DNA of 55,541 nucleotides from an uncultured Gammaproteobacteria bacterium (GTDB lineage: Bacteria > Patescibacteriota > Patescibacteriia > Magasanikbacterales > UBA922). Of this stretch, positions 1 to 55,541 are shown one piece after another. The notes under the pieces are model-generated. The model ran no database searches and had not been told where the DNA came from. It saw nothing but the letters and a program-made list of their open reading frames with translations. How positions within the stretch are numbered: position 1 is the first letter of the stretch; each line of letters starts with the position of its first letter. The stretch lies in contig CAZFUL010000003.1 of the NCBI GenBank assembly GCA_964522435.1, forward strand, positions 1 to 55,541, read 5' to 3'. The position numbers and the translations under genes were made by a program.

Positions 1-3
1 ACG

Positions 4-32
4 TTGACAAAACAACCTAAGACCAGTAGTAT
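4..32 (+). promoter_or_regulatory. sigma70-type promoter for tRNA-Arg
   Basis: TTGACA (4-9), 17-nt spacer, TAGTAT (27-32), about 18 nt before the tRNA. Confidence 0.75.
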
Positions 33-50
33 AACTCCGCCTAAAACAAT

Positions 51-125
51 GCTCTTGTAGTTCAATGGATAGAACACCAGCCTTCTAAGCTGGTTATGCA
101 GGTTCGATTCCTGCCAGGGGCACCA
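51..125 (+). tRNA. tRNA-Arg (anticodon TCT), CCA encoded
   Basis: Cloverleaf: acceptor GCTCTTG/CAGGGGC, anticodon arm CCAGC-CTTCTAA-GCTGG, T-loop TTCGATT, ends ACCA. Confidence 0.95.
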
Positions 126-159
126 ACAAACAGCAGATTTTTTAATCTGCTGTTTTGTT
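125..159 (+). terminator. Rho-independent terminator after tRNA-Arg
   Basis: AAACAGCAGATT-TTTT-AATCTGCTGTTT inverted repeat followed by T-rich run. Confidence 0.8.
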
Positions 160-254
160 AGTTTGTTAGTAAGAAAATATCTATCTGTTTAGATAAAGAG
201 AAACAACACAATTTATAAAACAAGAATTTCTTCCTGTTTTTTTTTATCTCTGTA

Positions 255-263
255 TGCTATAAT
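255..263 (+). promoter_or_regulatory. extended -10 promoter upstream of pilus operon
   Basis: TGc-TATAAT about 45 nt before the pilB ATG. Confidence 0.5.
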
Positions 264-308
264 TTACGCATATATACCATTTATTTTGAGAGGGGTTGTT
301 TACTTTGT

Positions 309-2030
309 ATGATACACGAACCGTTATTGAAAAAAATTATTTTAGAAAAAACAAAACCATCAGAATCAACGTGGCAAACATACGAAAAAAAAGCACTAAA
401 AGCACATAAAGATATTGAACAATATCTTATTAGCGAAGGAATTATTGATGAAACCACCTTGTATACAAGCTTTGCCAAAGTATCTGATGTGCCATTTGTT
501 TCATTAAAAGGGAAAGAAATCGCCAAAGAGATTTTACAAATTATTCCTGCTGCCCTTGCACAAACCCACCAAATTATTGCATTTGAAAAAACAAAAGATA
601 CCCTGTCTCTGGCAGTTCTTGACCCCGATGACATTCAAACGATTGAATTTTTGCAAAGAAAAACAGGCCTTGTTCCGCATATATACGTCACAACCCCTGG
701 TGATATTAAAGAAGCGCTCCGTCGCTATCATACCGAGCTTGATCAAGATATAAAAATAAAAGAATTTACGGTTGTTGATGGCAAAGGAAATGAAAAAGAA
801 TTACAAAAAGCAGCGCAAGAATTGCCCATTATTAATGTGGTCAATAGCATTTTGGAACATGCGGTCTATGAAAACGCGAGTGATATTCATATTGAACCAA
901 CAGAAACAGAGGTTGCTGTTCGTTTTCGCATTGACGGGGTTTTGCAAACCATGATGACCTTACCCAAATCCGTTACGAGCGGTATTACCGCAAGAATTAA
1001 AATCCTCGCTGACTTAAAAATTGATGAGCACATGTTGCCCCAAGATGGGCGATTTAAAATTGATGTGCAAAGTGATAGTTACTCGTTTCGTGTTTCTATT
1101 ATGCCTGTGATGAACGGCGAAAAGATTGTGTTGCGCTTACTTCACGAGGGACAAAAAGCACTGAGCTTGGATCAACTTGGTTTTTTGTCTCAACAAAAAA
1201 CTATTATTAAAAAAGCGATTACCCGCCCACACGGCATGATACTGGTTACTGGACCAACCGGTTCTGGGAAAACAACCACTCTCTATTCATTACTTGGCAT
1301 GATGAATAAACCAGGCGTAAATATTTGTACGATTGAAGATCCTATTGAATATCACGTAGCGGGTATTAATCAAAGTCAGGTAAATACCCGTGTTGGGTTT
1401 ACCTTTGCCAAAGGATTGCGAGCCTTTTTACGCCAAGATCCTGATATTATTATGGTCGGAGAAATTCGCGATCAAGAAACAGCAGAAATTGCCATGCACG
1501 CCGCGATGACGGGGCATTTGGTATTGTCTACCTTGCACACCAATGATGCGGTATCGACCATTGCCCGATTGCTTGATATGGGTATTCCTGGATTTTTACT
1601 CGCCTCTACCCTGCAAGTAGTTGTGGGACAACGCTTGGTACGCAAATTAAACGACAAAACAAGCACCACCTATAAACTTTCGGCTGATGAAGCAAAAGAA
1701 GTAATGAGCCAATCAAATAGTAAACAAATTGCAAGTGCCATTACCAAAACAATGAAACAAAAAACAAAAAAACTCAGCGCTATCCCCTTCTATCGACCGG
1801 ATGAACATAAAAAATTACAGCACGAAGGCTATAAAGGGCGTATGGGCATCTATGAAGTATTAGAAATAACTCCAGAGCTTCAAAAAGCTATTTCTGAAAA
1901 TGCAACGACCAATGTATTACGGGCAATTGCAGAAAAACAGGGTATGACCCACATGTTTGAAGATGGCATGATAAAAGCTGCGCAAGGCATTACGAGTATT
2001 GAAGAAGTGCTGCGTGTTACCAAAGAATAA
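309..2030 (+). CDS. pilB: type IV pilus / T2SS assembly ATPase (PilB/GspE family)
   Basis: N-terminal GspE-type domain, ASDIHIEP, Walker A GPTGSGKTTTLY, TIEDPIEY, LRQDPDIIMVGEIRD, STLHTND. Confidence 0.93.
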   Translation: MIHEPLLKKIILEKTKPSESTWQTYEKKALKAHKDIEQYLISEGIIDETTLYTSFAKVSDVPFVSLKGKEIAKEILQIIPAALAQTHQIIAFEKTKDTLSLAVLDPDDIQTIEFLQRKTGLVPHIYVTTPGDIKEALRRYHTELDQDIKIKEFTVVDGKGNEKELQKAAQELPIINVVNSILEHAVYENASDIHIEPTETEVAVRFRIDGVLQTMMTLPKSVTSGITARIKILADLKIDEHMLPQDGRFKIDVQSDSYSFRVSIMPVMNGEKIVLRLLHEGQKALSLDQLGFLSQQKTIIKKAITRPHGMILVTGPTGSGKTTTLYSLLGMMNKPGVNICTIEDPIEYHVAGINQSQVNTRVGFTFAKGLRAFLRQDPDIIMVGEIRDQETAEIAMHAAMTGHLVLSTLHTNDAVSTIARLLDMGIPGFLLASTLQVVVGQRLVRKLNDKTSTTYKLSADEAKEVMSQSNSKQIASAITKTMKQKTKKLSAIPFYRPDEHKKLQHEGYKGRMGIYEVLEITPELQKAISENATTNVLRAIAEKQGMTHMFEDGMIKAAQGITSIEEVLRVTKE

Positions 2031-2055
2031 TCCCTCCTCCTATTTCTTATCTATC

Positions 2056-3162
2056 ATGAAAAAAAAACTTTCTCCTTTTGAAGAAAAACTTAATACCTGG
2101 GTGGCAAATCACTTCAGCAGGATTCCCTTTGTTCAAAAAATATTTTTTGTTGAACATTTACGCACCATGATTCATGCAGGCATTTCTGTTGTGGAGGCCT
2201 TGGATATTTTACAAAAAGAAAGTGAAAATAGAAAAATGAATGGTATTATTGCTCACGTAAAATTAGAGGTGGAGCAAGGAAAACAATTGAGCGAGGTGTT
2301 GCTTGCATATCCTGATCTTTTTCCTGCCGTGTATATAAAAATGGTCGCAGCTGGAGAAATATCAGGAAAATTAGAAGAGTCCCTCCTACAAATCGAAACA
2401 CAGATGAAAAAAACACGTGAGCTCACGTCGAGTATCCGTGGCGCAATGGTTTATCCAACGGTAGTTATTGCGGCAATGTTTGTTGTTGGTATTCTTATGG
2501 TAACGGTCGTCTTACCCAAACTCCTCGTGTTGTTTAAAGAATTTGATACAGAACTACCATTGGCCACGCGTATCCTTATTGCGATTACGGATTTTATGAG
2601 TAATCCAATCAATCTTACGATTATGGGAGTTGCGTTTGTTCTTTGTGTGATTGGATACATTATCGGATTGAAAAAAAGTCATTCATTTCGTCAGGGCGTT
2701 CATTGGGTACTTCTTCATCTGCCTATTGTTGGTGGAGTGATACGAGAAATTAATGTTGCACGTTTCTCATTAACACTTTCTTCATTATTAAACAGTGCTA
2801 TTCCTATTATTGATGCAATCGATATTACCGCAGACACCTGTGGAAATATTCACTATAAGGAAGCGCTACACAACACCACGGAAAAAATTAAAACAGGGGT
2901 CGCCCTTTCCGATACGCTGCGTGAATATCCGTTTTTATTTCCCCCTATTGTAACGGAAATGATTATGGTAGGTGAACGCTCTGGTGATGTTGGTAATTTA
3001 CTTACTGAGTTGTCCCATTTTTACGGCGATCAAGTTGATAAAACAATGAAAAACTTTTCTACGATTATTGAGCCTGTTATTATTCTTATGCTGGGTGTTG
3101 CGGTTGGCGGCTTAGCGGTCGCAGTAATTATGCCGATGTATACGCTTGTACAAACATTTTAA
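2056..3162 (+). CDS. pilC: type IV pilus inner-membrane platform protein (PilC/GspF family)
   Basis: Duplicated T2SSF domains (MVAAGEISGKL..L; MIMVGERSGDV..LL), AMVYP, TIIEPVII..AVIMPMY; ATG 2056 chosen over the overlapping upstream start. Confidence 0.92.
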   Translation: MKKKLSPFEEKLNTWVANHFSRIPFVQKIFFVEHLRTMIHAGISVVEALDILQKESENRKMNGIIAHVKLEVEQGKQLSEVLLAYPDLFPAVYIKMVAAGEISGKLEESLLQIETQMKKTRELTSSIRGAMVYPTVVIAAMFVVGILMVTVVLPKLLVLFKEFDTELPLATRILIAITDFMSNPINLTIMGVAFVLCVIGYIIGLKKSHSFRQGVHWVLLHLPIVGGVIREINVARFSLTLSSLLNSAIPIIDAIDITADTCGNIHYKEALHNTTEKIKTGVALSDTLREYPFLFPPIVTEMIMVGERSGDVGNLLTELSHFYGDQVDKTMKNFSTIIEPVIILMLGVAVGGLAVAVIMPMYTLVQTF

Positions 3163-3166
3163 CGAT

Positions 3167-4267
3167 ATGCTTGTTTCTCCCTTTCCCCATGCCTTTGGCC
3201 TTGATATTAGCGACACAGCGATTAAGTTGGTACAGTTATATAATACCTCCGTGTTATATAACAAACCCCACTACACCCTTTCTGCTGCTCGTACCGTTGA
3301 ATTACCTCCGGGTCTTATTGTTGATGGAGACATTCAACAACCTGAGCCCGTACGATCGTATGTTCAAAAAATTCTTCAAGGTAATAAAAAGAAGGATGCT
3401 ATTACCAGTCCATGGGTGGTGGCCTCTGTACCAGAAAAACGAAGTTTTTTAAAACTTATTACTCTTCCCAAAAGTCCTGATACGATAACAGAAGAAGATG
3501 TGATCGCCTTAGCCAAACAACATGTCCCGTTTGAACAAGATAGTTATTATCTTGATTGGCAAATTATTACGAGTACTCCGCTTCAAGAAACAACCGTTTT
3601 GCTTGCTGTTACCTCTCGACAAGTTGCCGACATGTATACCTATCTACTCGAAAGTGTTGGTTTGGGCGTCATTGCTTTAGAAATTGAATCTCTTGCCATG
3701 GCCAGAAGTATGATTACCGCACAAAAAATTTATGATGGCGAGGCACGTATGATTCTTGATATTGGATCAAGTAAAACAATTTGTATTGTCTATGATAATA
3801 ATAGTATTCAATTTAGTACCGTACTGCCCTACAGTGGTGATGGACTTACTCGCCTGATACAAGAAAAATTAAATATTACAGAAAGTGACGCAGAAAAAAA
3901 GAAAATGAGTTCCGGATTAAAACATGGACCTGGAAAACCAGAAAAAATGTGGCAACTCCTTATGAGGGAAACAACACAGCTTATTCATGATATAGAAAAA
4001 TCTATCAATTTTTATTATTCTCACTTTCCACAAGCAAACCGTATTACCCATATTACTATGTGTGGTGGGGGATCGCTCCTACCACAATTAGATGCCGTAT
4101 TAGCGGAAAAACTAAACCTCTCTATTCGTGCAGGATTACCTTGGAAAAATTTATCTCCCAAAAAACCAATCAACGTGCCAGAAACAACAGGGCTACGCTA
4201 TAGTGCCGCTATTGGTTTGGCCCTTCGTGCCGCAGATAATCCATTTTTTCGCTACGACACGATATAA
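3167..4267 (+). CDS. pilM: type IV pilus assembly protein PilM (actin-like fold)
   Basis: FGLDISDTAIKLV, ILDIGSSKT, MCGGGS, AAIGLALR motifs; follows pilC. Confidence 0.88.
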   Translation: MLVSPFPHAFGLDISDTAIKLVQLYNTSVLYNKPHYTLSAARTVELPPGLIVDGDIQQPEPVRSYVQKILQGNKKKDAITSPWVVASVPEKRSFLKLITLPKSPDTITEEDVIALAKQHVPFEQDSYYLDWQIITSTPLQETTVLLAVTSRQVADMYTYLLESVGLGVIALEIESLAMARSMITAQKIYDGEARMILDIGSSKTICIVYDNNSIQFSTVLPYSGDGLTRLIQEKLNITESDAEKKKMSSGLKHGPGKPEKMWQLLMRETTQLIHDIEKSINFYYSHFPQANRITHITMCGGGSLLPQLDAVLAEKLNLSIRAGLPWKNLSPKKPINVPETTGLRYSAAIGLALRAADNPFFRYDTI

Positions 4268-4277
4268 TCGATCTCTT

Positions 4278-4805
4278 ATGCTCCCTACTCGAGTAAACCT
4301 TCTTTCACCACAAAAACAAGGATACCTTCACCGCATGGTGTATATGCAATTTTTTAAGCATTTACTTCAAACCATATTGGCGCTTCTTTGTATTATTGCG
4401 GGCATGCTTATGGTGACAGAAATACTCTTGGCTGATTATATACAAGCAATACAACAAAAAGTAAGCATAGCGCCAACACGTATTACCCAAGTAAACAATG
4501 ATGTTACCTTTATAAATAAAACCATTCAACGCACCGCAGCGATACAAGAAGAATTTATTCCTTGGACAACCCATATGAGCGACCTGCTGGTGATGCTTCC
4601 GACAGGCATTTTCCTTAACGATATGCAATTTAATGGAAAAACAAAACAAATTATTCTTACCGGAACAACAGATACACGCGATACGCTTATCAGCTTTATT
4701 AACACACTAGAACTTTCACCCAACATTATCTCTGCTGATGTGCCCATTTCTCAACTAACACAAAAAGAAAGTAGTTCATTTAGTCTCACGATTCTCTTGA
4801 AATAA
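4278..4805 (+). CDS. pilN: PilN-like alignment-complex protein
   Basis: Single N-terminal TM, coiled coil, ferredoxin-like C-terminus (LPTGIFL..IILTG..L..F); position after pilM. Confidence 0.65.
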   Translation: MLPTRVNLLSPQKQGYLHRMVYMQFFKHLLQTILALLCIIAGMLMVTEILLADYIQAIQQKVSIAPTRITQVNNDVTFINKTIQRTAAIQEEFIPWTTHMSDLLVMLPTGIFLNDMQFNGKTKQIILTGTTDTRDTLISFINTLELSPNIISADVPISQLTQKESSSFSLTILLK

Positions 4806-4810
4806 CCGCT

Positions 4811-5371
4811 ATGCGTTATCTCTCTCTTAAAAAACAAATGTTTCTCCGTGCAACGATCTTGGCGGTTGTCTCTATTGCTGTTGCACTATTTCTTGTTATT
4901 CCAAAAGTTCACTCAATTGTAGCAATAAAAACAACCATTATTGAACAACAAACAAATGCAGAACAACAACATGAACAAAGCAAGCAACTTCGTCGCTCTC
5001 TAACTGAATTAACTCGTTCAATAGAAAGCGCGAAGGCACTCTCAGAGGCAACACTCACCTCAGATAAAGAGTTAGCTATTATTAAACAAATGGAAGCATT
5101 AAGCGAAAAAAATGCCATTACTCAACAACTTACTGTCTCTGTAAAAGAAATTGATTCAAATTCACCACTGACGTCTCAAGGCATATCCTCTTATTATGAT
5201 CTTGCTTTTTTAAACCAAGCAACATTTGAACAACATATTGCTTTTTTGCAAGAACTTGAACAACTTCCATTTTATGTCATAATTAACGAACTTCATTGGT
5301 CTGCTCAAAAAAACAATCCTCCCCTAGTTACCTTGCAGTTTCGTGCACGTATCTATATCCACAATCCATAA
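4811..5371 (+). CDS. pilO: PilO-like alignment-complex protein
   Basis: N-terminal TM, coiled coil, F..HIAFLQELEQLP.YV.INEL pattern; position after pilN. Confidence 0.6.
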   Translation: MRYLSLKKQMFLRATILAVVSIAVALFLVIPKVHSIVAIKTTIIEQQTNAEQQHEQSKQLRRSLTELTRSIESAKALSEATLTSDKELAIIKQMEALSEKNAITQQLTVSVKEIDSNSPLTSQGISSYYDLAFLNQATFEQHIAFLQELEQLPFYVIINELHWSAQKNNPPLVTLQFRARIYIHNP

Positions 5372-5375
5372 CAGT

Positions 5376-5759
5376 ATGGTTACGATAAAACAACACAAAA
5401 AAAATGCTCGGCTATACGGTGTAGAGTACAAACATATCCATAGTCTACGAATTTTATACTTGGTAACGGCAGGACTATTATTACTGTTGTTGTCCTATAT
5501 GGTAGCATTTATCTTTAAAAACGTATCTCAGGCGCTCGAAGAAGCAAATATTATTGTTCTTAGCCAATCCGCTACTCAGATGAGACGGATCCAATCAGAA
5601 AAATTACATACGGTAGAGGCTGCTTGGGAACAAAAAAAGTTGCCGTCTACAAATACGACTATCCCCAATCCATTTTTTTCTTCTGGCACAACAACGAGCA
5701 CGATTACGTCGCTGATAGATACGATAGAACCAATCGTTCCTAACCAAACAAACTTATGA
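5376..5759 (+). CDS. hypothetical bitopic membrane protein (occupies the pilP position)
   Basis: One TM (LYLVTAGLLLLLLSYMVAFIF), coiled coil, NPF motif and Thr/Pro-rich tail. Confidence 0.55.
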   Translation: MVTIKQHKKNARLYGVEYKHIHSLRILYLVTAGLLLLLLSYMVAFIFKNVSQALEEANIIVLSQSATQMRRIQSEKLHTVEAAWEQKKLPSTNTTIPNPFFSSGTTTSTITSLIDTIEPIVPNQTNL

Positions 5760-6886
5760 TGCAATATGTATTTATTCTTGGCAGGGAACAAGATATTTCC
5801 TGCGCAGAAATAGACCGTTTTTTTTTACAACAAGAACTATCATATAGAGTTATAGCGCGACAGGGCGAAATCTATCAGATACAAACAGAGCAGCCCCTCC
5901 CAAAAAACACCATGGATATTCTTGGCGGGACAAAACAAATATTAGAATATATTTCAGAAACAGCGACAGAAAAAAGAATTGTTTCCTATTTAGATGGAGC
6001 CCAACCTGATGGAAAAATTATTTATTCCCTTCATGGTGGTTCGGCTCCTATGGCGCTACGAATAAAAAAATTATTAAAAGAACAAGGGCGTTCTGTTCGC
6101 TACATTCTTCCAAACAACAGCGCCACTATTATTCATAACCAACTTGTTGAAAAACACGGCGATTTATTTATCATCAATAAACAATTATATAAAACAATTG
6201 GGGTTCAACCAATAGAAGCCTTTAGCAAACGCGACTATGATCGACCCGGGCGAGACAGTAAACGAGGCATGTTGCCTCCTAAGTTGGCACGCATTCTCAT
6301 TAATTTATTGGCCGCGCCAAACAAGGCAGTCATCCTTGATCCCTTTTGTGGTTCAGGAACTGTTTTAATGGAAGCCTTGTCTCTTGGGCACACAACGCTA
6401 TATGGAACAGATATTTCACCAGAGGCAATAGCAGATACGAAAAAAAGCTTGGCGTGGTTTATAGAAGAAGAAAAACTCTCTGCCTCTACTATGGAGGATA
6501 TTACGCTACAGGTAAGTGACATCGCTCTGCTCGCAAAAAAAATACCGCCTGGTGTTATTGATCATATTGTCTTTGAACCGTACATGGGCGAGGGTAGAAC
6601 GGGAAAAGAACGACACAAGGAACTGATCCAAACCATCCAAGAATTAGAACAATTATTTACAACAACTCTGCAAGTCTGTGCAACCTTGTTACCCAAAGGC
6701 GGGCGGCTTTCCTGCGTTATTCCACGATTTAAAGAGCAAGAAAATTGGCTTACGATTCCTTTTGAAAAAATAGTACAACGCGCAGGATTATCTATTATCT
6801 TCCTTCAAGAAAAAACTCATCTACTGTATCATCGTCCTGATCAATTTGTTGGAAGAGAAATTTGGTTATTAAAAAAGCCCGAGTAA
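5756..6886 (+). CDS. SAM-dependent methyltransferase, Trm11/TrmG10 (UPF0020)-like
   Basis: GMLPPKLARILIN, ILDPFCGSGTVLMEA, GTDIS, EPYMG motifs. Confidence 0.8.
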   Translation: MMQYVFILGREQDISCAEIDRFFLQQELSYRVIARQGEIYQIQTEQPLPKNTMDILGGTKQILEYISETATEKRIVSYLDGAQPDGKIIYSLHGGSAPMALRIKKLLKEQGRSVRYILPNNSATIIHNQLVEKHGDLFIINKQLYKTIGVQPIEAFSKRDYDRPGRDSKRGMLPPKLARILINLLAAPNKAVILDPFCGSGTVLMEALSLGHTTLYGTDISPEAIADTKKSLAWFIEEEKLSASTMEDITLQVSDIALLAKKIPPGVIDHIVFEPYMGEGRTGKERHKELIQTIQELEQLFTTTLQVCATLLPKGGRLSCVIPRFKEQENWLTIPFEKIVQRAGLSIIFLQEKTHLLYHRPDQFVGREIWLLKKPE

Positions 6887-6899
6887 CTCGGGCTTTTTT
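6871..6899. terminator. bidirectional terminator between methyltransferase and sod
   Basis: AAAAAAGCCCGAG-TAA-CTCGGGCTTTTTT; the methyltransferase stop codon forms the loop. Confidence 0.88.
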
Positions 6900-6904
6900 A
6901 TTCG

Positions 6905-7489
6905 TTATTGCACTCGATCAAACCGTTGCTGTACTTCTTCCCAATGAATGGCATTCATAAACGCAGCAATATAGTCTGCGCGCTTCATACCATAATCAAA
7001 CACAAAAGCGTGTTCAAATACATCCATAATCAGTATGGGAACAGATCCTGCAAGATGTCCGCCATCATGTTCATTAATCCAGGTATTATGGAGTTGTTTC
7101 CCTTGTGGATCATAGGTCAACACGGCCCAACCAATCCCTCGTAACGCACCTGTTTGCACAAAGTCTTTTTGCCAACGGTCAAAGGACCCATACTGCGCTT
7201 GTATTTGTTTCATGAGAGGACTTTCGGTATCACGTCCTTTTGCCTCTTTACTCATGTTTTCAAAATACAACTCATGAAGCCGCATACCGTTAAATTCCCA
7301 CCCAAATCGTCGTTTCATTTCTGCATAATCAGGGCCAACCGTTGGTTGTTCATTCAATGTGTTTAGTGATTGAAGTAAAAGGTTCGTGTTTTTTACATAG
7401 CCTTCATACAAACCAAAGTGTACTGTTAACTGCTGATCGCTAAATCCTGGCATGCCCAATAAATGCGTATAGGTTTTTGCATCGTACAT
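6905..7489 (-). CDS. sod: Fe/Mn superoxide dismutase
   Basis: Four metal ligands present: HFGLYEGYV, LHELYFENM, DVFEHAF. Confidence 0.88.
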   Translation of the reverse strand: MYDAKTYTHLLGMPGFSDQQLTVHFGLYEGYVKNTNLLLQSLNTLNEQPTVGPDYAEMKRRFGWEFNGMRLHELYFENMSKEAKGRDTESPLMKQIQAQYGSFDRWQKDFVQTGALRGIGWAVLTYDPQGKQLHNTWINEHDGGHLAGSVPILIMDVFEHAFVFDYGMKRADYIAAFMNAIHWEEVQQRFDRVQ

Positions 7490-7504
7490 AGAGTAGGTTA
7501 GAAA

Positions 7505-8080
7505 TTATATTTTACCAATTAACTCTACCCCTGGTTTGAGGGTACTACTTCCTGGTTTCCATTTTGCCGGACACACTTGTCCTGGGTGTTCATTAACAAA
7601 TTGTGCTGCTTGCAATTTTCTGAGTAATTCTTCAGCGCTTCGACCAATACTATTATCATGCATTTCATAGGCTTTCACTATCCCATCAGGGTTCACCAAA
7701 ATACTTGCCCGATAGGAAAGACCTTCTTCTTCAATATAAGTCCCCATAAGCCGACAAAGGGTTCCTGTAGGATCAGCTGCCATTGGATAGTTTACGGTTT
7801 TAATTGCTGGAGAACTATCATGCCACGCTTTATGAACAAAGGCAGTATCCGTACTCACACTCATAACCTCTGCATTCAACTCTTGAAATTTTGGATAAAG
7901 CTCTGCCATCTCTTGCAGTTCAGTTGGACAAACAAAGGTAAAATCTGCTGGATAAAAAAACAAAATTAACCACTTACCGCGATAATCAGCGAGGTTGACT
8001 TTTTTAATTTCATTGTTATGAAAAATATCAATATCAAGATGAGGCACTTCGCTATTAATAAGCGTTTGTGATTCTCTCAT
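7505..8080 (-). CDS. ahpC: 2-Cys peroxiredoxin (alkyl hydroperoxide reductase C)
   Basis: FYPADFTFVCPTEL and GQVCPAKWKPG. Confidence 0.95.
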   Translation of the reverse strand: MRESQTLINSEVPHLDIDIFHNNEIKKVNLADYRGKWLILFFYPADFTFVCPTELQEMAELYPKFQELNAEVMSVSTDTAFVHKAWHDSSPAIKTVNYPMAADPTGTLCRLMGTYIEEEGLSYRASILVNPDGIVKAYEMHDNSIGRSAEELLRKLQAAQFVNEHPGQVCPAKWKPGSSTLKPGVELIGKI

Positions 8081-8177
8081 TGTTGAACAACACCCCATAG
8101 GTATAGAAGATTAAGAATAAGACTATGACTAAATTTAAGAGTAGCTATTTTTTGCTCTCACGTCAACTGTGGAGAGA

Positions 8178-8894
8178 TTATACAATTAATCGATCAATTA
8201 CCTGACCAACAATATATCCAACGGTTGCAGCAATCCCTGCTAAAAGCAACATTTCTCCTCCTGAACGGAGAGGAGAACGTTTTGAATAATGAGAAACAAA
8301 CACACCTAAGCAAAACAAGCCTACCGCCGTTACCCCGGCAGAAATAACTATTCCTCGAATGGTGTGAACAAATAGATATGGTACCAAGGGAATAAGCCCT
8401 CCGATAATATAGGAAACCCCCATAATCACCCCATTTTGCACAGGGTTGTGTTTTTTGTTTGGCAATACTTCCAACTCTCGATATGCCATTTCTTGCAAAA
8501 ATAATTTCTTATTTTTTGACGCTTCTTCAGCCATGTTCTTTGCCAGGGTACGACTCCACCCATCTCTGATATACATATCTACGAGTTCTTTTTTTTCTTC
8601 ATCTGGGTATTCATCAATTTCTAGACGTTCTTCATCCATCATCCGCGCATCAATAGCGTTCGCAGACTTATTGGATAAATAAGACCCAACAGCCATTGAA
8701 ATGGACTCAACAGAAATAATAACAAACCCTGCAAGCAAAATAGTAAAGGGATCTCTGGTTGCTAACGCAATACCGGTTATAGAACCAAAGGTAGATACCA
8801 TCCCATCTTCCATTCCAAATACAAATTCACGCATCCGTTCTTTAACGTTACGCTGTTGGTGATGAATAAAATCTGGTCGTTTGTGAATTGCCAT
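8178..8894 (-). CDS. VIT1/CCC1 family Fe/Mn transporter
   Basis: REFVFGMEDGMVST, ISMAVGSYLS, acidic cytosolic insert, IGGLIPLVPY, five TM. Confidence 0.9.
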   Translation of the reverse strand: MAIHKRPDFIHHQQRNVKERMREFVFGMEDGMVSTFGSITGIALATRDPFTILLAGFVIISVESISMAVGSYLSNKSANAIDARMMDEERLEIDEYPDEEKKELVDMYIRDGWSRTLAKNMAEEASKNKKLFLQEMAYRELEVLPNKKHNPVQNGVIMGVSYIIGGLIPLVPYLFVHTIRGIVISAGVTAVGLFCLGVFVSHYSKRSPLRSGGEMLLLAGIAATVGYIVGQVIDRLIV

Positions 8895-8922
8895 ACTATA
8901 TTTATACTATCATTTTTTTAAC

Positions 8923-8952
8923 AAAAAAAATACCCGTATGTTCTTACGGGTA
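8923..8952 (-). terminator. terminator of ychF
   Basis: TACCCGTA/TACGGGTA stem followed by T8 on the minus strand. Confidence 0.8.
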
Positions 8953-8960
8953 CGGCAGCA

Positions 8961-10034
8961 TTAGGCAATATGAAAATACACAACATCACCATCTTGAACA
9001 ATATATTCCTTCCCTTCAAGACGCATTTTACCTGTTCCCTTAATACCACTCCATCCTCCATGGCTAACAAAATCTGTATGGTGAACCACATCGGCTTTAA
9101 TAAAGCCTTTAATAAAATCGGTGTGAATTTCTCCTGCAGCAAAGGGGGCTTTCGTTCCTTGTTTTACTGTCCAGGCGCGCGTTTCCATTTCTCCGGCGGT
9201 AAAAAATGTCACAAGACCAAGAAGTTCGTATCCTGCTTTAATCATCGTATCAAGCCCAGATTCTTTCATGCCAAGATCTTCCATAAAGATAGCGGCATCT
9301 TCTGCGGACAATTCTCCTAATTCGGCTTCTGTTTTTGCGCTAATATAAATATGTGGAACGCCTTCTTCGACAATGGGTCGTTCTGTTGCAGATAGCTGTA
9401 CATCATCAATATTTACCACATAGAGCATTGGTTTCATGGTAATAAGATGGAGCTCTTTCATAATAAGCGCTTCTTCTTCTGTATAACTCAGTGCGCTTGC
9501 TCGTTTTCCACTTTCTAAATGCGCTGATACTTTTTCTAATAATGCAATTTCAGCCGCAAGTTCTTTTGCTTGAATTCCTTTTGCGCGTTTTTTCGTTTTA
9601 TCCAAACGACTAGAGACTGCTTGCCAATCTGCCAAGACCAACTCTAAATTAATAATATCCGCATCATCCTTGGGATTAACTCGTTGTTCAACATGAATAA
9701 TATTATCGTCACGAAACGCGCGAACCACATGAATAATCGCATCCGTTTCTTTAATGTGTGACAAAAAATCATTTCCTTTTCCTTCACCTTTTGACGCATT
9801 TTTTACCAATCCTGCGATATCCCAAAACTCAATCGCTGTTGGAATAATTTTTTTAGATTGTTCGGCTGTCGCAAGCCCTGCAAGTCGCGCATCAGGAACC
9901 TCAACAACACCAACATTGGGCTCAATGGTACAAAAAGGATAATTTTGCGCATCGGCCTGTTTACTTTTGGTTAAGGCATTAAATAGTGTTGATTTTCCAA
10001 CATTCGGTAATCCAACAATCCCAATTGATAGCAT
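8961..10034 (-). CDS. ychF: redox-regulated Obg-family ATPase YchF
   Basis: GIVGLPNVGKSTLFNALT, NYPFCTIEPN, DIAGLV, AGEIHTDF, EGKEYIVQDGD. Confidence 0.96.
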   Translation of the reverse strand: MLSIGIVGLPNVGKSTLFNALTKSKQADAQNYPFCTIEPNVGVVEVPDARLAGLATAEQSKKIIPTAIEFWDIAGLVKNASKGEGKGNDFLSHIKETDAIIHVVRAFRDDNIIHVEQRVNPKDDADIINLELVLADWQAVSSRLDKTKKRAKGIQAKELAAEIALLEKVSAHLESGKRASALSYTEEEALIMKELHLITMKPMLYVVNIDDVQLSATERPIVEEGVPHIYISAKTEAELGELSAEDAAIFMEDLGMKESGLDTMIKAGYELLGLVTFFTAGEMETRAWTVKQGTKAPFAAGEIHTDFIKGFIKADVVHHTDFVSHGGWSGIKGTGKMRLEGKEYIVQDGDVVYFHIA

Positions 10035-10108
10035 ACAATAACAGAATAAAAAATACGTGCGGCAATCCTATCACAAAAAACCTAATCTTTCAAGGCTGTC
10101 GCCTCGCG

Positions 10109-10420
10109 TTATTTTAATCCAGCCTCTTTCCGCAAAGAATATCCTAATACAACACGAATCAGGACAATCGCAAATAGTTGCAATGTTTGTCCGGACTGAA
10201 CAATAATTGCCGCTAAGACAATGTCTGCAGCAATGATAAATTCCAAACCAAAAATAATTCGGGTCGCAAGCTGATGGCGTACCTGCCCCATGCTGTAGCG
10301 AGGAAGGATAACTTTAACCAAGGCAATAAGAATAGAAACAAGGACAATACTTATCCCAACATATTCGACAATAAATCCAGCCTGTTCAATAATGAGTCTT
10401 ATTTGTTGATGGATAGCCAT
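10109..10420 (-). CDS. DUF1622-like small membrane protein
   Basis: GLEFIIAADIV and IVLIRVVLGYSL motifs, three hydrophobic segments. Confidence 0.75.
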   Translation of the reverse strand: MAIHQQIRLIIEQAGFIVEYVGISIVLVSILIALVKVILPRYSMGQVRHQLATRIIFGLEFIIAADIVLAAIIVQSGQTLQLFAIVLIRVVLGYSLRKEAGLK

Positions 10421-10442
10421 ATTGATTTGGATATATACATAA

Positions 10443-13400
10443 TTATAGTTGTTCTTGAGGTAGATCAATAACGACGTCTTCTTCGAGGACGAGATCGTCA
10501 CCTTCAACGGGGACGTTCAACAGCGGCGCTGACACCTCTTCTTCGACAATATCTTCAACAACGTCTTCTTGTTCTAGGCCTGGTGGTTCTCCAGGTGCCT
10601 CTTCTTCCACCAATTCATCATCAATAGATTCTTCTTCTATCACCTCTGGCAATGAGACATCTTCGGCAACCTCTTCTTCGGGCACATCAATTGGTCGATC
10701 TACAATAACCACCCAATCAAAGGTAGCATTACTTTGACCATTGAGCAGTTCTTGAACAAAAAATCCTTCTTGCGTTTTTTCTTTTATATAAATACCGTGT
10801 GACTCACTGGTGAGTGTTACATTGATACGAAAGTCTGTTTGTTCTCCTATAATATACTGTGTCACACTATCAAAAGAAATAAATGCAGCCCCTGCTTCTA
10901 ATTGTCCAGATCCAGAAAGCACATACTGGGATTGCTGCGATTGCAGTGCGTATAGTGCTGTACGCTCACCTTCTGTTTCTACCGTTGTAATAAATCGTCC
11001 ATACTCATCAATCATCCAACGCCCATCAACCCCCTCGATGCTGCGTACCTGTAATAAGCCATAGCCATTAAAATCAAGATTATTAGTAATAGAAACAATT
11101 TGTCCATTATTATTTATATCAACGTGCAGCGCTTGCGGATTATGAGCAAGTGGTTCCCCGATACTTAATGCCAACAAATCCATTTGTTCTTGTAATTCCG
11201 TAATGCTTGCTTGCAATCCATTTGCCCAACCAGAACGAACCAAGGACATAATTTTACCAGAACCCTGTTCGAGTGGTTCTAGCGCAACACCAATAATAGC
11301 AACCGTCCCTCGTTCATTTGCCTGTTCTGGATTATACCGCATGGCATGGCCTGGCGTAGTAGCACTTACTAATAAATCACCTCGTTCAATTGGACCATTT
11401 TCATCAGTGACCTTAACCGGCACACGACCGACCATAGCAAGAACCGAGGTAAATTCTGTTCTTCCACTTCCAATAGTAATTGTCGGATTTGTTGATACGA
11501 CCCCAGCAATAGCAGTCGCATAGGCCTGAGTACTCTTTGTATATCTATCAGTATCTTGCACATCTACCACCATAACGTCGCCTGGTTCTACCTGCAAACC
11601 AGGTTCAATGTCCACTCGTTCAGCTAAGTCTCCTGGGGTGCCTGGGGTACTTACTGCCACTGCCTCACCATAATAGGTTCCTGTTGTATGTACATTTCCA
11701 TTGGTAGCAATAGAAAAAACAGGCGTATTTCCATTTCTTACAGAAAATAAATACGTGGAGGTATTAATCGCCAACTCATTTCTTGTGTTAAAAATATACG
11801 CGTATTGATCCGTGCTGGTTACGGCTGTTTCAAATAACGCTGTGTGAGAAAATTTTATCGTGTTTGTTACAGAAACAGTCGTGGTATTCGCAGAAAGTGC
11901 TAATCCTCCATTAATTAACAATCCACCATTTCCTATAGAGGCACTATTACGAATGTGAATACTATCAGAAAAATAGGCTGTTTGCTCTACTTGTAGTCGT
12001 TCAATATTTGCCGTACCCAAACTACTTTGGGCGATATCGGCCCCATTTAAATGAACAATCCCTACGGTATCATCTGTGGTATCTCCAAAAAATAAATACT
12101 GCCCTGCTAAATCAATGTTTTCTGCACCCCCAATATCGGTTTCAGAAATAATGGTATATGCGCCAATGTCTCCGCGGTCTGTCCCTAAATCAATAATTTG
12201 CAAACTTTGTGCCGCATTGGTATCAGCAATATATAAATATCTTCCAGCAACAACAATGTCTTCTGGTGTACCAGGATTTGCATAATCTCCCAAATCAACC
12301 GGGTTCGTTGGGTCAGCCACACTTACCACAGAAATATCAGAGTTCCCTGGTCTCGTAATAAAAACGTGATTACCAGAAACAAAAATTTTTCTCGCAGCAG
12401 CAGCAAAGCCAAAATCTACCACACCAATTGAATTCATGTTTTGAACATCACTTGCGTCAATCACACTCAGCCCTAATGCTGTTGTCAATATATATAAATA
12501 TCTTCCACGAATTGCAATGTCTTCTGCGGTTCCGCTTCCTGCATACGTGGCAACTAATTCAGGGTCTGTTGGATCAGAAATATCCATAACATAAATATCA
12601 CTCACTCCTCCTCCTAAATAGGCATAGGCCCCCTGAACAAGCACTTCTTTAATAATAGCGTCTTGCACTGTTACAGAACTTAGCTCTTTTACCTCATAGG
12701 GATTTGATACATCTAAAATCGCAAACACCGTACCATTATTTCCCACATACACATACTCTCCGACAACGGTAATAACAGAAACATTGTATGCAGGATCAAA
12801 CACCGTCGTTGTTACAGGACTAAAGGGATCACTCATATCAACAATCGCTAAACCACCATTTCCCATCGCAACATAGGCATAATTTCCTTCTATATCAATA
12901 TCAAGGGGGCTTCCGGGTAAATTAATATCATCCCCGCTGTCATAATACGGGTCAAGAATTTTTCCTTGAATATAGGTCGTGTTTACAATCGTGGTTGTCC
13001 CTGTAAGATAACTGGTGCTGCTTACGGTGAGCGCACCAGCGATCGTCGTGTCTCCGTCTTCATCGACCCTAAATTTTTCTACCCCGCCAAGAGCAATACC
13101 AAACAGGGTTTCATCAGCATCTGCTAGGCCAGGATTAATATAGATCGTTCCCCCACCTACGGCAGATGATTGTGGGTCACCAATAAAAGTAAACCGACCG
13201 TTCGCGTCAGAATACGGAATGTAGGTAGAGGTTGCCGTGGTGCTGGGACTAATCCCCATTAAATACATGCTATTTATCGCATACCCCGCACTTGTTACTC
13301 GCTTACGTGGGGTCATTTTTTCTCCTTCAATCCAAATTTCTAAATATAATTCATCCTCTTCGGCGAATATACTTGTTGTAACCGCGTTTGTCCCTGCCCC

Positions 13401-13736
13401 CCCTAAATTTACTGAAAAAAGACCTGATGAGGGCGTTACGGCAATGGTACCCGTATTCCCCAAGGTGCCTGAAGCGGTATATAACAAATTCCCAGCAGCT
13501 TCGGCATCAAAAAGTAAAAAGGCCATGTCTTGTTCGGTACTTACCGACACCCCATCTTCAAATAGTTTTCCTTGGTACGTAATAATAGATGGAGGGGCCG
13601 CACTGTATGCCGTACTGGTTAAAAAAGTTGCAATAGAAAATAGAAAAAAAAGTAATGATAAAAGAGAGAGTGCGAGGATCATTCCCTGTGTTTGCTCTAT
13701 ACGTTTTTTAAAAAAATTACTCACAAAAAAATACAA
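10443..13736 (-). CDS. exported fibre/tailspike-like protein: N-terminal xYQG domain, LVIVD beta-propeller repeats, peptidase G2-like intramolecular chaperone, acidic tail
   Basis: Signal/TM then IITYQGKL...PRKRVTSAGYA; repeated IxVxGxYAYV..LxIxDxSDPxxP; GDLAE...IAGVVSTNP...VGRVPVKV..ENGPIERGDLLVSA..PGHAM; start may be M19 (13682). Confidence 0.8.
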   Translation of the reverse strand: MYFFVSNFFKKRIEQTQGMILALSLLSLLFFLFSIATFLTSTAYSAAPPSIITYQGKLFEDGVSVSTEQDMAFLLFDAEAAGNLLYTASGTLGNTGTIAVTPSSGLFSVNLGGAGTNAVTTSIFAEEDELYLEIWIEGEKMTPRKRVTSAGYAINSMYLMGISPSTTATSTYIPYSDANGRFTFIGDPQSSAVGGGTIYINPGLADADETLFGIALGGVEKFRVDEDGDTTIAGALTVSSTSYLTGTTTIVNTTYIQGKILDPYYDSGDDINLPGSPLDIDIEGNYAYVAMGNGGLAIVDMSDPFSPVTTTVFDPAYNVSVITVVGEYVYVGNNGTVFAILDVSNPYEVKELSSVTVQDAIIKEVLVQGAYAYLGGGVSDIYVMDISDPTDPELVATYAGSGTAEDIAIRGRYLYILTTALGLSVIDASDVQNMNSIGVVDFGFAAAARKIFVSGNHVFITRPGNSDISVVSVADPTNPVDLGDYANPGTPEDIVVAGRYLYIADTNAAQSLQIIDLGTDRGDIGAYTIISETDIGGAENIDLAGQYLFFGDTTDDTVGIVHLNGADIAQSSLGTANIERLQVEQTAYFSDSIHIRNSASIGNGGLLINGGLALSANTTTVSVTNTIKFSHTALFETAVTSTDQYAYIFNTRNELAINTSTYLFSVRNGNTPVFSIATNGNVHTTGTYYGEAVAVSTPGTPGDLAERVDIEPGLQVEPGDVMVVDVQDTDRYTKSTQAYATAIAGVVSTNPTITIGSGRTEFTSVLAMVGRVPVKVTDENGPIERGDLLVSATTPGHAMRYNPEQANERGTVAIIGVALEPLEQGSGKIMSLVRSGWANGLQASITELQEQMDLLALSIGEPLAHNPQALHVDINNNGQIVSITNNLDFNGYGLLQVRSIEGVDGRWMIDEYGRFITTVETEGERTALYALQSQQSQYVLSGSGQLEAGAAFISFDSVTQYIIGEQTDFRINVTLTSESHGIYIKEKTQEGFFVQELLNGQSNATFDWVVIVDRPIDVPEEEVAEDVSLPEVIEEESIDDELVEEEAPGEPPGLEQEDVVEDIVEEEVSAPLLNVPVEGDDLVLEEDVVIDLPQEQL

Positions 13737-13838
13737 CGGTTCAATAGCTTAAAAAGGCAATTAGATATAATTTGCCATCTTTATTCTATCATAATTGCTG
13801 TATTTTTCCGATACGTTGCTTGTGCAAAACATTCTTTT

Positions 13839-16526
13839 TTATACCCACGCACCCCAGCGCTTCCCAATGTTGATGTCGGCGATCACAGGAACAGCCAGTG
13901 TTACCACCGCCTCCATCGCTTGTTTTATTTCAGTAGCAATTTTTTTACTTGCTTCGTTTTTTATTTCAAATACCAACTCATCATGTACTTGCAACAAAAA
14001 GCGTACGTCATCTTTTACATAATAACTCTGTTTTTCGCACAATTCATCCACGGCAATCATTGCTAATTTTACAATATCCGCCTGGGTGCCCTGTATCGGC
14101 ATATTTACCGCCATACGCTCTGCCGCCGTACGAAGTTGGTGATTGGGTGAGTTAAGTTCTGGAATATAGCGTCTTCTCCCATAGAGGGTTTCTGTATACC
14201 CATCTCTTTTTCCCTTGTTAACGACGTCCTCTAAATAGGTTTTGACACCTGCAAAACTCGTAAAATATTTTTTAATAAATTCACGCGCTTCAGCATGACT
14301 CATGCCAGTCCGTGCCGCTAATCCAAACGGTCCCATACCATATAACACACCAAAATTTACTTCTTTGGCAGAACGACGCATCTCGGGTGTTACTTCTTCT
14401 AATGAGACCCCATGAATCACGGCGGCGGTCGCTTTATGCACATCTTCTCCTTTTTCAAAAATACTCATGAGCTGTGTGTCTTGAGCCAACGACGCTACTA
14501 TACGCAATTCAATTTGTGAATAATCTGCCGCGACCAAATCATACCCATCTTCTGACAAAAATGCTTCGCGAATTTTTTTACCGTACTCGCTGCGAATCGG
14601 AATATTTTGTAAATTGGGATCAGTACTCGATAATCGTCCTGTTGCAGCAACGGCTTGATTATATGACGTATGAATTCTCCCCGTTTGTGCATTTACCAAG
14701 GTTGGGAGTACATCAATATAGGTGTTTTGTAATTTCGTTAATTCTCGATGTTCTTCTATTAAAGAAATAATCGGGTGCATGTTTTTTAATTTTTCCAATT
14801 CACTCGCGGCAGTGGAATATCCTGTTTTTCCTTTTTTTATTCCCTCGGTAGGTAATGCTAATCGGTCAAACAAGATATCTCGTAGCTGTACAGAGGAATT
14901 CACATTAAACACCTCGCCAGCATGCCCGTGAATTTCTTTTACCATCTCAGTAATTTCTTTTGCTACCTGTACAGACAATTCTGACAACAATTCAGTGTCC
15001 ACTTTTATTCCTGTTAATTCCATGCGTGCTAATACAAAAGTAACATTCATTTCTAATGAAAAAAACAGTTCTTCTTGTTGCGCTTCTTTCAATTTTTTTC
15101 GTTGCACCTCGTATACCTCAAACAAATATTGGTAGTCTGTGACAATGTGTTGTACATCATCAGCAAACAACGATGCCTGTTGCTCTTCACCAATATCAAT
15201 AGCCGTCTCTCGTAAAATAATACTCCGAACATCATGGGCTCGGGTGGTGGCATTATTAATATACGAAGCAATCATGGTATCAAATATCTGTGCCTGTATC
15301 TCTGTTCCGTAACGGAGCAATACTTTTATTAATTGTTTCAAATCATGACCAATAATAAAAAGATTCTTTTGTTCAAACAAGGCAAACACCTGTTCTTTAT
15401 TTTTTTTCGAAAGTGCCGCAATATCAATAGAGTAGGTCTTTTTTTCTGTAACAAATACCAAGGCATGTAGCGGATCTGAAATAGAATTTGTCCCTGCTAA
15501 CACTTCTTTACACACAATCATTTTTTGTTTTTTTAACACAGCGACCGTGTCAGCAAGCTCGCCATCGCGAACGAGAGTATAGGGTCGTGGCTTTTCTTTT
15601 TTTATTGTTGTTTTTTCTTCTTGCTTTTTCTCACTCCCTGGCAAGCGTTTAATTAATGAAAAAAATTCAAAGCGTTTCAGTAACGCAATTATTGCCTGTT
15701 GGTCATAGTCATGAAACGGGATAAGTGGAAGGCTAATTGGCGCATTTGGGACATCTCGTACAATCGTTGCCAATTGTTTACTCAAAAAGGCCGCGTCCTT
15801 ATCTGCGACAAGTTTTTTTATAACAGAAGGACTCAATGTGGTGGTATTGGTATCAATATGTGTGTATAACTCTTCAATACTTCTTTCTTTTATCAAAATG
15901 TCGGTAGCTGTTTTTTTCCCAATTCCTTTTACCCCAGGAATATTATCCGAAGGATCCCCCATGAGTGCTTTAAAATCTGGAATTTGTTTTGCCGCAAAAC
16001 CAAAGACCTCTCGTACTTTCTGTTCATCGTAGGCGGTAAATTCAGACATACCGCGGCCAAGTAAATACACTTTTACCCGCGAGTCCTTCACCAGTTGCAG
16101 CAGATCTCTATCACCGGTTACCACAAGTACATCCGTGTCTGTTGTTTCTTCTGTAACAACACGACTCAGGGTCCCAATCATGTCATCGGCTTCATATCCC
16201 GCTTGTTCATATATAGGAATACCAAAGGCATGTACCACGTCATATACCAAAGGAATCTGCGCATAGAGCGCATCATCCGCTTTTTCTCTGGTGGCTTTAT
16301 ATTCTGTGTACAGTTCATCTCGAAATGTGCCTCCCGCAACATCAAAACAAACCGCCACATAGGTTGGATGGATATCTTGAAGAATTTTTAGCAGCATGGA
16401 GGTAAAACCAAACACCGCGTTTACCATAGTGCCGTCCGCAACGGTCAGTGGCGGCAAGGCATGGTATGCACGGTGAATAATGGCATGGCCATCAATAATA
16501 ACCAGGGTTTTTCTTTCTGTTTTCAT
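13839..16526 (-). CDS. polA: DNA polymerase I
   Basis: 5'-3' exonuclease (IDGHAIIHRAYHA, YEADD, GDPSDNIPGV), polymerase motifs DYSQIELR, KEVNFGVLYG, LLQVHDELVFE. Confidence 0.97.
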   Translation of the reverse strand: MKTERKTLVIIDGHAIIHRAYHALPPLTVADGTMVNAVFGFTSMLLKILQDIHPTYVAVCFDVAGGTFRDELYTEYKATREKADDALYAQIPLVYDVVHAFGIPIYEQAGYEADDMIGTLSRVVTEETTDTDVLVVTGDRDLLQLVKDSRVKVYLLGRGMSEFTAYDEQKVREVFGFAAKQIPDFKALMGDPSDNIPGVKGIGKKTATDILIKERSIEELYTHIDTNTTTLSPSVIKKLVADKDAAFLSKQLATIVRDVPNAPISLPLIPFHDYDQQAIIALLKRFEFFSLIKRLPGSEKKQEEKTTIKKEKPRPYTLVRDGELADTVAVLKKQKMIVCKEVLAGTNSISDPLHALVFVTEKKTYSIDIAALSKKNKEQVFALFEQKNLFIIGHDLKQLIKVLLRYGTEIQAQIFDTMIASYINNATTRAHDVRSIILRETAIDIGEEQQASLFADDVQHIVTDYQYLFEVYEVQRKKLKEAQQEELFFSLEMNVTFVLARMELTGIKVDTELLSELSVQVAKEITEMVKEIHGHAGEVFNVNSSVQLRDILFDRLALPTEGIKKGKTGYSTAASELEKLKNMHPIISLIEEHRELTKLQNTYIDVLPTLVNAQTGRIHTSYNQAVAATGRLSSTDPNLQNIPIRSEYGKKIREAFLSEDGYDLVAADYSQIELRIVASLAQDTQLMSIFEKGEDVHKATAAVIHGVSLEEVTPEMRRSAKEVNFGVLYGMGPFGLAARTGMSHAEAREFIKKYFTSFAGVKTYLEDVVNKGKRDGYTETLYGRRRYIPELNSPNHQLRTAAERMAVNMPIQGTQADIVKLAMIAVDELCEKQSYYVKDDVRFLLQVHDELVFEIKNEASKKIATEIKQAMEAVVTLAVPVIADINIGKRWGAWV

Positions 16527-16610
16527 AGTGCCTCAATCATAGCATAGCCCCGTCTTGAAAAAAAGCACTCCGCATGCTATTATTGCCAAGACATCATCGT
16601 GTTTTTTCAT

Positions 16611-16681
<71 letters not shown>

Positions 16682-16769
16682 CTCTCACTCACCGAAGCCC
16701 AAAGGGCGAAGGTGAGTCTTCCCCCTCCTAAGCCTTTGTGTAAATGGGTTTCTCCTTGGCCTATCCAAT

Positions 16770-16808
16770 AAACAAAAAACCCAGCCTTTCAGCCGGGTTT
16801 TTTTGTTT
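16770..16808. terminator. bidirectional terminator (G-U pair favours minus strand)
   Basis: Minus strand CCCGGC-TGAAAG-GCTGGG flanked by A and T tracts. Confidence 0.78.
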
Positions 16809-16821
16809 AGGATGCGATAGA

Positions 16822-17361
16822 TTACTTCACACGAGGATACACTTCCATCTTCAATTTTTTTACACCAAATTTTTTTGCAATTTGTAATGAGGCATCAAGG
16901 TCAAGGTTTCCTTTTTCGTCGCCAACAATGATATAAAAGTCAATACGACCTTTACCAGTATAACGAGCATTCATACGGTCACGTACCGTAAAGACGGTGT
17001 CACCATATAACTCAGGAAAACGAACTTGGGTACCAAGAGGCAAGTCATTACTTGCAATAGCATACACCGCTCCTTGCGCTTCAAACATTTCTTTATAATC
17101 AGACCCGTCTGCTGGAATAAACGGCGTACTATCTGTTTGATTCACATGACTCGAATACGCAGTAGCAACAACGTGCTTTACTCGTACCGGTTCACGGTCA
17201 TCACTCACAGGAAAGCGAGTCTCTTCTTTTGCTTGAACATCTTTTTTCAAGATATCAAACCAATTAAACCCTGCGGCATGGGTTGTTTGTGGCATAGCCA
17301 CCGTTACCATAACCACAGAAAGGATAATGGCTTGAACTTTCTTCAAAAGTAACTGTTTCAT
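16822..17361 (-). CDS. exported 3D (Asp-Asp-Asp) domain protein, MltA-like peptidoglycan hydrolase family
   Basis: Signal peptide, ATAYSS..NQTDSTPFI, ASNDLPLGT, TVRDRMN, RIDFY; start uncertain (17361 or 17373). Confidence 0.8.
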   Translation of the reverse strand: MKQLLLKKVQAIILSVVMVTVAMPQTTHAAGFNWFDILKKDVQAKEETRFPVSDDREPVRVKHVVATAYSSHVNQTDSTPFIPADGSDYKEMFEAQGAVYAIASNDLPLGTQVRFPELYGDTVFTVRDRMNARYTGKGRIDFYIIVGDEKGNLDLDASLQIAKKFGVKKLKMEVYPRVK

Positions 17362-17533
17362 ATAATGGGTCATTACTTTAACCAAACTGGATAGGTTTGT
17401 CCAGGGCGTCAAATAAAAAAGATAGCGATAGGCTACCTTGTTTTTTTCGACCAAGTACTATACCATAGATCTAAGGCTATGTCAATGGTTTTGAGCCTTT
17501 TTTATCCTTTTTTTGGCTAAAATAAGCAAAATT

Positions 17534-20209
17534 ATGAAAAATCGTTCTACTCGTAATTATGGGTATATTGCTCCCCCTTCTTCGCCGCAACGTCCAAACG
17601 AGCCAGGAAAGCGTCCGCCCCGTAAAAAACAGTCCCCTGTCACAAAAGCCGCTAAGCGCCTTGGATTAGGGCTCCTTTTTCTTATTTCATTACCTATAAA
17701 ATTCTTTCGCCTGCTCTCCCCAGACAAACGTTCCTCGCTTTTTCGGCTTCTCATAAAAGGTGTCTTCGTTATTGGGGTATTTGGGTTTGTGAGTGTGGTA
17801 GCGCTGTTTGCCTGGGCGAGTAAAGATTTGCCTGATCCAGACAAATTAACCGACCGCCCTATTGATCAAAGCACCATTATTTATGATAAGACAGGAACTC
17901 ACGAGTTGTATCAAATTTTTGCCGAAGAAAAACGTACCTTGGTTCAATTAGAAGATATTCCTCAAGAGGTGATCGATGGCGTTATAGCGACAGAAGACAC
18001 GGCCTTTTATGAACACAAAGGCATTCGTCCACTCAGTATTATCCGCTCTTTTGTATATGGAGTTTTAGGAAAAAATCGTATTGGTAGCGGTGCGTCCACA
18101 CTTACGCAACAACTCGTTAAAAACGCTATCCTTTCTCCAGAACAAACAGCATCACGCAAAGCAAAAGAAATTATTCTCTCTATTCGATTAGAACAAAAAT
18201 ATACAAAAGAACAAATCTTACAAATTTATTTTAATGAAATTCCTTACGGTTCTACTAATTATGGAATTGAATCTGCCGCACAAAGTTATTTTGGCAAATC
18301 CGTAAAAGACATTACCCTCTCTGAGGCCGCCGCACTTGCAGGCTTTCCAAAAGCCCCTACACGATACTTAAATGATCCAGAAGCGCTTAAACTGCGTCGT
18401 GATTTTGTGTTACGCCGCATGTTTGAAGAAGGATATATTACAGAAGAAGAAAAAAACACCGCGCAAGCAGAACCGTTGGTTATTAAAGAGCGCATAGAAA
18501 ATATTCACGCACCACACTTTGTATTATATGTAAAAGAAAAATTGGTTGACCAATTTGGAGAGCAAGCGGTAGAAACCGGAGGGTTGAAAGTGATCACCAC
18601 CCTAGACTGGGATATGCAACAAAAGGCAGAGCAAGCGTTTGACGATGCGGAAGAACGCTTTACCGAAGCGAATGCAGATAATGCATCCTTAGTGGCAATG
18701 GATCCCAAAAATGGCCACGTGCTTGCCTTAGTTGGATCACGAGATTTTTTTGATGATGAGATTGATGGACAATTTAATGTGGCGACTCTTGGAAAACGCC
18801 AACCTGGCTCATCATTTAAGCCGATTATTTATGCTGCCGCTTTTGAAAAAGGCTATACGCCTGAGACCGTCCTCTACGATGTCGTAACAAATTTTGCAGC
18901 TACAGGAAAACCCTACACCCCGCTTAATTATGATTTAGGTGAACGTGGTCCGGTTACTATTCGCGAGGCATTACAGGGATCATTAAACATTCCTGCGGTA
19001 AAAGCGCTTTACTTAGTCGGTGAAAAAAATGGGGTGAGCTTTGCAGAACGACTGGGCTATACAACACTCAGCGAAGGCAACTTTGGATTATCTCTTGTCC
19101 TTGGAGGCGGCGAGGTTACCCTCCTCGACCATGTGGTGGCATATAGTGTCTTTGCAAATGGCGGAGAAAAATTTCCTCCAGTAACTATTTTAAACGTACA
19201 AGATACTAGTGGTGACGTTTTATATGAGTGGAAACAACGTCCAGGAGAACGCGTTATCGAAAAAGATGTTGCAAGTACTCTCTCCAATGTATTAAGTGAC
19301 GATGCCGCAAGAACGTATGTGTTTGGAGCAAATAGCGTCCTCACCCTCCCGGGTCGTCCTGTTGCAGCAAAAACAGGAACAACAAATAACTATGTTGATG
19401 CCTGGACTATGGGATACACCCCGTCACTTGTTGCCGGTGTGTGGGCAGGCAATACCGATAACAGCCCTCTTACGAAGGGTTTTGGTGGTAGTCGGGTTGC
19501 GGGAGAAATTTGGAATAACTTTATGAAAAAAGCGCTCGACGGTTCCCCTGTGGAACAATTCCCTGAGCTTCCAGAAGTAACAACCACAAAACCGGTGCTC
19601 CGAGGATCTCAAGGAGGAAGAATAACCTTACAAGTAAACAGTGTCACTGGAAAAATTGCGACAAGCTCAACACCAGAAAAATATATTGTTGAAAAACAAT
19701 ATATTCAACCACATTCTATTTTGCACTATGTAAACAAAGATGATCCACAAGGACCAGCACCAGAAGATCCCAATAGTGATCCTCAATATGCTATTTGGGA
19801 AGCAGCAATCCAAGACTGGGTACAAAGAAAACAGCTCGCGGAGCCCACATGGCAAGTAAGCTTTGAAGATCCTCCAACAGAATATGATGATGAATATTCT
19901 CTGGAATTAATTCCACAGGTAGAAATCGTCTATCCAACACCAAGTACCACGATCTCCGGAAGACGACTGACGACCGACATTCGGGTGAGCGCCCCTCGCG
20001 GGGTAAAATGGGTAAAATATCGCCTAGATGAAAAATGGATCGGCGTTGAATACAATCACCCATTTAATTTTGATCAAGTAGTCGACAATGTTGCCGCAGG
20101 TCCCCACATACTCACGATCGTGGTAGAAGATGATATTGGCAACACCCTAGAAGAGTCCGTCCCGATTATCTTTAGTGACGAGCCCGAGAGTTTAGACGCG
20201 CAGCCATAA
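17534..20209 (+). CDS. class A penicillin-binding protein (PBP1A-type) with C-terminal Ig-like domain
   Basis: TM, GT51 motifs (ATEDTAFYEH, GASTLTQQLVKN, RKAKE), transpeptidase SSFK, SLN, KTGT. Confidence 0.93.
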   Translation: MKNRSTRNYGYIAPPSSPQRPNEPGKRPPRKKQSPVTKAAKRLGLGLLFLISLPIKFFRLLSPDKRSSLFRLLIKGVFVIGVFGFVSVVALFAWASKDLPDPDKLTDRPIDQSTIIYDKTGTHELYQIFAEEKRTLVQLEDIPQEVIDGVIATEDTAFYEHKGIRPLSIIRSFVYGVLGKNRIGSGASTLTQQLVKNAILSPEQTASRKAKEIILSIRLEQKYTKEQILQIYFNEIPYGSTNYGIESAAQSYFGKSVKDITLSEAAALAGFPKAPTRYLNDPEALKLRRDFVLRRMFEEGYITEEEKNTAQAEPLVIKERIENIHAPHFVLYVKEKLVDQFGEQAVETGGLKVITTLDWDMQQKAEQAFDDAEERFTEANADNASLVAMDPKNGHVLALVGSRDFFDDEIDGQFNVATLGKRQPGSSFKPIIYAAAFEKGYTPETVLYDVVTNFAATGKPYTPLNYDLGERGPVTIREALQGSLNIPAVKALYLVGEKNGVSFAERLGYTTLSEGNFGLSLVLGGGEVTLLDHVVAYSVFANGGEKFPPVTILNVQDTSGDVLYEWKQRPGERVIEKDVASTLSNVLSDDAARTYVFGANSVLTLPGRPVAAKTGTTNNYVDAWTMGYTPSLVAGVWAGNTDNSPLTKGFGGSRVAGEIWNNFMKKALDGSPVEQFPELPEVTTTKPVLRGSQGGRITLQVNSVTGKIATSSTPEKYIVEKQYIQPHSILHYVNKDDPQGPAPEDPNSDPQYAIWEAAIQDWVQRKQLAEPTWQVSFEDPPTEYDDEYSLELIPQVEIVYPTPSTTISGRRLTTDIRVSAPRGVKWVKYRLDEKWIGVEYNHPFNFDQVVDNVAAGPHILTIVVEDDIGNTLEESVPIIFSDEPESLDAQP

Positions 20210-20218
20210 GCATATACA

Positions 20219-20246
20219 TAAAAACCCTGCTCGTGCAGGGTTTTTA
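20219..20246. terminator. bidirectional terminator between PBP1A and dnaN
   Basis: TAAAAACCCTGC-TCGT-GCAGGGTTTTTA. Confidence 0.88.
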
Positions 20247-20256
20247 GTAACAGCTG

Positions 20257-21375
20257 TTATTGCCGTATAGGCATGACAATATACGTAAAATCATCCGAGG
20301 ACTTTGCTTTAAAAATACACGGCGAATCCGCACTATTCATTTTACATTCTAATATATCGTCTTCAATATGCTGTACGCCTTCTAACACATAGCGATAATT
20401 GAGTAACACACTGCCGCCCTCTCCTAGGGCCTCTGCATCAATTTCTGAGGCGTGTTCTCCTGTTTGTGCGCTGGTAGATGAAATACGACAGTGTTTTTTT
20501 TGTGCATCAATAGAAAGAGAAATCGCATTTACTCCTGCGTGACTAAACAAACTCGCGGCTTTAACACTATTAATGAACGCATCTTTAGAAATTTCTGCCG
20601 TGGTTTGAAATTGCGTTGGAATAATTTGTCGATAATCTGGGTAGTTGCCATCAATTAATCGAGACATCATATCAATGTCGTCTGTACGCAAGCTGATTTG
20701 CCCCTCTCCCAAAGAAAGGGTCACTGTTTTTGTTTCAGAGGCAATAACCCCAAGCAGGCGAACAAACTCGGCAACAGTTCGTGCGGGAATAATACATTGT
20801 TTTTCTTCTTGCATATGAGCAAGCATAATTTTACTTTCGGACAAACGGTACGAATCTGTTGCAGCAAACACGACCTCTTTTGTTTCTTTTGCAAAAAAAG
20901 AACAAAAAATCCCAGAGAGCTCTGGACGAATTTCATTTTTTGCCGCTGCAAACATGACATTGCTAAAGGCTTCCTTTAGTGCCTGCGTTTCAATGACCAC
21001 ATCAAATTGACGCGTCATTGAGGGAATCACCGGATATTCATCAGGACCGTCTCCTTTAATTTTTGTACTACTGCCGCTACTATGAATAATAACCTGTGCT
21101 CCTTCTAAAGAAAGCGTAATCTGTTCATCGCGTAATAGCGTGACATAATCCAATAACGTTTTGGCAGGAACAGTAAATCCACCAGGTTGTTCTACCTTTG
21201 CTCGAACTTGTGCGGTCACGGCTAATTCTAAATTCGTACTTAATAAAGAAACACCACTTTCTTGTGCTCGTATATATATATGAGAAAGAATAGGAAGATT
21301 GCTTGGCTTCATCGCAATCCCACTTGCAACATGTAGTCCTCGTAATAAGTTATCCCGTGTACAAGTAAATTTCAT
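20257..21375 (-). CDS. dnaN: DNA polymerase III beta sliding clamp
   Basis: STNLELAV, ATDSYRL, SRLIDGNYPDYRQIIP, YIVMPIR; downstream of dnaA. Confidence 0.96.
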   Translation of the reverse strand: MKFTCTRDNLLRGLHVASGIAMKPSNLPILSHIYIRAQESGVSLLSTNLELAVTAQVRAKVEQPGGFTVPAKTLLDYVTLLRDEQITLSLEGAQVIIHSSGSSTKIKGDGPDEYPVIPSMTRQFDVVIETQALKEAFSNVMFAAAKNEIRPELSGIFCSFFAKETKEVVFAATDSYRLSESKIMLAHMQEEKQCIIPARTVAEFVRLLGVIASETKTVTLSLGEGQISLRTDDIDMMSRLIDGNYPDYRQIIPTQFQTTAEISKDAFINSVKAASLFSHAGVNAISLSIDAQKKHCRISSTSAQTGEHASEIDAEALGEGGSVLLNYRYVLEGVQHIEDDILECKMNSADSPCIFKAKSSDDFTYIVMPIRQ

Positions 21376-21384
21376 AATTAACAA

Positions 21385-21725
21385 CTATTAACAATTACCA
21401 ATTTTTAAATAAATATATTTTTTAATACTAGTAGTAGTAGTACTGTGCATAGTGGGGAAAAGCCGTATTTGTCGCTAAAGAGAGCACTGTTTTTATTCGA
21501 CTCGTCTGGGGGACGACGGGCCTGAGCTTGGTGATATCTTGGGTTTTTTTATTGCTCAATAAATCTTGGCCAACTGTCTGTGTATAGATTCTTTGTTATC
21601 CCCGTTGAATGCAGGATGTTTTTCACACCTTACACACAATAATTTCTTGTGGATCTTTATGTGGATACCGTCTTGGTATAACAGGGGGATAAGGCAAATT
21701 GTATAGACTAGTCTAGTCAAACACA
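21385..21725. other. replication origin oriC (dnaA-dnaN intergenic): DnaA boxes, DnaA-trios, AT-rich unwinding element
   Basis: AT-rich 21385-21422; trios TAA TAC TAG TAG TAG TAG TAC (21423-21443); adjacent boxes TGTGCATAG (21444-52) and TGGGGAAAA (21453-61); further boxes TTTTTCACA (21619-27), TTACACACA (21630-38), TGTGGATAC (21660-68). Confidence 0.85.
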
Positions 21726-23105
21726 CTATGACATGCTCGTTGCGTATAATTTTTGCTTAATCATGTCGATATCTTGTTTTACTTTTAAATCGCTATCGAG
21801 CGCCTGTTCAATTTTCGTATGCGCATGAATGGCGGTGGTATGATCACGTCCGCCTAATTCATGTCCAATTGCCGGGTAGGATAGTTGTAGCTCGTGACGA
21901 AGAAGGTACATAATAATTTGTCGAGGAAAAGATACTTTCTTTTCTCGACTTTTGCCCATCATATCATCGTTTTTGATATCATAAAATTCACAAACAGCCG
22001 TAACAATGTCTCTTGGTGTTACGGATTTGCGCATAGACTTGCTCTCAAAACTCGCAAGAATGGATTTTACTGTTTCTTTGTTGGGGACTTCGTTATTGAT
22101 TTGGTAATAAACAGAAATCTTATTTAAGGCACCCTCTAGTTCACGGATATTGCTTTGGATAGACGTGGCAATTAATTCCAAGAGCTCTTTGGGTAATTCA
22201 ATATTTTTTTCTTGACATTTTTGTTGCAAAATCGCAATACGAGTTTCTACATTAGGAGAAGAAATGTCAGCAATCATGCCCCATTCAAAACGACTGCGCA
22301 AACGATCTTCGAGCGCAGGGATTGCTTTGGGTGGTCGATCACTCGTCATAACCACTTGTTTTCCGTTTTGGTGGAGTTCATTAAAGGTATGAAAAAATTC
22401 TTCTTGGGTTTGCTCTTTCCCACCAATAAATTGAATATCATCAATAAGCATGAGGTCAACATTGCGATAGCGGGTTTTAAAATCTTTTGCTTTTCCTTCT
22501 TTTACTGCGTTGACAAAATCATTCGTAAATTTTTCAGAACTCACATACATGATCTTTGCTTGAGGATTTTTTTGTAATAAGACATGGCCAATGGCTTGAA
22601 TAAGGTGAGTTTTTCCCAATCCAACATCCCCATAAATAAATAAGGGGTTATAGGCTTCTCCAGGACGATCCGCAACCGCACGGGCCGCTGCATGAGCCAA
22701 TTCATTTTCTTTTCCTACAATAAATGTGTCAAAAGTATACTTTGCTTGCAAACCAAACTGTTGCGCACGGACGCCGGTATTTGAGTAAATAGGCGTTTTT
22801 ACCGAAGAAACACTGGGTTCTTCTTGCACAAAACATTCTTGCTCACTAATATGTTTAATGTTTTCTACTTTATAATCAATGCGTTTAACCGGTTTTCCCG
22901 TAACGCGCTCAATGGTTTTAATTAAATCAGAGTTATATTTTTTTTCTAACCAGCTTTTGGTAAAGGTATTTGGCACACAAACCACCAACTGCCCACTGTT
23001 ATATTCTCCAATCCCCGTATTGCGAAACCAGGTGGTAAAATTTGCTTTAGAGAGGCGGAGTTCAAAATCAGCAAGAACAGCTTGCCATATTTCATAATTC
23101 GTCAT
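21726..23105 (-). CDS. dnaA: chromosomal replication initiator DnaA
   Basis: YTFDTFIVG, YNPLFIYGDVGLGKTHL, LIDDIQF, LRSRFEWG, GGRDHTTAIHA; true start MTNYEIWQ. Confidence 0.97.
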   Translation of the reverse strand: MTNYEIWQAVLADFELRLSKANFTTWFRNTGIGEYNSGQLVVCVPNTFTKSWLEKKYNSDLIKTIERVTGKPVKRIDYKVENIKHISEQECFVQEEPSVSSVKTPIYSNTGVRAQQFGLQAKYTFDTFIVGKENELAHAAARAVADRPGEAYNPLFIYGDVGLGKTHLIQAIGHVLLQKNPQAKIMYVSSEKFTNDFVNAVKEGKAKDFKTRYRNVDLMLIDDIQFIGGKEQTQEEFFHTFNELHQNGKQVVMTSDRPPKAIPALEDRLRSRFEWGMIADISSPNVETRIAILQQKCQEKNIELPKELLELIATSIQSNIRELEGALNKISVYYQINNEVPNKETVKSILASFESKSMRKSVTPRDIVTAVCEFYDIKNDDMMGKSREKKVSFPRQIIMYLLRHELQLSYPAIGHELGGRDHTTAIHAHTKIEQALDSDLKVKQDIDMIKQKLYATSMS

Positions 23106-23229
23106 ACGAGGATGCTGGTTATGCGAGGGTAAAAAATGAGAAGAAGGGAAAATTCCTTCCCATTTTAACACATTTGAGCAGAATACATAGGGCACAAATA
23201 TGGCTGTGTAAAGGCTATAGTGGGTAATG

Positions 23230-23258
23230 TGGGGATAACCTGTGGATTGTGGGGATAA
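23230..23258. promoter_or_regulatory. DnaA-box cluster upstream of dnaA
   Basis: TGGGGATAA (23230-38), TGTGGATTG (23241-49), TGGGGATAA (23250-58). Confidence 0.7.
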
Positions 23259-23272
23259 CCCCTCTGGGGCGC

Positions 23273-23301
23273 TTGACAAATACGAGGCGCTCACTTATAA
23301 T
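23273..23301 (+). promoter_or_regulatory. consensus sigma70 promoter of rpmH
   Basis: TTGACA, 17 nt, TATAAT. Confidence 0.9.
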
Positions 23302-23337
23302 GAGCTCACTTTTGTACCGAAATTCATTATACGCAAT

Positions 23338-23514
23338 ATGCCAAAAAGAACCTACCAACCGAAAAAAAGAAAACGTCAAAAATCACATGGCTTTCGTTCT
23401 CGTATGGCAACGAAAAATGGCCGCAGCGTGTTAAAACGACGTCGCGATAAAGGTCGCCATGACCTTACTGTCAGTGATGAAAAGAAAGGGAAACGCCTTC
23501 GCAAAACCAGATAA
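23338..23514 (+). CDS. rpmH: 50S ribosomal protein L34 (58 aa, C-terminal extension)
   Basis: [36 protein letters not shown]; divergent from dnaA. Confidence 0.95.
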
Positions 23515-23525
23515 TTGTTTCTTAC

Positions 23526-23560
23526 ACACCTCGCCAGAAATGGCGGGGTGTTCTTTTTTA
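23526..23560 (+). terminator. terminator after rpmH
   Basis: ACACCTCGCCA-GAAA-TGGCGGGGTGT then TCTTTTTT. Confidence 0.8.
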
Positions 23561-23599
23561 TAGTAAACTAGGGCTACCGGGCTTACCCAGACTTAAGCT

Positions 23600-23977
23600 A
23601 TGCTTCTCCAAAAGAACCGTTTAAAAAAAACCAGCGACATTGAAATCGTTTTTGAAAACGGTCGTTTTGTAGGTGGAGCGCTTACCACGCTTAAGGTGTG
23701 GCATATTATTCCAGAAAAATTTCCCAAACGAGGTTATACAAAAGACGACCTTAAAATTGCCTTTGTCGTCAGTAAAAAAATACATAAAAGTGCTGTTCAA
23801 CGGAACCGGCTCAAACGGCAAATGCGTGAGGTTGTTCGTTTATTACTTAAAGAAAACAAGCTCAGAGCAGGAAATATGCTGTTAGTGATGGCTAAGGCGG
23901 AAATGATTGGGAAAACATATCAAGAGATTGAAACAGATTTATTGGCTGTATTACGCCGAACCAGACTTTTAAGTTAA
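23600..23977 (+). CDS. rnpA: ribonuclease P protein component
   Basis: NRLKK..D...VF..G, IAFVVSKKIHKSAVQRNRLKRQMRE (RNR motif). Confidence 0.93.
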   Translation: MLLQKNRLKKTSDIEIVFENGRFVGGALTTLKVWHIIPEKFPKRGYTKDDLKIAFVVSKKIHKSAVQRNRLKRQMREVVRLLLKENKLRAGNMLLVMAKAEMIGKTYQEIETDLLAVLRRTRLLS

Positions 23978-23986
23978 CATAATAAT

Positions 23987-24020
23987 CCCTCCTTTTTAAG
24001 GAGGGGCTTGGGGTGGTTAT
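23987..24020 (+). repeat. REP-like palindromic repeat, copy 1
   Basis: CCCTCCTTTTTAAGGAGGGGCTTGGGGTGGTTAT; 32/34 identical to the reverse complement of 25806-25839. Confidence 0.8.
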
Positions 24021-24024
24021 TTTT

Positions 24025-24288
24025 ATGCGACTATCTACCCTATTTATCCGTCTCCCCCGCTACCCATTTCTCTGGGCTATCTTACTTTATCAAAAATTAT
24101 TATCCCCGGACCATTCTTTTTGGGCAAAACACTGGTACCCACAAGGCTATTGTCCCTATTCCCCGAGTTGTAGCAGCTACGGCTACGAGGTAATTAAGAA
24201 ATATGGGGTGATAAAAGGGATGGCAAAGGCTGGCTGGCGTATTGTACGCTGTAACCCGTGGGGTAAGGGTGGGGTGGATTTGCCGTAA
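24025..24288 (+). CDS. yidD: membrane protein insertion efficiency factor YidD
   Basis: YQKLLSP, CPYSPSCSSYGYEVI.KYG.IKG, RIVRCNPWGKGGVD. Confidence 0.92.
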   Translation: MRLSTLFIRLPRYPFLWAILLYQKLLSPDHSFWAKHWYPQGYCPYSPSCSSYGYEVIKKYGVIKGMAKAGWRIVRCNPWGKGGVDLP

Positions 24289-24339
24289 ATGGCTTTTTAT
24301 AGAAAACCGCTAACATAAGCGAAAAACCACAAAAACAGT

Positions 24340-24366
24340 AAAAATGGCTCAATACAGCCATTTTTT
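24340..24366 (+). terminator. terminator after yidD
   Basis: AAAAATGGCT-CAATAC-AGCCATTTTTT. Confidence 0.72.
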
Positions 24367-24432
24367 GTTATTTTATAAAAATAATTTGGCTAATATAAGC
24401 CAAGTTCTATATTTATCACTCTCGATGTACTA

Positions 24433-24461
24433 TTGACAAAACTGCTTTTTTGTGGTATTAT
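24433..24461 (+). promoter_or_regulatory. sigma70 promoter upstream of GC-rich orphan
   Basis: TTGACA, 17 nt, TGg-TATTAT (extended -10). Confidence 0.78.
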
Positions 24462-24612
24462 GTCTCGTTCTATCCTGAAAGCCGATCCTGGCTGATGGGT
24501 AGAGCGCCCAAGCTCTTTTCGCCAATATACCGTTGTGGTTGAGGCGAACCAATCGATAACGGGTCTGCGGACCCATGCTGCGGCAGCCTATGCTGACCGC
24601 CGGAGATGCCCC

Positions 24613-24996
24613 ATGCGCGCCCTCATCCTCGTAGTTCTGTCCTACGTTCTGGTTCCCGCCTGGATCGCCGCCGCCCAGGCTCAGCCTGTGGTTTCCAAAG
24701 AGTGTCGGCCCCGCCTCGTTCAGGGGGTGCTGCTCACCCCCGTCGGGTGTGAGCTCGCCCTGAAGAACAAGCACGACAACGCCACGGAGCAGAAGCGGCT
24801 GGCGGACGTCCGCAAGGACAAGGCGGCGGCCAAGCTGGCGGAGGCCCAGCAGGACCTGAAGGATACTGCCGAAGCCGCTCGCGCGGCTGAGATGCAGGTG
24901 ACGGAGCGTCCCAAGCTCCGCACCACCCTCCCCAGCCTGCCCGTGCCCGGCACACGTGGCCCCGCCGTTGATCTCGGCGGCAAAGTGGAGTTCTAA
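24613..24996 (+). CDS. GC-rich orphan secreted coiled-coil protein (127 aa)
   Basis: GGAG before ATG, signal peptide MRALILVVLSYVLVPAWIAAAQA, CRP..C pair, Ala/Lys/Glu-rich helix; strong GC3 bias. Confidence 0.72.
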   Translation: MRALILVVLSYVLVPAWIAAAQAQPVVSKECRPRLVQGVLLTPVGCELALKNKHDNATEQKRLADVRKDKAAAKLAEAQQDLKDTAEAARAAEMQVTERPKLRTTLPSLPVPGTRGPAVDLGGKVEF

Positions 24997-25176
24997 CGAA
25001 CTCCGACTCGGAATAGCTTGACCGAGTATAAACAACATCAGCTCTGCGCTCTGTGCGTGTGTACCACATATCCCCGGTACCCAATCAGAGAAGCAGAAGG
25101 CGAAGCTCACCCCTTCGCCTCCCCAACTATCATCATCTGCTTTGCAGGTGGTCATGAAAGGGAAAAAATACACAAG

Positions 25177-25211
25177 AAAAAAAGCCAACGACGAACACTC
25201 GTTGGTTTTTT
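25177..25211 (+). terminator. terminator closing the GC-rich orphan unit
   Basis: AAAAAAGCCAACGA-CGAACAC-TCGTTGGTTTTTT with a G-U pair on the + strand. Confidence 0.8.
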
Positions 25212-25320
25212 ATTTATTAATAAACTCAGTTACCTAAGACAACCGAGTCCCCCCTCTTTACAAAACCACCAGAACTATGCTTAACTAATAGACTTTGTTC
25301 TTTACTGAAGGAGAAGAGAG

Positions 25321-25710
25321 ATGTTGCGCATCATGATCGTGCTGATTTTTTTGACCGCCTGCGGCGGCACGCATGGCCATCAGTTCATCTACGAACTGCA
25401 TAGCCCCTATTTGCGGGGTAGTGTACACGTGATCAACCGGGAACTCGGTTGGGAGCTGTTGTACAACAATTTCGCGGGGGAAGCTGCGTTGGTAGACGGC
25501 GAACGCGGCCGCGATGCCGCTGGCAATGAAGCTGTTTTTTTTCGTATCCCATCAGATGGGTATCGGGAAGAGTTGGTGCTCATTGTCTTACCGACGCAAG
25601 GCGTCGGTTATGAGCGCAAGCGCCGCAACAGCGAGTTTACCGGACCATATTTTGAGCTGGTGCTCAAAAGCTCGGTGCCACTGTCGGCCCGCAAAAAAAC
25701 GTCTCACTAA
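25321..25710 (+). CDS. orphan putative lipoprotein (129 aa)
   Basis: AAGGAG SD, lipobox MLRIMIVLIFLTA-C. Confidence 0.65.
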   Translation: MLRIMIVLIFLTACGGTHGHQFIYELHSPYLRGSVHVINRELGWELLYNNFAGEAALVDGERGRDAAGNEAVFFRIPSDGYREELVLIVLPTQGVGYERKRRNSEFTGPYFELVLKSSVPLSARKKTSH

Positions 25711-25805
25711 CTTGCGCGAAAATTATGGAGGTACTTTTTCGCGCTCCTGAATATATATATCTTTGTTTTCAAAGGTATCTGTGGAAGGAAAAATGATACG
25801 GGTTG

Positions 25806-25839
25806 ATAACCTCCCCCAGCCCCTCCTTAAAAAGGAGGG
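25806..25839 (-). repeat. REP-like palindromic repeat, copy 2 (inverted relative to copy 1)
   Basis: Minus strand CCCTCCTTTTTAAGGAGGGGCTGGGGGAGGTTAT. Confidence 0.8.
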
Positions 25840-25849
25840 GGGCAATTTC

Positions 25850-26080
25850 TTATTCTATTATCTCTACGATTTTTTTTCTCCCCTTCTCTCCTTTCAGAAT
25901 TGTGATACACGACTTCGCAACATCAAATTGTTTGCTCAGTAATTCAATAAGCTTTTTATTTGCTTCGCCGTCCACGGGTGCTGCCGTGAGTTTTACTTTA
26001 TAAGCACCTGCTTGGTCTAAAGGAATAATTTCGTTTTTGGAAGAACGAGGTATTACCGTAATCGTTAAAATTTTTTTCAT
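25850..26080 (-). CDS. DUF167 / YggU family protein
   Basis: [41 protein letters not shown]. Confidence 0.9.
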
Positions 26081-26106
26081 ATATTTTTACTATACGATAG
26101 GGTCTA

Positions 26107-26135
26107 TAAAAAACCCCGAATTAATCGGGGTTTTT
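26107..26135. terminator. terminator after tig
   Basis: AAAAAAACCCCGA-ATTAA-TCGGGGTTTTT. Confidence 0.85.
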
Positions 26136-26144
26136 ATACGAACG

Positions 26145-27458
26145 TTATTTTTTTTCTTCTGCTTTTGGCGTTGCTTTTTCAGGAGCAAGAATTTGTTCTT
26201 TTAACCAAGACATTACTTTTTTATTTTGCAACATGACGGCAATAGATTCACGCACTTCAGGACGTTTTAACCGTTCTTGTGTTTGTTCATCTTTGTACAT
26301 GGCTTTGATCAACTCAATTTCTTTATTAATTTCATCATCATGTGCGTGGAGGTGTTGTTCTTTCGCAATTTCTCGAGAGATGAGCGCTGCTTTGGCACGT
26401 TTGGTTGCTTGATCCGTAAAGTCGTTAAAGAGCTCGTCTTCTTTTTTCTTTATATCTTTAAGGTACTGTTCTACGGTAATACCAGAGCGCTCTAAATTAC
26501 TTTTTAATTCGTAAAATATTTTTTGACGTTCTGCATTAATCAATACTTCAGGTAAATCACCAAAGGTGGTTTTTTCAATTAAGGCATCGAGCATGTCAAT
26601 TTCTACTTGTTGATCTGCTTTTTGTTCTGCCTCTGCTTCTAAGTTTGATTGAATGAGTGCTTGTAATTCGGCGGCACTTTTTTGTCCAACCTTTTGTGCA
26701 AAGTCATCAGTAAATTCAGGGAGTGTTCGTTCAAACACGTCTTTGACCAACACCGTAAAGTCAACAGTTTTTCCTGCTAAATGTTTTTGATAATGGGTTT
26801 TAGGAAACTCTAATGAAAATTGTTTTTCTTCTCCTTTTTCTAACCCTTCCATGTGTTTGTTAAATCCAGGAATGTAGTGATCTTCACTCAAGTACACTTG
26901 ATAATCTTTTGCTTGACCACCTTCCACAGGAACTTTGTCAATAAACATGTCCATATTGATAACGAGTTTATCTGTGCCTGTTGCCTTACCTTCCTTTACC
27001 GCTTCTGTTGCATGCATCCCACGAATGGCATCAATGGTTTCTGTAAGCGTTGCAGCATCAATCGTTTTTTTATTTTTTTTCACGGAAATTTTTTTCAAAT
27101 CAGGCAGTTTGATCTCTGGCAGTAAGGCAACGGTTGCAGAAAAAACAATATCATTGCCAGGCGCTAATTTTTCTAAATGAATTTCTGGCATACCAACCAC
27201 ATCCATCTTTTCTTTTTGGATGCTTTCAACATAGGCTTTTTGCACAATTGATTCCAATGCTTCTTGCAAAATCATCATGTCGCCCAATTCTTTTTTTACA
27301 ATATCAAACGGAGCTTTTCCTTTTCTAAAGCCTTTAATCGCGGTGCGTGCAGATAAGCGATCTGCCGCGATTTTAAGATCCGCGTCATATTCCGCGGGAG
27401 TAACAGTAACAACGAGTTTTATTTGAGATTGTTTCAGTGTTTCTTTAGTATATGACAT
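26145..27458 (-). CDS. tig: trigger factor
   Basis: IKGFRKGKAP ribosome-binding motif, FKBP domain (YIPGF...L.G...GEEKQF.L.FP..Y). Confidence 0.96.
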   Translation of the reverse strand: MSYTKETLKQSQIKLVVTVTPAEYDADLKIAADRLSARTAIKGFRKGKAPFDIVKKELGDMMILQEALESIVQKAYVESIQKEKMDVVGMPEIHLEKLAPGNDIVFSATVALLPEIKLPDLKKISVKKNKKTIDAATLTETIDAIRGMHATEAVKEGKATGTDKLVINMDMFIDKVPVEGGQAKDYQVYLSEDHYIPGFNKHMEGLEKGEEKQFSLEFPKTHYQKHLAGKTVDFTVLVKDVFERTLPEFTDDFAQKVGQKSAAELQALIQSNLEAEAEQKADQQVEIDMLDALIEKTTFGDLPEVLINAERQKIFYELKSNLERSGITVEQYLKDIKKKEDELFNDFTDQATKRAKAALISREIAKEQHLHAHDDEINKEIELIKAMYKDEQTQERLKRPEVRESIAVMLQNKKVMSWLKEQILAPEKATPKAEEKK

Positions 27459-27578
27459 AACAGAATAATCAATATAATAGCTAAAAATGAGCCTCTAGAA
27501 TAGCTTAATCTAGCAAAGAAGTCAACTTTTACCCTTTTCAAAGGAGGTGGTTTGTGATAGGCTGAGACTAAGAAACAT

Positions 27579-28970
27579 ATGAAACCACGCCTGTATACCG
27601 TGCTTCTCTATATCCTCCGCTCTTTTGTCTATATCAAACGAGCTGTTTTTTTCTTACTCCATATTGCCTGGCAAGGCTTTGGTCGCTTACATGACCTCTA
27701 TTCGGAAACGATAGGATTTCGTCTCTATAAAATATATTTCTTCTTTTTTCGTAAATTGCAAAAATATCATATTCGTTTTGATAAAAGCTTAGTAGAGCTT
27801 TTCTCTCGTCGGGCGGCGCTACAAGGGATCTTTCTGGCGCTTATTTTGTTAGTTATCTTTCCTGAGAGCAAGTTGTATACCAAGGAGATCACAAATCGTA
27901 TCCCAGGGAGACAAACCTTGTTGTATCAATTGGTTGGCCCGGGAGACCAAGATTTTGCCTTGGATGACATTGTTATTGAAGAAGCGGGCAACGATATTGC
28001 GCAATTGGGTCAATCGCAAAGCTGGCGAGAGGGTGCCTTAAGTGTGGATGGTCCAGTTGGTGCCAGCAGTGATATTGCTCGTGTGCCGCAGGATATTGGC
28101 GGTATTACCGCTGGCGGCTCTGCCATTACTAAACCAACTATTATTCCGGGAATGACACTGCCAACACTTGGCAGTAGTGGCGAAGCGGTTGGGGGCGTGC
28201 GTAGCGCTACGGTTGAGTATACTGTTCAGCCAGGCGATGTGCTGGGTGTTATTGCAGAACAGTTTGGTATTAGTGTTAATACCATTCTTTGGGCAAATAA
28301 TTTAACGACTCGTTCATACATCCGTCCTGGGGATACCTTAAAAATTCCACCACAATCAGGCGTATTCCATGTGGTAAAACGAGGTGATACGGTTAATGCT
28401 ATTGCAAATACGTATGATGCAAAAGCGCCAGATATTATTGCCTTTAATAAGCTACAAGAAAATGGTGCAGATATTGTTGTCGGGGAAGAACTATTTATCC
28501 CTGGTGGAGAGAAAAAAGCACCGACCCCTGTATATACGGCACCAATTCCTAACACTATTGCCCGACAAGTTGCGGCCCCACAACCATCGGTAGAAGCCCC
28601 TGCAGGATCTGGCTATATTTGGCCAACGAATGTTCGTACGATTACCCAATACTTTGGCTGGCGCCATACAGGGGTAGACATTGCGGGTCCTGTTGGATCA
28701 GCATTATATGCAGCACAATCTGGAACGGTTATTACCTCTCAATGTGGATGGAATGGAGGCTATGGTTGTTATATTATTGTTGATCATGGTGGTGGGGTAA
28801 CAACCTTATATGGCCATGCCTCACAATTGGATGTTTCTGTGGGTGATGACGTTGATCAAGGACAGGTGATTGGATTAATGGGGTCAACAGGTCGTTCAAC
28901 CGGTCCTCATGTTCACTTTGAGGTGCGCGTTAATGGAAGCAAACAAAATCCGCTCAAATACGTGCGCTAA
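27579..28970 (+). CDS. LysM-LysM-M23 peptidoglycan metallopeptidase
   Basis: Two LysM (YTVQPGDVL, HVVKRGDTV), HTGVDIA, TLYGHAS, STGPHVHFEV. Confidence 0.93.
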   Translation: MKPRLYTVLLYILRSFVYIKRAVFFLLHIAWQGFGRLHDLYSETIGFRLYKIYFFFFRKLQKYHIRFDKSLVELFSRRAALQGIFLALILLVIFPESKLYTKEITNRIPGRQTLLYQLVGPGDQDFALDDIVIEEAGNDIAQLGQSQSWREGALSVDGPVGASSDIARVPQDIGGITAGGSAITKPTIIPGMTLPTLGSSGEAVGGVRSATVEYTVQPGDVLGVIAEQFGISVNTILWANNLTTRSYIRPGDTLKIPPQSGVFHVVKRGDTVNAIANTYDAKAPDIIAFNKLQENGADIVVGEELFIPGGEKKAPTPVYTAPIPNTIARQVAAPQPSVEAPAGSGYIWPTNVRTITQYFGWRHTGVDIAGPVGSALYAAQSGTVITSQCGWNGGYGCYIIVDHGGGVTTLYGHASQLDVSVGDDVDQGQVIGLMGSTGRSTGPHVHFEVRVNGSKQNPLKYVR

Positions 28971-29142
28971 TAAATTATTTCAAGCGAAGATACACTGCCG
29001 TTTGAATTATTTGAAGCGATACAACACAGATAAAGAGAATATCATTCTAGAGATATGGTCTTTTGTCTATAAAAGATTGTTTTCCTGGGATGATCAATCT
29101 TTAGGGCGCTCACGGACGCGTTTCCGTTGATGGGGTTGCTTC

Positions 29143-29772
29143 ATGCTGCGCATGCTGGTCATGATTTCGTTTCTCGTCTCTACTCAGGCGTTTGCTCTTG
29201 GCTATGTCCAGAGCACGGTCGAGACGGCCAACGGCGAAGAGGCAATTCTTTTCGAAGTATACCTTGATCGCAAAGCTCAACCGCAAGTGTGTCGGTTGGT
29301 GGCAGAGGGAGAGCCGGTCTGCGAGACTTTCCCCTTTCCTATTGGCTGGGCAGCGTTTGTGCTCATCACCGAGGGCTGGGGCGAGGCCTATGTGGGACCA
29401 ACCGTTGCTCCAACGGAATGGTTGGAACTTACCGCGTTTGCGGGAGTACAACAAGGCGACAAGGGATTGGAAGCACGCTATGCTGCAAGCGTGTTTCTGC
29501 AACAACAACCATTCGCTCTTCTTGCTTCTGTGGAGTTCGATCACCACGGCACAGAAGGTGTTTGGTACGATTGCATAGCAACTGGCAGCTGGGATGAGCT
29601 GATCACGGTGGGAATCCAAGCCCGCCGTTACGTTGGTATTGGTCCCCGCATTGAGGTGAGTGGCTCTGATGGGGCCATCAAGTTCTGGGGTAGTTGGACA
29701 CCCATTGATCCAGAACAACAACAGGTTCTCGACGGTGCTCGAGGCATGATCGGGCTCATGTTGATCAACTGA
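29143..29772 (+). CDS. orphan exported beta-strand-rich protein (beta-barrel-like)
   Basis: Signal peptide ending QAFA, alternating hydrophobic strands with Gly/Pro turns and Trp/Tyr; GC-richer than host. Confidence 0.65.
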   Translation: MLRMLVMISFLVSTQAFALGYVQSTVETANGEEAILFEVYLDRKAQPQVCRLVAEGEPVCETFPFPIGWAAFVLITEGWGEAYVGPTVAPTEWLELTAFAGVQQGDKGLEARYAASVFLQQQPFALLASVEFDHHGTEGVWYDCIATGSWDELITVGIQARRYVGIGPRIEVSGSDGAIKFWGSWTPIDPEQQQVLDGARGMIGLMLIN

Positions 29773-29852
29773 CAAGAAACTATAGGAGATAGAGGACGAC
29801 GAAATGGGGTTCGTCTCCCCCACTTGCTTGTGTGGGGAAAAACACGAGCAGG

Positions 29853-29890
29853 AATCAGGGAAGATATACGATGTCTTTCCTGGTTTTTTT
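29853..29890 (+). terminator. terminator after 29143 orphan (may also serve yifB)
   Basis: AATCAGGGAAGATAT-ACG-ATGTCTTTCCTGGTT plus T run; three G-U pairs on the + strand. Confidence 0.78.
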
Positions 29891-31413
29891 TACGAAGCTG
29901 TTGTTTTTTGTCTATATTGCAATGCTTCTGCAATATGCGCAAGTTGTATCTGTTCTGACGCGGCTAAATCCGCAATCGTGCGGGCAACTTTGAGCACTCG
30001 GTAATAGCTGCGGGCAGAGAGTTGCAACTGTTCACTGGCTTGTTGCAATAGCGTTGTGGTCTCTGTATCTATTTGGCAATAAGAAAGGATTTGTTTGTTT
30101 TTCATATCACTATTACAGGATAAGGGTGTTCCAACAAAACGCTCATATTGCCGCGCTCTTGCGGCTATTACTCGTGCACGAATAACTGCCGAGGGTTCGG
30201 CTAACTCTGTCTCAGCTAATTTTTCTAATTCCACTCGTTGCACATCAATGTGTAAATCAATTCTATCTAACAGTGGGCCACTAATTTTTTTTTGATATTG
30301 TGCAAGATGGTGTGGGCTACAGACACAAGCTTTTTTAGGATCAGTGAGGAAGCCACAAGGACAAGGATTTTGGCTTGCGACAAGAGTAAAGGCAGCAGGG
30401 AATTCTACACTGCCTTGCGCACGAGAAATCGTCACCACCGTATCTTCGAGCGGTTGCCGTAATGTTTCTAATACCGTGCGCGAAAATTCCGGGAGTTCGT
30501 CTAAAAATAAGACTCCTCTATGCGCGAGCGATATTTCTCCTGGTTTGGGGTATGCACCTCCACCAACTAAAGAAACACTGCTTGCACTATGGTGTGGAGA
30601 ACGGAAGGGGCGTGTATACACAAACGGCGTCTCTTTGGGTAATAACCCGGCAATAGAATATATTCTGGTTACATCAATAGATTCTTCGTTGCTAAGTGGG
30701 GGTAAAATTGTGGGTAAGGTTTTTGCGAGAAGGGTTTTACCCGAACCAGGTGGACCAGAAAGCAACACATTGTGTCCCCCACTTGCCGCAATTTCTAATG
30801 CTCGTTTTACAAAAGCTTGTCCCTTAATATACGCCATGTCAACTAAATGGGATGTTTCTTCAACTATAGTGATGCGTGTTTTTGGTTGCTTCTCAATACG
30901 CGTGGTATTGCGTATATGAGCAATAAGTTGGGTAAAGGATGTCACGGGAAACACATCAATACCGTCAACTACTGCAGCTTCTGCGGCATTGACTGCTGGG
31001 ACAAATAATTGTCGGTAGCCCTTTTCTTTGGCAAATAACGCAACAGAAAGAATGCCAGTCGTATGACGAAGAGCCCCATCAAGGGCTAATTCTCCAATAA
31101 ATAGTGAGGTAGACAAATCAACAGATAGTTTTTCAGAGGTGATATACATTCCAACGGCCATGGCTAAATCAAAAGCGGTGCCATTTTTTCTCACATCTGC
31201 AGGCGCAAGATTAATAACCACCCGGCTATTTGATGGAAATACCAGATGACTATTTTTCCAGGCACTTCGTATACGCTCTTTTGCTTCTTGAATCGCCGTG
31301 TCCCCTAGCCCAATAATTTGAAACCCGGGCCAGCTCCCAGAAATATCAACTTCAGTAGAAATAGCTAAGCACTGTAACCCAACCGTGGTTGCGGTATGAA
31401 TAGTACAAAACAT
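29890..31413 (-). CDS. comM: YifB/ComM family Mg-chelatase-like AAA+ ATPase
   Basis: INLAPADVRK, GELALDG, GPPGSGKT, FRSPHHSAS, PGEISLAHRGVLFLDELPEF, NPCPCG, LLDRIDL, LSAR. Confidence 0.93.
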   Translation of the reverse strand: MFCTIHTATTVGLQCLAISTEVDISGSWPGFQIIGLGDTAIQEAKERIRSAWKNSHLVFPSNSRVVINLAPADVRKNGTAFDLAMAVGMYITSEKLSVDLSTSLFIGELALDGALRHTTGILSVALFAKEKGYRQLFVPAVNAAEAAVVDGIDVFPVTSFTQLIAHIRNTTRIEKQPKTRITIVEETSHLVDMAYIKGQAFVKRALEIAASGGHNVLLSGPPGSGKTLLAKTLPTILPPLSNEESIDVTRIYSIAGLLPKETPFVYTRPFRSPHHSASSVSLVGGGAYPKPGEISLAHRGVLFLDELPEFSRTVLETLRQPLEDTVVTISRAQGSVEFPAAFTLVASQNPCPCGFLTDPKKACVCSPHHLAQYQKKISGPLLDRIDLHIDVQRVELEKLAETELAEPSAVIRARVIAARARQYERFVGTPLSCNSDMKNKQILSYCQIDTETTTLLQQASEQLQLSARSYYRVLKVARTIADLAASEQIQLAHIAEALQYRQKTTAS

Positions 31414-31479
31414 AGGGTGATACACATATATAGTTGTATCCTATCAAAAAAAAGATGAAAAAATTCGAAAATGAAAAAA

Positions 31480-31962
31480 TTATGAAGAAATATCTGTTGC
31501 TTTTTTTCGATGATGTATGACAAACAGAAGGGTCCCCGTAATAATCATGAGGTCTGCAATATTAATAATGGAGGTAAATAATCGAATGTAATCAATAGTG
31601 ACAGAAAATAAAAATCGATCAATATAATTAGAAAGGGTGCCTAAGGAAAGAAGAGACAGTGCCCACCATTCTATAGGAGTTGAAGGGATTTTTTTATGAG
31701 AAAAAAAGAATAAGAGCAGGGTAAGAATAATAGGCGTGATAATTAAAACAAACCAATTGGGGATGCCTATGCCGAAGGCAATCCCAGGGTTATTGAATAG
31801 TTCCCATCCAATATAGGGAGAAATACTGTACCAATAAAAATCTGGGTTGGTTCTTGCCAGGTATTTGCAGAGTTGATCTAAAAGAAAAAACACCCCGCTT
31901 GTGGTAGCGATCCAAAAAGCGGGGCGAGAAAAGAATGGAGTAACGGAAGGATTAGGCTTCAT
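31480..31962 (-). CDS. lspA: lipoprotein signal peptidase II
   Basis: LDQLCK, NPGIAFG, SNYIDR, TIDYI, NIAD; four TM. Confidence 0.85.
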   Translation of the reverse strand: MKPNPSVTPFFSRPAFWIATTSGVFFLLDQLCKYLARTNPDFYWYSISPYIGWELFNNPGIAFGIGIPNWFVLIITPIILTLLLFFFSHKKIPSTPIEWWALSLLSLGTLSNYIDRFLFSVTIDYIRLFTSIINIADLMIITGTLLFVIHHRKKATDISS

Positions 31963-32359
31963 TGGTCAGTACTTTTTTTGCTTGAACAGAAGAACTTGAT
32001 GTGGGTCTTGCTAAAAGACGTTTCTTTTCTATGGGTTGTCCCGTATATTTACAAATACCATAGGTATTCGTATCAATGCGTTTAAGGGCAGAAATAACAT
32101 CGCGGAGTTTATTTTCTAAGGTAACCTCTAATGTTTTGTTAACACTAAAGTCGGCTACTTCACGGGCATTATCATCTTCCTCTGTGCCGTAGTTTGGAAA
32201 ATCAGCATTAAAGTTGCTTGCATCATCTGTACTACGATGGGCAAATTGAGACAGTTCTTTTTCAATTTTTTGTTTTTCATCTAAAAGAAGACCTTTTATT
32301 TCTTCAATAAAGTCTGCCTCAAACACGTCGCTGGTTTTTAATTCGTTCATTTGTGTCAT
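31952..32359 (-). CDS. DksA/TraR-like RNA polymerase-binding protein with degenerate zinc finger
   Basis: Coiled coil with EEDDNA tip, L.DV..ALKRID..TYGICKYTGQPIEKKRLLARP. Confidence 0.85.
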   Translation of the reverse strand: MTQMNELKTSDVFEADFIEEIKGLLLDEKQKIEKELSQFAHRSTDDASNFNADFPNYGTEEDDNAREVADFSVNKTLEVTLENKLRDVISALKRIDTNTYGICKYTGQPIEKKRLLARPTSSSSVQAKKVLTNEA

Positions 32360-32583
32360 ACTCCTTATGATCAATAGATAGAATGCTTTGCCAGTATACA
32401 AGAACTGACAAGAAAAAACAAGAAATTATGAGGGCATGTATGTGTATAAAAACGTAACTATTCCGCTACCGCACACAGGTAAAGAAAGCAGTCGCAGCGT
32501 AAGATGCATCTTGGCACACTACGCGACTTGCTTTCGTGCTTGTATTCTGAGAAGGGATAGTTTTAAATAAAAATATATTTTTT

Positions 32584-32638
32584 AAAATAAAAAAGGACCC
32601 TGCATTCCCCATAGTATTGTTTTACGGGAAGAGGGTCC
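32584..32638 (-). terminator. terminator of an unannotated minus-strand transcript
   Basis: GGACCCT..TTCCC / GGGAA..AGGGTCC stem followed by TTTTTTATTTT on the minus strand. Confidence 0.72.
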
Positions 32639-33075
32639 GAAAACGTCTTAGGGTGGCGTTACACTCATATCGATTGGCTATGATTAGTCAACCTATATGA
32701 GTGAAACGTCAACGACCTAAAAGACATCTATAGACGCCCTTCTACCACCTGGCCGGGTGAGGGTTCGCGGCGCGTTAAACAACCAAAGGTCGATAACGCA
32801 GTATTTGGGTGCGAACTTCCAACCACAGGATTCTCCTCTTATATTTTATATTTGTATAGGTATTTGTCAGAAAACGCTGAACAAGCGTGTTGCTGAAGGT
32901 GTCTGTTTGAAGAAGACAGGGGAAGATAGAGAGAAAGATCGCACTGCAGAAAGTAAAACAGGGCAATCCTGCGGCATAAGGCCGGAGTAGAAGAGGGTGA
33001 GCACCACACAAAGCAATATGTTTTGTGCAGTACATCCCTAAGTCTTTTGTGAAAGAACAGAACAACGTTACTATG
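32595..33075 (-). ncRNA. candidate structured non-coding or small-ORF transcript (about 480 nt)
   Basis: Bounded by a promoter (33081-33109) and terminator, long hairpins, no recognisable protein. Confidence 0.45.
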
Positions 33076-33080
33076 TATAT

Positions 33081-33109
33081 ACTATAGCATATTTTACAAA
33101 ACTTGTCAA
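33081..33109 (-). promoter_or_regulatory. sigma70 promoter (minus strand)
   Basis: TTGACA (33109-33104), 17 nt, TGc-TATAGT (33086-33081). Confidence 0.75.
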
Positions 33110-33203
33110 CAGGCCATTTGTTGGCTAATTTTAGCAAATTTTATGCAAAAACACGGTAAAAAATTGTCAAAACAGGTGTATACAAACACAAAAATAGGCG
33201 ACT

Positions 33204-33244
33204 TTATCCCCAGTTTGCTAAAGTTTTCCCCATAGTTATCCACA
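33204..33244 (+). promoter_or_regulatory. three co-oriented DnaA boxes outside oriC
   Basis: TTATCCCCA (33204-12), TTTTCCCCA (33224-32), TTATCCACA (33236-44). Confidence 0.65.
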
Positions 33245-33430
33245 ATGTATAGAATAGTGTATACAAAAGTACGTTTTTTTTGTGCATATCTTAATAAAAT
33301 AGACAGATATGTTGCTATACCATATGTTTTTACTGCAACAGTTTGTTACAAAAAACAGAAAAGTTGCTTGTTTTTTGAGCAAGGTATTTGTAAATAAGCG
33401 AAAATATTTATTTGAATACACTGGTGTATA

Positions 33431-33460
33431 CAAAAAATCACCTTTGGAGGTGAATTTTTG
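33431..33460. terminator. terminator after DoxX gene
   Basis: CAAAAAATCACCT-TTGG-AGGTGAATTTTTG. Confidence 0.68.
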
Positions 33461-33480
33461 ATAAACAATGTAGGTTGATA

Positions 33481-33903
33481 TTATTTTTTCTTAGTTGGGC
33501 AGATACATTCATCTTTCCCTGCCATAACGCGATATTTTCCTGCACCTGTTCCTGCAAGGGCAAGAGTGCTACCAAGCAGTGCGATTGGTAGAAAGGCTTG
33601 TTTAAGGGGACCCGGTACATGGGCAACAAGAAGAGCCACGACCATGATAATTGCCAAGATGGAAGCAATGCTGCGGGTATAGAGGCCCACAAGAATAGCA
33701 ATACCACCCAAAAATTCAACAATAGCGACTAAATATGCCCAAAAAGCGGCAACAGGGAACCCAAGATTGGTAAACATGCCAATCACCATATCCATGCTGC
33801 TGAGCTTTGACCAGCCACTGTAGATAAAGATAAGTGCAACACTTACGCGAAGGAACAAAAGTCCCCAGTCTTTTGCGTTATCAGAACAACACATCATTTT
33901 CAT
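33481..33903 (-). CDS. DoxX family membrane protein
   Basis: LLFLRVSVALIFIYSGWSKL, VEFLGGIAILVGLYTR, G.GKY. Confidence 0.9.
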   Translation of the reverse strand: MKMMCCSDNAKDWGLLFLRVSVALIFIYSGWSKLSSMDMVIGMFTNLGFPVAAFWAYLVAIVEFLGGIAILVGLYTRSIASILAIIMVVALLVAHVPGPLKQAFLPIALLGSTLALAGTGAGKYRVMAGKDECICPTKKK

Positions 33904-34060
33904 AGAATATATTATTATTAAAATATAATCGACCATCGACCTTTAGTATGATCGGAGAATAATTATTGTATAGTATAACAAGAGACAGTGCTGTTGTGTA
34001 GAGTGTATAGTTGCAGATTCATACTGACAGTATTATACTTGCGCAAAGTAATGCATACTT

Positions 34061-35032
34061 ATGATGTTGTTTTTATACGGAAAAGACAGCTTTCGTTCGC
34101 GAGAACAGCTGAAAAAAATTAAAGAAAAATTTATTGCCGAGCGGGATCCCCAACAGTTGAATATGCGCCAACTGGTTTGTGGACGTACTTCGCATGCAGA
34201 AATTGTCCAAGCATTTTCGGCAGCGCCATTTTTAGCAGAAAAACGCTTGCTTATCATAGAGTCGCTCATTGAACTTGCAGAAGAAGACACGCGTGCTTGG
34301 ATAAAAGAAAAGATAGAGGGAAATGCTATTCCTTCTTGGTTAATTTTGGTTATCTGGGAGGGGACAGATAGTTATAAAAAGAAAGAACAAAAAGAATTGT
34401 TTGCCCGGTTACAGCAAGAGCCCTATGCACAACCATTTGATGTGCTTTCTGACATAAAGCGAAAAGCTTGGATAGCGTCTCGTATAAAAGAGTCAGGAAG
34501 CACGATACAACCCAAAGCGCTTGATGTATTGCTTCGTTCTTGTGGGGAGGACCTTTGGCAAAGCAATCAAGTAATTGCCCAGTTGGTTGCCTATGCAAAG
34601 GGAAGAGACATTGAAGAAAAAGATGTTTCGTTATTTGTGGATCCGTTGATAGAGGATGCTATTTTTGCGTTGGTTGATGCAATTGTTTCAAAAAAAACAT
34701 CTCAAGCCCTTTTGTTATTATATGAACAATATGCCTTAGGGAAAGAATCTGGGTATGTATTTGCCATGATATTGCGGCAAATACGCATACTTTTACAACT
34801 GTTGGATATGAAACAACACTATGGAAGTATTTCGCCACAAGATGCGGCAAAACAATTAGGGATTCATCCGTTTGTTATTAAAAAAACGCTTCCGCTCCTA
34901 CAAAATTATTCGTTGGAAGAATTAATACAACAGCATACACGATTATTAGAAATAGATGTGCAAACAAAAACAGGGGCAGGGGATATTGCGGTATTACTGG
35001 ATGCGTTTATTGTTTCTGTGGCTCGTCGGTAA
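34061..35032 (+). CDS. holA: DNA polymerase III delta subunit
   Basis: FLYGKDSF, PFLAEKRLLII, IFALVDAI, LGIHPFVIKK; convergent with rpsT. Confidence 0.9.
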   Translation: MMLFLYGKDSFRSREQLKKIKEKFIAERDPQQLNMRQLVCGRTSHAEIVQAFSAAPFLAEKRLLIIESLIELAEEDTRAWIKEKIEGNAIPSWLILVIWEGTDSYKKKEQKELFARLQQEPYAQPFDVLSDIKRKAWIASRIKESGSTIQPKALDVLLRSCGEDLWQSNQVIAQLVAYAKGRDIEEKDVSLFVDPLIEDAIFALVDAIVSKKTSQALLLLYEQYALGKESGYVFAMILRQIRILLQLLDMKQHYGSISPQDAAKQLGIHPFVIKKTLPLLQNYSLEELIQQHTRLLEIDVQTKTGAGDIAVLLDAFIVSVARR

Positions 35033-35066
35033 ACAACACAGGAGTACAAAAAAATAGGGGTGAGCC

Positions 35067-35333
35067 CTATTTTTTCTTTGTGCGATTTGCTTGTTTCATG
35101 ACGCGAGATAATTTTCTTCCAGCAGTATTTGCTTTAAGGACGCCGCGTTTACTTGCTTTGTCCAAACTTTTTTGCAACAAGCGCATTTTTTCTTTTAATT
35201 CAGATTCGCCTGCTTCAATACCTTTGCGAACAGTTTTCATTGCTTGCTTATAGGTATCTTTTACTATTTTATTTCGTACCGCTCTTTTTTTAGATTGGCG
35301 TAATGCTTTTTTGGCATTTTGTAGATTTGGCAT
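35067..35333 (-). CDS. rpsT: 30S ribosomal protein S20
   Basis: MPNLQNAKKALRQSKKR, LDKASKRGVLKANTAGRKLSR. Confidence 0.95.
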   Translation of the reverse strand: MPNLQNAKKALRQSKKRAVRNKIVKDTYKQAMKTVRKGIEAGESELKEKMRLLQKSLDKASKRGVLKANTAGRKLSRVMKQANRTKKK

Positions 35334-35517
35334 AGAGATGGTAATGAAGGGTGTATATGTATAAATGATGTTTGAGTATGGTATCAATCAAGTACCCTAA
35401 AACAGAAAGAAAACCATAGCGTGAGAGTTGGGCAAAGTATAGATAGTTTTTCCTAATTTGTCAAGTATGTGAGTGACGATATCTCATTATTATCCCTTCT
35501 CAGCACACAAGCATATG

Positions 35518-36642
35518 CTATTCTTCTTCTTTTGGTTTATCCAACGATAGTGGTTCAATATGCGGTTCGCTTCCTGCGATACGGACGACATCTTTATCTA
35601 TTTTTGATAATTCTTTATAGGCGGTATTGTAATGGTTCACCGTTGTTCCCATAGACAAACCTAATTTTTGCATATAACTATCAAATACTTGAATATGTTT
35701 GCCAAGCTTCTCAACATTTTTGCGGATTTCTTTTGCTCCTTCTTCTATCTTTAAGGCGCGTAACCCTTGCAGAACGGTTTGTAAATAGGCAGCAAAAGTT
35801 GTGGGAGAAACGATAATCACCTTGCGTTCATTAAAGGCATAATCAATAAGATTACGCGTGTTTACTTTAACCACCCCAACCTCGTTTACGAGTAAATCAT
35901 AATAAATTGCTTCTGCTGGGATAAACATGAAGGCAAAATCAACAGTGCCTTCTTTTGGCTTAATGTACTTACTGGTTTCATCAATACGTTTTTTTAAATC
36001 ATTTTTAAAGTCTCTTTCTATTTGGGCACGGATATCATCATTTGTTTCATTTACCAGTTTTTGATAATTTTCAAGAGAAAACTTCGCATCCACAGGGATA
36101 GTGCCATCTTTCGTAAAGATAAGGGCATCAACCGTGTCGCCATCCTGAAAACTATGTTGGAGAGCAAAGGCCGTTGGAGGAAGAATATTTTCTAATACTA
36201 AGCGAAGGCCAGCTTCTCCTAAGTTACCGCGTTGTTTTTGGCTTCGGAGGGTTTTTTCTAGGTTGGTCAGTTGTTCTGAAAAATTAATTACCTGTTGGTT
36301 TGTTTTATCCAGACTGGTTAATTTTTCAGTAATCTCTGCAATCATTTTACTGCTTTGTCCAGTAATACCTTGCATAATTTTCGTATTTTGCCCAAATTGA
36401 TCTTGAATGGTTTGGTTGATATGTTGTTGAGATTCACGCATGACGTGGTGGGTGTCTGAAATTTTTTTATCAACGGTTTTGTTAAGATCTTGAAGTTGTT
36501 GCTGTAATAATAAAAAGAGTTGTTGTTGTGAATCATCGGGGGGCTTAGCTTGTTGTAAGCGGAGTTGTTTGTTTAGTACAAATATAAAGCCAGCAAGGGC
36601 AATAACGACCAAGATAAGGATACTAATAAGGAGAGTGAGCAT
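35518..36642 (-). CDS. rmuC: DNA recombination protein RmuC
   Basis: N-terminal TM, QRGNLGE, VDA...IPVDAKF, TVDFAFMFIPAE, IVSPTT. Confidence 0.92.
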   Translation of the reverse strand: MLTLLISILILVVIALAGFIFVLNKQLRLQQAKPPDDSQQQLFLLLQQQLQDLNKTVDKKISDTHHVMRESQQHINQTIQDQFGQNTKIMQGITGQSSKMIAEITEKLTSLDKTNQQVINFSEQLTNLEKTLRSQKQRGNLGEAGLRLVLENILPPTAFALQHSFQDGDTVDALIFTKDGTIPVDAKFSLENYQKLVNETNDDIRAQIERDFKNDLKKRIDETSKYIKPKEGTVDFAFMFIPAEAIYYDLLVNEVGVVKVNTRNLIDYAFNERKVIIVSPTTFAAYLQTVLQGLRALKIEEGAKEIRKNVEKLGKHIQVFDSYMQKLGLSMGTTVNHYNTAYKELSKIDKDVVRIAGSEPHIEPLSLDKPKEEE

Positions 36643-36773
36643 AGGAATGATATAAGGACTGGTAGTATAGCAAGGTTTATGGTAGATTGTCACTATTCTT
36701 TTATATACTTATTATTTATTTTTTATATATATTGTGCGACATAACTAAATATTTTAATTTAGCCAAATAATAA

Positions 36774-36848
36774 GCTCCTGTAGTTCAATGGATAGAACCA
36801 GACACTCCTAACGTCTAAATACATGTTCGATTCATGTCAGGGGCACCA
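36774..36848 (+). tRNA. tRNA-Arg (anticodon CCT), CCA encoded
   Basis: GCTCCTG/CAGGGGC acceptor, AGACA-CTCCTAA-CGTCT (A31-C39 mismatch), ACATG-TTCGATT-CATGT. Confidence 0.92.
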
Positions 36849-37145
36849 ATCTACGCTTTCGCTTCATCCGATGAGCCCGGATTAAAATTTTTATAGTATC
36901 CTTAATATATATTTTGTATTCAGTCGAATACAATTTTTTATATTAAGATGAAGTAACATACATGATTAACTTTTTTTTGATAGATATTGTTATTTGTTTT
37001 GCACACCTGAAGGGTGTGAACAAATTGGCGTAACAAAATCGGTAATATCCTACTTAGGTAGGATATATGGCGACAAAAGAACCATCCCGAGACGCTACAT
37101 CTGATTAATAAATTGATCCCCTGTGGAGGAAAAGGGAGGGTTTTT

Positions 37146-37161
37146 TGTTTCATGTGAAACA
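37146..37161. promoter_or_regulatory. parS site 1
   Basis: TGTTTCATGTGAAACA, 15/16 to the consensus TGTTTCACGTGAAACA. Confidence 0.85.
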
Positions 37162-37301
37162 GGAGATATTTAAATGATATGTTTATTAAACTGTTAATAC
37201 AGTGGATAATTTTGTTTTTTTATATAAATTGACTAATTTGTATACACTAGAGTAACCAAAATTTCTTATAAAACATTTTATATATATTTTAGTTTTTTAT
37301 T

Positions 37302-37317
37302 TGTTTCACATGAAACA
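37302..37317. promoter_or_regulatory. parS site 2
   Basis: TGTTTCACATGAAACA, 15/16 to consensus; exact reverse complement of site 1. Confidence 0.85.
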
Positions 37318-37392
37318 GGCGTCAAATCCCTTTTTAGCTGTTTATATAAAATAGACAAAATGGGGATGCCGGATGGAACCCTCCGGCCAAGG

Positions 37393-37791
37393 TTATTTTT
37401 TGTAGGTGGCCCCGATGCGGGAAGCGATTGTTTGCAATGAAGCCTCGCTTAATTCTCCAAAAGAAAGAGAATGCCCAAATACTTCGAGCGTATGAGGTTG
37501 GGTAAAGCTATCCGTGTGGATATCACATCCACCTACAATGGAGTACCCCTGAAGGCGCAGCTGTTCCAAGAGCAGGGCTTCTTCGTTTGGTCCAATGGGA
37601 GAGAGTCTTGCTCCCAAGAACGTAAGGAAAGAACGCAACAGTTGGCGGTGGTAGCTGTCGCTACCTACCAAAAGGGTCAGCAGAGAGTCTGACCCTTTTT
37701 TAAGAAGGATCGCTTTTTGAGCTAGACCATTTGGGTCAAACGTTCCTTCAACGCGACCTCGTTGTGTATAGGTAAAGACGATCAGTTCCAC
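37393..37791 (-). CDS. orphan hypothetical protein (132 aa)
   Basis: GAGGAG SD 7 nt before GTG, globular composition, hairpin GCCGGA/TCCGGC just after the stop. Confidence 0.6.
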   Translation of the reverse strand: MELIVFTYTQRGRVEGTFDPNGLAQKAILLKKGSDSLLTLLVGSDSYHRQLLRSFLTFLGARLSPIGPNEEALLLEQLRLQGYSIVGGCDIHTDSFTQPHTLEVFGHSLSFGELSEASLQTIASRIGATYKK

Positions 37792-37966
37792 GTCATTGCT
37801 CCTCGTGTTCTTCTCAAGATCGAGATTGATCTGTTTTGAAGAGAGTGTACTTGTATCAATGAATGTTTAAAATGTAAATAATTTTAATACAAAAACATAT
37901 ACATATATAAAAAATACTTGTAATATAATACAAAAATGATATACTTATTTTTGACAAAATAACCAT

Positions 37967-38692
37967 ATGCAAATAAAACAAGAACTAAAAAAAATCGGAC
38001 TAACGAAGTCTGAGACAGAAATCTATGTATTTTTGCTTCAGCAAGGTATATCTTCTCCACCTCAAATAGCACGAGGGACACATATCTCTCGTACAAATTG
38101 TTATCATATTTTATTTGCTTTACAGCAAAAAGGGTTGATAGAACCACATGTTGTCAGTAAACGGAAGGTATATCGAGCAACAGACCCAAGTTCTCTCCTT
38201 GATAATCTTGAAAAACAAAAAAATACCATTGAACAGATCATTCCTGACTTGCGAGGTTTATATAATGTTCAAAAAAATAAGCCAATAGTACAATTTTTTG
38301 ATGGATGGCAAGAGATGAAATCTATTTATGAACAATCGCTTGATGCACAAGAAATTTTTGCTATTGGGTCTCCGCAAAAATTATCTAGTATAGATAATAT
38401 CTTTTTTCAAAGATATATAAAAGAAATTCAAAGAAGAAAGATTGTTTTTCATGATATTATGGAAGTTGCTTCAGCAGAAGGATCATATCAACAAGTAAAA
38501 GAACTCCTGAAAGGATATTATGACGCTACCGTTTTACCAAGACAATATAATAATATAGAAACTGATATATTAATTTGGGATGATACGGTTGCTTTTATTC
38601 TTTTAGAACAACCGCTATTTGGAACTATCTTGGTTAATAAACAAATGGCTCGAACATGTAGAATGATATTTGCTTTAATAAAAAGTATATAA
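37967..38692 (+). CDS. TrmB family transcriptional regulator
   Basis: LKKIGLTKSETEIY.FLL, IARGTHISRTNCY.IL..L..KGLI HTH; KNKP.VQFFDG C-terminal domain. Confidence 0.88.
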   Translation: MQIKQELKKIGLTKSETEIYVFLLQQGISSPPQIARGTHISRTNCYHILFALQQKGLIEPHVVSKRKVYRATDPSSLLDNLEKQKNTIEQIIPDLRGLYNVQKNKPIVQFFDGWQEMKSIYEQSLDAQEIFAIGSPQKLSSIDNIFFQRYIKEIQRRKIVFHDIMEVASAEGSYQQVKELLKGYYDATVLPRQYNNIETDILIWDDTVAFILLEQPLFGTILVNKQMARTCRMIFALIKSI

Positions 38693-38797
38693 TACCGCTT
38701 ATTCCTTATTTTATAGCTTAAAAAAGGTAGTGAGCACTTGAATTTTTCGATAATTTGCTCTACTCTAAAGGGGGATGCTTATTTTTAATACTTGTAT

Positions 38798-39538
38798 ATG
38801 GAAATTATCTTCGTATTTGTTATTTTATTTATCCTTCTTATTAGCATTCGACAAGTAAATCAATATCAACGCGGGGTAAAATTTCAATTGGGAAAATATA
38901 CTGGTATGGTAGAACCCGGATGGCGTATTATTTTGCCGGTTATCCAAACCATGGTAAAAATTGATATTCGTACGAAAGCGGTGGATGTTCCCTTTCAAGA
39001 AGCAATCACTAAAGATAACATATCAGCTAAAATTAATGCGGTTATTTACTATAAAGTCAGTGATGCGGCTAAAGCTGTCCTTGAAGTGGAAAATTTTTGG
39101 TTTGCAGTCAGCCAATTAGCTCAAACCACCATGCGTAATGTGGTTGGAGAGATGGAATTAGATGAATTATTGGCCAATAGAGAGTCTGCAGCGCAAAAAA
39201 TTCAATCAATTATTGATGCTGCGACAGACCCGTGGGGTATTAAAGTAGAGGCTGTTGAGTTAAAAGACGTGATTTTACCAGATGATATGCAACGGGTTAT
39301 TGCGAAGCAAGCAGAGGCAGAACGAGAAAAACGAGCAGTAATTATTAAGGCAAGCGGAGAGCTTATTGCGGCAGAGAATATTGCAAAAGCAGCAAAAGTG
39401 CTTTCTGAAGCACCAGGTGCTCTTCATTTACGAACCCTTTCTACAATTAACGATTTAAGTTCCGATCAATCTAATACTGTTATTTTTGCGGTACCGTTAG
39501 AAATATTGCGTGCGTTTGAACGCATGGCGCAAAAGTAA
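38798..39538 (+). CDS. SPFH/band 7 (stomatin/slipin) family protein
   Basis: N-terminal TM, AITKDN, AQTTMRNVVG..ELDELL..RE, WGIKVEAVELKDV, QAEAEREKRA, LHLRTL. Confidence 0.94.
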   Translation: MEIIFVFVILFILLISIRQVNQYQRGVKFQLGKYTGMVEPGWRIILPVIQTMVKIDIRTKAVDVPFQEAITKDNISAKINAVIYYKVSDAAKAVLEVENFWFAVSQLAQTTMRNVVGEMELDELLANRESAAQKIQSIIDAATDPWGIKVEAVELKDVILPDDMQRVIAKQAEAEREKRAVIIKASGELIAAENIAKAAKVLSEAPGALHLRTLSTINDLSSDQSNTVIFAVPLEILRAFERMAQK

Positions 39539-39548
39539 TGGAAAGTAT

Positions 39549-39593
39549 AAAATAAAACGACTCCTATATAATAATAAGGAGTCGTTTTATTTT
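39549..39593. terminator. terminator after SPFH gene
   Basis: AAAATAAAACGACTCCT / AGGAGTCGTTTTATTTT perfect 17-bp inverted repeat. Confidence 0.88.
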
Positions 39594-39598
39594 AGACA

Positions 39599-39627
39599 TT
39601 GACAAATATAGGTAAGTTTTCTATACT
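39599..39627 (+). promoter_or_regulatory. sigma70 promoter of tRNA-His
   Basis: TTGACA, 17 nt, TATACT. Confidence 0.85.
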
Positions 39628-39653
39628 ACGCTTCATTCAAAAGCCCTTAGAGG

Positions 39654-39725
39654 GGTGGCCATGGTGTAGTGGTAGCACAGGAGATTGTGGCTCTCCTAGC
39701 ACGGGTTCAATCCCCGTTGGTCACC
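39654..39725 (+). tRNA. tRNA-His (anticodon GTG) with encoded G-1:C73, CCA not encoded
   Basis: G-GTGGCCA/TGGTCAC-C acceptor, GGAGA-TTGTGGC-TCTCC, ACGGG-TTCAATC-CCCGT. Confidence 0.93.
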
Positions 39726-39743
39726 CCTTTGTGGGTTTTGTGT

Positions 39744-39781
39744 AAAAAAACAACTCTAATCAGTGCTAGAGTTGTTTTTTT
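39744..39781 (+). terminator. terminator after tRNA-His
   Basis: AAAAAAACAACTCTA / TAGAGTTGTTTTTTT. Confidence 0.85.
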
Positions 39782-39822
39782 ATGCTATACTATACGGTGA
39801 TTAAGTTACTTAACAGTGTTTT

Positions 39823-42800
39823 ATGACAATAACACCATCTAAAGAACCTGACACGGTAAGAAAAGTGGTTGTATTTATGATTATTGCATTGCCTATTCTG
39901 GCACTTGTATCTGCCGTAGCATTAATTTTTCGTGGTATTCCTTTTGCATCTGCTCACCCTAATCAAATAACGGTTATTGATTATGGTATTCAAGGAAGCA
40001 TTGCTGATATGGCAATTTCTGATGATGGGGAAACACGATACTTTACTGGTTCATTTAGTTATGTTGGCGCAGGGACAGGTCCTGCGGTTATTGTAAATTC
40101 CAGTACGGGGGAATTAGTAACCTATCCAACTGTTACGCCAGAAAATGCCACTGTTCGCGTGGTTATTCCAGATGGAAATGGCGGGTGGTATGTTGGAGGA
40201 AGCTTTACAGGAATTGGGGGTGTCGATCAAGATCGTATCGCTCATGTGCTTTCGACTGGTGAAGTTGATGAAGTGTTTGCTCCAACATTTGATAGTTTTG
40301 GACATGTGTATAGTCTTGTTTTAGATGAAGAAGCGGGTCTATTATATGTGGGCGGATCATTTTCTGAAGTAAACGGGGAAGCGAGAAATGGTATTGTTGT
40401 TTTAGATAGTACCGATGGAAGTTTATTTGATGGCTTTGCATTAAGTTTAAATTCTTTTGGCGTAATCTATGATTTGGAAGTAACGAGCGGAACACTCTAT
40501 ATCGCTGGAAATTTTTCTTCGATAAGTGGATCAAATCGTTATTCATATGCCGGCATTGATATCTCCTCTAGTACCACAAGTACTGTTACGGATTTTGGTG
40601 ATTCTTGGGCATTGGGGACCTTTAGCACGGCAAATGCAATTGCTGTGGATGATAATTATTTGTATATAGGAGGATCTTTTTTTGGACTGGGCGCTGATTT
40701 TGATATTAGTAATTTAGCTCGTGTAGATATTGTAACAGGAGATATTGACTCTACCTGGAAACCGGGTGTTGATAGCACGGTCTATGATATTGAATTAACA
40801 GAAGAAGGTACAATATATGTTGGCGGAAGCTTTTCAGGTGTTTCTGGTGATAGTGGACAAGGGTATCTGGCTGCTATCGATGTTGCAACTGAAGTGTCAA
40901 CGGGTTGGGCTCCAGAATTAAATGCCTCTGTTGAAGATATTTTTGTTGATGGGGGAACGATATATTTTGCAGGAAATTTTAGTACAGTAAACGGTGTAAC
41001 AAAATATGGTGCTGCTGCGGTAGATGCTGAGACTGGACTAGTAAACACAGGATTAACGGTTGTGCCAACGTCTGGATCCGTCATCTATGCAATTGCTGCA
41101 CAAGCAGAGCGCGTATACTTAGGTGGAACATTTACTGCCATTGGGGGGCGTCGTTGTGAAGGACTGGTTGCGATAGATGTTGATTCAGGAGAACCAACGG
41201 ATTTTTGTCATAGTTTGAAACGTTTTGGTTCTGTAACAGGTGGAAGAAATCTTTTGTTAGAAGATAATTTATTATATGTAGGGGGTGGTTTTGAAGAAAT
41301 TAATGGTGAGTCATTAAAATACGCTGCTGTGTTTGACGTTAACACGAATGAATTACAAGATGTTGATTATAATTTATCAGCTGGTTTTGGGATGGGAGAT
41401 CAGGGAGTATACCAATTTTTAATTGATGGAGCAGATATTTATATTGGTGGAAAATATTCTTCTGTCGGATCTAATAGCCATGCAGCACTTGCACGCTTTA
41501 ATAAAACAACAGGAGTATATGATGCAACATTTAATCCTGGACTACACTATCCCAATTGTTGTGGCGGAAATGATGCGGAAGTACGAGATTTTCTTTTAGT
41601 GGACGATATAATATATGTGGGAGGGTATTTTACTTCTGTAACGGGTACAGTTGACCGGGCGCATTTGGCGGCATTTAGTGCCGTAGATAGTAGTTTACTT
41701 GATTGGGCCCCTGAAGCGGATAACCGGGTCACTGATATGCAAATTGATGGAACAAGCACCATATATATAGCAGGAAATTTTAGCACCATAAATGGTGATG
41801 ATAGAGATTATCTTGCGTCAGTTAACGCAAGTACTGGTTCAACGACGGATTGGAATCCTCAACCCGGTGGCACACCTACTGCATTGTTACTACAAGATGG
41901 TTATGTCTATGTTGGAGGTAGCTTTAGCACGATTGGTATTGTAGATAGAACATTGTTTGCTAGTTTTGATCTTACTGATGGTAGTTTAACCGATTGGAAT
42001 CCTGAACTTGATTCAAATATTAGTGCCTCACAATCAAGCATCAATCGTATTATTAAAGATGGGTCTACCTTATATGTTGCAGGAAATGCAATAACAGCAG
42101 GAGTGCAGCGAATATTTAATTTTGCACAGTTTGGGCCACTGACAATTCAATTTAACTCAAGTACCTTTGCACAAAGTGAAACAGTGACGAGTACACCATA
42201 CGAGATTGAAATTAGTAGTAGTAATACCTCATCGCTTCCGATTAGTGTGGTTGTCGATATTACAGGGGGAACTGCAACCTATGGAGAAGACTACACAATG
42301 GTAACAGGAACAGTGAGCATTCTTCCAGGAGAAAACAGTACCTCATCTGTTATTACCATTATAAATGACGATTCTTTTGAGGCTGATGAAACAATTATAT
42401 TAACGGTAGAAAGTGCGCTTGGTGCAGAAATAAGTGGTAATACTACCTTTACCTATACTATTCAAAATGATGATGTCGCGACACCCGGTGTTATGATTAG
42501 TGAATCTGATGGCACAACCGCAATTACAGAAGGTGGTGCAACAGATACCTATACCGTGGTATTAAATTCTGAACCAGCGGCCAATGTGACGGTAAGTTTG
42601 ACGGCTGATGAGCAAGCAACTCTTTCAACAAGTAGTATTTTATTTACTTCTGCAAACTGGGATGAACCTGTGACGGTGACCGTAACCGCGGTAAATGATG
42701 ATATTGATGAAGACGCGCATACGGCGACAACCACCCATAGTGTTGTCTCAGCTGATCCAGACTATGACGACATTGAAACAGAAAGTGTTGTTGCCACTGT

Positions 42801-44766
42801 TACAGATAACGACACTGCAGGAATTACCGCTACTCAATCTGCCGGAACAACCACTGTGAGCGAAGCGGTAGATGGAAGTACTGACAGCTATACGATTGTA
42901 TTAACGAGTGAGCCAACAGCGAATGTAACGGTAGCGCTAGATGCGGGTGACGACATTAGTCTATCAACCACCAGCATTGTGTTTACCACTGAAAATTGGG
43001 ATACGCCAGTGACCGTAACGGTGACTGTTGTTGATGATGCGATCGATGAAGATAACTCACATGAAGATACCATTACCCATGTAGTGACAAGTGCGGATGG
43101 TGATTATGATGAATTTGTTATCAATGATATTGCTGTTACCATTACGGATGACGATACTGCGTCTATGACCTTAACTGAAGCTGGTGGCTCAACAACGGTA
43201 ACAGAAGATGGGGCAACTGATAGTTATACCATTGTTCTTGGAAGCGCGCCGACAAGTTCTGTCACTGTTGAGTTAGATATAAATAATGCAGAGGTGAGTC
43301 TTTCAACGACCAGCATTGTGTTTACTGCTGAAAATTGGGACGATGTTGTTACGGTAACCGTAACGGCTGATAATGATGCGGATGTAGAAGCAGATCATAC
43401 GAGTGTTATAACGCATAGTGTGACTTCTGATGATGATTCATATGATGGATTTGTGCTTGCCAATGTGACCGTGACTATTACGGATAATGACGTTGCTCAA
43501 GAAGATGACGAAGAACCAACAACCGGTGGAGGGGGAAGTGCGTTTTTTATCGCTCCATCACCTAATACCCAAGCAGGACAAGGAGCTCCGTTGGGCGCAA
43601 CTACCGCTCGTTCTCAAACAACGATTGCGCTTACTCCGGGAGATAGAACACCGATTGCTATTGGCGGGGCGACACATTCTATTAGTGTAGAAAAAGCCTC
43701 TGCGGAAGAAGTAACCGTTATTTTACAATCAACCCCTGTAGTTGTCACAGTGAAAAAAGGTGAATCTGTTGAGGCAGATATTACGGGCGATTTTGTGAAT
43801 GATGTCGTTGTACAATATCTAGGTATTTTGAATGGAAAAACACAAGTGGTTGTGTCTGATCTTATTATACAAAGAAAAGCATTTGTGATTAACGGAGATG
43901 CCTTAGAGACAGAAAGTGATATCGTAACGTTGCATATTTTGACGCAAGATGTACGCTCCGTAGCCTTTTTAAACAGCCCTGATTTTGCAGATCTCAGCTT
44001 TACTCCGTTTACGAGCTCAAGTATTTCTTGGAAAGTAGTACCTGGTTTAGGAGAAAAAACGGTCTATGCACGATTACTGTTGAACAGTGGAAATATTTTA
44101 ACTGTTTCTGACACGATTACTGTTGTCCCTGTAGGGGCTCGTCGCATAACGAATTGTTCATTAGAGCCTGGTGCAGCCTATAAGTCAAAAGAAAGTCCTT
44201 CTGTCTTCTTTATTACAGAGTCTTGTACAAAACGCTTGTTTTCGAATGAAGATATTTTCTTCTCTTACTTTGAATCATTTTCTTTTGTTAAAACAGTTGC
44301 TGCCGCTGAATTAGCCGTCATTGCTGATGATACCCTCGGTGCCATGCCTATGGGGATTCGAGCTCGATTTAAAGATGGTAGTATCGTAAAAAGCGTTGCT
44401 CGACCGGCAGTGTACCTTCTTTCTCAAGGCGAAAGACGACACATTCTTAACGAAGCAGCATTTTTGGCTCTTCGATATCGTTGGGATTGGGTTGAGTCAA
44501 TTACAGAAGAATTGTTAGATAAATATCAAGAAGGAGATGCTGTTGATGGTATCCCACGGCCAGCGTATACCTTAATTACTTATGCGAATTCGCCTAAAGT
44601 GTATCGCTTAGAACCAGATCCAAAAAATCCAGAGGTGTTATTAAAAAGACATATTGTGAATGTTGATGTATTACGTCGTTTAGGATACAGAACAGATCGT
44701 ATCGTTACGGTCTTAGATACCGAACAATATGCGGATGGTGCCCCAATTGGTCAAGCCTCACGATGA
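39823..44766 (+). CDS. large cell-surface protein: beta-propeller repeats, Calx-beta and three Ca-binding Ig/cadherin-like repeats, C-terminal triple repeat
   Basis: N-terminal TM; recurring LYVGGSFS.v.g..R..laa.D...G...W.P; repeats ending TITDND; C-terminal xGxxVKS...PAVY repeats. Confidence 0.85.
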   Translation: MTITPSKEPDTVRKVVVFMIIALPILALVSAVALIFRGIPFASAHPNQITVIDYGIQGSIADMAISDDGETRYFTGSFSYVGAGTGPAVIVNSSTGELVTYPTVTPENATVRVVIPDGNGGWYVGGSFTGIGGVDQDRIAHVLSTGEVDEVFAPTFDSFGHVYSLVLDEEAGLLYVGGSFSEVNGEARNGIVVLDSTDGSLFDGFALSLNSFGVIYDLEVTSGTLYIAGNFSSISGSNRYSYAGIDISSSTTSTVTDFGDSWALGTFSTANAIAVDDNYLYIGGSFFGLGADFDISNLARVDIVTGDIDSTWKPGVDSTVYDIELTEEGTIYVGGSFSGVSGDSGQGYLAAIDVATEVSTGWAPELNASVEDIFVDGGTIYFAGNFSTVNGVTKYGAAAVDAETGLVNTGLTVVPTSGSVIYAIAAQAERVYLGGTFTAIGGRRCEGLVAIDVDSGEPTDFCHSLKRFGSVTGGRNLLLEDNLLYVGGGFEEINGESLKYAAVFDVNTNELQDVDYNLSAGFGMGDQGVYQFLIDGADIYIGGKYSSVGSNSHAALARFNKTTGVYDATFNPGLHYPNCCGGNDAEVRDFLLVDDIIYVGGYFTSVTGTVDRAHLAAFSAVDSSLLDWAPEADNRVTDMQIDGTSTIYIAGNFSTINGDDRDYLASVNASTGSTTDWNPQPGGTPTALLLQDGYVYVGGSFSTIGIVDRTLFASFDLTDGSLTDWNPELDSNISASQSSINRIIKDGSTLYVAGNAITAGVQRIFNFAQFGPLTIQFNSSTFAQSETVTSTPYEIEISSSNTSSLPISVVVDITGGTATYGEDYTMVTGTVSILPGENSTSSVITIINDDSFEADETIILTVESALGAEISGNTTFTYTIQNDDVATPGVMISESDGTTAITEGGATDTYTVVLNSEPAANVTVSLTADEQATLSTSSILFTSANWDEPVTVTVTAVNDDIDEDAHTATTTHSVVSADPDYDDIETESVVATVTDNDTAGITATQSAGTTTVSEAVDGSTDSYTIVLTSEPTANVTVALDAGDDISLSTTSIVFTTENWDTPVTVTVTVVDDAIDEDNSHEDTITHVVTSADGDYDEFVINDIAVTITDDDTASMTLTEAGGSTTVTEDGATDSYTIVLGSAPTSSVTVELDINNAEVSLSTTSIVFTAENWDDVVTVTVTADNDADVEADHTSVITHSVTSDDDSYDGFVLANVTVTITDNDVAQEDDEEPTTGGGGSAFFIAPSPNTQAGQGAPLGATTARSQTTIALTPGDRTPIAIGGATHSISVEKASAEEVTVILQSTPVVVTVKKGESVEADITGDFVNDVVVQYLGILNGKTQVVVSDLIIQRKAFVINGDALETESDIVTLHILTQDVRSVAFLNSPDFADLSFTPFTSSSISWKVVPGLGEKTVYARLLLNSGNILTVSDTITVVPVGARRITNCSLEPGAAYKSKESPSVFFITESCTKRLFSNEDIFFSYFESFSFVKTVAAAELAVIADDTLGAMPMGIRARFKDGSIVKSVARPAVYLLSQGERRHILNEAAFLALRYRWDWVESITEELLDKYQEGDAVDGIPRPAYTLITYANSPKVYRLEPDPKNPEVLLKRHIVNVDVLRRLGYRTDRIVTVLDTEQYADGAPIGQASR

Positions 44767-44800
44767 TAATATATTGATCTAGCTCGAAGGAATACTGTAT

Positions 44801-45910
44801 ATGAAAATACTGATTGTGTCGGTTTCTGCAGGACAAGGGCATGTAAGTGCTGCACAAGCAATTGAAGATACAGCAAAAAAACAATATCCAAATATTGATG
44901 TTGTTCACATCGATATGATGGACTATGTAACAAGTGCCGTGCGCCACGCTATTGTTGATGTGTATGATGTATTGGTAAAAACAATACCTAGCCTGTGGGG
45001 GTATGTATATGAAAAAACAAACGATGAAAAACGCATGCGTCAGGTGAATAAAATAATGAATCGTATAAATTGTTTTCATGCAAAAAAATTCTATGCATTT
45101 GTAGAACAATATCAACCAGATCACATTATTTGTACGCATTCATTTCCAGCTCAAGTAATTCGTCAAGCCGATCTTCCTTCTATTGCGACTGTCCCAATTT
45201 CGCTCGTGGTAACAGATTATGGTTTTCATTCCTATTGGATTAGACCGGATATTACCCATTATTTTGTTGCCACAAAAAAAATGGCCTGGGAAATGCAGCG
45301 TCGTGGGATACAAAAATCTACCGTGACCGTCACGGGTATACCGGTTCGTCAGCAATTTTTAGAAAAAAAAGACACACAAACTGTAAAAAAGAAGTACGGC
45401 ATTGCGAAAGAATACGCTGTGCTATTAGTATTGGCAGGAGGGCAAGGTATGATGAAAAGCGATGGTATTGTTGAATTGTTGCAAACATATCAAGAGTGGA
45501 AGCGGCCGATATACATTATTGCGATCTCTGGAAAAAATGCCACTCTCTATGAGGCCTTACAAGACGTACAAAAAAAACCGAAACAGTCTCATATCATCGT
45601 TGAGGTGGTACAGTGGACGAATGATATTGATGAATATATGCGTATGTCGGATGTAATTATTTCTAAACCAGGAGGAAGTACGACGAGTGAATGTATGTTA
45701 TTGGGCAAACCAATGATAGCTGTAAATCCTATACCTGGACAAGAAGATACCAATGCAACGTCTATATTAGAACAAGGGCATGGCTATATTGCCCGCACAG
45801 ACGAAGAAATATTATATTATACAGAGTTGTTATTACAAAAGCCCGTATTAATACAGGCACAGGTACAAGATCCAGCAAAGAACATTTTGGAGTCTATTAT
45901 TCAAAAATAA
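44801..45910 (+). CDS. MGDG synthase / processive diacylglycerol glucosyltransferase-like (GT28, UgtP-like)
   Basis: SAGQGHVSAAQAI, PDHIICTH, VVTDYGFH..W, VTGIPVR, LAGGQG, ISKPGGST.SE, PIPGQE..NA. Confidence 0.88.
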   Translation: MKILIVSVSAGQGHVSAAQAIEDTAKKQYPNIDVVHIDMMDYVTSAVRHAIVDVYDVLVKTIPSLWGYVYEKTNDEKRMRQVNKIMNRINCFHAKKFYAFVEQYQPDHIICTHSFPAQVIRQADLPSIATVPISLVVTDYGFHSYWIRPDITHYFVATKKMAWEMQRRGIQKSTVTVTGIPVRQQFLEKKDTQTVKKKYGIAKEYAVLLVLAGGQGMMKSDGIVELLQTYQEWKRPIYIIAISGKNATLYEALQDVQKKPKQSHIIVEVVQWTNDIDEYMRMSDVIISKPGGSTTSECMLLGKPMIAVNPIPGQEDTNATSILEQGHGYIARTDEEILYYTELLLQKPVLIQAQVQDPAKNILESIIQK

Positions 45911-45940
45911 AAGATCCCCGGGTATACCGGGGATCTTTTT
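45909..45940. terminator. bidirectional terminator between glycosyltransferase and pilin array
   Basis: AAAAGATCCCCGG-GTATA-CCGGGGATCTTTT. Confidence 0.9.
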
Positions 45941-46403
45941 AAATGGCAAAGGGAGTAGCATCTTCTTCGAGTCCGTCATTCATATATTGTCGTTGGTCGG
46001 CTTCAAGAGAATCGGCAGGGCTTCCGGGGATAGGGTTGGGAGTAAGAAATTGAGTGACAAATAACGTAATTGAGTAAGCACTCAGAATAATAATAAGTCC
46101 CACAGCCCCACGAACAATGGTGAGCTTTCCTTTTTCTATCCGATCTTCGTTTCCCGCGGAGGTCATCCATAGAAAGCCACCCCACACGACATATACCAAT
46201 AACAGCGTTCCTAAAAGCGTCAATACATTACGAATTAACACCGCTGCCGCAATTCGAGGGTCAACGGCTTCACCAAAATTAGCTCCTTGCGTCCCAGCCG
46301 TTGCTTGGAGTTGCTTATCTAAATCATCCCTATAATCAGCCTGTGCACTAAGAGGGATGATAAGTGCTATAGAAAATAGGAAACAGAAAAAAAAGCGTTT
46401 CAT
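45939..46403 (-). CDS. VirB2/TrbC-like (T4SS_pilin) paralogue 1
   Basis: Signal peptide plus core WGGFLWMTSAGNEDRIEKGK...GLIIILSAYSIT. Confidence 0.82.
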   Translation of the reverse strand: MKRFFFCFLFSIALIIPLSAQADYRDDLDKQLQATAGTQGANFGEAVDPRIAAAVLIRNVLTLLGTLLLVYVVWGGFLWMTSAGNEDRIEKGKLTIVRGAVGLIIILSAYSITLFVTQFLTPNPIPGSPADSLEADQRQYMNDGLEEDATPFAI

Positions 46404-46411
46404 ATACGGTA

Positions 46412-46897
46412 TTAAAATTCTTCAGAATAATTTCCTGCACCACGAGCACAAGTTCCTCGAACAAGGTCAAAGACATTACAGGTGACAGAAGCTCCCTGGG
46501 GGGTAAGCCGATCACCTTGTACAGATTGCTGTACTAGTCTACCTACGTACAGCGTAATTGCGTAAGAAATAAGAATAACTACCAATCCAATAACTGCTGC
46601 GGGTAAGGTTTTTTTTGCTTTTTCTATGCGTTGGCCTTCACCACGGTCGGTAAGCCACCAGTAACCAGAGAGAATAATAAGTCCCATGAATATCGTTCCA
46701 ATCATCGTAAGCGATACTTGAATTATTTGTGCAATAATAATTCGTGGGTCAACGGGCGTACCAATTTCTGCACCCGCTGCGCCTGCTTGCAGTTGGGTGG
46801 ATACTGCGCCACTCAAATCGTTTGCCGCTAATACGGGGGTGGCAGCAAAGATAATCACGAGGCAGCAAAGACGTAATAATATGGAAAGGTATGTCAT
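46412..46897 (-). CDS. VirB2/TrbC-like pilin paralogue 2
   Basis: SGYWWLTDRGEGQRIEKAK...GLVVILISYAIT; 2-Cys tail. Confidence 0.82.
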   Translation of the reverse strand: MTYLSILLRLCCLVIIFAATPVLAANDLSGAVSTQLQAGAAGAEIGTPVDPRIIIAQIIQVSLTMIGTIFMGLIILSGYWWLTDRGEGQRIEKAKKTLPAAVIGLVVILISYAITLYVGRLVQQSVQGDRLTPQGASVTCNVFDLVRGTCARGAGNYSEEF

Positions 46898-46900
46898 AGA

Positions 46901-47371
46901 TTATCGTTCAATACAACGATTTGCTCGGCACAAAGATCCTTCTGGACAGTCGAGAGATGAATCACAGGCACCACCAGCTTCGGCACTTGGGTTTGCATTA
47001 CCACTTGCTCTGTTGACAATACGAGGAACCACAAAATTTGTAATGCTATAGGCACCAACGGTGATAATTAACCCAATAATCGCTGCTTTAATAATTTCTT
47101 GCGCTTTTTCAATATCGCTTTCATTTCCTCGAGCACTCATCCAAATAAACCCGGCATATACGGTAAGGAGTAAAAATATCGTTCCAACAAAGGAAAGGGC
47201 GACTTTAATCACCGCACCAATATTTTGGGCAAGGGTTGTTTCATTTGCTTCTGCAAAACCAGCTTGTTTGGCTGCTCCCGCAGCTAAGTCGCCTCCTAAA
47301 TCAAGCGCAAATACCACCGTAGGGATAACAAAAAAACTAATAATGAAAAGACTAAAAAGATATTTTTTCAT
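46901..47371 (-). CDS. VirB2/TrbC-like pilin paralogue 3
   Basis: YAGFIWMSARGNESDIEKAQ...GLIITVGAYSIT; 4-Cys tail. Confidence 0.84.
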   Translation of the reverse strand: MKKYLFSLFIISFFVIPTVVFALDLGGDLAAGAAKQAGFAEANETTLAQNIGAVIKVALSFVGTIFLLLTVYAGFIWMSARGNESDIEKAQEIIKAAIIGLIITVGAYSITNFVVPRIVNRASGNANPSAEAGGACDSSLDCPEGSLCRANRCIER

Positions 47372-47379
47372 AGAGTAAA

Positions 47380-47757
47380 TTAGCCTACTTGTCCCAAGCG
47401 AGAGGTAACAAGGGCAGTAATGGCATAAGCACTCATAACAACAATGAGGCCAATGACCGCTGCTTTAATAATTTCTTGAGCTTTTTCTATTTGGCCAGAA
47501 TCTCCACGCGCAGTCATCCAAAGGTAACCCGCATATACCGTTAATACAAGAAAAATTAACCCAACAAAAGACAGTGCAGTAAAAATAATTTGTCCGGCAA
47601 CAACATCTACTTGTGTTTCACTCGTACCTGCTTTTTTTCCTGCAGTGCCTAAATTTGTCATCGCATCTTTTAAACTACCAGCCGCATGTGTGGCAGAAGT
47701 AAGGCTAACAAAAGAAATCACAACGAGTAAGAGAAAAGAAAAAATTTTTTGTTTCAT
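47380..47757 (-). CDS. VirB2/TrbC-like pilin paralogue 4
   Basis: YAGYLWMTARGDSGQIEKAQ...GLIVVMSAYAIT. Confidence 0.84.
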   Translation of the reverse strand: MKQKIFSFLLLVVISFVSLTSATHAAGSLKDAMTNLGTAGKKAGTSETQVDVVAGQIIFTALSFVGLIFLVLTVYAGYLWMTARGDSGQIEKAQEIIKAAVIGLIVVMSAYAITALVTSRLGQVG

Positions 47758-47771
47758 ACGTATGAATGTAA

Positions 47772-48392
47772 TTATTGTTGACATTGAGCAAGACAGGTTT
47801 CTACTCGTTCAAGACCTACCCTAAATTCATAATCAGTGCCGTCGCAAAAATCATCTCCAACATCACAACGGGTTCCTTGTGTTTGACAATCTTGCATCGA
47901 GGTAACCCGACATGCCCAGCCAGCATTTACGCGATCGAGACAACAACCGAGGCGACTTCCATCTTGTCCTCCCGGAAGATCATTTCCCGATGCAGTCCCT
48001 TCAATGGTTGGTTGAAGTCGCGTGAGTAAAAACGAGGTAATGGCATAAGCAAATAATATCACGGCTAAACCAGCAAGCGCTGTGAAAAGCGTATTTCTAG
48101 CTTTGTTTACTTGATCATCATTTCCTCGAGCACTCATCCATAGTATACCAGCATATACGGTGAGACCCAAAAATAAGAGACCAACTAATCCCAACACTCG
48201 TTTGATGAGTTGGCCAGAAGAGTCACTAAGATTTTTTTGAGAAAGTCCAGTTTTTTGCGGATCAGACACTTGTTGTAAGAGTTGATCCGCATTATTAATG
48301 GTTAAATTTCCTTGTGCAAATACAGAAGCGGTACCAAAGAAAAGTACGGTACAACTAAGGATGGTTATGAGAAAAAATCTTCGTATATGCAT
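47772..48392 (-). CDS. VirB2/TrbC-like pilin paralogue 5
   Basis: YAGILWMSARGNDDQVNKAR...GLAVILFAYAIT; 8-Cys tail. Confidence 0.84.
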   Translation of the reverse strand: MHIRRFFLITILSCTVLFFGTASVFAQGNLTINNADQLLQQVSDPQKTGLSQKNLSDSSGQLIKRVLGLVGLLFLGLTVYAGILWMSARGNDDQVNKARNTLFTALAGLAVILFAYAITSFLLTRLQPTIEGTASGNDLPGGQDGSRLGCCLDRVNAGWACRVTSMQDCQTQGTRCDVGDDFCDGTDYEFRVGLERVETCLAQCQQ

Positions 48393-48404
48393 AAAAACAC
48401 GCTA

Positions 48405-48794
48405 TTAGGTATTTGGTTGGCCGGCTTGAGGAGGTTCAGCGCTTGTAAATATAAAGTTCGTAATCGCGTACGATCCAAGAACCACAATAAGACCAATAAT
48501 TGCCGCAATAATAGTTTCTTTTGCTTTATTTACCACACTATCCTCTCCACGGGCAGTCATCCATAAAAAGCCACCATAGACCATAAGAATGAAAAAAATA
48601 ACCCCAATCATAGAAAGAGCTGCCCCAATAAGCGTTCCAATAAGATCAGGCACCGAGCGATTATATTTTTGAGATAGACCCGCTGCTTTTGCGGTTGCAT
48701 CTGTACCAAAACTATCAGCGAATACGGGTTGAGATAGTGATAGAGCTCCAATAAATAAGGCGATACAGAGTAGGGGAAAAAAATATTTTTTCAT
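48405..48794 (-). CDS. VirB2/TrbC-like pilin paralogue 6
   Basis: YGGFLWMTARGEDSVVNKAK...GLIVVLGSYAIT. Confidence 0.84.
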   Translation of the reverse strand: MKKYFFPLLCIALFIGALSLSQPVFADSFGTDATAKAAGLSQKYNRSVPDLIGTLIGAALSMIGVIFFILMVYGGFLWMTARGEDSVVNKAKETIIAAIIGLIVVLGSYAITNFIFTSAEPPQAGQPNT

Positions 48795-48837
48795 AACAAT
48801 ACATTAAATGATCAAATAGGCATGCAAGAGCACCGCT

Positions 48838-49275
48838 TTATGTTGATGTAGGAGAAGGCTGTGGTGCGGGGCTACTTTCCAATGATTGAAAAACGAATTG
48901 GGTCATAGCATAGGCTGCTAATACAATCACTAAGCCAATGGATGCTGCCACAAGGGTATCTTTTGCTTTTTTTGTATACTCTTCTTTTCCATGTGCGAGC
49001 ATCCAGGTGAAGCCAGCATAAATGGTAAGAAGTAAAAAAATAACCCCTAAAAAAGCCAGGGCAACCCCCACAATAGTCCCGAGCAATTCTGGAACAGAAG
49101 AAGAAACACTGTTTTTTAAGGTATTATTTCCTACCTTGGATGCTCCTGCAATGTCACTTAATCCAAGGTCAGCTGAAATAGTTGGGCCACTTGTCAATAC
49201 CGGAGTGGTAAACAGAACGACTCCCAAAAAAAGAGGAAGAAGTAACAAACATAGATTGTTTACCACTCGACGCAT
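48838..49275 (-). CDS. VirB2/TrbC-like pilin paralogue 7
   Basis: YAGFTWMLAHGKEEYTKKAK...GLVIVLAAYAMT; start moved to 49275 to avoid overlap. Confidence 0.8.
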   Translation of the reverse strand: MRRVVNNLCLLLLPLFLGVVLFTTPVLTSGPTISADLGLSDIAGASKVGNNTLKNSVSSSVPELLGTIVGVALAFLGVIFLLLTIYAGFTWMLAHGKEEYTKKAKDTLVAASIGLVIVLAAYAMTQFVFQSLESSPAPQPSPTST

Positions 49276-49288
49276 AGACAGGTAGAAT

Positions 49289-49687
49289 TTATTGCGGTGC
49301 ATCTTGATAGTCTCCCGTGGTTGCTTCGTATGCTTGGCGGGTGACGTAGGTTGTAATTGAGTAGGCACTTAAGATAATGATAAGACCAATAACTGAGGAA
49401 ATAATAATACTTTTTGCTTTACCGATTTGATCATCATTCCCTGCCGCTGTTGTCCATAAGATACCAGCGTAGACAATGAGCGCGACCATAATGGTTCCTA
49501 AAAGAGGAAGGAGACCTTTATTAATAATGGTGGCAACGGTAACACGAACATCTTGATCTTTTAGGCCGGTGGCTCTTCCTGGAGCAAGTCCAAGAGGGTC
49601 TTGTTGCGCACTAGCCAATTCTGGCGTGTACAATACGACTCCTGTAAGCAAGAGGAGCATTGCACCTACGATGACACGTTTTCTCAT
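49289..49687 (-). CDS. VirB2/TrbC-like pilin paralogue 8
   Basis: YAGILWTTAAGNDDQIGKAK...GLIIILSAYSIT. Confidence 0.84.
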   Translation of the reverse strand: MRKRVIVGAMLLLLTGVVLYTPELASAQQDPLGLAPGRATGLKDQDVRVTVATIINKGLLPLLGTIMVALIVYAGILWTTAAGNDDQIGKAKSIIISSVIGLIIILSAYSITTYVTRQAYEATTGDYQDAPQ

Positions 49688-49798
49688 AGCGTGAAAATAG
49701 ATTAAAAATATGTTTTAAAAAGTTTTCGCAACAGTGGCGTGTTACGAACACTTCTTAAAAGGGGAGAACTCTACCCCTTAATTAAGAGGGGCTTATCA

Positions 49799-50254
49799 TT
49801 AAAAATCTATTTGATCAGCACCATCTACGTTTGTTGCTTGCCCGATTTTGACTAAAGCAAATTTTGCTAAAGACCATGAGGCGAGAACAATTACTAACCC
49901 GATAATACCAGCAATAATAATTTTTTTTGCTTGGGCAACGGCATCGTCATTACCACCGGCGGTCATCCAACGGAAACCACCCCATAGCATAATGACAACA
50001 GAAATAATCGCTAAAAAGCCAATAATGACATTAATAACTTCAGCAATAGTAACAATCGGAGATTGTGTTCCAAGAGCCGTGTTATCTTCAAATTCATTAA
50101 TTCCTTCTTGGATAGGACTGACGTTCGCATTATTGCCACGACCAGCACCTGCTTGTGCAGAGGCAGATTGAACAAAGAAAACCATGCTCAAAAAGAGGGC
50201 CATAGCCATGAGAACTGCTGTTTTATTTTTTGTAAGTACTTGTGTTGTATTCAT
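49799..50254 (-). CDS. VirB2/TrbC-like pilin paralogue 9 (candidate major subunit)
   Basis: WGGFRWMTAGGNDDAVAQAK...GLVIVLASWSLA; strong SD AAGGGGGTGA before ATG 50254. Confidence 0.84.
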   Translation of the reverse strand: MNTTQVLTKNKTAVLMAMALFLSMVFFVQSASAQAGAGRGNNANVSPIQEGINEFEDNTALGTQSPIVTIAEVINVIIGFLAIISVVIMLWGGFRWMTAGGNDDAVAQAKKIIIAGIIGLVIVLASWSLAKFALVKIGQATNVDGADQIDF

Positions 50255-50290
50255 GTAGCTCACCCCCTTTCTTGGGAAGGATTAAATAGG

Positions 50291-50869
50291 TTATTTGGGC
50301 TTGCAACACACAATATTTGGTGTTGCACCACAACGATTTACTTTACAGATATTACTTGCCGCATTTCTACACTCTTGCCAGGTTGCGGGTTCAGGAAGTC
50401 CTGCACACTCTTGCACAGGCAGACATTGAAATCCTTCTGCCCCGAAAAGTTCGACACAATCGCTTGCAGGGCCACCACCAGGATTTGGGGTCGTTGTTGC
50501 TGGACCTTCTCCGGAATTATTGCGTAAACCAGTAATAATTGTACTCAGTATAGCATAGGCACTAAAAATTACCAAGAGACCAATTGCCGCATACATCATG
50601 GCATGGCTGCCTTTTTTTACCATATCTTCCCGACCTGCTGAGGTAAGCCAAAGAACGCCACCATAAATAAAGGCAAGTAATGTGAGAGAACCAAGAATAC
50701 CTAAGCCCGAGGTGATTATTTTTCCTAAAATAATGGGAATACTGGTATTTCCAATAGGATTGCTAATCACGATATCAGAAGAAAATTCCTGCGCAGCGGC
50801 AATACTTACTATCGCACAAGAAAGGCCGATGCTACAAAGAAGAACAAACATGTATCTATAATAGTGCAT
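50291..50869 (-). CDS. VirB2/TrbC-like pilin paralogue 10
   Basis: YGGVLWLTSAGREDMVKKG...GLLVIFSAYAI; 8-Cys tail ending CCKPK. Confidence 0.82.
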   Translation of the reverse strand: MHYYRYMFVLLCSIGLSCAIVSIAAAQEFSSDIVISNPIGNTSIPIILGKIITSGLGILGSLTLLAFIYGGVLWLTSAGREDMVKKGSHAMMYAAIGLLVIFSAYAILSTIITGLRNNSGEGPATTTPNPGGGPASDCVELFGAEGFQCLPVQECAGLPEPATWQECRNAASNICKVNRCGATPNIVCCKPK

Positions 50870-50876
50870 ACCCAGG

Positions 50877-51500
50877 TTACTGAACAGCGCGGAACGCACT
50901 GCTGACATTTAATGTATCGAGTAAAAAGTCTACGGCAATATAGGCGCTTAAAGAAATAATAACACCTGTTATCGCAGCAATCAAAATTTCTTGCCCTTGT
51001 TTAAATTTTTCTGGGTTACCAAATGAGGCTGTCATGATAATACCCCCATAAATAAACATAATAAAGGCAACGGATCCAATAAGAGAAAAAATAAATTTGC
51101 CAACATTAATGGCTAATTCAATGAGGCTATTTATATCTCGACAGCCTGTTTCTGAGAATGCACAGGATGGGATAGGGCCAGCATAATTATCTGGAAGTCC
51201 AGCGCTGTCTTCGCATTGTGTTGCGGTTTCGTTATATATACAACCCGCCACTCCTGGGGTGCTGCACGCCTTTGTGCAAAATGTTGTCGGCGTATCCTGT
51301 CTTCCTACCGCAACGCCTTTTTGTTGAAAAGCAGCTTCTATCCCTGGAATGTTAAATATACCATCTTGTTGTGGATAGATAACACAAAGCGTTTGTTCAT
51401 TTTTTGTAAAACGACATGTTGCGGCCGATGCCTCATGATACGGGATCAATACACCAAAAAACAGAGAAAAAAGAACTGAGGGGAACAACAAATATTTCAT
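50877..51500 (-). CDS. VirB2/TrbC-like pilin paralogue 11 (N-terminal Cys-rich domain)
   Basis: YGGIIMTASFGNPEKFKQGQ...GVIISLSAY at the C-terminus. Confidence 0.8.
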   Translation of the reverse strand: MKYLLFPSVLFSLFFGVLIPYHEASAATCRFTKNEQTLCVIYPQQDGIFNIPGIEAAFQQKGVAVGRQDTPTTFCTKACSTPGVAGCIYNETATQCEDSAGLPDNYAGPIPSCAFSETGCRDINSLIELAINVGKFIFSLIGSVAFIMFIYGGIIMTASFGNPEKFKQGQEILIAAITGVIISLSAYIAVDFLLDTLNVSSAFRAVQ

Positions 51501-51505
51501 ACAGG

Positions 51506-52882
51506 TTATAAGGTTTGTTGAATAGTTTGCGCTGCTCGTTGTAATAGTTCTGTATCTCTTTTTATCGCATCTTCTCCTTCTGGCACCGGAACAAGGTAGG
51601 AATCAATCATCGTTTTAATTGCTTCTGTTGCTACGGCTGCATTTTTACCGCGGTACCAATTTTGTGCGGTGAGCACTTGGGTCGCGAATGGGGAGAGAAG
51701 CGGGCTGTCAATTTGTTCTGCAATGTGCGCCCGTACGGGGGAGGGTTGTTGGACCGCTTCTGTATAGCGTTTAATATTATTTTGACTCGTGATAAAGCGG
51801 ATAAAGTCCCAAGCAATATCTTGATGAGGTGATTTTTTTACCACAGATTGAATCCAATAATTCGCAATATTGATAGGTTGATTTTGATTGAGTTGGGGTA
51901 ATGGGATAATTTCAACATTCATTTGAGGGGCACGCTCTCGAATGCGTGTTGCATCAAAGGCATAGCCAATATAAAACGCACTTTGTCCTCGGGTAAATGC
52001 CTCAAACGCTGTATCTTTTTCTGCGTTCCAACTGTACACATCTTTTGTTGGTTGGGCAAAATCAGTATAAAATCGCAGCACTTCAAAAGAGGGATGATTC
52101 ATACCTAATTGGCGTAAGTTTGCGTCAAGGGTCACTGTGCCATCATTGATAATTGCAATATTTCTTTGCAACAATAGGGTGGCAAAGATGTCGGCGGCAT
52201 TATCAATATTACTGCCTGTTCCAAGGGGAACACCAGATTGAATAATGCGACCATCAGCGCCAAAGGTCGTCGTCTTTTTTACCGCATCTAGAAATTGTTC
52301 CCAACTCTCTGGAGGGGTAGCAACACCGGCTCTGTCCAAAATGTCTTTATTATAATATACCGCGAGGGTATCAATAGAAAGAGGAATACCGTAGACATCC
52401 CCATCAATAATTACATCGTCTGCAACGGTTTGTACAAAATTTGTTTCAATCGCTCGTGGGGTGGGCATGGCAAAATTTTGTAGGGTCACCACGGTTTCTT
52501 TTCTATAATTTCCTTGGATAGATACGTCAGCGACTTGTACTTGGGCAGGCATTGGGGCAAGCCGAGGTTGATACTTTCTCATCCAATGCGCATGGACAGA
52601 AACAAGATCTGGACTCACATCATCTGCAAGGGCATTGGTAAACAGGGTATCAAATTCCTCGTAACGAATTTGTCGAATCGTAATGTTTACATAGGGACGA
52701 AGGGCAGTATATTCTTTGGCAAACTCCCGTAGCAGGGTAACGTCGTCAAATACCGTCCAGTACTCGAGGGTCACGGGGCGAATCGCTGCTTGTTGTTCTG
52801 ACGTCAGTCCTTTACAGCCTAAGCCTAAAAATATCCATATGATACAGATAAGGCTGATACGAAAAAAGGAAAAACGATTCAT
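51506..52882 (-). CDS. extracellular solute-binding lipoprotein (carbohydrate-type family)
   Basis: Lipobox FLGLG-C, VTLEYW, DDVSPDLV, YGIPLSIDTLAVYYNKDIL, PESWEQF, AWDFIRFI. Confidence 0.88.
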   Translation of the reverse strand: MNRFSFFRISLICIIWIFLGLGCKGLTSEQQAAIRPVTLEYWTVFDDVTLLREFAKEYTALRPYVNITIRQIRYEEFDTLFTNALADDVSPDLVSVHAHWMRKYQPRLAPMPAQVQVADVSIQGNYRKETVVTLQNFAMPTPRAIETNFVQTVADDVIIDGDVYGIPLSIDTLAVYYNKDILDRAGVATPPESWEQFLDAVKKTTTFGADGRIIQSGVPLGTGSNIDNAADIFATLLLQRNIAIINDGTVTLDANLRQLGMNHPSFEVLRFYTDFAQPTKDVYSWNAEKDTAFEAFTRGQSAFYIGYAFDATRIRERAPQMNVEIIPLPQLNQNQPINIANYWIQSVVKKSPHQDIAWDFIRFITSQNNIKRYTEAVQQPSPVRAHIAEQIDSPLLSPFATQVLTAQNWYRGKNAAVATEAIKTMIDSYLVPVPEGEDAIKRDTELLQRAAQTIQQTL

Positions 52883-52903
52883 ACAAGAACAGGCTTAAAA
52901 CGA

Positions 52904-53764
52904 TTAAAGTATTTGATTAAAGATAAATTGAACAACGGCGTAACTGCTTAAAATAATAATAACGCCCATCCCTCCCCAGAGCATTGTTTTCATCGCTTGT
53001 TGTTCTTTTGAGGAATTTCCTGCCGCAGTCATCCATAAAAATCCTGCATAGATCAATATAAGTAAGGCAATACTTCCAATAATTCCCATCACAATACGAA
53101 TACCCACACCAATGAGTTCTGGAATTGATTTTACGGATAATAGGTTTAACTCTTTTATTTGGTTTTCAAGACCATTTGTATCAATTTCTGGAATCGTGGG
53201 GTTTGTCGGTATTGTTGGAGATGCTGCTAATCGTGCCGAACAAGAAAGAATTGCTATTCTATAATAGCCATTAACTACAAGGGGAACGCCTGGTTCTCGT
53301 TCTATTCCTCTGATGGTGGTGTTTGGTATGCGCTGATACCCTACGCTGGCTCCTGTTTGTGGAAGGGCGGTACAGTCATTTTCTTCACGGAGTTCAAAGG
53401 GAGTTGGTTCTGGTGCTCCATTAGAAATTGGTGCTGGAAAAAAAGGGGGGCCTCCACCAAGAAGCCCTTGAATTGTAGCGGTAAGTTCTGAAGCAGAAAT
53501 GACATCAGATATCGTATATTGTTTTGTTGCATTAAAGGGCATTGACTTTGTCATTGGGTGAGTTGCATCGACCAAGGCATCAAATTCCTCTGCTGTTCGA
53601 GGGTAGTTTCTATTATTGAATGTTCGATAATCCCTGAACCCCGCTACTTGTAATTGACAAATACACGTCCCTGTCACGCTTGTTTCTGTTTGTGCAACGG
53701 CAATCGGAGTAATGCTAAAAAAAACAATAACAGAAGTAAGAAGTGACAGGGAGAATAGTTTCAT
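52904..53764 (-). CDS. VirB2/TrbC-like pilin paralogue 12 (large N-terminal extracellular domain)
   Basis: C-terminal YAGFLWMTAAGNSSKEQQAM...GVIIILSSYAVV; about 170-aa N-terminal domain with 4 Cys. Confidence 0.8.
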   Translation of the reverse strand: MKLFSLSLLTSVIVFFSITPIAVAQTETSVTGTCICQLQVAGFRDYRTFNNRNYPRTAEEFDALVDATHPMTKSMPFNATKQYTISDVISASELTATIQGLLGGGPPFFPAPISNGAPEPTPFELREENDCTALPQTGASVGYQRIPNTTIRGIEREPGVPLVVNGYYRIAILSCSARLAASPTIPTNPTIPEIDTNGLENQIKELNLLSVKSIPELIGVGIRIVMGIIGSIALLILIYAGFLWMTAAGNSSKEQQAMKTMLWGGMGVIIILSSYAVVQFIFNQIL

Positions 53765-53769
53765 AGTAA

Positions 53770-54618
53770 TTAGAGGACGAGACCTTCTTTTTTAGCAAAA
53801 TGAATGGTTGCTTGGAGTAAGGCGAGTTTATTACCTGTATCAAAATACTGTCCTTTATATTCGTAGGCAAAAAACGGTTTTTTCTTCGCTAAATAGTTTG
53901 CGGCGTCAGCTACCCAAATTTCTCCATCTTTTCCTTTTTGTTGTTTTTCGAGTGCGGACCAAATATCTTTGGTAAAAATATAGCGCATGCCTCCCACAAT
54001 TAAACCTTGAGGAGAGACTTTTTGTAGGGCAGGCTTTTCTACAAGGGTATCTACCCGGTATAAGCGGTCAGCCACCTGAGATTTGGCATAGACATTGCCG
54101 TATTTTGTCATGGCTTCTTTATCTTCAATTCGCTGTACTCCAATAATAGGTCCTTGTTTCTTATTAAACGCAGAAATAAGCTGTTTAGTAACAGGTGTAC
54201 TTGCGTCAATAATGCTATCTCCATCTGAGAAGGCAAAGGGGTCGTCTCCAATAAATTCTTTTGCACAAAGCAGGGCATGCCCATTTCCGAGGGGCTCTGA
54301 TTGCCGCGTATAAAAAAAGCGTACTTTTTTGGTTAAATCAATGAGCGGTTGTAAGCGATCTAATTTTCCTTGTTCTTTTAAAAAGTTTTCTAAGTCTTTA
54401 TCTCTATCAAAATGATCTTCTATTGCTCTTTTTTGTTGACTAGTAACAAAAATAATTTCTTTAATACCGCTATGCACCATTTCTTCTACAATATATTGCA
54501 CCACCGGTTTATCTAATACCGGTAACATTTCTTTGGGCATGGCTTTTGTTGCAGGTAAAAAGCGAGTCCCTACTCCAGCAACAACAATAACTCCTTTATG
54601 AACCGTTCGTGAAGGCAT
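53770..54618 (-). CDS. galU: UTP--glucose-1-phosphate uridylyltransferase
   Basis: VAGVGTRFLPATKAMPKEMLPVLDKP, QSEPLGNGHALLCA, VEKP, FDTGNK. Confidence 0.92.
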   Translation of the reverse strand: MPSRTVHKGVIVVAGVGTRFLPATKAMPKEMLPVLDKPVVQYIVEEMVHSGIKEIIFVTSQQKRAIEDHFDRDKDLENFLKEQGKLDRLQPLIDLTKKVRFFYTRQSEPLGNGHALLCAKEFIGDDPFAFSDGDSIIDASTPVTKQLISAFNKKQGPIIGVQRIEDKEAMTKYGNVYAKSQVADRLYRVDTLVEKPALQKVSPQGLIVGGMRYIFTKDIWSALEKQQKGKDGEIWVADAANYLAKKKPFFAYEYKGQYFDTGNKLALLQATIHFAKKEGLVL

Positions 54619-54708
54619 ATAAAAAATGTCAAAATATATAGGGATAGTATAACAGAAAACACTGTTGGTTCATAGTGATTCGTATTTTGTTATGGTATGC
54701 ACGCAGCG

Positions 54709-55541
54709 TTATATCTCTATTTCTTCCCAACTAATGAGTTCGTAGGTTTCTTTTGTTGGGAATCCTGGGGGAACATAATATAACAGGTTGCCATCATAAA
54801 TATGATTGGTGGTAATAAATCCTGAAACAGGAGGGGTTCCCCATTTCCAGCCGCCACCAGAAAATGATATTTGTGATCCAAAAAAGGTCAAACTTTCTTG
54901 TAAGCTGTTTTGGTAATTAGAACGATACAGGGGGCGATAAATTTGGCCATACTGAGCAAGCGCTGCTGCATGAATGGTCATATGTTCAGGCACTTGGAGG
55001 GGTACAATAATATCGCTTTGGGCAATAAGACCCAGAACATCGTCGCCGCCAAGTGTTGCATAGGTAATATTTCCGCTGATATAGATATCACGATAATTGG
55101 CGGGATTTTCTGGAAAACGTGCCGCAACTACGGTGACCCGTCCATTCACTACGCCATTTACCCAAACGTCATCTTCAAAAAACATTGCACCATTTTCGGG
55201 GATAGGATAATTTCCTTCTAAGACGGTTCCGCCTAGGTCGTACCATTGTTGTACGCACGCGCCGCTCCATTGACAGTAGGGAACGCGAGAGGTTACTCGA
55301 TACAGGTTAAAGGTCCCATTTGCCAAAAATTCTACGCGCCAGCCCTGGACGCCAGACGCGGGGCGGTAAAATCCTTCCGGCTCTTGTGACAGTTCTTGTA
55401 ATAATGAGACGTCTGCAGAAACACTGTTAAAATCTATGGGAGGAACAGGAAATTCCCAAAATCCTTGAGGACCGCCAGTTCCCCACACCCCATTTTGAAC
55501 GCCACTTGTTCCCGTATCATACGTTTCTCGTGCACTTTGTA
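54709..55541 (-). CDS. C-terminal part of a hypothetical, probably PilX/pilus-associated protein (truncated by window edge)
   Basis: Frame open to 55541; MFFEDDVWVNGVVNGRVTV, IYISGNITY, LGLIAQSDI, IHAAAL.Q.G, Y.YDGNLLY..PPGFP beta-rich pattern. Confidence 0.6.
   Translation of the reverse strand, partial: QSARETYDTGTSGVQNGVWGTGGPQGFWEFPVPPIDFNSVSADVSLLQELSQEPEGFYRPASGVQGWRVEFLANGTFNLYRVTSRVPYCQWSGACVQQWYDLGGTVLEGNYPIPENGAMFFEDDVWVNGVVNGRVTVVAARFPENPANYRDIYISGNITYATLGGDDVLGLIAQSDIIVPLQVPEHMTIHAAALAQYGQIYRPLYRSNYQNSLQESLTFFGSQISFSGGGWKWGTPPVSGFITTNHIYDGNLLYYVPPGFPTKETYELISWEEIEI

What the first reader, a model, noticed from the sequence alone, without database searches (positions are those of the whole stretch)
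10443..13736. Chromosomal phage-tailspike-like fibre with an autocleaving chaperone
Seen: signal/TM, a TYQGKL...PRKRVTSAGYA N-terminal module, about 7 LVIVD repeats, a beta-rich stalk, then GDLAE (11619-11633) opening a domain with VGRVPVKV and GDLLVS..PGHAM, and an acidic tail. Known: D-x-A-E starts the peptidase G2-type intramolecular chaperone of trimeric phage appendages (phi29/GA-1 gp12), and Bdellovibrio uses mosaic trimeric fibres with self-cleaving chaperones for prey recognition. No phage genes flank this gene. Inference: a domesticated trimeric host-attachment fibre.
Basis: partly seen in the sequence, partly recalled or inferred. Interest (0 to 1): 0.66.

Follow-up and report, generated by a model that had tools for sequence, protein, structure and literature searches.

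The report
Secreted fibre protein with phage-type self-cleaving chaperone
A chromosomal gene of an ultra-small (Patescibacteria/CPR) bacterium encodes a secreted surface-fibre-like protein whose conserved ends frame a fast-evolving propeller, and one of those ends is a compact relative of the self-cleaving folding chaperone of phage phi29 tail appendages; thousands of unannotated CPR proteins share this design, so they are candidates for how these bacteria attach to their hosts.

Summary
ORF 10443-13736 (-) encodes 1097 aa, and every quoted motif sits at the stated coordinates. There are seven LVIVD repeats, which model as a 7-bladed propeller, and an 85-aa tail that is 40% acidic.

The GDLAE domain is a compact relative of the phi29 gp12 (Peptidase G2) intramolecular chaperone. 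The query itself fails Pfam PF11962. A family profile, however, hits the released gp12 chaperone, with D703 aligned to its first residue (E 1.7e-6; hhalign 94%). Five homologues pass Pfam's threshold. The best PDB fold match is uncleaved gp12. D-x-A-E is kept in 337 of 346 domain copies.

The gene is not a prophage remnant. It sits in conserved synteny (polA-fibre-DUF1622-ychF) in Magasanikbacteria. It belongs to a very large Patescibacteria family with a signal peptide, a conserved 125-aa N-module, a variable middle and a G2-like cassette. This resembles Bdellovibrio MAT fibres, which use S74 chaperones instead.

Unlike in phages, the chaperone is not terminal: about 255 conserved residues follow it. 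Trimerisation, cleavage and adhesion remain inferred. I rate it a new variant of a known kind.

The parts
10443..13736 (-). Whole ORF, 1097 aa plus stop (stop codon 10443-10445). Residue numbers in this report count from the TTG at 13736. Alternative starts are GTG 13724 and ATG 13682.
13602..13736 (-). Sec-type signal peptide, aa 1-45: KKR n-region, hydrophobic core, and an A-Y-S|A site predicted by eye.
   Evidence: Homologues have equivalent sites. The model shows a helix at aa 3-38.
13227..13601 (-). Conserved N-module, aa 46-170 (TYQGKL ... PRKRVTSAGYA). It is a compact beta-rich domain that starts right after the signal peptide. It is proposed, not shown, to be the cell-proximal attachment or assembly handle.
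   Evidence: pLDDT is about 90. Identity across 24 orthologues is 55%. It is present in 95 of 148 proteins found through the G2-like domain. The profile gives 1523 hits, and nearly all named ones are Patescibacteria. There is no PDB sequence relative.
12927..13226 (-). Stalk 1, aa 171-270: a fibre-like linker containing the motif LFGIALGGVEKFRVDEDGDTTIAGALTV.
   Evidence: The monomer model has low confidence here, pLDDT 50-80. Identity is 49%.
12027..12926 (-). Seven LVIVD repeats forming a 7-bladed beta-propeller, aa 271-570. This is the fast-evolving, presumed ligand-binding module.
   Evidence: Pfam LVIVD 1.6e-30. Seven repeats found by regex. pLDDT above 90. Fold matches to WD40/BamB at E 1e-12. 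Only 25% identity among orthologues.
11634..12026 (-). Stalk 2, aa 571-701: a beta-rich segment that leads into the predicted scissile G702|D703 bond, whose G702 codon follows at nt 11631-11633. It contains YLFSVRNGNTPVFSIATNGNVHTTGTYYG.
   Evidence: pLDDT is 45-70 in the monomer model. Identity is 47%. There is no PDB sequence relative.
11619..11633 (-). GDLAE, aa 702-706. The scissile bond is predicted between G702 and D703. D703 and E706 align with phi29 gp12 D692 and E695.
11217..11630 (-). Compact G2-like intramolecular chaperone domain, aa 703-840 (includes VGRVPVKV and GDLLVS..PGHAM).
11163..11216 (-). Amphipathic helix, aa 841-858 (LQASITELQEQMDLLALS), directly after the chaperone body. 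It may form a coiled coil.
   Evidence: The coiled-coil reading is an inference.
10698..11024 (-). Conserved C-terminal beta-sandwich domain, aa 905-1013. It lies downstream of the predicted cleavage site.
   Evidence: pLDDT is about 85-90. Identity is 46%. It is present in 124 of 193 G2-bearing family members. Fold matches to H-type lectins 3wmp and 2ce6 are only weak, and there is no PDB sequence hit.
10446..10697 (-). Disordered acidic tail, aa 1014-1097 (40% D+E).
10109..10417 (-). Neighbouring DUF1622 small membrane protein, 25 nt downstream of the fibre gene. The adjacency is conserved in orthologous loci. Any functional link is unknown.

Best explanation
The gene encodes a Sec-exported, mosaic surface fibre of a Magasanikbacteria-like (Patescibacteria/CPR) bacterium.

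Proposed mechanism, in order:
1. The signal peptide is removed at about S45|A46.
2. Three chains associate. Association is nucleated by the compact phi29-gp12-type (G2-like) intramolecular chaperone (aa 703-840) and the helix that follows it. This sets the register of the upstream beta-stalk.
3. D703 and E706 then cut the G702|D703 bond. This frees a 395-aa C-terminal fragment made of the chaperone, a beta-sandwich and the acidic tail.
4. The mature fibre (about aa 46-702) is held at the cell surface by the conserved N-module. It displays three fast-evolving 7-bladed LVIVD propellers that bind a ligand on a host cell or on a surface.

Shown here: the domain homologies, the conservation of the catalytic motif, the variable centre between conserved ends, chromosomal synteny, and membership of a very large CPR family.

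Inferred: trimerisation, cleavage, surface retention through the N-module, and the adhesive role.
For: G2-like chaperone:
- Homologues P0035, P0036, P0080, P0208 and P0240 pass Pfam PF11962's gathering score, with 28.9-39.3 bits against a threshold of 25.
- The family profile A2 hits the released phi29 chaperone 3gqh/3gqk at E 1.7e-6. The profile's invariant D aligns to chain residue 1 (DFAEYFE). It also hits 6qz9 (5.7e-6), the uncleaved 3suc, which carries DFAQ (2e-4), and the 'chaperon domain D4' of tailspike Dpo31 (5.5e-3).
- hhalign of A2 against the gp12 C-terminus gives 93.9% probability, E 1.6e-7.
- The best PDB fold match of the AF2 model is premature gp12 3suc (E 1.6e-3). No entry described as mature gp12 appears among the 50 matches shown.
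- In BFVD there are 48 viral hits at E<=1e-3. The best is 7e-12 with about 148 columns at about 3 A. They include 'Preneck appendage protein barrel', tail proteins and Mtd-N proteins.
- D, A and E are invariant in alignments A1 and A2. D-x-A-E is present in 337 of 346 domain copies, while the P1 residue varies.
- In phage contigs the same compact domain, 39-43% identical, ends the protein exactly. One lies next to a tail fibre J homologue and an endolysin. It also ends PA5oct virion protein gp359.

Cellular, vertically inherited gene:
- The order polA-fibre-DUF1622-ychF-VIT1-Prx-SOD is conserved.
- ychF lies downstream of the fibre gene in 15 of the 29 related loci examined.
- Neighbours are 57-74% identical, against 39% for the body of the fibre.

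Mosaic design:
- Identity among 24 orthologues is N-module 55% and G2 57%, against 25% for the propeller.
- 95 of 148 proteins found through the G2 profile carry the N-module at aa ~40-170. Most of the rest look like fragments lacking the true N-terminus.

Fibre and trimer hints:
- The stalks are modelled poorly as a monomer.
- The fold neighbours include phage proteins that I know to be homotrimers: gp12, tailspikes 7eea and 7w1c, and the gpD/SHP-type cement proteins. Their trimeric state is from my own knowledge.
Against: - The query itself gives no Pfam G2 hit, even at E 10.
- The broader profile A1 found nothing relevant in PDB and gave only 2% probability in hhalign.
- PDB fold scores are modest (TMq 0.29).
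- The phi29 domain has an insert of about 50 residues that is absent here.
- The chaperone is not C-terminal. About 255 residues follow it, including a beta domain with 46% identity. Across the CPR family a median of 229 residues follows the last G2-like copy. That is odd for a part that is discarded.
- Most family members carry two tandem copies, an arrangement seen in none of the phage proteins examined here.
- A globular propeller in the middle of each chain is unusual for a trimeric fibre.
- No multimer prediction, no proteomic evidence and no localisation data were available.
- Nothing ties the propeller to a ligand.
Confidence: 0.55

Rival explanations
1. Same fold, different use. The G2-like domain is a retained structural or oligomerisation module, or a self-cleaving module whose two halves stay together as in SEA or GAIN domains. 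In this reading the conserved C-terminal cassette (G2-like domain, beta-sandwich and acidic tail) is the cell-wall or S-layer-proximal anchor, and the N-module is distal.
For: - The domain is never terminal in the CPR family. A median of 229 residues follows it, and only 4 of 193 proteins have fewer than 50.
- The downstream beta domain is conserved (46% identity) and is present in 124 of 193 members.
- Tandem duplication of the domain is the rule (156 of 193).
- The fold is shared with non-cleaved phage capsid cement proteins 8hdt_G and 5wk1_K.
- The P22 tailspike fin is a precedent for an uncleaved auto-chaperone (PMC4690869).
Against: - D-x-A-E is kept in 97% of copies, and both catalytic positions are invariant in A1 and A2. 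That points to selection for catalysis.
- There is no sortase, SLH or transmembrane anchor at the C-terminus.
- A universally conserved distal tip would be odd for a recognition protein.
Confidence: 0.2
2. It is a general envelope or matrix protein (S-layer-associated fibril, biofilm or substrate adhesin, or a secreted propeller enzyme). It would have no role in recognising a host cell.
For: - LVIVD and 'choice-of-anchor B' propellers occur in many free-living bacteria and archaea, in surface proteins with T9SS, PGF or FN3 contexts.
- The gene lies among housekeeping genes in one syntenic copy.
Against: - The propeller evolves much faster than its flanks and neighbours, at 25% against 55-74% identity. 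That is the pattern expected of a recognition surface.
- By the papers searched, all cultivated Patescibacteria are obligate episymbionts and their host-binding molecules are largely unknown (PMC12206443 abstract).
Confidence: 0.15
3. It is a recently captured prophage tail fibre or a prophage remnant.
For: The chaperone domain is shared with phage tail-fibre proteins at 33-43% identity.
Against: - The protein has a Sec signal peptide.
- There are no phage genes within at least 10 kb on either side.
- Synteny with polA and ychF is conserved across many Magasanikbacteria species, with 39-55% divergence of the gene itself.
- GC content is the same as the surroundings.
- The N-module was found in no phage protein here.
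Confidence: 0.03

Closest known systems
Bacillus phage phi29 gp12 pre-neck appendage auto-chaperone (MEROPS G2; Pfam PF11962; PDB 3GQH, 3GQK, 3SUC)
   Same: - The D-x-A-E motif sits at the domain start, and the query's D703 aligns to the first residue of the released chaperone.
[quoted passage not shown]
- Later motifs are shared: IGVIS/AGVVS, and GQIAVRI/GRVPVKV.
- The domain follows a beta-rich stalk.

   Different: - The query fails the Pfam model.
- The domain is compact and lacks phi29's insert of about 50 residues.
- It is not at the C-terminus.
- The host protein is a Sec-secreted cellular protein with a propeller, not a pectate-lyase-type tailspike.
- Cleavage has not been demonstrated.
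Compact 'preneck-appendage barrel' domains that end phage tail-fibre proteins (PA5oct gp359; IMG/VR contigs L032 and L033; BFVD A0A8S5T1T8 and others)
   Same: This is the closest sequence and fold relative of the domain. Identity is 33-43%, DLAE is at the start, about 148 columns align at 2.5-3.7 A, and the domain size is the same.
   Different: In phages the domain ends the protein. There is no signal peptide, no N-module and no downstream beta domain or acidic tail.
Bdellovibrio bacteriovorus MAT (mosaic adhesive trimer) fibres (PMC10769870)
   Same: - Chromosomal and phage-like.
[quoted passage not shown]
- The ligand-binding parts are variable.
- A self-cleaving chaperone is present in many members.
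- A large paralogous family.
- A proposed role in recognising another bacterium.
   Different: - MATs use S74 (SDxxxK) chaperones or non-cleaving tips, not G2-like ones.
- No S74 hit was found here.
- MAT variability is at the C-terminal tip; here it is a central propeller.
- The phylum and the envelope type differ.
- Homology of the two N-domains was not tested.
Peptidase S74 intramolecular chaperones (K1F endosialidase, T5 pb1, GA-1 gp12, eukaryotic MyRF)
   Same: The logic is the same: a C-terminal module templates a trimeric beta-fibre and then cuts itself off.
   Different: S74 has a different fold and a different catalytic Ser-Lys dyad. It is present in some LVIVD proteins (P0046, P0090) but not in this one.
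LVIVD-repeat / choice-of-anchor B surface propellers (PF08309, TIGR04312)
   Same: There are seven LVIVD blades with strong Pfam support.
   Different: Here the propeller is inserted between fibre-like stalks and framed by the CPR N-module and the G2-like cassette.

Membership tests
Peptidase G2 / phi29 gp12-type intramolecular chaperone (PF11962) | Significant match of the protein itself to the Pfam Peptidase_G2 model | tested here: not met
   There is no hit at E<=1 on the full protein, nor at E<=10 on aa 689-998. Homologues P0035, P0036, P0080, P0208 and P0240 do pass, with 28.9-39.3 bits against a cut-off of 25.
Peptidase G2 / phi29 gp12-type intramolecular chaperone (PF11962) | Profile-level sequence homology to the solved gp12 chaperone | tested here: met
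   A2 profile against PDB: 3gqh 1.7e-6, 6qz9 5.7e-6, 3suc 2e-4. hhalign gives 93.9%, E 1.6e-7. Only the first ~60-80 residues align. The broader profile A1 failed.
Peptidase G2 / phi29 gp12-type intramolecular chaperone (PF11962) | Catalytic Asp and Glu (D-x-x-E) at the cleavage site, with Asp as the first residue of the released domain | tested here: met
   D703 and E706 align to the D and E of DFAEYFE at residues 1-4 of chain 3gqh. The uncleaved 3suc carries DFAQ. Both positions are invariant in A1 and A2, and D-x-A-E is present in 337 of 346 copies.
Peptidase G2 / phi29 gp12-type intramolecular chaperone (PF11962) | Beta-stranded chaperone body fold | tested here: met
   The top PDB match is 3suc (E 1.6e-3, 185 columns, TMq 0.29). 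In BFVD, 'Preneck appendage protein barrel' scores E 1.9e-10, TMt 0.68, rmsd 2.5 A. The model is of moderate quality (pLDDT 71; domain blocks 80-94).
Peptidase G2 / phi29 gp12-type intramolecular chaperone (PF11962) | Located at the extreme C-terminus of the precursor | tested here: not met
   The domain ends at about aa 840 of 1097. Across the family a median of 229 residues follows it. Phage relatives are terminal.
Peptidase G2 / phi29 gp12-type intramolecular chaperone (PF11962) | Autoproteolysis and chaperoning of a homotrimer | not testable with these tools
   Only monomer structure prediction was available, and there are no proteomic data.
Bdellovibrio MAT fibre family | Conserved beta-rich N-terminal domain of about 130 aa immediately after the signal peptide | tested here: inconclusive
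   An analogous module exists here: aa 46-170, pLDDT about 90, conserved family-wide. No MAT N-domain sequence or structure could be obtained, so homology was not compared.
Bdellovibrio MAT fibre family | S74 chaperone with SDxxxK, or a defined NS74 tip | tested here: not met
   There is no Peptidase_S74 hit. A G2-like domain is present instead.
Bdellovibrio MAT fibre family | Trimeric fibre along its whole length | not testable with these tools
   No multimer prediction was available. The stalk regions have low confidence as a monomer.
LVIVD repeat beta-propeller (PF08309) | Tandem LVIVD repeats forming a propeller | tested here: met
   E 1.6e-30. Seven repeats. The model is a 7-bladed propeller with WD40/BamB fold matches.
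Prophage tail fibre | Embedded among phage structural or lysis genes, with no secretion signal | tested here: not met
   The neighbours are housekeeping genes, synteny is conserved, and a signal peptide is present.

The most novel reading that the evidence does not exclude
Patescibacteria as a phylum-level group use a very large, so far unannotated family of Sec-secreted mosaic fibres as their host-recognition proteins. The family has a common N-terminal handle, swappable middle modules such as this LVIVD propeller, and a phi29-type self-cleaving chaperone cassette. This would be a cellular counterpart of phage receptor-binding proteins, and the middle modules would set host range in episymbiosis.
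Probability: 0.3. Interest if true: 0.8.

Novelty: new variant of a known kind. Interest (0 to 1): 0.62.

Why it matters
All cultivated Patescibacteria live attached to other microbes, and how they identify and bind a host is described as largely unknown (PMC12206443).

This gene is an ordinary, syntenic member of a protein family with tens of thousands of cluster representatives. Every family member whose source name was checked is called a hypothetical protein. The family has the hallmarks of phage receptor-binding proteins: a conserved attachment end, a fast-evolving binding module and a self-cleaving folding chaperone.

If the fibres are adhesins, they give concrete, clonable candidates for host-range determinants in uncultivated CPR bacteria. 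They would also be a second, independent case after the Bdellovibrio MATs of bacteria that live on other bacteria using phage-style fibres.

The work also extends the G2-type chaperone to a compact form that Pfam's model mostly misses. In cells this form occurs with a non-terminal, often duplicated architecture.

No paper in the searchable library links Patescibacteria with G2 or intramolecular-chaperone fibres. That library is incomplete.

Tried and rejected
Searches that gave nothing useful:
- Pfam, NCBIfam and PHROGs on the query show only LVIVD and propeller signals. Pfam on the isolated C-terminal, N-terminal and stalk pieces at E<=10 gave nothing useful.
- phmmer of the whole protein against PDB gave nothing.
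- The profile of the whole C-terminal half (A1) against PDB gave only spurious RpoD hits. hhalign of A1 against gp12 gave 2%. The signal appeared only with a domain-only, more diverse profile, A2.
- A single-sequence search with the N-module gave only 4 hits. The N-module, the C beta domain and stalk 2 have no PDB sequence relatives.
- The full-length fold search was swamped by propellers, so it says nothing about the N-module.
- The MAT paper's supplement holds no N-domain sequences. Xiang et al. 2009 is not held.
- Contigs from related wastewater and freshwater runs were laid on the locus to look for strain-level hypervariability. At about 4x coverage the result was too fragmentary to interpret.

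Readings rejected:
- An S74 chaperone: no hit.
- A membrane-anchored protein: the hydrophobic segment ends in a conserved small-residue cleavage site.
- A prophage remnant: contradicted by synteny.
- An H-type lectin identity for the C beta domain: only weak fold hits (E 0.13-0.48) and no sequence support.


Full report
**Observation.** The ORF at 10443-13736 on the minus strand is real and encodes 1097 aa counted from the TTG start.

The N-terminus reads FFKKRIEQTQG-MILALSLLSLLFFLFSIATFL-TSTAYS|AAPP. Homologues have the same layout, with small residues at positions -3 and -1 directly before the shared module. I therefore read it as a cleavable Sec signal rather than a membrane anchor. This is by eye, because no predictor was available.

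Seven LVIVD-type repeats with a period of about 43 aa lie at aa 296-558. Pfam detects the family at E 1.6e-30. AlphaFold2 builds a 7-bladed propeller with pLDDT above 90, and it matches WD40 and BamB propellers. The last 85 residues are 40% acidic.

The flanking genes are polA, a DUF1622 membrane protein, ychF, VIT1, peroxiredoxin, SOD, a class A PBP, dnaN and dnaA. None is a phage gene.

**Is the GDLAE domain a G2-type chaperone?** The query itself does not match Pfam Peptidase_G2 even at E 10, and it has no PDB relative by phmmer. Four independent lines nevertheless support the assignment.

- *Homologues pass Pfam.* Five homologues that align with the query across this domain pass Pfam's curated threshold: P0035, P0036, P0080, P0208 and P0240, with 28.9-39.3 bits against a threshold of 25.
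- *Profile hits on the solved chaperone.* A profile of the domain alone from 17 diverse family members (A2) hits the crystallised, released phi29 gp12 chaperone (3gqh/3gqk) at E 1.7e-6. The profile's invariant Asp lands on residue 1 of that chain (DFAEYFE...). It also hits full-length gp12 (6qz9), the uncleaved 'pre-mature' form 3suc, whose sequence reads DFAQ, and a 'chaperon domain D4' of tailspike Dpo31. hhalign gives 93.9% probability.
- *Fold matches.* An AF2 model of aa 690-1010 (pLDDT 71, with the domain blocks at 80-94) has 3suc as its best PDB match. No entry described as mature gp12 appears among the 50 matches shown, which suggests the match lies in the chaperone part. In the viral structure library there are 48 hits at E<=1e-3. 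The best is 7e-12, with about 148 columns at about 3 A. The hits include 'Preneck appendage protein barrel', tail proteins and Mtd-N proteins.
- *Motif conservation.* D, A and E of D-x-A-E are invariant in both family alignments. The motif is present in 337 of 346 domain copies in the proteins collected here, while the residue before the Asp varies freely (Y, F, G, A, S, L). The exceptions are mostly D-Y-M-E.

The domain is a compact version of phi29's. phi29 has an insert of about 50 residues between the IGVIS and GQIAVRI segments that is missing here. The nearest relatives by sequence are equally compact domains that end phage tail-fibre proteins exactly:
- PA5oct virion protein gp359, 33% identical, starting ...YADLAERYE;
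- a 571-aa protein on a 44-kb IMG/VR contig, 39% identical and starting DLAE, which lies two genes after a tail fibre J homologue and before an endolysin;
- a 441-aa protein on another viral contig, 43% identical.

**What kind of gene is it?** The best homologues, at 36-47% identity over most of the length, are hypothetical proteins of Candidatus Magasanikbacteria and other Patescibacteria. A scan of species-representative genomes found the C-terminal cassette in 27 loci, and their record titles are mostly Magasanikbacteria.

The locus is syntenic. The order fibre-DUF1622-ychF-(response regulator)-VIT1-Prx-SOD is seen in P0012's genome, and polA-fibre-DUF1622-ychF-VIT1-Prx-SOD in P0007's, as in the window. 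ychF lies downstream of the fibre gene in 15 of the 29 related loci examined. Against P0012's locus, ychF and Prx are 74% identical, VIT1 63%, SOD 59% and DUF1622 57%. The fibre is 55% identical at its N-terminal end and 39% over the rest.

Across 24 orthologues, identity to the query by region is:

| Region | Identity |
|---|---|
| N-module | 55% |
| Stalk 1 | 49% |
| LVIVD propeller | 25% |
| Stalk 2 | 47% |
| G2-like domain | 57% |
| Helix/linker | 30% |
| C beta domain | 46% |
| Acidic tail | 25% |

So this is a vertically inherited chromosomal gene with conserved ends and a fast-evolving centre.

**The wider family.** An exhaustive profile search with the G2-like domain finds 29,654 cluster representatives at E<=1e-3 and 23,566 at E<=1e-10. 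The best-scoring hits are mostly proteins of 1000-5700 aa. All seven sampled clusters that carry a source name are hypothetical proteins. Five are labelled Patescibacteria, and the other two carry no organism label.

Of the 148 new top hits, 95 also carry the query's N-terminal module at aa ~40-170. Most of the remainder look like fragments lacking the true N-terminus. A profile of the N-module finds 1523 further proteins among the candidates scored. The named ones are Parcubacteria, Kaiserbacteria, Saccharibacteria, Nomurabacteria, Zambryskibacteria and Magasanikbacteria, apart from one record labelled Terriglobales.

Most members have no Pfam domain at all, apart from an occasional G2 hit.

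The C-terminal cassette is stereotyped. It usually holds two G2-like copies about 263 aa apart (156 of 193 proteins), then a beta domain of about 118 aa (124 of 193), then a tail. A median of 229 residues follows the last G2-like copy, and only 4 of 193 proteins have fewer than 50. The query has one copy, the beta domain (aa 905-1013, pLDDT about 85-90) and the acidic tail. It is the only such gene in the window.

**Most likely mechanism.** By analogy with phi29 gp12, the precursor is exported and three chains associate through the chaperone domain and the amphipathic helix at aa 841-858. phi29 gp12 is a homotrimer whose intramolecular chaperone is absent from the virion (PMC9863714). This association sets the register of stalk 2. 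D703 and E706 then cut the G702|D703 bond. That leaves a mature fibre of about 657 aa made of N-module, stalk 1, propeller and stalk 2, and a free fragment of 395 aa.

The N-module is the most conserved part across the phylum. As proposed for the N-domain of MAT fibres (PMC10769870), it would hold the fibre on the cell. The variable propellers would bind the partner.

Shown here: the homologies, the motif conservation, the mosaic conservation pattern and the synteny. Inferred: trimerisation, cleavage, localisation and ligand binding.

Weak points:
- the match to phi29 covers mainly the first 60-80 residues;
- the PDB fold scores are modest;
- the chaperone is not terminal;
- tandem copies and a conserved downstream domain are not explained by a simple 'fold and discard' model.

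**Rivals.** (a) The cassette could be a retained or non-covalently held self-cleaving tether or anchor rather than a discarded chaperone. (b) The protein could be a general envelope or substrate adhesin, unrelated to host recognition. (c) It could be a prophage remnant, which synteny, the signal peptide and base composition contradict.

**Comparison with known systems.** It works like a phage fibre with an intramolecular chaperone, and like the Bdellovibrio MAT fibres.
- *G2 membership:* the motif, the profile homology and the fold are met. The Pfam threshold on the query itself and the C-terminal position are not.
- *MAT membership:* the S74 criterion is not met, and N-domain homology could not be tested.
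Its chaperone is described as the S74-like T5/K1F type, and phi29's as distinct (PMC4690869).

**Novelty and score.** Full-text searches found no paper connecting Patescibacteria with G2 or intramolecular-chaperone fibres, or with LVIVD. The library is incomplete, so this is absence of evidence only.

I rate the finding a new variant of a known kind. It is a cellular, Sec-secreted, CPR-wide mosaic fibre family that uses a compact, non-terminal G2-like chaperone cassette. The gene in this window is a typical member. Interest is 0.62. Its value lies in giving testable candidates for host recognition by episymbiotic ultra-small bacteria.

Noticed in passing
window 24400-25000 and 29200-29800: There are GC-rich islands (54-69% and 52-57% GC) in a window of about 40% GC. 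The first holds a + strand ORF (24535-24996) that reads like a small secreted protein (MRALILVVLSYVLVPAWIAAAQA...). It has no Pfam or Rfam match. In the second island, the two longest overlapping ORFs have no Pfam match. Horizontal transfer, an unannotated RNA or an assembly chimera are all possible.
   Followed up: partly
window 39823-44766 (+): A second giant protein (1647 aa) has Rax2/DUF5122 beta-propeller and Calx-beta matches. It lacks both the N-module and the G2-like domain. It is probably another surface protein.
   Followed up: partly
window 10109-10417 (-); L003 12008-12337; L004; L006; L008; L010: A DUF1622 small membrane protein follows the fibre gene directly. The gap is 25 nt in the window and 17-28 nt in the loci with called genes. 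It is seen in the window and in six other loci, counting P0007's contig. It may be co-transcribed. Whether it has any role in anchoring or export is unknown.
   Followed up: partly
window 20257-23977: dnaN (20257-21384, -), dnaA (21726-23294, -) and rnpA (23600-23977, +) lie together, so the window spans the replication-origin region. The cumulative GC skew reaches its minimum at about 26-28 kb.
   Followed up: no
family members P0036, P0080 and most of P0125-P0272: Most family members carry two tandem G2-like domains about 263 aa apart, and both usually keep D-x-A-E. That implies two self-cleavage events per chain, an arrangement seen in none of the phage proteins examined here.
   Followed up: partly
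L023 9506-9892: A second N-module gene lies about 2.5 kb downstream of the fibre orthologue in one Magasanikiibacteriota genome. This suggests local paralogue clusters in some genomes.
   Followed up: no
L007, L009, L014, L017, L019-L021, L024, L026: Several GTDB records titled 'uncultured Gammaproteobacteria' (TPA_asm) carry this Magasanikbacteria-type fibre gene, and three of them (L007, L009, L017) also carry ychF at 62-67% identity. The titles look like placeholders or mislabels.
   Followed up: no
window 8900-16600 in public runs X1-X12: The locus is found nearly identical in a wastewater metagenome (82% of sampled words). A relative about 97-98% identical occurs in another metagenome. 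Further traces are in wastewater, sludge and freshwater runs.
   Followed up: partly

Follow-up and report, generated by a model that had tools for sequence, protein, structure and literature searches.

The GC-rich cassette that lies between yidD and the DUF167 gene of this Magasanikbacteria genome is probably a genuine accessory gene, specific to this lineage, for a small protein exported via Sec, one that was inserted at this junction and that belongs to a recurrent class of GC-rich genes. Taken alone, the cassette looks like an ordinary orphan accessory gene, and its interest lies in the wider pattern: an ultra-small, probably host-dependent bacterium in which the codons of nearly all genes for predicted lipoproteins and small secreted proteins run opposite to those used elsewhere in the genome. 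In the scenario that we favor, the cassette and a second orphan gene beside it, which encodes a lipoprotein, would have been gained by insertion at the yidD-DUF167 junction in the lineage of this genome. The cassette would then form its own transcription unit, driven by a strong promoter of the kind native to this genome, with translation via a normal Shine-Dalgarno sequence, and its message would end in a chain of stable hairpins and an intrinsic terminator.

The window, by which we mean the whole 55,541-nt stretch that we analyzed, runs from the start of contig C3 in a genome of 1.00 Mb and 11 contigs. The assembly is a metagenome-assembled draft with 97.3% completeness and 0.25% contamination, and genomes in the same family and order measure 0.7 to 1.4 Mb throughout. 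The genome has a GC content of 40.9%, and the window one of 40.7%. Around the cassette, the genes follow one another as dnaN and dnaA on the minus strand, rnpA and yidD on the plus strand, the cassette, the ORF of a 129-aa lipoprotein (plus strand), DUF167/YggU and tig (minus strand), and an M23/LysM peptidase gene (plus strand). The features of the cassette and of its immediate neighbors are listed in Table 1.

Table 1. Positions of the cassette elements and of the flanking features within the window
Feature	Position	Strand	Remarks
yidD	24013..24288	+	PF01809, 2.2e-21; conserved left anchor of the insertion site
yidD terminator	24340-24365		
Sigma-70-type promoter	24433..24461	+	TTGACA-17 nt-TGgTATTAT, extended -10; 11/12 matches
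Predicted 5' UTR	24469..24612	+	~144 nt, 59% GC, non-coding, four short hairpins
Shine-Dalgarno GGAGA	24602-24606	+	Six bases 5' of the ATG
ORF P0001	24613..24996	+	127 codons; from translation and codon-phase GC
Stop hairpin	24987..25004	+	7 bp, GGAGTTC-TAAC-GAACTCC; TAA stop codon within the loop
3' UTR	24997..25178	+	~180 nt, non-coding; 53% GC as far as 25135
Intrinsic terminator	25179..25211	+	13-bp stem
Second orphan, 129-aa lipoprotein	25321..25710	+	Lipobox L-T-A-C, 53% GC, own Shine-Dalgarno
DUF167/YggU gene	25850..26080	-	TIGR00251, E 6.6e-24; right edge of the insertion

The initial annotation of this DNA had described a near-consensus promoter, a leader of roughly 145 nt with several hairpins, a secreted ORF of 127 aa, a trailer of roughly 180 nt, and a terminator, and we recovered every one of these elements (the leader measures 144 nt if transcription is taken to start where the -10 box predicts). 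The arms of the seven hairpins that it listed, including those of the stop hairpin and the trailer, were all exact, as were its GC counts of 40/60 at positions 24841 to 24900 versus 20/60 at positions 361 to 420. Over positions 24470 to 25135 the GC content is 62.5%, compared with 29 to 40% in the immediate flanks. The change at the cassette edges is abrupt, and the rise is confined to the transcription unit, beginning ~10 nt past the predicted start and stopping before the terminator. The promoter is of a form common to GC-rich and normal-GC genes in this genome, where we counted 34 such promoters, several of them nearly identical in their spacers; this form is the genome's general strong promoter. 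Since A and T tracts flank the terminator stem on both sides, the terminator should be able to act in both directions.

We examined how the site is arranged in related genomes. The yidD gene was found in 60 of the 61 family genomes, and its surroundings could be retrieved for 40 of these. DUF167 or tig lies downstream of yidD in 33 of the 40 relatives, with the DUF167/YggU gene as the conserved right-hand neighbor by synteny, and in 28 of these 33 syntenic relatives the gap between yidD and DUF167 does not exceed 200 bp and is often below 60 bp. In this genome the same gap measures 1,561 bp and contains, besides an AT-rich spacer and the cassette, the gene of the second orphan lipoprotein and a REP-like palindrome. 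This palindrome, which is 34 nt long and separate from the cassette, flanks yidD and both orphan genes. Five relatives carry other inserts at the yidD-DUF167 junction. The insert in one of them, G044, is an unrelated gene for a 343-aa cysteine-rich lipoprotein, with GC content of up to 64 to 70%, a TTGACA...TATAAT promoter of its own, and a ~135-nt leader. Given that the site is mostly empty and that the inserts differ, we conclude that the junction was ancestrally empty and has been filled independently. No syntenic ortholog of the cassette gene, at host-like GC or otherwise, was present among these relatives.

The cassette exemplifies a recurrent class of GC-rich, mutually unrelated orphan genes for lipoproteins and secreted proteins that favor C-ending codons. 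Stretches of at least 58% GC number 49 in this genome, or 31 islands after merging neighbors, and comparison within the genome showed that the islands are not copies of one another. At least eight of them share one layout, consisting of a TTGACA promoter, a GC-rich leader of 85 to 170 nt, an AGGAGA-type Shine-Dalgarno sequence, and a lipoprotein or secreted-protein ORF, followed on the 3' side by GC-rich hairpins and then an AT-rich terminator. Across the leaders and trailers of 11 cassettes, the common words were limited to the promoter, the Shine-Dalgarno sequence, and the terminator. Under a strict lipobox-plus-Shine-Dalgarno filter, 8 of 9 lipobox ORFs reach at least 55% GC (GC3 0.60 to 0.83), compared with 8.5% of long ORFs (those of at least 200 codons). 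The first 130 nt past the stop codon gave a median folding z of ~-4.7 in nine cassettes versus -0.9 in 45 ordinary genes.

The codon pattern sets these genes apart from the rest of the genome. Fourfold sites in P0001 are 2% A, 53% C, 29% G, and 16% T, and those pooled from 13 GC-rich cassette genes are 9% A, 42% C, 31% G, and 17% T, against a background of 30% A, 21% C, 19% G, and 30% T in 391 long ordinary ORFs. The cassette had earlier been described as a self-contained, single-gene unit. It does behave as such in that it is absent from relatives and lies within a 1,561-bp insertion, but it is not unique, being a member of this class.

We also asked how far the class extends, and found that it recurs across genera (three of the four genera sampled) although it is not universal. 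In G066 (351 kb sampled, 35% GC), both of the two lipobox ORFs are GC-rich, with GC3 of 0.78 to 0.79, and the same is true of both lipobox ORFs in G044 (238 kb sampled, 41% GC). For G063 (32% GC) the analysis covered 800 kb of a closed genome, in which a single one of the 7 lipobox ORFs proved GC-rich, and this control rules out a family-wide generality of the class. The GC-rich lipoproteins of these three genomes are unrelated to those of the present genome, barring short repeat matches from the G063 protein (26 to 130 residues), three of which fall on the GC-rich islands of the latter (G000).

Searches for relatives of the cassette returned nothing beyond the cassette itself. P0001 had 0 homologs by phmmer against 1.84 billion representatives, and none in a word-indexed database of 5.8 billion proteins, in scans of metagenome and genome contigs, phages, and plasmids, among 40 relatives, or in 106 family genomes. 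At the DNA level, matches in the 106 family genomes were limited to the A/T tract of the terminator, and no second copy of the leader or trailer was found in this genome or in the 106, so that the cassette is single-copy. Other members of the class gave similar results: C8_1886 and C4_17460 have no relative in the 106 family genomes, and in the 5.8-billion-protein database both C8_1886 and the second orphan at the junction, the 129-aa lipoprotein, matched only themselves.

These results bear on the proposal of the initial annotation that the cassette was acquired horizontally and may be mobilized through its RNA structures. This would be a one-off, recent transfer of a fragment of ~660 bp, comprising the 5' UTR, the gene, and the 3' UTR, from a bacterium of ~65% GC and still unameliorated, with the hairpins representing either the donor's terminators or a means of mobility. 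The composition fits such an origin, since the cassette has 62.5% GC compared with 41% for the genome, its codon pattern (C3 > G3 >> T3 >> A3) is typical of high-GC bacteria, and its UTRs are also raised in GC, as donor intergenic DNA would be. Of the 33 syntenic relatives, 28 have an empty site, and the gene is missing from 106 family genomes; in addition, most lipoprotein genes of G063 have host-like GC, which indicates that GC-richness is no intrinsic need of such genes. Under the amelioration framework of Lawrence and Ochman, compositionally atypical accessory genes and islets are reportedly attributed to horizontal transfer, and the cassette resembles such acquired islets in its atypical GC and codons, its position at a junction that is empty and conserved in relatives, its orphan status, and its predicted exported product. 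Horizontal transfer is reported to be common in Patescibacteria, where islands of this origin have been described (PMC12455944).

Despite this fit, we consider a one-off transfer unlikely. An unameliorated gene should be young, and a young import would be expected to resemble its source still, so the lack of any donor or homolog in every protein, metagenome, genome, phage, and plasmid search counts against it, as does the fact that the other members tested (the second orphan lipoprotein, C8_1886, and C4_17460) are orphans too. The promoter, the Shine-Dalgarno sequence, and the terminator are all of host type and, unlike in acquired islets, the GC-rich part is framed with precision by a native promoter and terminator. 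Furthermore, the GC-richness is restricted to exported proteins and recurs in nearly all lipoprotein genes of the genome, for each of which the same explanation would be needed.

The marks of a mobile element were likewise missing. As the initial annotation had noted, there is no integrase or transposase near the cassette, and we found no tRNA target there either; the sole tyrosine recombinase of the genome is on contig C5, and the genome has no intI and no RAYT or Y1 transposase. We found no flanking duplications specific to the cassette and no direct or terminal repeats, and positions 24960 to 25330 contain no GTTRRRY attC core and no usable inverse core. The cassette is like an integron cassette in having a single small ORF with an imperfect palindromic region after it and in the varying content of a fixed site, but unlike one in having its own promoter and terminator and in lacking an attC core and inverse core, an intI gene, and an array. 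It differs from MITE and REP elements in being single-copy and without terminal inverted repeats, a target-site duplication, or a RAYT gene. Mobilization through RNA structure thus found no support in this genome or its relatives.

A second set of alternatives places the origin of the composition within the lineage itself, and here evidence from a related strain is relevant. When contigs of public sequencing runs were aligned on positions 23900 to 25800, one run (X3) yielded a strain in which the 3' part of the cassette is joined to the same downstream flank. Identity to this strain is 96.7% in yidD and ~88% in the second orphan lipoprotein gene, where the differences are mostly at third codon positions, whereas it reaches 99% over positions 24865 to 25074 and again over 25146 to 25296. 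Upstream of 24865 the X3 contig ceases to match, and the adjacent 30 nt are ~63% identical, reading L-A-E-A-K-E-T-L-R-E in the ORF frame where the present sequence reads L-A-E-A-Q-Q-D-L-K-D. This single contig, at a depth of 4, suggests an allele of mosaic make-up, in which the helix has diverged and the tail and trailer are conserved, although we take it as a hint only.

One such alternative, which we hold to be less probable than a one-off transfer, is that this family has a dedicated and so far undescribed route that keeps or makes its exported-protein genes GC-rich, A-poor, and structure-rich, and that the cassette is a young product of this route and not an import. Such a route could take the form of a local GC drive, linked to recombination or repair, at surface loci that are hypervariable, or of selection acting on the message. 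To a related but more specific reading we give less credence again, namely that the cassette is a native, fast-evolving exported-protein gene whose GC-richness, including that of its UTRs, was produced or maintained locally, through recombination-linked GC-biased repair at a hypervariable surface locus or through selection for A-poor, structured messages. This reading would account for the coincidence of the GC enrichment with the transcription unit, for the tie between GC-richness and lipoproteins or secreted proteins in three of four sampled genera, for the X3 mosaic (99% identity in the 3' part versus ~63% over 30 nt of the helix, with yidD at 96.7%), for the native signals, and for the lack of a donor for any tested member. 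Against it, the junction into which the unit was inserted is empty in relatives, and the unit was hence not present ancestrally, the pattern is missing from G063, and the strain evidence amounts to the one contig. Moreover, we know of no bacterial process that lifts GC3 from ~40% to ~80% in single genes.

The origin of the class affects what it would tell us. The GC-rich exported-protein genes carry native expression signals, the members tested have no relatives, and their products are the likeliest mediators of contact with the host cell. If repeated import is the true source, the class would point to an unsampled gene pool, or possibly to the hosts; if the genes are made in place, they would represent a new way of controlling composition gene by gene. 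Whichever origin holds, the cassettes provide a short and testable list of proteins that are candidate surface factors in uncultured Magasanikbacteria.

Returning to the inserted accessory gene that we favor, we assessed whether its leader and trailer are structured beyond what their composition would predict. The 144-nt leader folds at -52.1 kcal/mol (z = -1.99), and 5 of 200 shuffles were as stable; for its last 130 nt, z was -0.8. The leader hairpins are therefore genuine complementarity, although their stability is not clearly above the expectation from composition. The trailer gave z = -6.77 with the stop hairpin and terminator included and z = -3.58 without them (positions 24997 to 25175), a value at which 0 of 200 shuffles were as stable and the MFE and centroid structures coincided; the fold comprises four well-defined hairpins in a chain, followed by the terminator. 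Given that the reverse complement of the trailer reached only -0.89, compared with -3.58 for the sense strand, we conclude that the 3' UTR is a strand-specific, well-defined hairpin chain. A scan of positions 23500 to 26500 with E up to 1 found no Rfam match in the leader, ORF, or trailer, and the sole Rfam overlaps with the cassette were sub-threshold and on the terminator (none inside 24433 to 25170).

The hairpin chain and terminator most likely protect the 3' end of the message and insulate the unit, although the GC-rich trailer hairpins could also be leftover donor terminators. One known case of a stabilized message is the lpp mRNA of Escherichia coli, which is highly structured. Lactobacillus slpA combines a strong promoter with a 5' UTR stem-loop and a long half-life (PMC10221546), and the cry and cyt transcripts of Bacillus thuringiensis carry a 5' STAB-SD together with a stem-loop on the 3' side (PMC8309801). 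The cassette resembles slpA and cry in its predicted monocistronic layout, with a near-consensus promoter, a long 5' UTR, stable 3' hairpins before the terminator, and a predicted exported product. It has no sequence relation to them, however, and it differs in that its 5' UTR is at best marginally structured and that its GC-rich composition has no counterpart there.

To establish what the cassette encodes, we compared GC content by codon phase along its length. The ORF (24613 to 24993) gave values of 0.76/0.45/0.83, a strong three-base periodicity that appears in the plus frame only, whereas the leader (0.64/0.58/0.54) and the trailer (0.51/0.54/0.54) showed none. The ORF therefore looks like coding DNA of a high-GC type, and the UTRs are non-coding though GC-elevated; the same periodicity check revealed no leftover coding signal in them. 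The fourfold sites given above also speak for a coding ORF, as does the X3 strain, whose diverged helix segment stays in frame beside a 3' part of 99% identity.

The predicted protein begins with M-R, a hydrophobic stretch of 19 residues, and A-Q-A, followed by Q, such that residues 1 to 23 form a predicted Sec signal peptide, judged by eye from its n-h-c regions and from the small residues at -3 and -1 that the A-x-A rule demands. By these rules P0001 is predicted to be a secreted protein of the Sec/SPase I type, and the absence of a lipobox cysteine means that it is no lipoprotein. For the mature part, the prediction is a Cys31...Cys46 segment, possibly a disulfide segment, a long helix of ~50 residues at ~43 to 92, and a disordered tail rich in proline. 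An AF2 model from the single sequence (pLDDT 66) likewise showed a signal helix, a helix at 43 to 92, and a disordered tail. Such a product most likely acts at the cell envelope or at the interface with a host cell. The ESM Atlas contains an identical 127-aa sequence, which means that the same ORF has been called by another pipeline. Features from the ESM Atlas reached a top score of 0.76 for P0001, under the level reached by shuffled proteins, and we set them aside. P0001 has no family match in Pfam or NCBIfam. We distrusted a marginal match to phrog_33389 of PHROGs, a family of unknown function (E 9e-4), which takes in the signal peptide, and we rejected a match to C4_76375, which reached E 0.003 in a database of tiny size, as compositional coiled-coil similarity only.

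We also considered whether the cassette might encode something other than P0001, either a structured non-coding RNA or, as the real gene, an antisense ORF of 252 codons (24430 to 25188, minus strand). Although the trailer is strongly structured, P0001 has no protein homolog, and the antisense ORF covers the entire island, we regard either version as very improbable. The periodicity in the plus frame alone, the Shine-Dalgarno sequence, the ATG, and a predicted signal peptide of textbook form all argue for P0001, while the middle of its ORF is not unusually structured (z -0.46), and, as noted above, Rfam gave no match. The antisense ORF, for its part, shows the pattern of a shadow frame (0.65/0.48/0.64), has no Pfam match, and ends at the first stop codons in the AT-rich flanks, which is the chance expectation for GC-rich DNA.

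Finally, the integrity of the assembly could be assessed from the same public runs. Two runs of one wastewater study, X1 and X2, of which X1 may be the source sample, provided separately built contigs over positions 23900 to 24533 and 24943 to 25394, each crossing one GC boundary at 100% identity; no contig from the public runs covered 24534 to 24639 or 24791 to 24864. None of the public runs listed for this stretch was an RNA run. Since both boundaries are bridged at 100% identity, we conclude that the cassette is not a chimera. A chimeric assembly, or a contig into which high-GC contaminant DNA has been joined, might be suspected from the abrupt GC change and from an 11-contig metagenome-assembled draft, but it is scarcely credible given these contigs, the X3 strain from a different study with the 3' part and the same downstream flank, boundaries that match a host-type promoter and terminator, and the high completeness and low contamination of the assembly.

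The second orphan in the insertion between yidD and the DUF167 gene, a lipoprotein ORF, matched only itself when we searched a database of 5.8 billion proteins. We found that the same gene is present at ~88% identity in a strain from another study, where most of the differences affect the third base of a codon and the 1-nt indels occur in two compensating pairs. Because the changes are biased toward third positions and the indels compensate one another, the ORF appears to be evolving under purifying selection. We also compared P0001, the 127-aa predicted secreted ORF, with its counterpart in this strain, which comes from public run X3. On a single contig of depth 4, identity to the window was 99% over 24865-25074 and dropped abruptly to ~63% upstream, with the P0001 reading frame remaining intact across the switch at 24865. 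This one depth-4 contig suggests that the P0001 helix region is mosaic or hypervariable.

Eight of the nine strict lipobox ORFs in G000, the genome that carries the window (41% GC), are GC-rich, with GC3 of 0.60-0.83. The same was true of the lipobox ORFs in the sampled parts of two genomes from other genera of the family (2/2 in G066 and 2/2 in G044), whereas just 1 of 7 was GC-rich in G063, from a third genus.

An inverted pair of REP-like elements, each consisting of a core, CCCTCCTT(A/T)5AAGGAGGG, and an arm rich in G/C, encloses yidD together with both orphan genes. Contigs C5 and C8 of G000 carry at least four further copies between them, and no RAYT gene was found in this genome. Across the loci of 40 relatives (L003-L022 and L033-L052), yidD is followed in the family by DUF167 and tig, not yidC, and DUF167 shares its strand with yidD in 5 relatives but is encoded on the other strand in the rest; in 7 of the 40, both DUF167 and tig are absent within 5-6 kb of yidD. 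An Rfam match to the gammaproteobacterial rimP leader at window 26081-26154 falls below the gathering score (38 bits versus 47); it amounts in essence to the hairpin of the terminator that separates tig from DUF167, and is probably spurious.

A strong-promoter form, TTGACAAAA-N5-7-TTTTTT(A/G)TGNTAT(A/T)(A/C)T, recurs throughout G000 and serves GC-rich and normal-GC genes alike. At the G044 locus (L007, reverse complement, ~2810-2850), the hairpin 3' of yidD (AACACCCTTGACAAAAGGGTGTT) contains the -35 box of the promoter of an inserted lipoprotein gene, such that the yidD terminator overlaps this promoter. The leader of a GC-rich lipoprotein gene on C8 includes, in order, a 13-bp hairpin, a U-tract and a second hairpin immediately before the Shine-Dalgarno site, and the 13-bp hairpin with its U-tract is attenuator-like.

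Coordinates of features in the window and on contigs of G000
Feature	Location
REP-like element, ~34 nt, two mutually inverted copies	window 23985-24020 and 25806-25842
Second orphan, lipoprotein ORF, 129 aa, 53% GC	window 25321-25710
Lipobox ORFs (examples)	C4:17460-18089, C4:76375-76818, C4:102629-103201, C8:1886-2635, C5:10689-10988
TTGACAAAA promoters (examples)	C3:24433, C1:122135, C3:96425 (-), C5:31912, C6:5884 (-), C6:19778 (-)
Leader of GC-rich lipoprotein gene starting at C8:42954	C8:42844-42953

Follow-up and report, generated by a model that had tools for sequence, protein, structure and literature searches.

Large structured non-coding RNAs (ncRNAs) of bacteria include OLE, GOLLD, ROOL, raiA and HEARO. 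New large structured RNAs are rare, and those described before turned out to act as ribozymes, as RNA-guided enzyme cofactors or as large assemblies. The Patescibacteria (Candidate Phyla Radiation) hold a large share of bacterial diversity in genomes of about 1 Mb, and to our knowledge they are almost unexplored for ncRNA. The locus described here resembles the five RNAs named above in its span of hundreds of nucleotides, its many covarying helices (long-range ones among them), its own promoter and terminator, the lack of a conserved ORF, its restriction to a lineage, and a function that cannot be deduced from sequence. It differs from them in its host phylum, in matching no Rfam model, in its constant site by DnaA boxes and usually a DksA-like gene, and in the A-rich linker within a three-way junction.

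Three further comparisons are useful. The 6S/Ms1 RNAs, about half the length of the RNA described here, share with it an abundant-type promoter, a stable structured RNA without a conserved ORF and a neighbor related to a polymerase-binding factor; the present RNA, however, lacks the rod with a central bubble, has unpaired ends and matches no model. CrcZ and CrcY are A-rich protein-sponge RNAs, similar in size (~400 nt) and in having a conserved A-rich single-stranded tract, but here there is one such tract instead of several, the rest is elaborately folded, and a search of the genome yielded neither Hfq nor CsrA. Origin-flanking transcription is known from gidA at Escherichia coli oriC and from the strong hemE promoter in the Caulobacter origin. 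Like the gidA/mioC and hemE Ps units, the present locus has a strong promoter that points away from neighboring DnaA boxes and an AT-rich region, whereas its product would be a conserved folded RNA and not a protein message, and its origin status is putative.

We analyzed a window of 55,541 nt (positions 1-55,541 of contig CAZFUL010000003.1, assembly GCA_964522435.1, lineage Magasanikbacterales UBA922), in which the stretch 32,584-33,109 had been flagged. With guarded confidence, on the better side of even, we favor a single joint reading: the minus-strand gene encodes a stable, structured ncRNA of ~490 nt from an undescribed family, which acts in trans and whose synthesis is probably coupled to DnaA or the origin. 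The RNA would act as a folded RNA or an RNA-protein particle and would serve neither as a message nor as an antisense regulator, a proposal drawn from the architecture and from the exclusion of other readings.

The unit spans 32584-33074 on the minus strand, both ends being inferred from the positions of the promoter and the U-run: the start is placed ~7 nt past the -10 hexamer and the end at the end of the U-run. An earlier note, made from the letters of this DNA, had proposed a minus-strand promoter and terminator, and both are present (33109-33081 and 32638-32584). The promoter (33081-33109, minus strand) reads TTGACA-17 nt-TATAGT with a TG before the -10 hexamer and 11 of 12 matches; promoter-like sites as such are not enriched in the region (4, versus 3.4 ± 1.6 in shuffles). 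At the equivalent position, TTGAC[AT]-16..18-TAxxxT occurs in 42 of 59 dksA-upstream loci of relatives. The terminator hairpin GGACCCUCUUCCC...GGGGAAUGCAGGGUCC (32638-32595) is followed by UUUUUUAUUUU at 32594-32584, and the 55 nt preceding the U-run fold with -19.8 kcal/mol. It is absent from the listing of a simple hairpin scan because its loop is too large. The minimum free energy of the minus-strand unit is -153.8 kcal/mol, compared with -117.4 ± 6.1 kcal/mol for shuffles (z -5.99); the plus strand also folds better than its shuffles (z -4.48).

Read 5′ to 3′ on the minus strand, to which all the following elements belong, the conserved order is leader, P1, junction, then P5 and P6, then the structured terminator P7. 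The leader carries the motif GUUCUUUCACAAAAG (33044-33058; family consensus AGUUCnUUnAAAA), conserved in alignment A10. P1 (33001-33033), a hairpin of 12 bp in this genome, appears in both the predicted fold and the family covariation. The long-range helix P2 would join its 5′ strand CUCUUCUACU (32986-32995) to the 3′ strand GGUAGAAGGG (32746-32737), the most conserved motif of the family; in consensus, CCYCUUUUACU pairs with GGUAGARGGG. In P3, the 5′ strand (32965-32975, including CAGGAUU at 32971-32965) would pair with the 3′ strand AAUCCUG... (32832-32822), which stands immediately after AGAGGAG. The variable region (32868-32964) differs widely in length among homologues, with 21-131 nt from the P2 5′ motif to the start of the core. 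It is followed by an A-rich single-stranded linker (32838-32867; family consensus AAAACAAAAACAAAAGUAAAAAA), which is unpaired in predicted folds. The A columns of the linker are nearly invariant in alignments A1 and A4, and the tract of relatives consists of seven consecutive A-R-N triplets. P2 and P3 would close a three-way junction with P4, holding the variable insert and the A-rich linker inside; linker and junction are the likely contact surfaces.

The P4 domain (32763-32816) is a long irregular hairpin in the predicted fold, composed of P4b (32816-32811 with 32768-32763) and P4a (32800-32794 with 32777-32771, plus an apical stem). In relatives, the P5 region (32710-32736) forms a CCGUCC/GGACGG hairpin; its assignment in this genome is uncertain, as the strand is predicted here to close P6 instead, through 32652-32641. 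The long hairpin that the earlier note had drawn at 32645-32725 is present, and its core (32709-32656) is P6, a long imperfect hairpin (32656-32709) backed by both predicted fold and covariation. An extra closing helix of P6 (32729-32716 with 32652-32641) is predicted for this genome only. The alternative pairing of GTCT with AAGAC or AGACG, also proposed before, falls within this predicted closing helix, and no conserved switch was found. P7 (32584-32638) comprises the terminator hairpin, with an outer stem of 7 bp and an inner stem of 8 bp, and the U-run. Most relatives have a pseudoknot between CCCAG in the P7 loop and an upstream CUGGG, which was not found in this genome.

Covariation supports the predicted helices P1-P7, the two long-range helices (P2 and P3) among them, and the pseudoknot. 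We counted cells paired, both-side changes and a covariation score, with slid alignments and 500 shuffles as controls. Alignments A4 and A10 are plain MAFFT alignments; A3 and A7 were fitted to model structures, and their pairing is therefore inflated. For P4/P5 on A3, 73.5% of cells are paired versus 34-41% in slid alignments (covariation 0.539 versus 0.07-0.12); for P2/P3 on A4, 85.7% versus 42-53% (0.343 versus 0.11-0.17); for P5/P6/P7 and the pseudoknot on A7, 79.4% versus 33-46% (0.427 versus 0.07-0.16); and for P1 on A10, 79.7% versus 36-49% (0.502 versus 0.11-0.19). In all four counts, none of the 500 shuffles reaches the observed cells paired, both-side changes or covariation score, a significance that is overstated because the sequences are related; weaker measures are matched by up to 19 of 500.

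Helix by helix, pairs that change on both sides number 11 of 13 in P1 (A10), 8 of 10 in P2 (87.7% paired; A4), 8 of 8 in P4a (88.5% paired; A3) and 12 of 12 in P6 (86.4% paired; A7). All five pairs of P3a covary (91% paired; A4), a family count that rests on the other rows because MAFFT misplaced the 5′ strand of this genome in A4. P5 is 82.6% paired in A3 and 73.6% in A7, and P7 is 75% paired in its outer stem and 87.5% in its inner stem (A7). The pseudoknot, a helix not in the fitted model, is 73% paired with 4 of 5 pairs covarying (A7). Helices 1-3 of A3 (P4 and P4b) are only 20-62% paired. RNAalifold on the MAFFT alignment A1 recovered P4a only, and the structures were therefore annotated by hand from one reference row. 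For P2, a comparison of RNAduplex energies with those of shuffled 3′ strands told little, as the purine strand pairs with the pyrimidine-rich region even when shuffled, and we therefore relied on covariation; in this genome, the duplex prediction chose a register neighboring P2. U-G pairs dominate several P2 positions (34/35, 14/35, 13/35 and 10/35). Since these become A-C mismatches on the plus strand, the functional strand is the minus strand.

On the evidence of its sequence, the predicted RNA belongs to a previously undescribed family that occurs in Candidatus Magasanikbacteria and in a few further lineages within their class of Patescibacteria. None of the 4227 Rfam models matches the region at gathering threshold or at E<=10, and none matches inside the RNA in 20 homologous loci. 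No known housekeeping RNA thus lies at the locus by the Rfam scan, 6S included. In line with the earlier note, which saw no signature of RNase P, tmRNA or SRP RNA, the Rfam models and ARAGORN find none in the window: ARAGORN detects no tmRNA there, and the genome carries its RNase P RNA (155 bits) and its tmRNA (108.6 bits) away from this locus, on contigs C4 and C6, respectively. SRP RNA (RF00169, RF01854) is matched neither in the window nor in any of 41 genomes (this one and 40 relatives). The idea of an SRP RNA was rejected because neither Ffh nor FtsY turned up in the genome: PF02978 and PF00448 were not found in it, and no ORF of the genome carries SRP-GTPase motifs. At E<=1e-10, none of 121 genomes of the phylum has a PF00448 match. 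Riboswitch, T-box and other known leader models give no match in the region or in the 20 homologous loci. The same is true of the ROOL, GOLLD, OLE, raiA and HEARO families, which Rfam includes, in this genome and the 20 homologues. The idea of a sponge for Hfq or CsrA was weakened, as neither of these obvious partners of an A-rich sponge was found in the genome. In the literature on Patescibacteria, we found no described structured RNA of this kind.

BLASTN with the unit as query in 60 relatives returned promoter-sized or A/T-rich matches only, and homology emerged solely from synteny, nhmmer and covariance models. A first tie came from nhmmer, by which the unit matched the regions upstream of dksA in three cases (E 1e-9 to 1e-4). 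Covariance model R1, for the core, matches 32707-32867 with 61.3 bits, and R2, for the 3′ part, matches 32590-32747 with 55.8 bits; by both, the genome holds a single copy. Of 59 loci, R1 matches 33 (E<0.004); each of these precedes the dksA-like gene, and 15 are non-seed. R2 matches 32 loci (E<1e-5), including 7 non-seed ones, adds G014 and G025 and gives weaker matches in two other families. Together, the two models place the RNA at the same site, upstream of the DksA/TraR-like gene, in 34 of 35 fetched Candidatus Magasanikbacteria genomes of the same family. The length in the family is 350-490 nt, with seven helices. Outside the family, R1 recovers three genuine members from more distant families of the class, and these share the motifs and the DnaA boxes. 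Across the other families of the order (24 loci), R1 has no matches and R2 has two weak ones; R2 matches none of 150 other genomes of the class. R1 matches in six further loci (L111-L116) were discarded as spurious, covering the A-rich part alone within or beside coding sequence. The earlier proposal of a novel ncRNA is thus supported by the silence of Rfam, the presence in 34 of 35 family genomes and the covariation of the major helices.

The RNA takes ~0.05% of the genome length and one of its best promoters. In so small a genome, this outlay on a 490-nt RNA with seven covarying helices, together with DnaA boxes in all 31 members that have a detected promoter, argues for an important function. 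Models R1 and R2 and the ~36 sequences provide a concrete, alignable target for biochemistry and cryo-EM, and the RNA may serve as a handle on the coordination of replication and transcription in ultra-small symbiotic bacteria.

Downstream lies a gene for a 135-aa DksA/TraR-like protein (31955-32359, minus strand; Pfam zf-dskA_traR, E 6.9e-4, which does not reach the curated cut-off). Next come lspA and a ComM/Mg-chelatase-like gene, whose Pfam matches (Peptidase_A8 and Mg_chelatase) are clear. The DksA-like neighbor was found in 60 of 61 genomes searched, this one included. One possible explanation is that the dksA-like-lspA operon has the RNA as its 5′ leader or attenuator, and a very long one. 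The pseudoknot and P7 would then be an expression platform through which a sensed ligand or protein decides read-through. In the 33 R1 loci the RNA immediately precedes the gene and shares its strand, 7-333 nt separate terminator and gene start across loci, and a pseudoknot that involves the terminator loop covaries, as in some expression platforms; these features are consistent with such a leader. However, a strict regex places promoter-like sites between terminator and dksA in at least 13 loci, and inspection by eye adds L039, L054 and L041, some of the sites implying leaderless dksA messages; in the present genome, no good promoter-like site lies there. The RNA also occurs with no dksA-like gene within 1.5 kb (L109), and the gene without an upstream RNA (L089). 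The genome behind L089, the closest DksA relative, has no R1 match, though it may be incomplete. Moreover, known riboswitches are far smaller than an RNA of 350-490 nt with seven helices, and no Rfam riboswitch or T-box model matches. We thus consider a cis-acting leader unlikely.

The same neighborhood raises the idea of a 6S/Ms1-like RNA that binds RNA polymerase, possibly with a DksA-like secondary-channel factor, and tunes global transcription. Such an RNA would replace the 6S RNA that went undetected in this genome. The strong housekeeping-type promoter and the conservation beside a DksA/TraR-like gene fit this idea, as does the lack of an RF00013 match in the own genome, a silence that means little because the model detects 6S RNA in only 5 of 14 control genomes. 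Against it, the consensus is not a 6S rod but the multi-branched P1-P7 fold with unpaired 5′ and 3′ ends, the 5′ leader being unpaired with the 3′ terminator; RF00013 matches neither the window nor the 20 homologous loci, the 21 members containing not even a weak 6S match; and the gene neighborhood is the sole positive link. A 6S/Ms1-like role is in our view distinctly unlikely.

Upstream of the promoter, a non-coding, AT-rich region of ~340 bp (33124-33480, GC 0.27-0.34) contains DnaA-box-like 9-mers at 33244-33236 (perfect), 33212-33204 (one mismatch) and 33232-33224 (two mismatches). It also holds palindrome-like repeats TTTGTATACAC... at 33267-33246, 33186-33175 and 33434-33423 and a palindrome GCTAAAATTAGC at 33135-33124. 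All 31 members with a regex-detected promoter, three from other families of the class included, have a 9-mer of the type TGTGG[AG]TAA at a distance of 60-170 nt upstream of it. Through these DnaA boxes and the palindromic operator-like repeats, synthesis of the RNA is probably coupled to DnaA or the origin region. It is tempting to go further and picture a housekeeping RNA with an unrelated fold, close to the origin and under DnaA control, that ties the initiation of replication to global transcription in these minimal cells, through either RNA polymerase and the DksA-like factor or DnaA. The RNA would be made when DnaA occupies the boxes upstream of the promoter. We hold this extended proposal to be doubtful, with as little likelihood as a 6S/Ms1-like role; if true, it would make the RNA a novel type of cell-cycle riboregulator, specific to a lineage without SRP, Hfq and CsrA.

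Alternatively, strong transcription out of the DnaA-box and AT-rich region may itself help origin opening, or the RNA may act on DnaA. The conceivable means of opening are negative supercoiling or R-loop formation. In addition to the invariable boxes and the adjoining AT-rich region, this genome and 5 of 5 relatives have dnaA on the same contig, at a distance of 7-37 kb, and the cumulative GC-skew minimum, at 18-28 kb on contig C3, is ~5 kb from the locus, although a minimum this broad does not settle whether replication starts at the DnaA-box region (33.2 kb). However, transcription alone does not account for covarying helices over ~400 nt. The skew minimum is nearer to dnaA, the dnaA-rpmH spacer has three DnaA-box-like sites of its own, and no 400-bp window contains three or more boxes at <=1 mismatch. 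Origin-associated transcription as the main role is therefore quite improbable to us, and we retain the trans-acting structured RNA as the preferred reading.

Coding and antisense roles are not supported. The 32-aa (32826-32728) and 86-aa (33035-32775) ORFs of the earlier note exist, as does a plus-strand 77-aa ORF, and they show no sign of coding: Pfam has no match to any of the three, and tblastn finds no counterpart of them in the other 35 members of the family (best E 0.013, opposite strand). The 36 family members have no conserved ORF in common, and their longest sense-strand ORFs vary in position and in length (18-99 codons). A small-protein gene or a type I toxin-antitoxin pair, with the 32-aa or the Cys-rich 86-aa ORF as toxin, is highly improbable: although the ORFs exist and AGAGGAG precedes the shorter one, their peptides are not conserved in 35 homologues, the 36 family members share no small hydrophobic toxin ORF, the supposed Shine-Dalgarno sequence continues directly into AAUCCUG, the P3 3′ strand that covaries with CAGGAUU, and no plus-strand promoter was seen inside the unit, the only sites of the scan that face it being upstream of 33300. 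The suggestion of an antisense or plus-strand RNA is not supported either, as the P2 U-G pairs, the promoter and the U-run are all on the minus strand; the hairpin G-U pairs that had seemed to favor the plus strand are not borne out at the family level.

RNA libraries offer a hint of transcription. Three metatranscriptome runs from three studies each yielded one contig wholly within the unit (32864-33014, 32735-32958 and 32772-32972); the contigs are short and cover 32735-33014 only, and such libraries may include DNA. The flanks 32300-32734 and 33015-33500 are without cover in the three runs, which is not readable as silence. Two of the contigs carry four differences, all of which fall in the linker and an internal loop.

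The minus strand carries a promoter at 33109-33081 (TTGACA-17-TATAGT with a TG upstream, 11 of 12 matches) and, about 490 nt downstream, a two-tier, G+C-rich terminator hairpin at 32638-32595, directly followed by the U-run UUUUUUAUUUU (32594-32584). The 55 nt preceding the U-run have a folding energy of -19.8 kcal/mol, and the hairpin is absent from a simple terminator scan because its loop is large. The promoter and terminator read in the earlier note are thus confirmed, as is its long hairpin, with a core at 32709-32656. The minimum free energy of the whole unit is -153.8 kcal/mol, versus -117.4 ± 6.1 kcal/mol in dinucleotide shuffles (z = -5.99; the plus strand of the unit gives z = -4.48), and its GC content is 0.45-0.49 versus 0.27-0.34 in the upstream spacer. 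Our results demonstrate that the unit forms a gene in its own right: conserved, present once in the genome, equipped with its own promoter and terminator, and encoding a large folded RNA. We hold with high confidence that it is a conserved structured non-coding RNA gene.

To find relatives, sequence similarity was of little use: BLASTN of the unit against related genomes returned only promoter-sized matches. The neighbouring dksA-like gene, which lies downstream on the same strand, is present in 60 of the 61 genomes searched (source genome included), and we took the 1.5 kb upstream of it from 58 relatives. Most of these regions are ORF-poor, with a consensus promoter 450-600 nt before the gene, and nhmmer ties the unit to three of them (E = 1e-9, 6e-8 and 1e-4). 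We built two covariance models. R1, which covers the core (153 positions), matched 33 of 59 loci (E<0.004); every match lay where expected, and 15 of the loci were not in the seed. R2, for the 3' domain (161 positions), matched 32 loci (E<1e-5), including 7 from outside the seed; it added genomes G014 and G025 and weakly matched two further families of the order. Combining both models, the RNA was found in 34 of 35 relatives of the home family, Candidatus Magasanikbacteria (G009 is the exception; G021 was left out of the sample). Among 150 other genomes of the class, R1 found three more members judged real, L108, L109 and L110, in three families, which carry the motifs CCCUCUUCUCUACU and GGUAGAGGRG and also share the promoter, the terminator and the DnaA boxes; a further six matches were judged spurious. 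R2 found no member in this class sample, so either the 3' domain diverges faster or R2 is too narrow.

Read 5' to 3', the family architecture has the leader motif AGUUCnUUnAAAA, followed by the P1 hairpin. P2 joins a pyrimidine strand, CCYCUUUUACU, to GGUAGARGGG about 150-260 nt downstream, and P3 encloses, besides a variable insert, an A-rich linker that is conserved and reads AAAACAAAAACAAAAGUAAAAAA in many relatives. P2 and P3 form a three-way junction with P4, which belongs to a long irregular hairpin composed of P4, P4b and P4a. Among the single-stranded elements, this linker, which sits in the junction, is the best conserved, and it is likely a contact site. Two hairpins lie 3' of the P4 domain, P5 and the long P6, the latter being the hairpin of the earlier note, and P7 is the terminator, with an internal loop. 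In most relatives the P7 apical loop CCCAG forms a pseudoknot with an upstream CUGGG. In the source genome and three relatives (L039, L060, L072 group), the terminator loop instead makes its own extra stem of the UACA/UGUA type, a sub-family difference. The free minimum-energy fold of the source RNA already holds P1, P2, P3, P4, P6 and P7, and constraining only P2, P3 and P4b costs 2.2 kcal/mol.

Homologue alignments with covariation counts, a check suggested by the earlier note, support the helices in all four alignments when the share of paired cells and the covariation score are each compared with slid controls. In A3 (33 sequences, fitted to R1), 73.5% of cells are paired versus 34-41%, with a score of 0.539 versus 0.07-0.12, and all 8 pairs of P4a are changed on both sides; P4 and P4b are only 20-62% paired. 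For P2 and P3 in A4 (35 sequences), the values are 85.7% versus 42-53% and 0.343 versus 0.11-0.17, and both partners change in 5/5 P3a pairs. A7, whose 32 sequences were fitted to R2, gives 79.4% versus 33-46% and 0.427 versus 0.07-0.16; here every one of the 12 P6 pairs is changed on both sides. The pseudoknot, absent from R2, has 73% of its cells paired, and 4 of its 5 pairs covary. For P1 in A10 (22 sequences), pairing is 79.7% versus 36-49% and the score 0.502 versus 0.11-0.19; A4 and A10 are plain, unfitted MAFFT alignments. In each of the four alignments, none of 500 column shuffles reached the observed value for cells paired, for cells changed on both sides or for the covariation score. 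For the weaker measures, namely the number of pairs with a two-sided change and, on A4, further pair types, up to 19 of 500 did, these tests being inflated by kinship among the sequences and, for two alignments, by structure fitting. One P2 pair is U-G in 34 of 35 A4 sequences and three further P2 pairs are U-G in 10-14. The plus strand would have A-C mismatches at these positions, and together with the promoter and U-run they fix the minus strand; the plus-strand or antisense RNA considered previously is not supported.

One alternative is that the RNA is a cis-acting leader of the dksA-lspA operon, before which it lies. The downstream product is a DksA/TraR-like protein of 135 aa with a weak Pfam match (E = 6.9e-4, below the cut-off). 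At least 13 loci have promoter-like sites in the stretch that separates P7 from the dksA-like gene, which indicates that the RNA is independent of it; such sites are also visible by eye in L039, L054 and L041, where the message would have almost no leader. Locus L109 has the RNA and no dksA-like gene within 1.5 kb, and L089 encodes the closest DksA-like protein (74% identity) with a different gene upstream. In L054 and L041 the dksA-like ATG follows a TATACT or TATAAT hexamer by ~6-7 nt, which suggests, from sequence, nearly leaderless messages.

A second alternative is a polymerase binder of the 6S/Ms1 type. Rfam, whose scan including 6S the earlier note had proposed, gave no match at the gathering threshold in the window, none at E<=10 in the region and none inside the RNA of 20 homologous loci, and the 6S model (RF00013) has no match anywhere in the source genome (about 1.0 Mb, 11 contigs, 97% complete). 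ARAGORN found only four tRNAs in the window, and the earlier note, too, had seen no RNase P, tmRNA or SRP signature; RNase P RNA (contig C4, 155 bits) and tmRNA (contig C6, 108.6 bits) lie elsewhere. The tested defining features of 6S, SRP RNA, tmRNA and RNase P RNA were not found in the unit, nor did it match a known leader model. For SRP RNA, neither model matches in the source genome, where the Ffh M domain and the SRP54-type GTPase domain (Ffh, FtsY) were not found and no ORF carries the SRP-GTPase motifs; SRP RNA was set aside as the identity of the unit because its partner protein is missing. PF00448 (SRP54-type GTPase) had only three weak matches in 81 genomes of the class and none in 121 of the phylum, which agrees with a passage of PMC8080830 according to which many CPR bacteria lack two SRP subunits; this loss is thus already known, and our samples suggest that it is very broad.

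It is also conceivable that the unit is a transcription unit that activates the replication origin. Upstream of the promoter lies a 340-bp AT-rich non-coding spacer (33124-33480) with DnaA-box-like 9-mers at 33244-33236 (perfect), 33212-33204 (one mismatch) and 33232-33224 (two mismatches), palindrome-like repeats (TTTGTATACAC...) and GCTAAAATTAGC, which abuts the -35 hexamer. The same arrangement recurs in relatives, and L054 has a perfect 20-bp palindrome, TGTATACACTAGTGTATACA. All 31 family members with a regex-detected promoter have a TGTGG[AG]TAA-type 9-mer 60-170 nt upstream of it, often two of them 32 nt apart (chance expectation ~0.004 per locus by our estimate). dnaA is 10 kb from the RNA in the source genome; in all 5 relatives compared, the two share a contig and lie 7-37 kb apart. 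The cumulative GC skew of contig C3 has a broad minimum at 18-28 kb, so with the box-like sites the locus is origin-proximal. The classical origin neighbourhood is the divergent spacer between dnaA (minus) and rpmH (plus) at 23210-23330, 10 kb from the RNA, which has three box-like sites of its own. It holds TGGGGATAA, CTGTGGATT and TGGGGATAA within 40 nt, and the rpmH promoter that comes after them matches the consensus (TTGACA-17-TATAAT); dnaA is apparently followed by dnaN (ORF 20260-21384). Judged from its motifs, 33124-33480 may be an origin, a second DnaA-box cluster, an operator region or a DnaA-regulated promoter.

A small-protein gene is the weakest alternative, since the 86-aa and 32-aa ORFs listed as coding options in the earlier note and a plus-strand 77-aa ORF have no Pfam match and no tblastn counterpart in 35 other family members (best match E = 0.013, on the wrong strand), and the longest homologue ORFs (18-99 codons) differ in position. 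The supposed Shine-Dalgarno AGAGGAG of the 32-aa ORF continues into AAUCCUG (32832-32826), the 3' strand of P3, which pairs with CAGGAUU (32971-32965). Likewise, no conserved small toxin ORF of the kind that defines a type I toxin-antitoxin pair was found among the family members. The other suggestion of that note, a novel non-coding RNA, stands: the RNA is conserved, covarying, non-coding and without Rfam match.

OLE, GOLLD, ROOL and raiA are large structured RNAs of unknown function. The RNA is of comparable size and complexity, but none of their models matches it, and we rate it as a new family for which no relation to any known kind can be detected. A full-text literature search, including passages of PMC8321541, PMC10768705 and PMC8080830, gave no description of such an RNA in Patescibacteria. 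We propose that it would act in trans, as a folded RNA or RNA-protein particle, with its synthesis probably tied to DnaA and a putative palindrome-binding factor; for the statement as a whole, trans action included, our confidence is moderately above even. A classical sponge for Hfq or CsrA is unlikely, since neither domain was found in the source genome.

A run search found small word shares in three RNA libraries from three studies, each with a single short contig wholly inside the unit (region compared 32300-33500): X14 at 32864-33014 (identical), X16 at 32735-32958 and X20 at 32772-32972. X16 and X20 have the same four differences, three substitutions and one deletion (32801, 32803, 32841, 32860), each located either in the A-rich linker or in the internal loop that separates P4b from P4a. 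These contigs, which carry neither strand nor transcript ends and come from RNA libraries that may contain DNA, give only a hint of transcription.

The spacer between terminator and dksA-like gene (32402-32583) is 229 nt here versus typically 50-170 nt in relatives; it contains an imperfect hairpin at ~32485-32535, readable on either strand, and a weak plus-strand terminator-like site at 32522-32538 in the terminator scan. In two relatives a tRNA gene (L040:2810-2891, L057:377-461) lies a few hundred bases upstream of the DnaA-box/RNA region.

Follow-up and report, generated by a model that had tools for sequence, protein, structure and literature searches.

A Magasanikbacteria-type version of the Patescibacteria VirB2-like pilin array, with an SBP lipoprotein gene among twelve pilin genes

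Introduction

Gene clusters of the kind considered here are already known from ultra-small Patescibacteria. The 2025 catalogue of Quinonero-Coronel et al. (PMC12102498) describes "VirB2 arrays" of 2-11 genes, in which divergent paralogues that match PF18895, with or without PF04956, stand in a row on the chromosome, at times interrupted by a non-pilin gene, with no relaxase and with unresolved function; the array reported here has all of these features. The same catalogue also suggests that such paralogues form a variable set, modelled on the tandem VirB2 paralogues of Bartonella and Anaplasma, which are cited there as models of surface variation. In Ca. Southlakia epibionticum, each gene of a six-pilin array (SEML1_0014-0019) was scored essential by Wang et al. 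in 2023 (PMC10633639); essentiality of these single genes could partly reflect polar transposon effects. That array adjoins VirB4-, VirB6- and PrgI-like genes, whereas the present array lies outside any T4SS cluster and, unlike its counterpart, holds a conserved SBP lipoprotein gene.

Two further systems are relevant for comparison. VirB2/TrbC pilins, as in the Agrobacterium T-pilus (PDB 8cue, 8exh, 8fai), share with the present family a signal peptide, a hydrophobic two-helix hairpin and a basic loop. The pilin-like protein Mbov_0395/MMCAP2_0565 of Mycoplasma ICEs (NF045849), on the function of which we found no literature, is part of a T4SS from a monoderm lineage, in keeping with the MPF-FATA affinity reported for patescibacterial VirB4 (PMC12102498). 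Its gene is single and resides in a conjugative element, in contrast to the chromosomal multi-paralogue array described below.

Gene organization of the array

The locus represents the Patescibacteria VirB2-like pilin array in its Magasanikbacteria-type (ABY1) form. In the window, which is the whole stretch of 55,541 nucleotides that was analysed, 12 co-oriented minus-strand pilin ORFs span positions 45939-53764, as an earlier note on this DNA had reported. This number exceeds the published range, and related arrays of up to 15 pilin genes were found in our survey. The packed unit has the order GalU, pilin W12, SBP lipoprotein and pilins W11 to W01, with a terminator at its end, and its features are as follows (position labels in brackets):

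53770..54618, minus strand: GalU-like UTP-glucose-1-phosphate uridylyltransferase; opens the packed unit, 5 nt ahead of W12
52904..53764, minus strand: pilin W12 (u1), 286 aa; PF18895 E 1.6e-7, residues 213-281
51506..52882, minus strand: SBP lipoprotein, oligosaccharide-type, 458 aa; SBP_bac_8 E 1e-26, SBP_bac_1 E 1e-23
50877..51500, minus strand: pilin W11 (d1), 207 aa; PF18895 E 6.3e-8
50291..50869, minus strand: pilin W10 (d2); PF18895 E 8.1e-7; longest ORF to 50908
49799..50254, minus strand: pilin W09 (d3); PF18895 E 3.4e-9, best of the 12
49688..49798, minus strand: W09/W08 intergenic gap, 111 nt; two hairpins, one followed by a T-run
49289..49687, minus strand: pilin W08 (d4), 132 aa, small subunit; PF18895 E 2e-8
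48838..49275, minus strand: pilin W07 (d5), extra copy; PF18895 E 9.6e-8; longest ORF to 49368
48405..48794, minus strand: pilin W06 (d6), 129 aa, small subunit; PF18895 E 1.2e-7, TrbC 16.8 bits
47772..48392, minus strand: pilin W05 (d7), 206 aa; PF18895 E 7.9e-7
47380..47757, minus strand: pilin W04 (d8), small subunit; PF18895 E 3.2e-8; longest ORF to 47784
46901..47371, minus strand: pilin W03 (d9), 156 aa; PF18895 E 3.5e-7, weak EB-module match
46412..46897, minus strand: pilin W02 (d10), 161 aa, most divergent member; PF18895 18.3 bits, below cut-off
45939..46403, minus strand: pilin W01 (d11), 154 aa, last array gene; PF18895 E 2.1e-6
45909..45939, no strand assigned: terminator-like hairpin, 13-bp stem (7 GC pairs) and T-run; top-ranked terminator-like site
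44801..45910, plus strand: UgtP/YpfP-type diglucosyl-diacylglycerol-synthase-like glycosyltransferase; MGDG_synth E 4.7e-35; convergent with the array

None of the array genes is truncated, and they follow one another closely in one or two transcription units. The longest ORFs are over-extended for W07, W10, W04 and W09, with likely starts at 49275, 50869, 47757 and 50254; for W09, the longest ORF begins at a GTG at 50263 and the ATG at 50254 is the likely start. When the most plausible start codons are used, the successive gaps, beginning at GalU and ending at the last pilin, measure 5, 21, 5, 7, 36, 111, 13, 43, 12, 14, 8, 3 and 8 nt, in agreement with the spacing of mostly 3-14 nt given previously. 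The idea of an uninterrupted tandem array, however, holds for the 12 pilins only in part, because the SBP_bac_1/SBP_bac_8 gene lies between W12 and W11. This embedded gene, GalU and the glycosyltransferase flank had all been overlooked. The 111-nt W09/W08 gap contains a terminator-like site (49748-49725) and, judged from its hairpins, may act as an attenuator or a restart point within the unit. The hairpin at 45909-45939, which sits between the convergent W01 and UgtP-like genes, is predicted to close the array transcription unit.

Pilin family and subunit architecture

All 12 paralogues match PF18895 (T4SS_pilin) in the Pfam search (E 3e-9 to 2.5e-3), and 11 exceed its gathering score of 26.6 bits. 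The exception, W02, matches a family HMM built from A2, and its positional orthologues elsewhere are pilins. In every member a hydrophobic signal segment at the N-terminus precedes two TM-like segments, which bears out the signal peptide and two-helix core described in the earlier note, and 11 of the translations show an AXA-type signal-peptidase-I site, W07 alone having PVLT|S. The assignment to the T4SS_pilin/VirB2-TrbC family is also upheld. Although none of the 12 reaches the TrbC gathering score in Pfam, 52 of 106 family members cross-match PF04956 (TrbC/VirB2; best E 4e-8), and in hhalign the family profile aligns to authentic VirB2 (PDB 8cue) over both helices at P = 2.4e-4, the W-M motif that ends helix 1 being matched as well. 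NCBIfam NF045849, the best-scoring curated family after PF18895, matches five of the six paralogues scanned (E 1.4e-9 to 1.2e-4), the best score being that of W12 (37.5 bits, E 1.4e-9), below the 40-bit equivalog cut-off. These profile comparisons show the PF18895 family to be a remote homologue of both the VirB2/TrbC conjugative pilins and the Mycoplasma ICE pilin-like protein. Relative to VirB2, the present family has a loop longer by ~8 residues, many paralogues instead of one, and several large ectodomains; relative to Gram-negative VirB2/TrbC systems, the host is monoderm and there are no adjacent VirB3-B11 genes.

The AF2 model of W06 contains a confident hairpin (H48-79 and H85-118, pLDDT above 90), but a fold search with this hairpin gave no pilin among the top 50 matches (best E 0.76). 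The fold comparison does not distinguish this hairpin from other helical hairpins, which counts against the pilin reading. Type IV pilins are unrelated, having a class III prepilin signal and a single N-terminal helix in place of the Sec/SPase-I signal and hairpin seen here, and the array is thus distinct, as had been stated, from the organism's genuine type IV pilus genes at 309-5759.

Several subunits carry additional domains. In W12, an N-terminal ectodomain of ~190 aa separates the signal peptide from the C-terminal hairpin, and W11 has a Cys-rich N-terminal ectodomain (8 Cys) with the hairpin at its C-terminus. In W10 the hairpin precedes a Cys-rich C-terminal tail (10 Cys), in W05 it is joined to a conserved Cys-rich C-terminal domain (9 Cys), and W03 has a short C-terminal tail containing Cys. 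Across the family, natural fusions hold 2 to 17 hairpin units per polypeptide, the hairpin may bear a fused ectodomain of 100-3,500 aa on its N- or C-terminal side, and some proteins of >3,000 aa carry one N-terminal hairpin. We counted the multi-hairpin fusions in favour of co-assembly and the ectodomains at either end in favour of a display role. A canonical thin VirB2 pilus would hardly accommodate polytopic multi-hairpin fusions or subunits whose ectodomains measure 300-600 aa.

Positional orthology of the subunits

Eleven array positions are collinear reciprocal best hits across ~15 divergent Magasanikbacteria-type genomes. Orthologues between genomes are more similar than paralogues within a genome, pairwise identity within the array being 22-35% over the full alignment. 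In the compared genomes, identity is only 52-55% for the SBP, 44% for UgtP and 73% for GalU, the last value being that to the syntenic gene in loci L001 and L004. W11 is the reciprocal best hit of d1 in 15 of 15 long-array loci and in most short ones. W12 has A01 as its reciprocal best hit in L001 and pairs in this way with the u1 pilin (u2 or u3 in L012 and L018) in 10 of 15 long-array loci. Similar relationships connect W08 with d4, W02 with A10 and B10, and W01 with A11 and B11x, and W05 is 41% identical to its orthologue A07 over 194 aa. W06 and W07 are each other's closest paralogue (42% over 132 aa), and A06 and B06 are the best hits of the two. The closest relative, L078, shares the 1+11 layout. 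On the basis of these sequence relationships, the array comprises 11 ancient, individually conserved positions and one lineage-specific duplication (W06/W07).

Because the 11 positions are collinear reciprocal best hits, the subunits are differentiated rather than interchangeable, and the "interchangeable subunit set" of the earlier note is not supported. If the paralogues were alternative versions of one pilin serving host range or surface variation, the low identity within the array would be expected, as would the great differences in length and sequence among the u1, d1 and d2 ectodomains of different genomes; in L004, a perfect 300-nt repeat links the u1 and d1 pilin heads and indicates recent exchange. 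Nevertheless, orthologues are closer than paralogues, near-identical DNA copies, silent cassettes and invertible repeats or inversion switches are absent from the window, and there is no sign in it of recent duplication or conversion among the pilin cores. The intact, closely packed genes in one or two transcription units also speak against such a set, as does the essential scoring of all six S. epibionticum array genes. The VirB2 proteins of Bartonella and Anaplasma, where several virB2-like genes likewise lie in tandem, are regarded as variable surface antigens, in contrast to the ancient positional-orthologue cores seen here. Positional orthology largely refutes this explanation for the hairpin cores, and we consider it improbable overall; variation seems to be confined to the heads of a few positions rather than affecting the whole set.

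A further parallel, by analogy and not homology, is provided by the major and minor pilins of type IV pili and type II secretion systems, which are likewise a fixed set of individually conserved, non-redundant and co-encoded subunits. In those systems, the tip or priming complex is attributed to a small number of specialised subunits. The positional orthology of the array suggests the same logic here.

SBP lipoprotein and flanking glycan genes

The SBP has a lipobox (LGLGC, Cys23) in which G20, G22 and C23 are invariant across 61 orthologues, and many aromatic residues are also invariant in this set. Its AF2 model (pLDDT 93) has oligosaccharide SBPs as best Foldseek matches (E about 1e-21), and binders of sulfoquinovosyl-glycerol and -diacylglycerol are among the structural neighbours. 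The SBP is followed by at least three co-directional pilin ORFs in 50 of 71 GTDB loci, most of the others being cut by contig ends, and the same layout recurs in all four contexts picked from the pilin side. By its gene neighbourhoods, the SBP lipoprotein is a conserved array member at a fixed place. The GalU of the window matches Pfam NTP_transferase (E 7.9e-30) and NCBIfam TIGR01099 galU (282 bits, short of the cut-off of 326.8); a GalU gene immediately precedes the SBP or the first pilin in 28 of the 48 loci that leave room for it. A glycosyltransferase follows all 14 long arrays with room, being of the UgtP-like type in seven (NF010135 204 bits for the gene in the window) and a GT2 in seven.

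No ABC permease or ATPase genes adjoin the SBP in the window or in the related contexts examined. This fact, and the conserved place of the SBP at the head of arrays, might be explained if the SBP captured a host oligosaccharide or glycolipid head group that a pilin conduit then imported independently of an ABC permease, with or without the T4SS. The modelled fold and invariant aromatic residues would fit a functional sugar-binding site, the sulfoquinovosyl-lipid binders among its neighbours point the same way, and a possible role of the CPR T4SS and pilus in taking up material from the host has been raised as speculation in reviews (PMC12857230, PMC11665869). This proposal is a contextual reading, however, and transporter-like features were not found in the pilins; the SBP could serve a distant ABC importer and merely be co-regulated with the array, and the S. 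epibionticum array has no SBP. We therefore attach little probability to it.

Relationship to T4SS machinery and proposed function

When essentially every ORF of 110 aa or more was scanned against Pfam, no VirB4, VirB6 or VirD4 turned up in the window, confirming the absence of VirB4 and VirB6 noted earlier. Linkage of a T4SS gene to the array was found neither here nor in ~80 related loci, and VirB4 never lies within 10 kb. Table S1 of the 2025 catalogue (PMC12102498) nevertheless lists 12 of 14 array-bearing genomes as VirB4-positive, the two negative MAGs both being small drafts. The T4SS ATPase is not adjacent, yet is encoded elsewhere in most related genomes.

We slightly favour a model in which Sec-exported, differentiated VirB2-like subunits are handled by a distal T4SS to form one heteromeric surface filament or conduit, with the SBP and large-headed subunits contacting glycan. 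Signal-peptidase cleavage would leave each hairpin embedded in the membrane in the VirB2 topology, its two ends facing outwards and its basic loop inwards, and a distal VirB4-type T4SS would then extract the hairpins and build from them a single hetero-oligomeric assembly, either a surface filament or a conduit across the envelope. The shaft would consist of the small paralogues W04, W06, W07, W08 and W09, and the SBP together with the large-headed or Cys-rich W12, W11 and W10, and also W05, would form the part that contacts host glycan, a division analogous to that of major and minor pilins. The assignment of shaft and tip roles rests only on subunit size and gene position. No filament has been seen for any member of the family, which counts against the filament view.

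The missing linkage to VirB4 in ~80 loci, and the two array-bearing MAGs listed without it, would be accounted for if the hairpins were never extruded as a pilus and formed, in the cytoplasmic membrane, a hetero-oligomeric platform that anchors and displays ectodomains and holds the SBP independently of any T4SS ATPase. Polytopic fusions of 4 to 17 hairpins, proteins of >3,000 aa on one N-terminal hairpin, and large ectodomains on either hairpin side are also easier to understand as membrane anchors. On the other hand, the family shares ancestry with genuine pilus subunits, most listed array-bearing genomes do encode VirB4, and in Saccharimonadia the family lies inside an essential T4SS cluster, beside VirB4-, VirB6- and PrgI-like genes. 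Moreover, 11 conserved, distinct small subunits without ectodomains would be superfluous for a simple anchor. Such a scaffold is, in our estimation, unlikely, although it deserves some weight.

Implications

The earlier statement that similar arrays of unresolved function have been reported in Patescibacteria is correct (PMC12102498, PMC10633639, PMC12857230), but the context of SBP lipoprotein, GalU and glycosyltransferase is absent from the main text of the 2025 catalogue, and positional orthology of the array is absent from that catalogue (PMC12102498). What is new here is that SBP genes lead the arrays in nearly all of 71 GTDB loci, with GalU upstream and a glycosyltransferase after every long array with room, that VirB4 stays more than 10 kb away although 12 of 14 listed array-bearing genomes encode it, and that the array is an ancient fixed set, rather than a collection of interchangeable copies.

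Layout of the array and its lipoprotein gene

Twelve minus-strand open reading frames of 129-286 aa lie at 45939-53764, and hydropathy analysis places an N-terminal hydrophobic segment followed by two transmembrane-like segments in 12 of 12 products, so that both the array and the signal peptide plus two-helix core ascribed to its members by the earlier note are real. The description as a tandem of 12 genes holds for the pilins but overlooked a thirteenth gene inside the span, which encodes a solute-binding lipoprotein (SBP). We number the pilins W12 to W01 in the order of transcription, W12 occupying position u1 upstream of the SBP gene and W11 to W01 the positions d1 to d11 downstream of it. 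Reading of the translations shows ordinary Sec signals, with an AXA-type cleavage site in 11 of the 12 pilins and PVLT↓S in W07. When the most plausible starts are used, successive genes are separated by 5, 21, 5, 7, 36, 111, 13, 43, 12, 14, 8, 3 and 8 nt, counted from GalU, upstream of the array, to the last pilin.

Features of the array:
45909-45939: strong terminator-like hairpin, 3' of the last array gene
49688-49798: gap between W09 and W08, 111 nt, the sole long gap in the array, with two hairpins, one of them followed by a T-run
51506-52882, minus strand: SBP gene, 458 aa, SBP_bac_1/8, between pilins W12 and W11

The W09/W08 gap may mark the boundary between two transcription units or act as an attenuator of read-through. 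Promoter-like sites within the array occur at a frequency no higher than chance.

Family membership and kinship with conjugative pilins

All 12 proteins match Pfam PF18895, the T4SS_pilin family to which they had been assigned, and 11 pass its gathering score of 26.6 bits (28.1-37.1 bits); the exception, W02, scores a sub-threshold 18.3 bits but is recognized by the family HMM derived from A2, and its orthologues are A10 and B10, pilins of the related loci L001 and L004, respectively. The window paralogues are 22-35% identical over the full alignment (42-50% for the best local pairs), with Gly, Trp and Tyr positions that are invariant across the set. A profile of the 12 paralogues retrieves hundreds of PF18895 proteins, and when 1.84 billion proteins are searched with one built from 106 relatives, 74,028 cluster representatives match, showing that the family is very large. 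In the AlphaFold (AF2) model of W06, a signal helix and a flexible linker precede a helical hairpin (residues 48-79 and 85-118) with pLDDT > 90.

The relationship to authentic VirB2/TrbC proteins is more distant. None of the window pilins reaches the gathering score of PF04956 (TrbC/VirB2; 27.9 bits), the sole match being W06 at 16.8 bits, and 52 of the 106 relatives also match this family (best E 4e-8). Using as authentic VirB2 the sequence of PDB 8cue, hhalign aligns both helices and the W-M motif of the family profile with those of the Agrobacterium protein (P = 2.4e-4, probability 44%). Foldseek searches of the PDB with the W06 hairpin return generic helical hairpins (best E 0.76) with no pilin in the top 50; since the hairpin is indistinguishable from other hairpins in such searches, the link to conjugative pilins rests on sequence profiles. 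A sequence search of the PDB with the paralogue profile gave only spurious matches to designed 'Pizza' repeat proteins, and tblastn of W06 against plasmids gave no match. On sequence criteria the 12 proteins are formally members of PF18895 only, and we conclude from the profile comparisons that they are remote VirB2-family homologues. No TraF-like peptidase is encoded within the 55.5-kb window.

The nearest curated relative is the pilin-like conjugal transfer protein of Mycoplasma ICEs (NCBIfam NF045849, Mbov_0395 family), which is matched by five of the six window paralogues scanned, with W12 scoring best (37.5 bits, E 1.4e-9), four others at 21.7-29.2 bits, and W11 giving no match; all of these values fall below the equivalog cut-off of 40 bits, and the window pilins are not members of that family. 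This kinship suggests that the pilins may have arrived together with a T4SS of monoderm type. The Mycoplasma ICEs are monoderm MPF-FATA-type elements, and the NF045849 kinship is at odds with literature in which monoderm T4SS classes are without VirB2 homologues.

Type IV pilus pilins carry a class III signal (G↓F/M-x-x-x-E), have a single N-terminal hydrophobic helix, and are processed by a prepilin peptidase, whereas the window pilins have Sec signals, AXA-type in 11 of 12, and two later transmembrane helices. The absence of a class III signal, together with the separate location of the genes, bears out the claim that the array is distinct from the type IV pilus genes at 309-5759.

Positions in the array are ancient orthologues

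The gene order of the window (GalU, pilin, SBP, about 10 pilins, glycosyltransferase) is repeated in relatives, and all-against-all BLAST shows that each window position and its counterpart in L001 are reciprocal best hits. Locus L004, from a Magasanikbacteria relative, is likewise positional except for its u1 pilin, B01, for which W10 is a marginally better best hit than W12. Orthologues score 88-149 bits as against 50-102 bits for the best paralogues within a genome; in the same comparison identity is 73% for GalU, 52-55% for the SBP and 44% for the glycosyltransferase UgtP. W06 and W07 trace back to a single ancestral position, so the window array consists of 11 conserved positions and one duplication. 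The closest relative, L078, has an identical 1+11 layout, and collinearity spans about 15 Magasanikbacteria-type loci and persists in part in 7-gene arrays from more distant lineages. In Falkowbacteria-type loci, the first pilin is split from the remaining six by a non-pilin gene.

At the DNA level, repeats within the array show identities of just 60-83% in the core, and the window lacks inverted-repeat switches. For want of suitable DNA repeats, a shufflon or cassette mechanism was rejected. Positional orthology, this level of DNA identity, and the lack of switches argue against interchangeable copies or cassette-type variation, and favor differentiated, non-redundant subunits. The proposal of an 'interchangeable subunit set' is thus not supported, there being no near-identical segments or inversion sites. 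We regard a set of interchangeable variants as very unlikely, because the positions are ancient orthologues with no recent duplicates or silent cassettes.

Variation falls mainly in the ectodomains of the SBP-adjacent pilins (u1, d1 and d2), domains that range from about 100 to 600 aa; no Pfam domain is recognized in the large ectodomains of the orthologues. L004 contains a perfect 300-nt repeat (4591-4890 and 7525-7824) in the ectodomain regions of its two SBP-flanking large-headed pilins, implying recent exchange between two pilin heads. The first pilin of L004 is flanked by two Avd-like (23S_rRNA_IVP/bAvd) genes, at 3156-3521 and 5621-5986. A diversity-generating retroelement near these genes was considered and rejected, as neither a template/variable-repeat pair nor a reverse transcriptase was seen. 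L004 also has a recurrent intergenic motif of 47 nt that does not occur in the window.

Genomic surroundings and T4SS machinery

The window belongs to a contig of 139,272 bp, and outside the array it is ordinary chromosomal Patescibacteria DNA, with type IV pilus genes, dnaA, dnaN, polA, PBP, trigger factor, rnpA, and two giant surface proteins.

Features outside the array:
309-5759, plus strand: type IV pilus assembly cluster (PilB/T2SSE, PilC/T2SSF, PilM, PilN, two small unassigned ORFs), unrelated to the array
10443-13736, minus strand: giant predicted surface protein, 1,097 aa, LVIVD repeats
21726-23294: dnaA, with the cumulative GC skew minimum near 27-28 kb
24000-25300 and 28500-30000: GC-rich stretches, GC 0.47-0.54 against about 0.40 in the rest of the window
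39823-44766, plus strand: giant predicted surface protein, 1,647 aa, Calx-beta and DUF5122 beta-propeller domains

The window apparently includes the replication origin region. About 22.6 kb separate dnaA from the start of the array, whose genes are on the minus strand; origin proximity of T4SS genes has been reported for other classes (PMC12102498). ORFs in the GC-rich stretches have no Pfam match, and Rfam likewise gives none for the stretches at E < 0.1. The first stretch is located just downstream of rnpA and of a small conserved-looking ORF at 24013-24288. A Calx-beta giant protein is likewise syntenic beside the array in L001, which places the array within a conserved 'surface' neighborhood.

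Pfam scans agree with the earlier statement that T4SS machinery is not adjacent, in that VirB4, VirB6 and VirD4 are absent from the 55.5-kb window. Moreover, no VirB4-like P-loop ORF is found in the flanks (up to 10 kb on each side) of about 80 related loci; candidates there proved to be SMC, ComM, ABC exporters, GyrA, IF-2 and PilB instead. Of the array-bearing genomes listed in Table S1 of PMC12102498, 12 of 14 are VirB4-positive, the two negatives being small draft MAGs, and ABY1 T4SS genes are located near comF, recG and radA (PMC12102498). On these grounds, the T4SS ATPase is very probably encoded elsewhere in the genome.

The conserved lipoprotein and sugar-enzyme flanks

A survey of GTDB species representatives anchored on the SBP yields 71 loci, labelled Magasanik-, Falkow-, Kuenen-, Buchanan- or Uhrbacteria together with a few distant ones (Paceibacterota, Nomurabacteria or Saccharibacteria), and all of these genomes that can be located in Table S1 of PMC12102498 belong to class ABY1. 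The SBP gene is followed by three or more co-oriented pilin ORFs in 50 of the 71; the remaining loci are mostly cut by contig ends, and three with room have no pilins. The SBP-pilin module is also present in four contexts picked from the pilin side. The fold assignment is firm (Pfam SBP_bac_1/8, E 1e-26; AF2 pLDDT 93), the lipobox Cys is invariant among orthologues, and the nearest structures in Foldseek are oligosaccharide-binding proteins of ABC importers (E ~1e-21). The protein shares its fold and lipoprotein anchor with the SBPs of ABC importers (CUT1/MalE-like) but is without adjacent cognate permease and ATPase genes, and no BPD_transp or importer ABC_tran genes occur in the window or in the annotated flanks of five related loci (L001, L004, L078, L079 and L081). 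An SBP-coupled uptake device is highly improbable in our estimate.

GalU lies directly upstream in 28 of the 48 loci with room, and all 14 long arrays with room are followed by a glycosyltransferase (UgtP-like in seven, GT2 in the other seven), which hints at a link to UDP-glucose-dependent glycosylation or glycolipid synthesis. Short arrays of the Falkowbacteria type (L026, L027, L029, L030, L039, L045 and others) have SMC or ComM (Mg-chelatase-like) instead of GalU, about 0.1-3.5 kb upstream of the SBP. It is conceivable, if quite unlikely, that the GalU-(pilin)-SBP-array-glycosyltransferase block is a self-contained ABY1 envelope organelle, a heteromeric VirB2-like filament of 11 fixed differentiated subunits with the SBP as integral tip or receptor, which would capture or import host-surface glycans with the T4SS ATPase unneeded or loosely coupled. 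Such a filament might be glycosylated, or co-polymerized with glycolipid from the flanking GalU and UgtP-type enzymes.

Natural fusions and a possible filament

Many family members (P0241-P0384, for example P0244 and P0284) are natural fusions in which 2 to 17 hairpin units share one polypeptide with a single signal peptide, no internal signal being present in P0244, the one example read. These fusions show that the units act together. Collinearity of fusion units with array positions was rejected, identities being only 25-40% with no order. Other members exceed 3,000 aa and consist of one N-terminal hairpin unit followed by a giant ectodomain, so large ectodomains can be borne by a single unit; Cys-rich, lectin-like and vWA-like segments in these ectodomains, and the adhesin-like character of P0360, the one such protein inspected, were judged by eye only.

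VirB2-type pilins have both termini outside the membrane and a cytoplasmic loop that later lines the pilus lumen, and VirB2-type pili are protein-lipid polymers. For the function of the array we infer, by analogy with VirB2, that the subunits would insert with both ends outside, which would display ectodomains at either end of the hairpin. A distal T4SS would then build one heteromeric filament or conduit, in which the small paralogues would form the shaft and the large-headed or Cys-rich paralogues, with the SBP, the contact part. A T4SS-dependent heteromeric filament of this kind is, on balance, probable. Multi-hairpin fusions and proteins of > 3,000 aa also fit a membrane scaffold, in which the hairpins would remain in the membrane, although we consider this unlikely.

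Relation to published arrays and implications

Published surveys and reviews concur with the earlier note that such arrays occur in Patescibacteria and that their function is called unknown. Quinonero-Coronel et al. (2025, PMC12102498) counted 441 'VirB2 arrays', each with 2-11 pilin genes, among 383 Patescibacteria assemblies, and found a pilin gene near virB4 in only 1,135 of 1,948 assemblies. They define such an array as two or more PF18895/PF04956 genes, in tandem or with a single non-pilin gene between them, whose mutual identity is low (mean 25%, maximum 54%). The window array, with 12 genes, one intervening SBP gene and 22-35% identity, falls within this definition, so arrays of its kind are already known. 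The essential T4SS cluster of S. epibionticum includes a run of predicted pilins, namely six genes of PF18895 (SEML1_0014-0019), all scored essential (Wang et al. 2023, PMC10633639); in contrast to the window, that array adjoins VirB6-like, PrgI and VirB4-like genes and has no SBP (PMC10633639). The role of the patescibacterial T4SS and pilin array has been described as 'completely unknown' (PMC11665869), reviews offering a pilus-like conduit as speculation. Three features appear to be undescribed: an ancient, fixed order of the genes, conservation of the SBP, and the presence of GalU and glycosyltransferase genes on the flanks.

The only patescibacterium that is genetically tractable requires its T4SS and pilin array. 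The finding of an ancient, fixed and differentiated set in ABY1 favors a heteromeric machine over surface variation. The array is genetically uncoupled from VirB4, yet flanked by UDP-glucose and glycosyltransferase genes, and its conserved sugar-binding lipoprotein provides a testable handle through its ligand and its pilin partners. If confirmed, this reading would guide experiments on host contact or material uptake by ultra-small bacteria.
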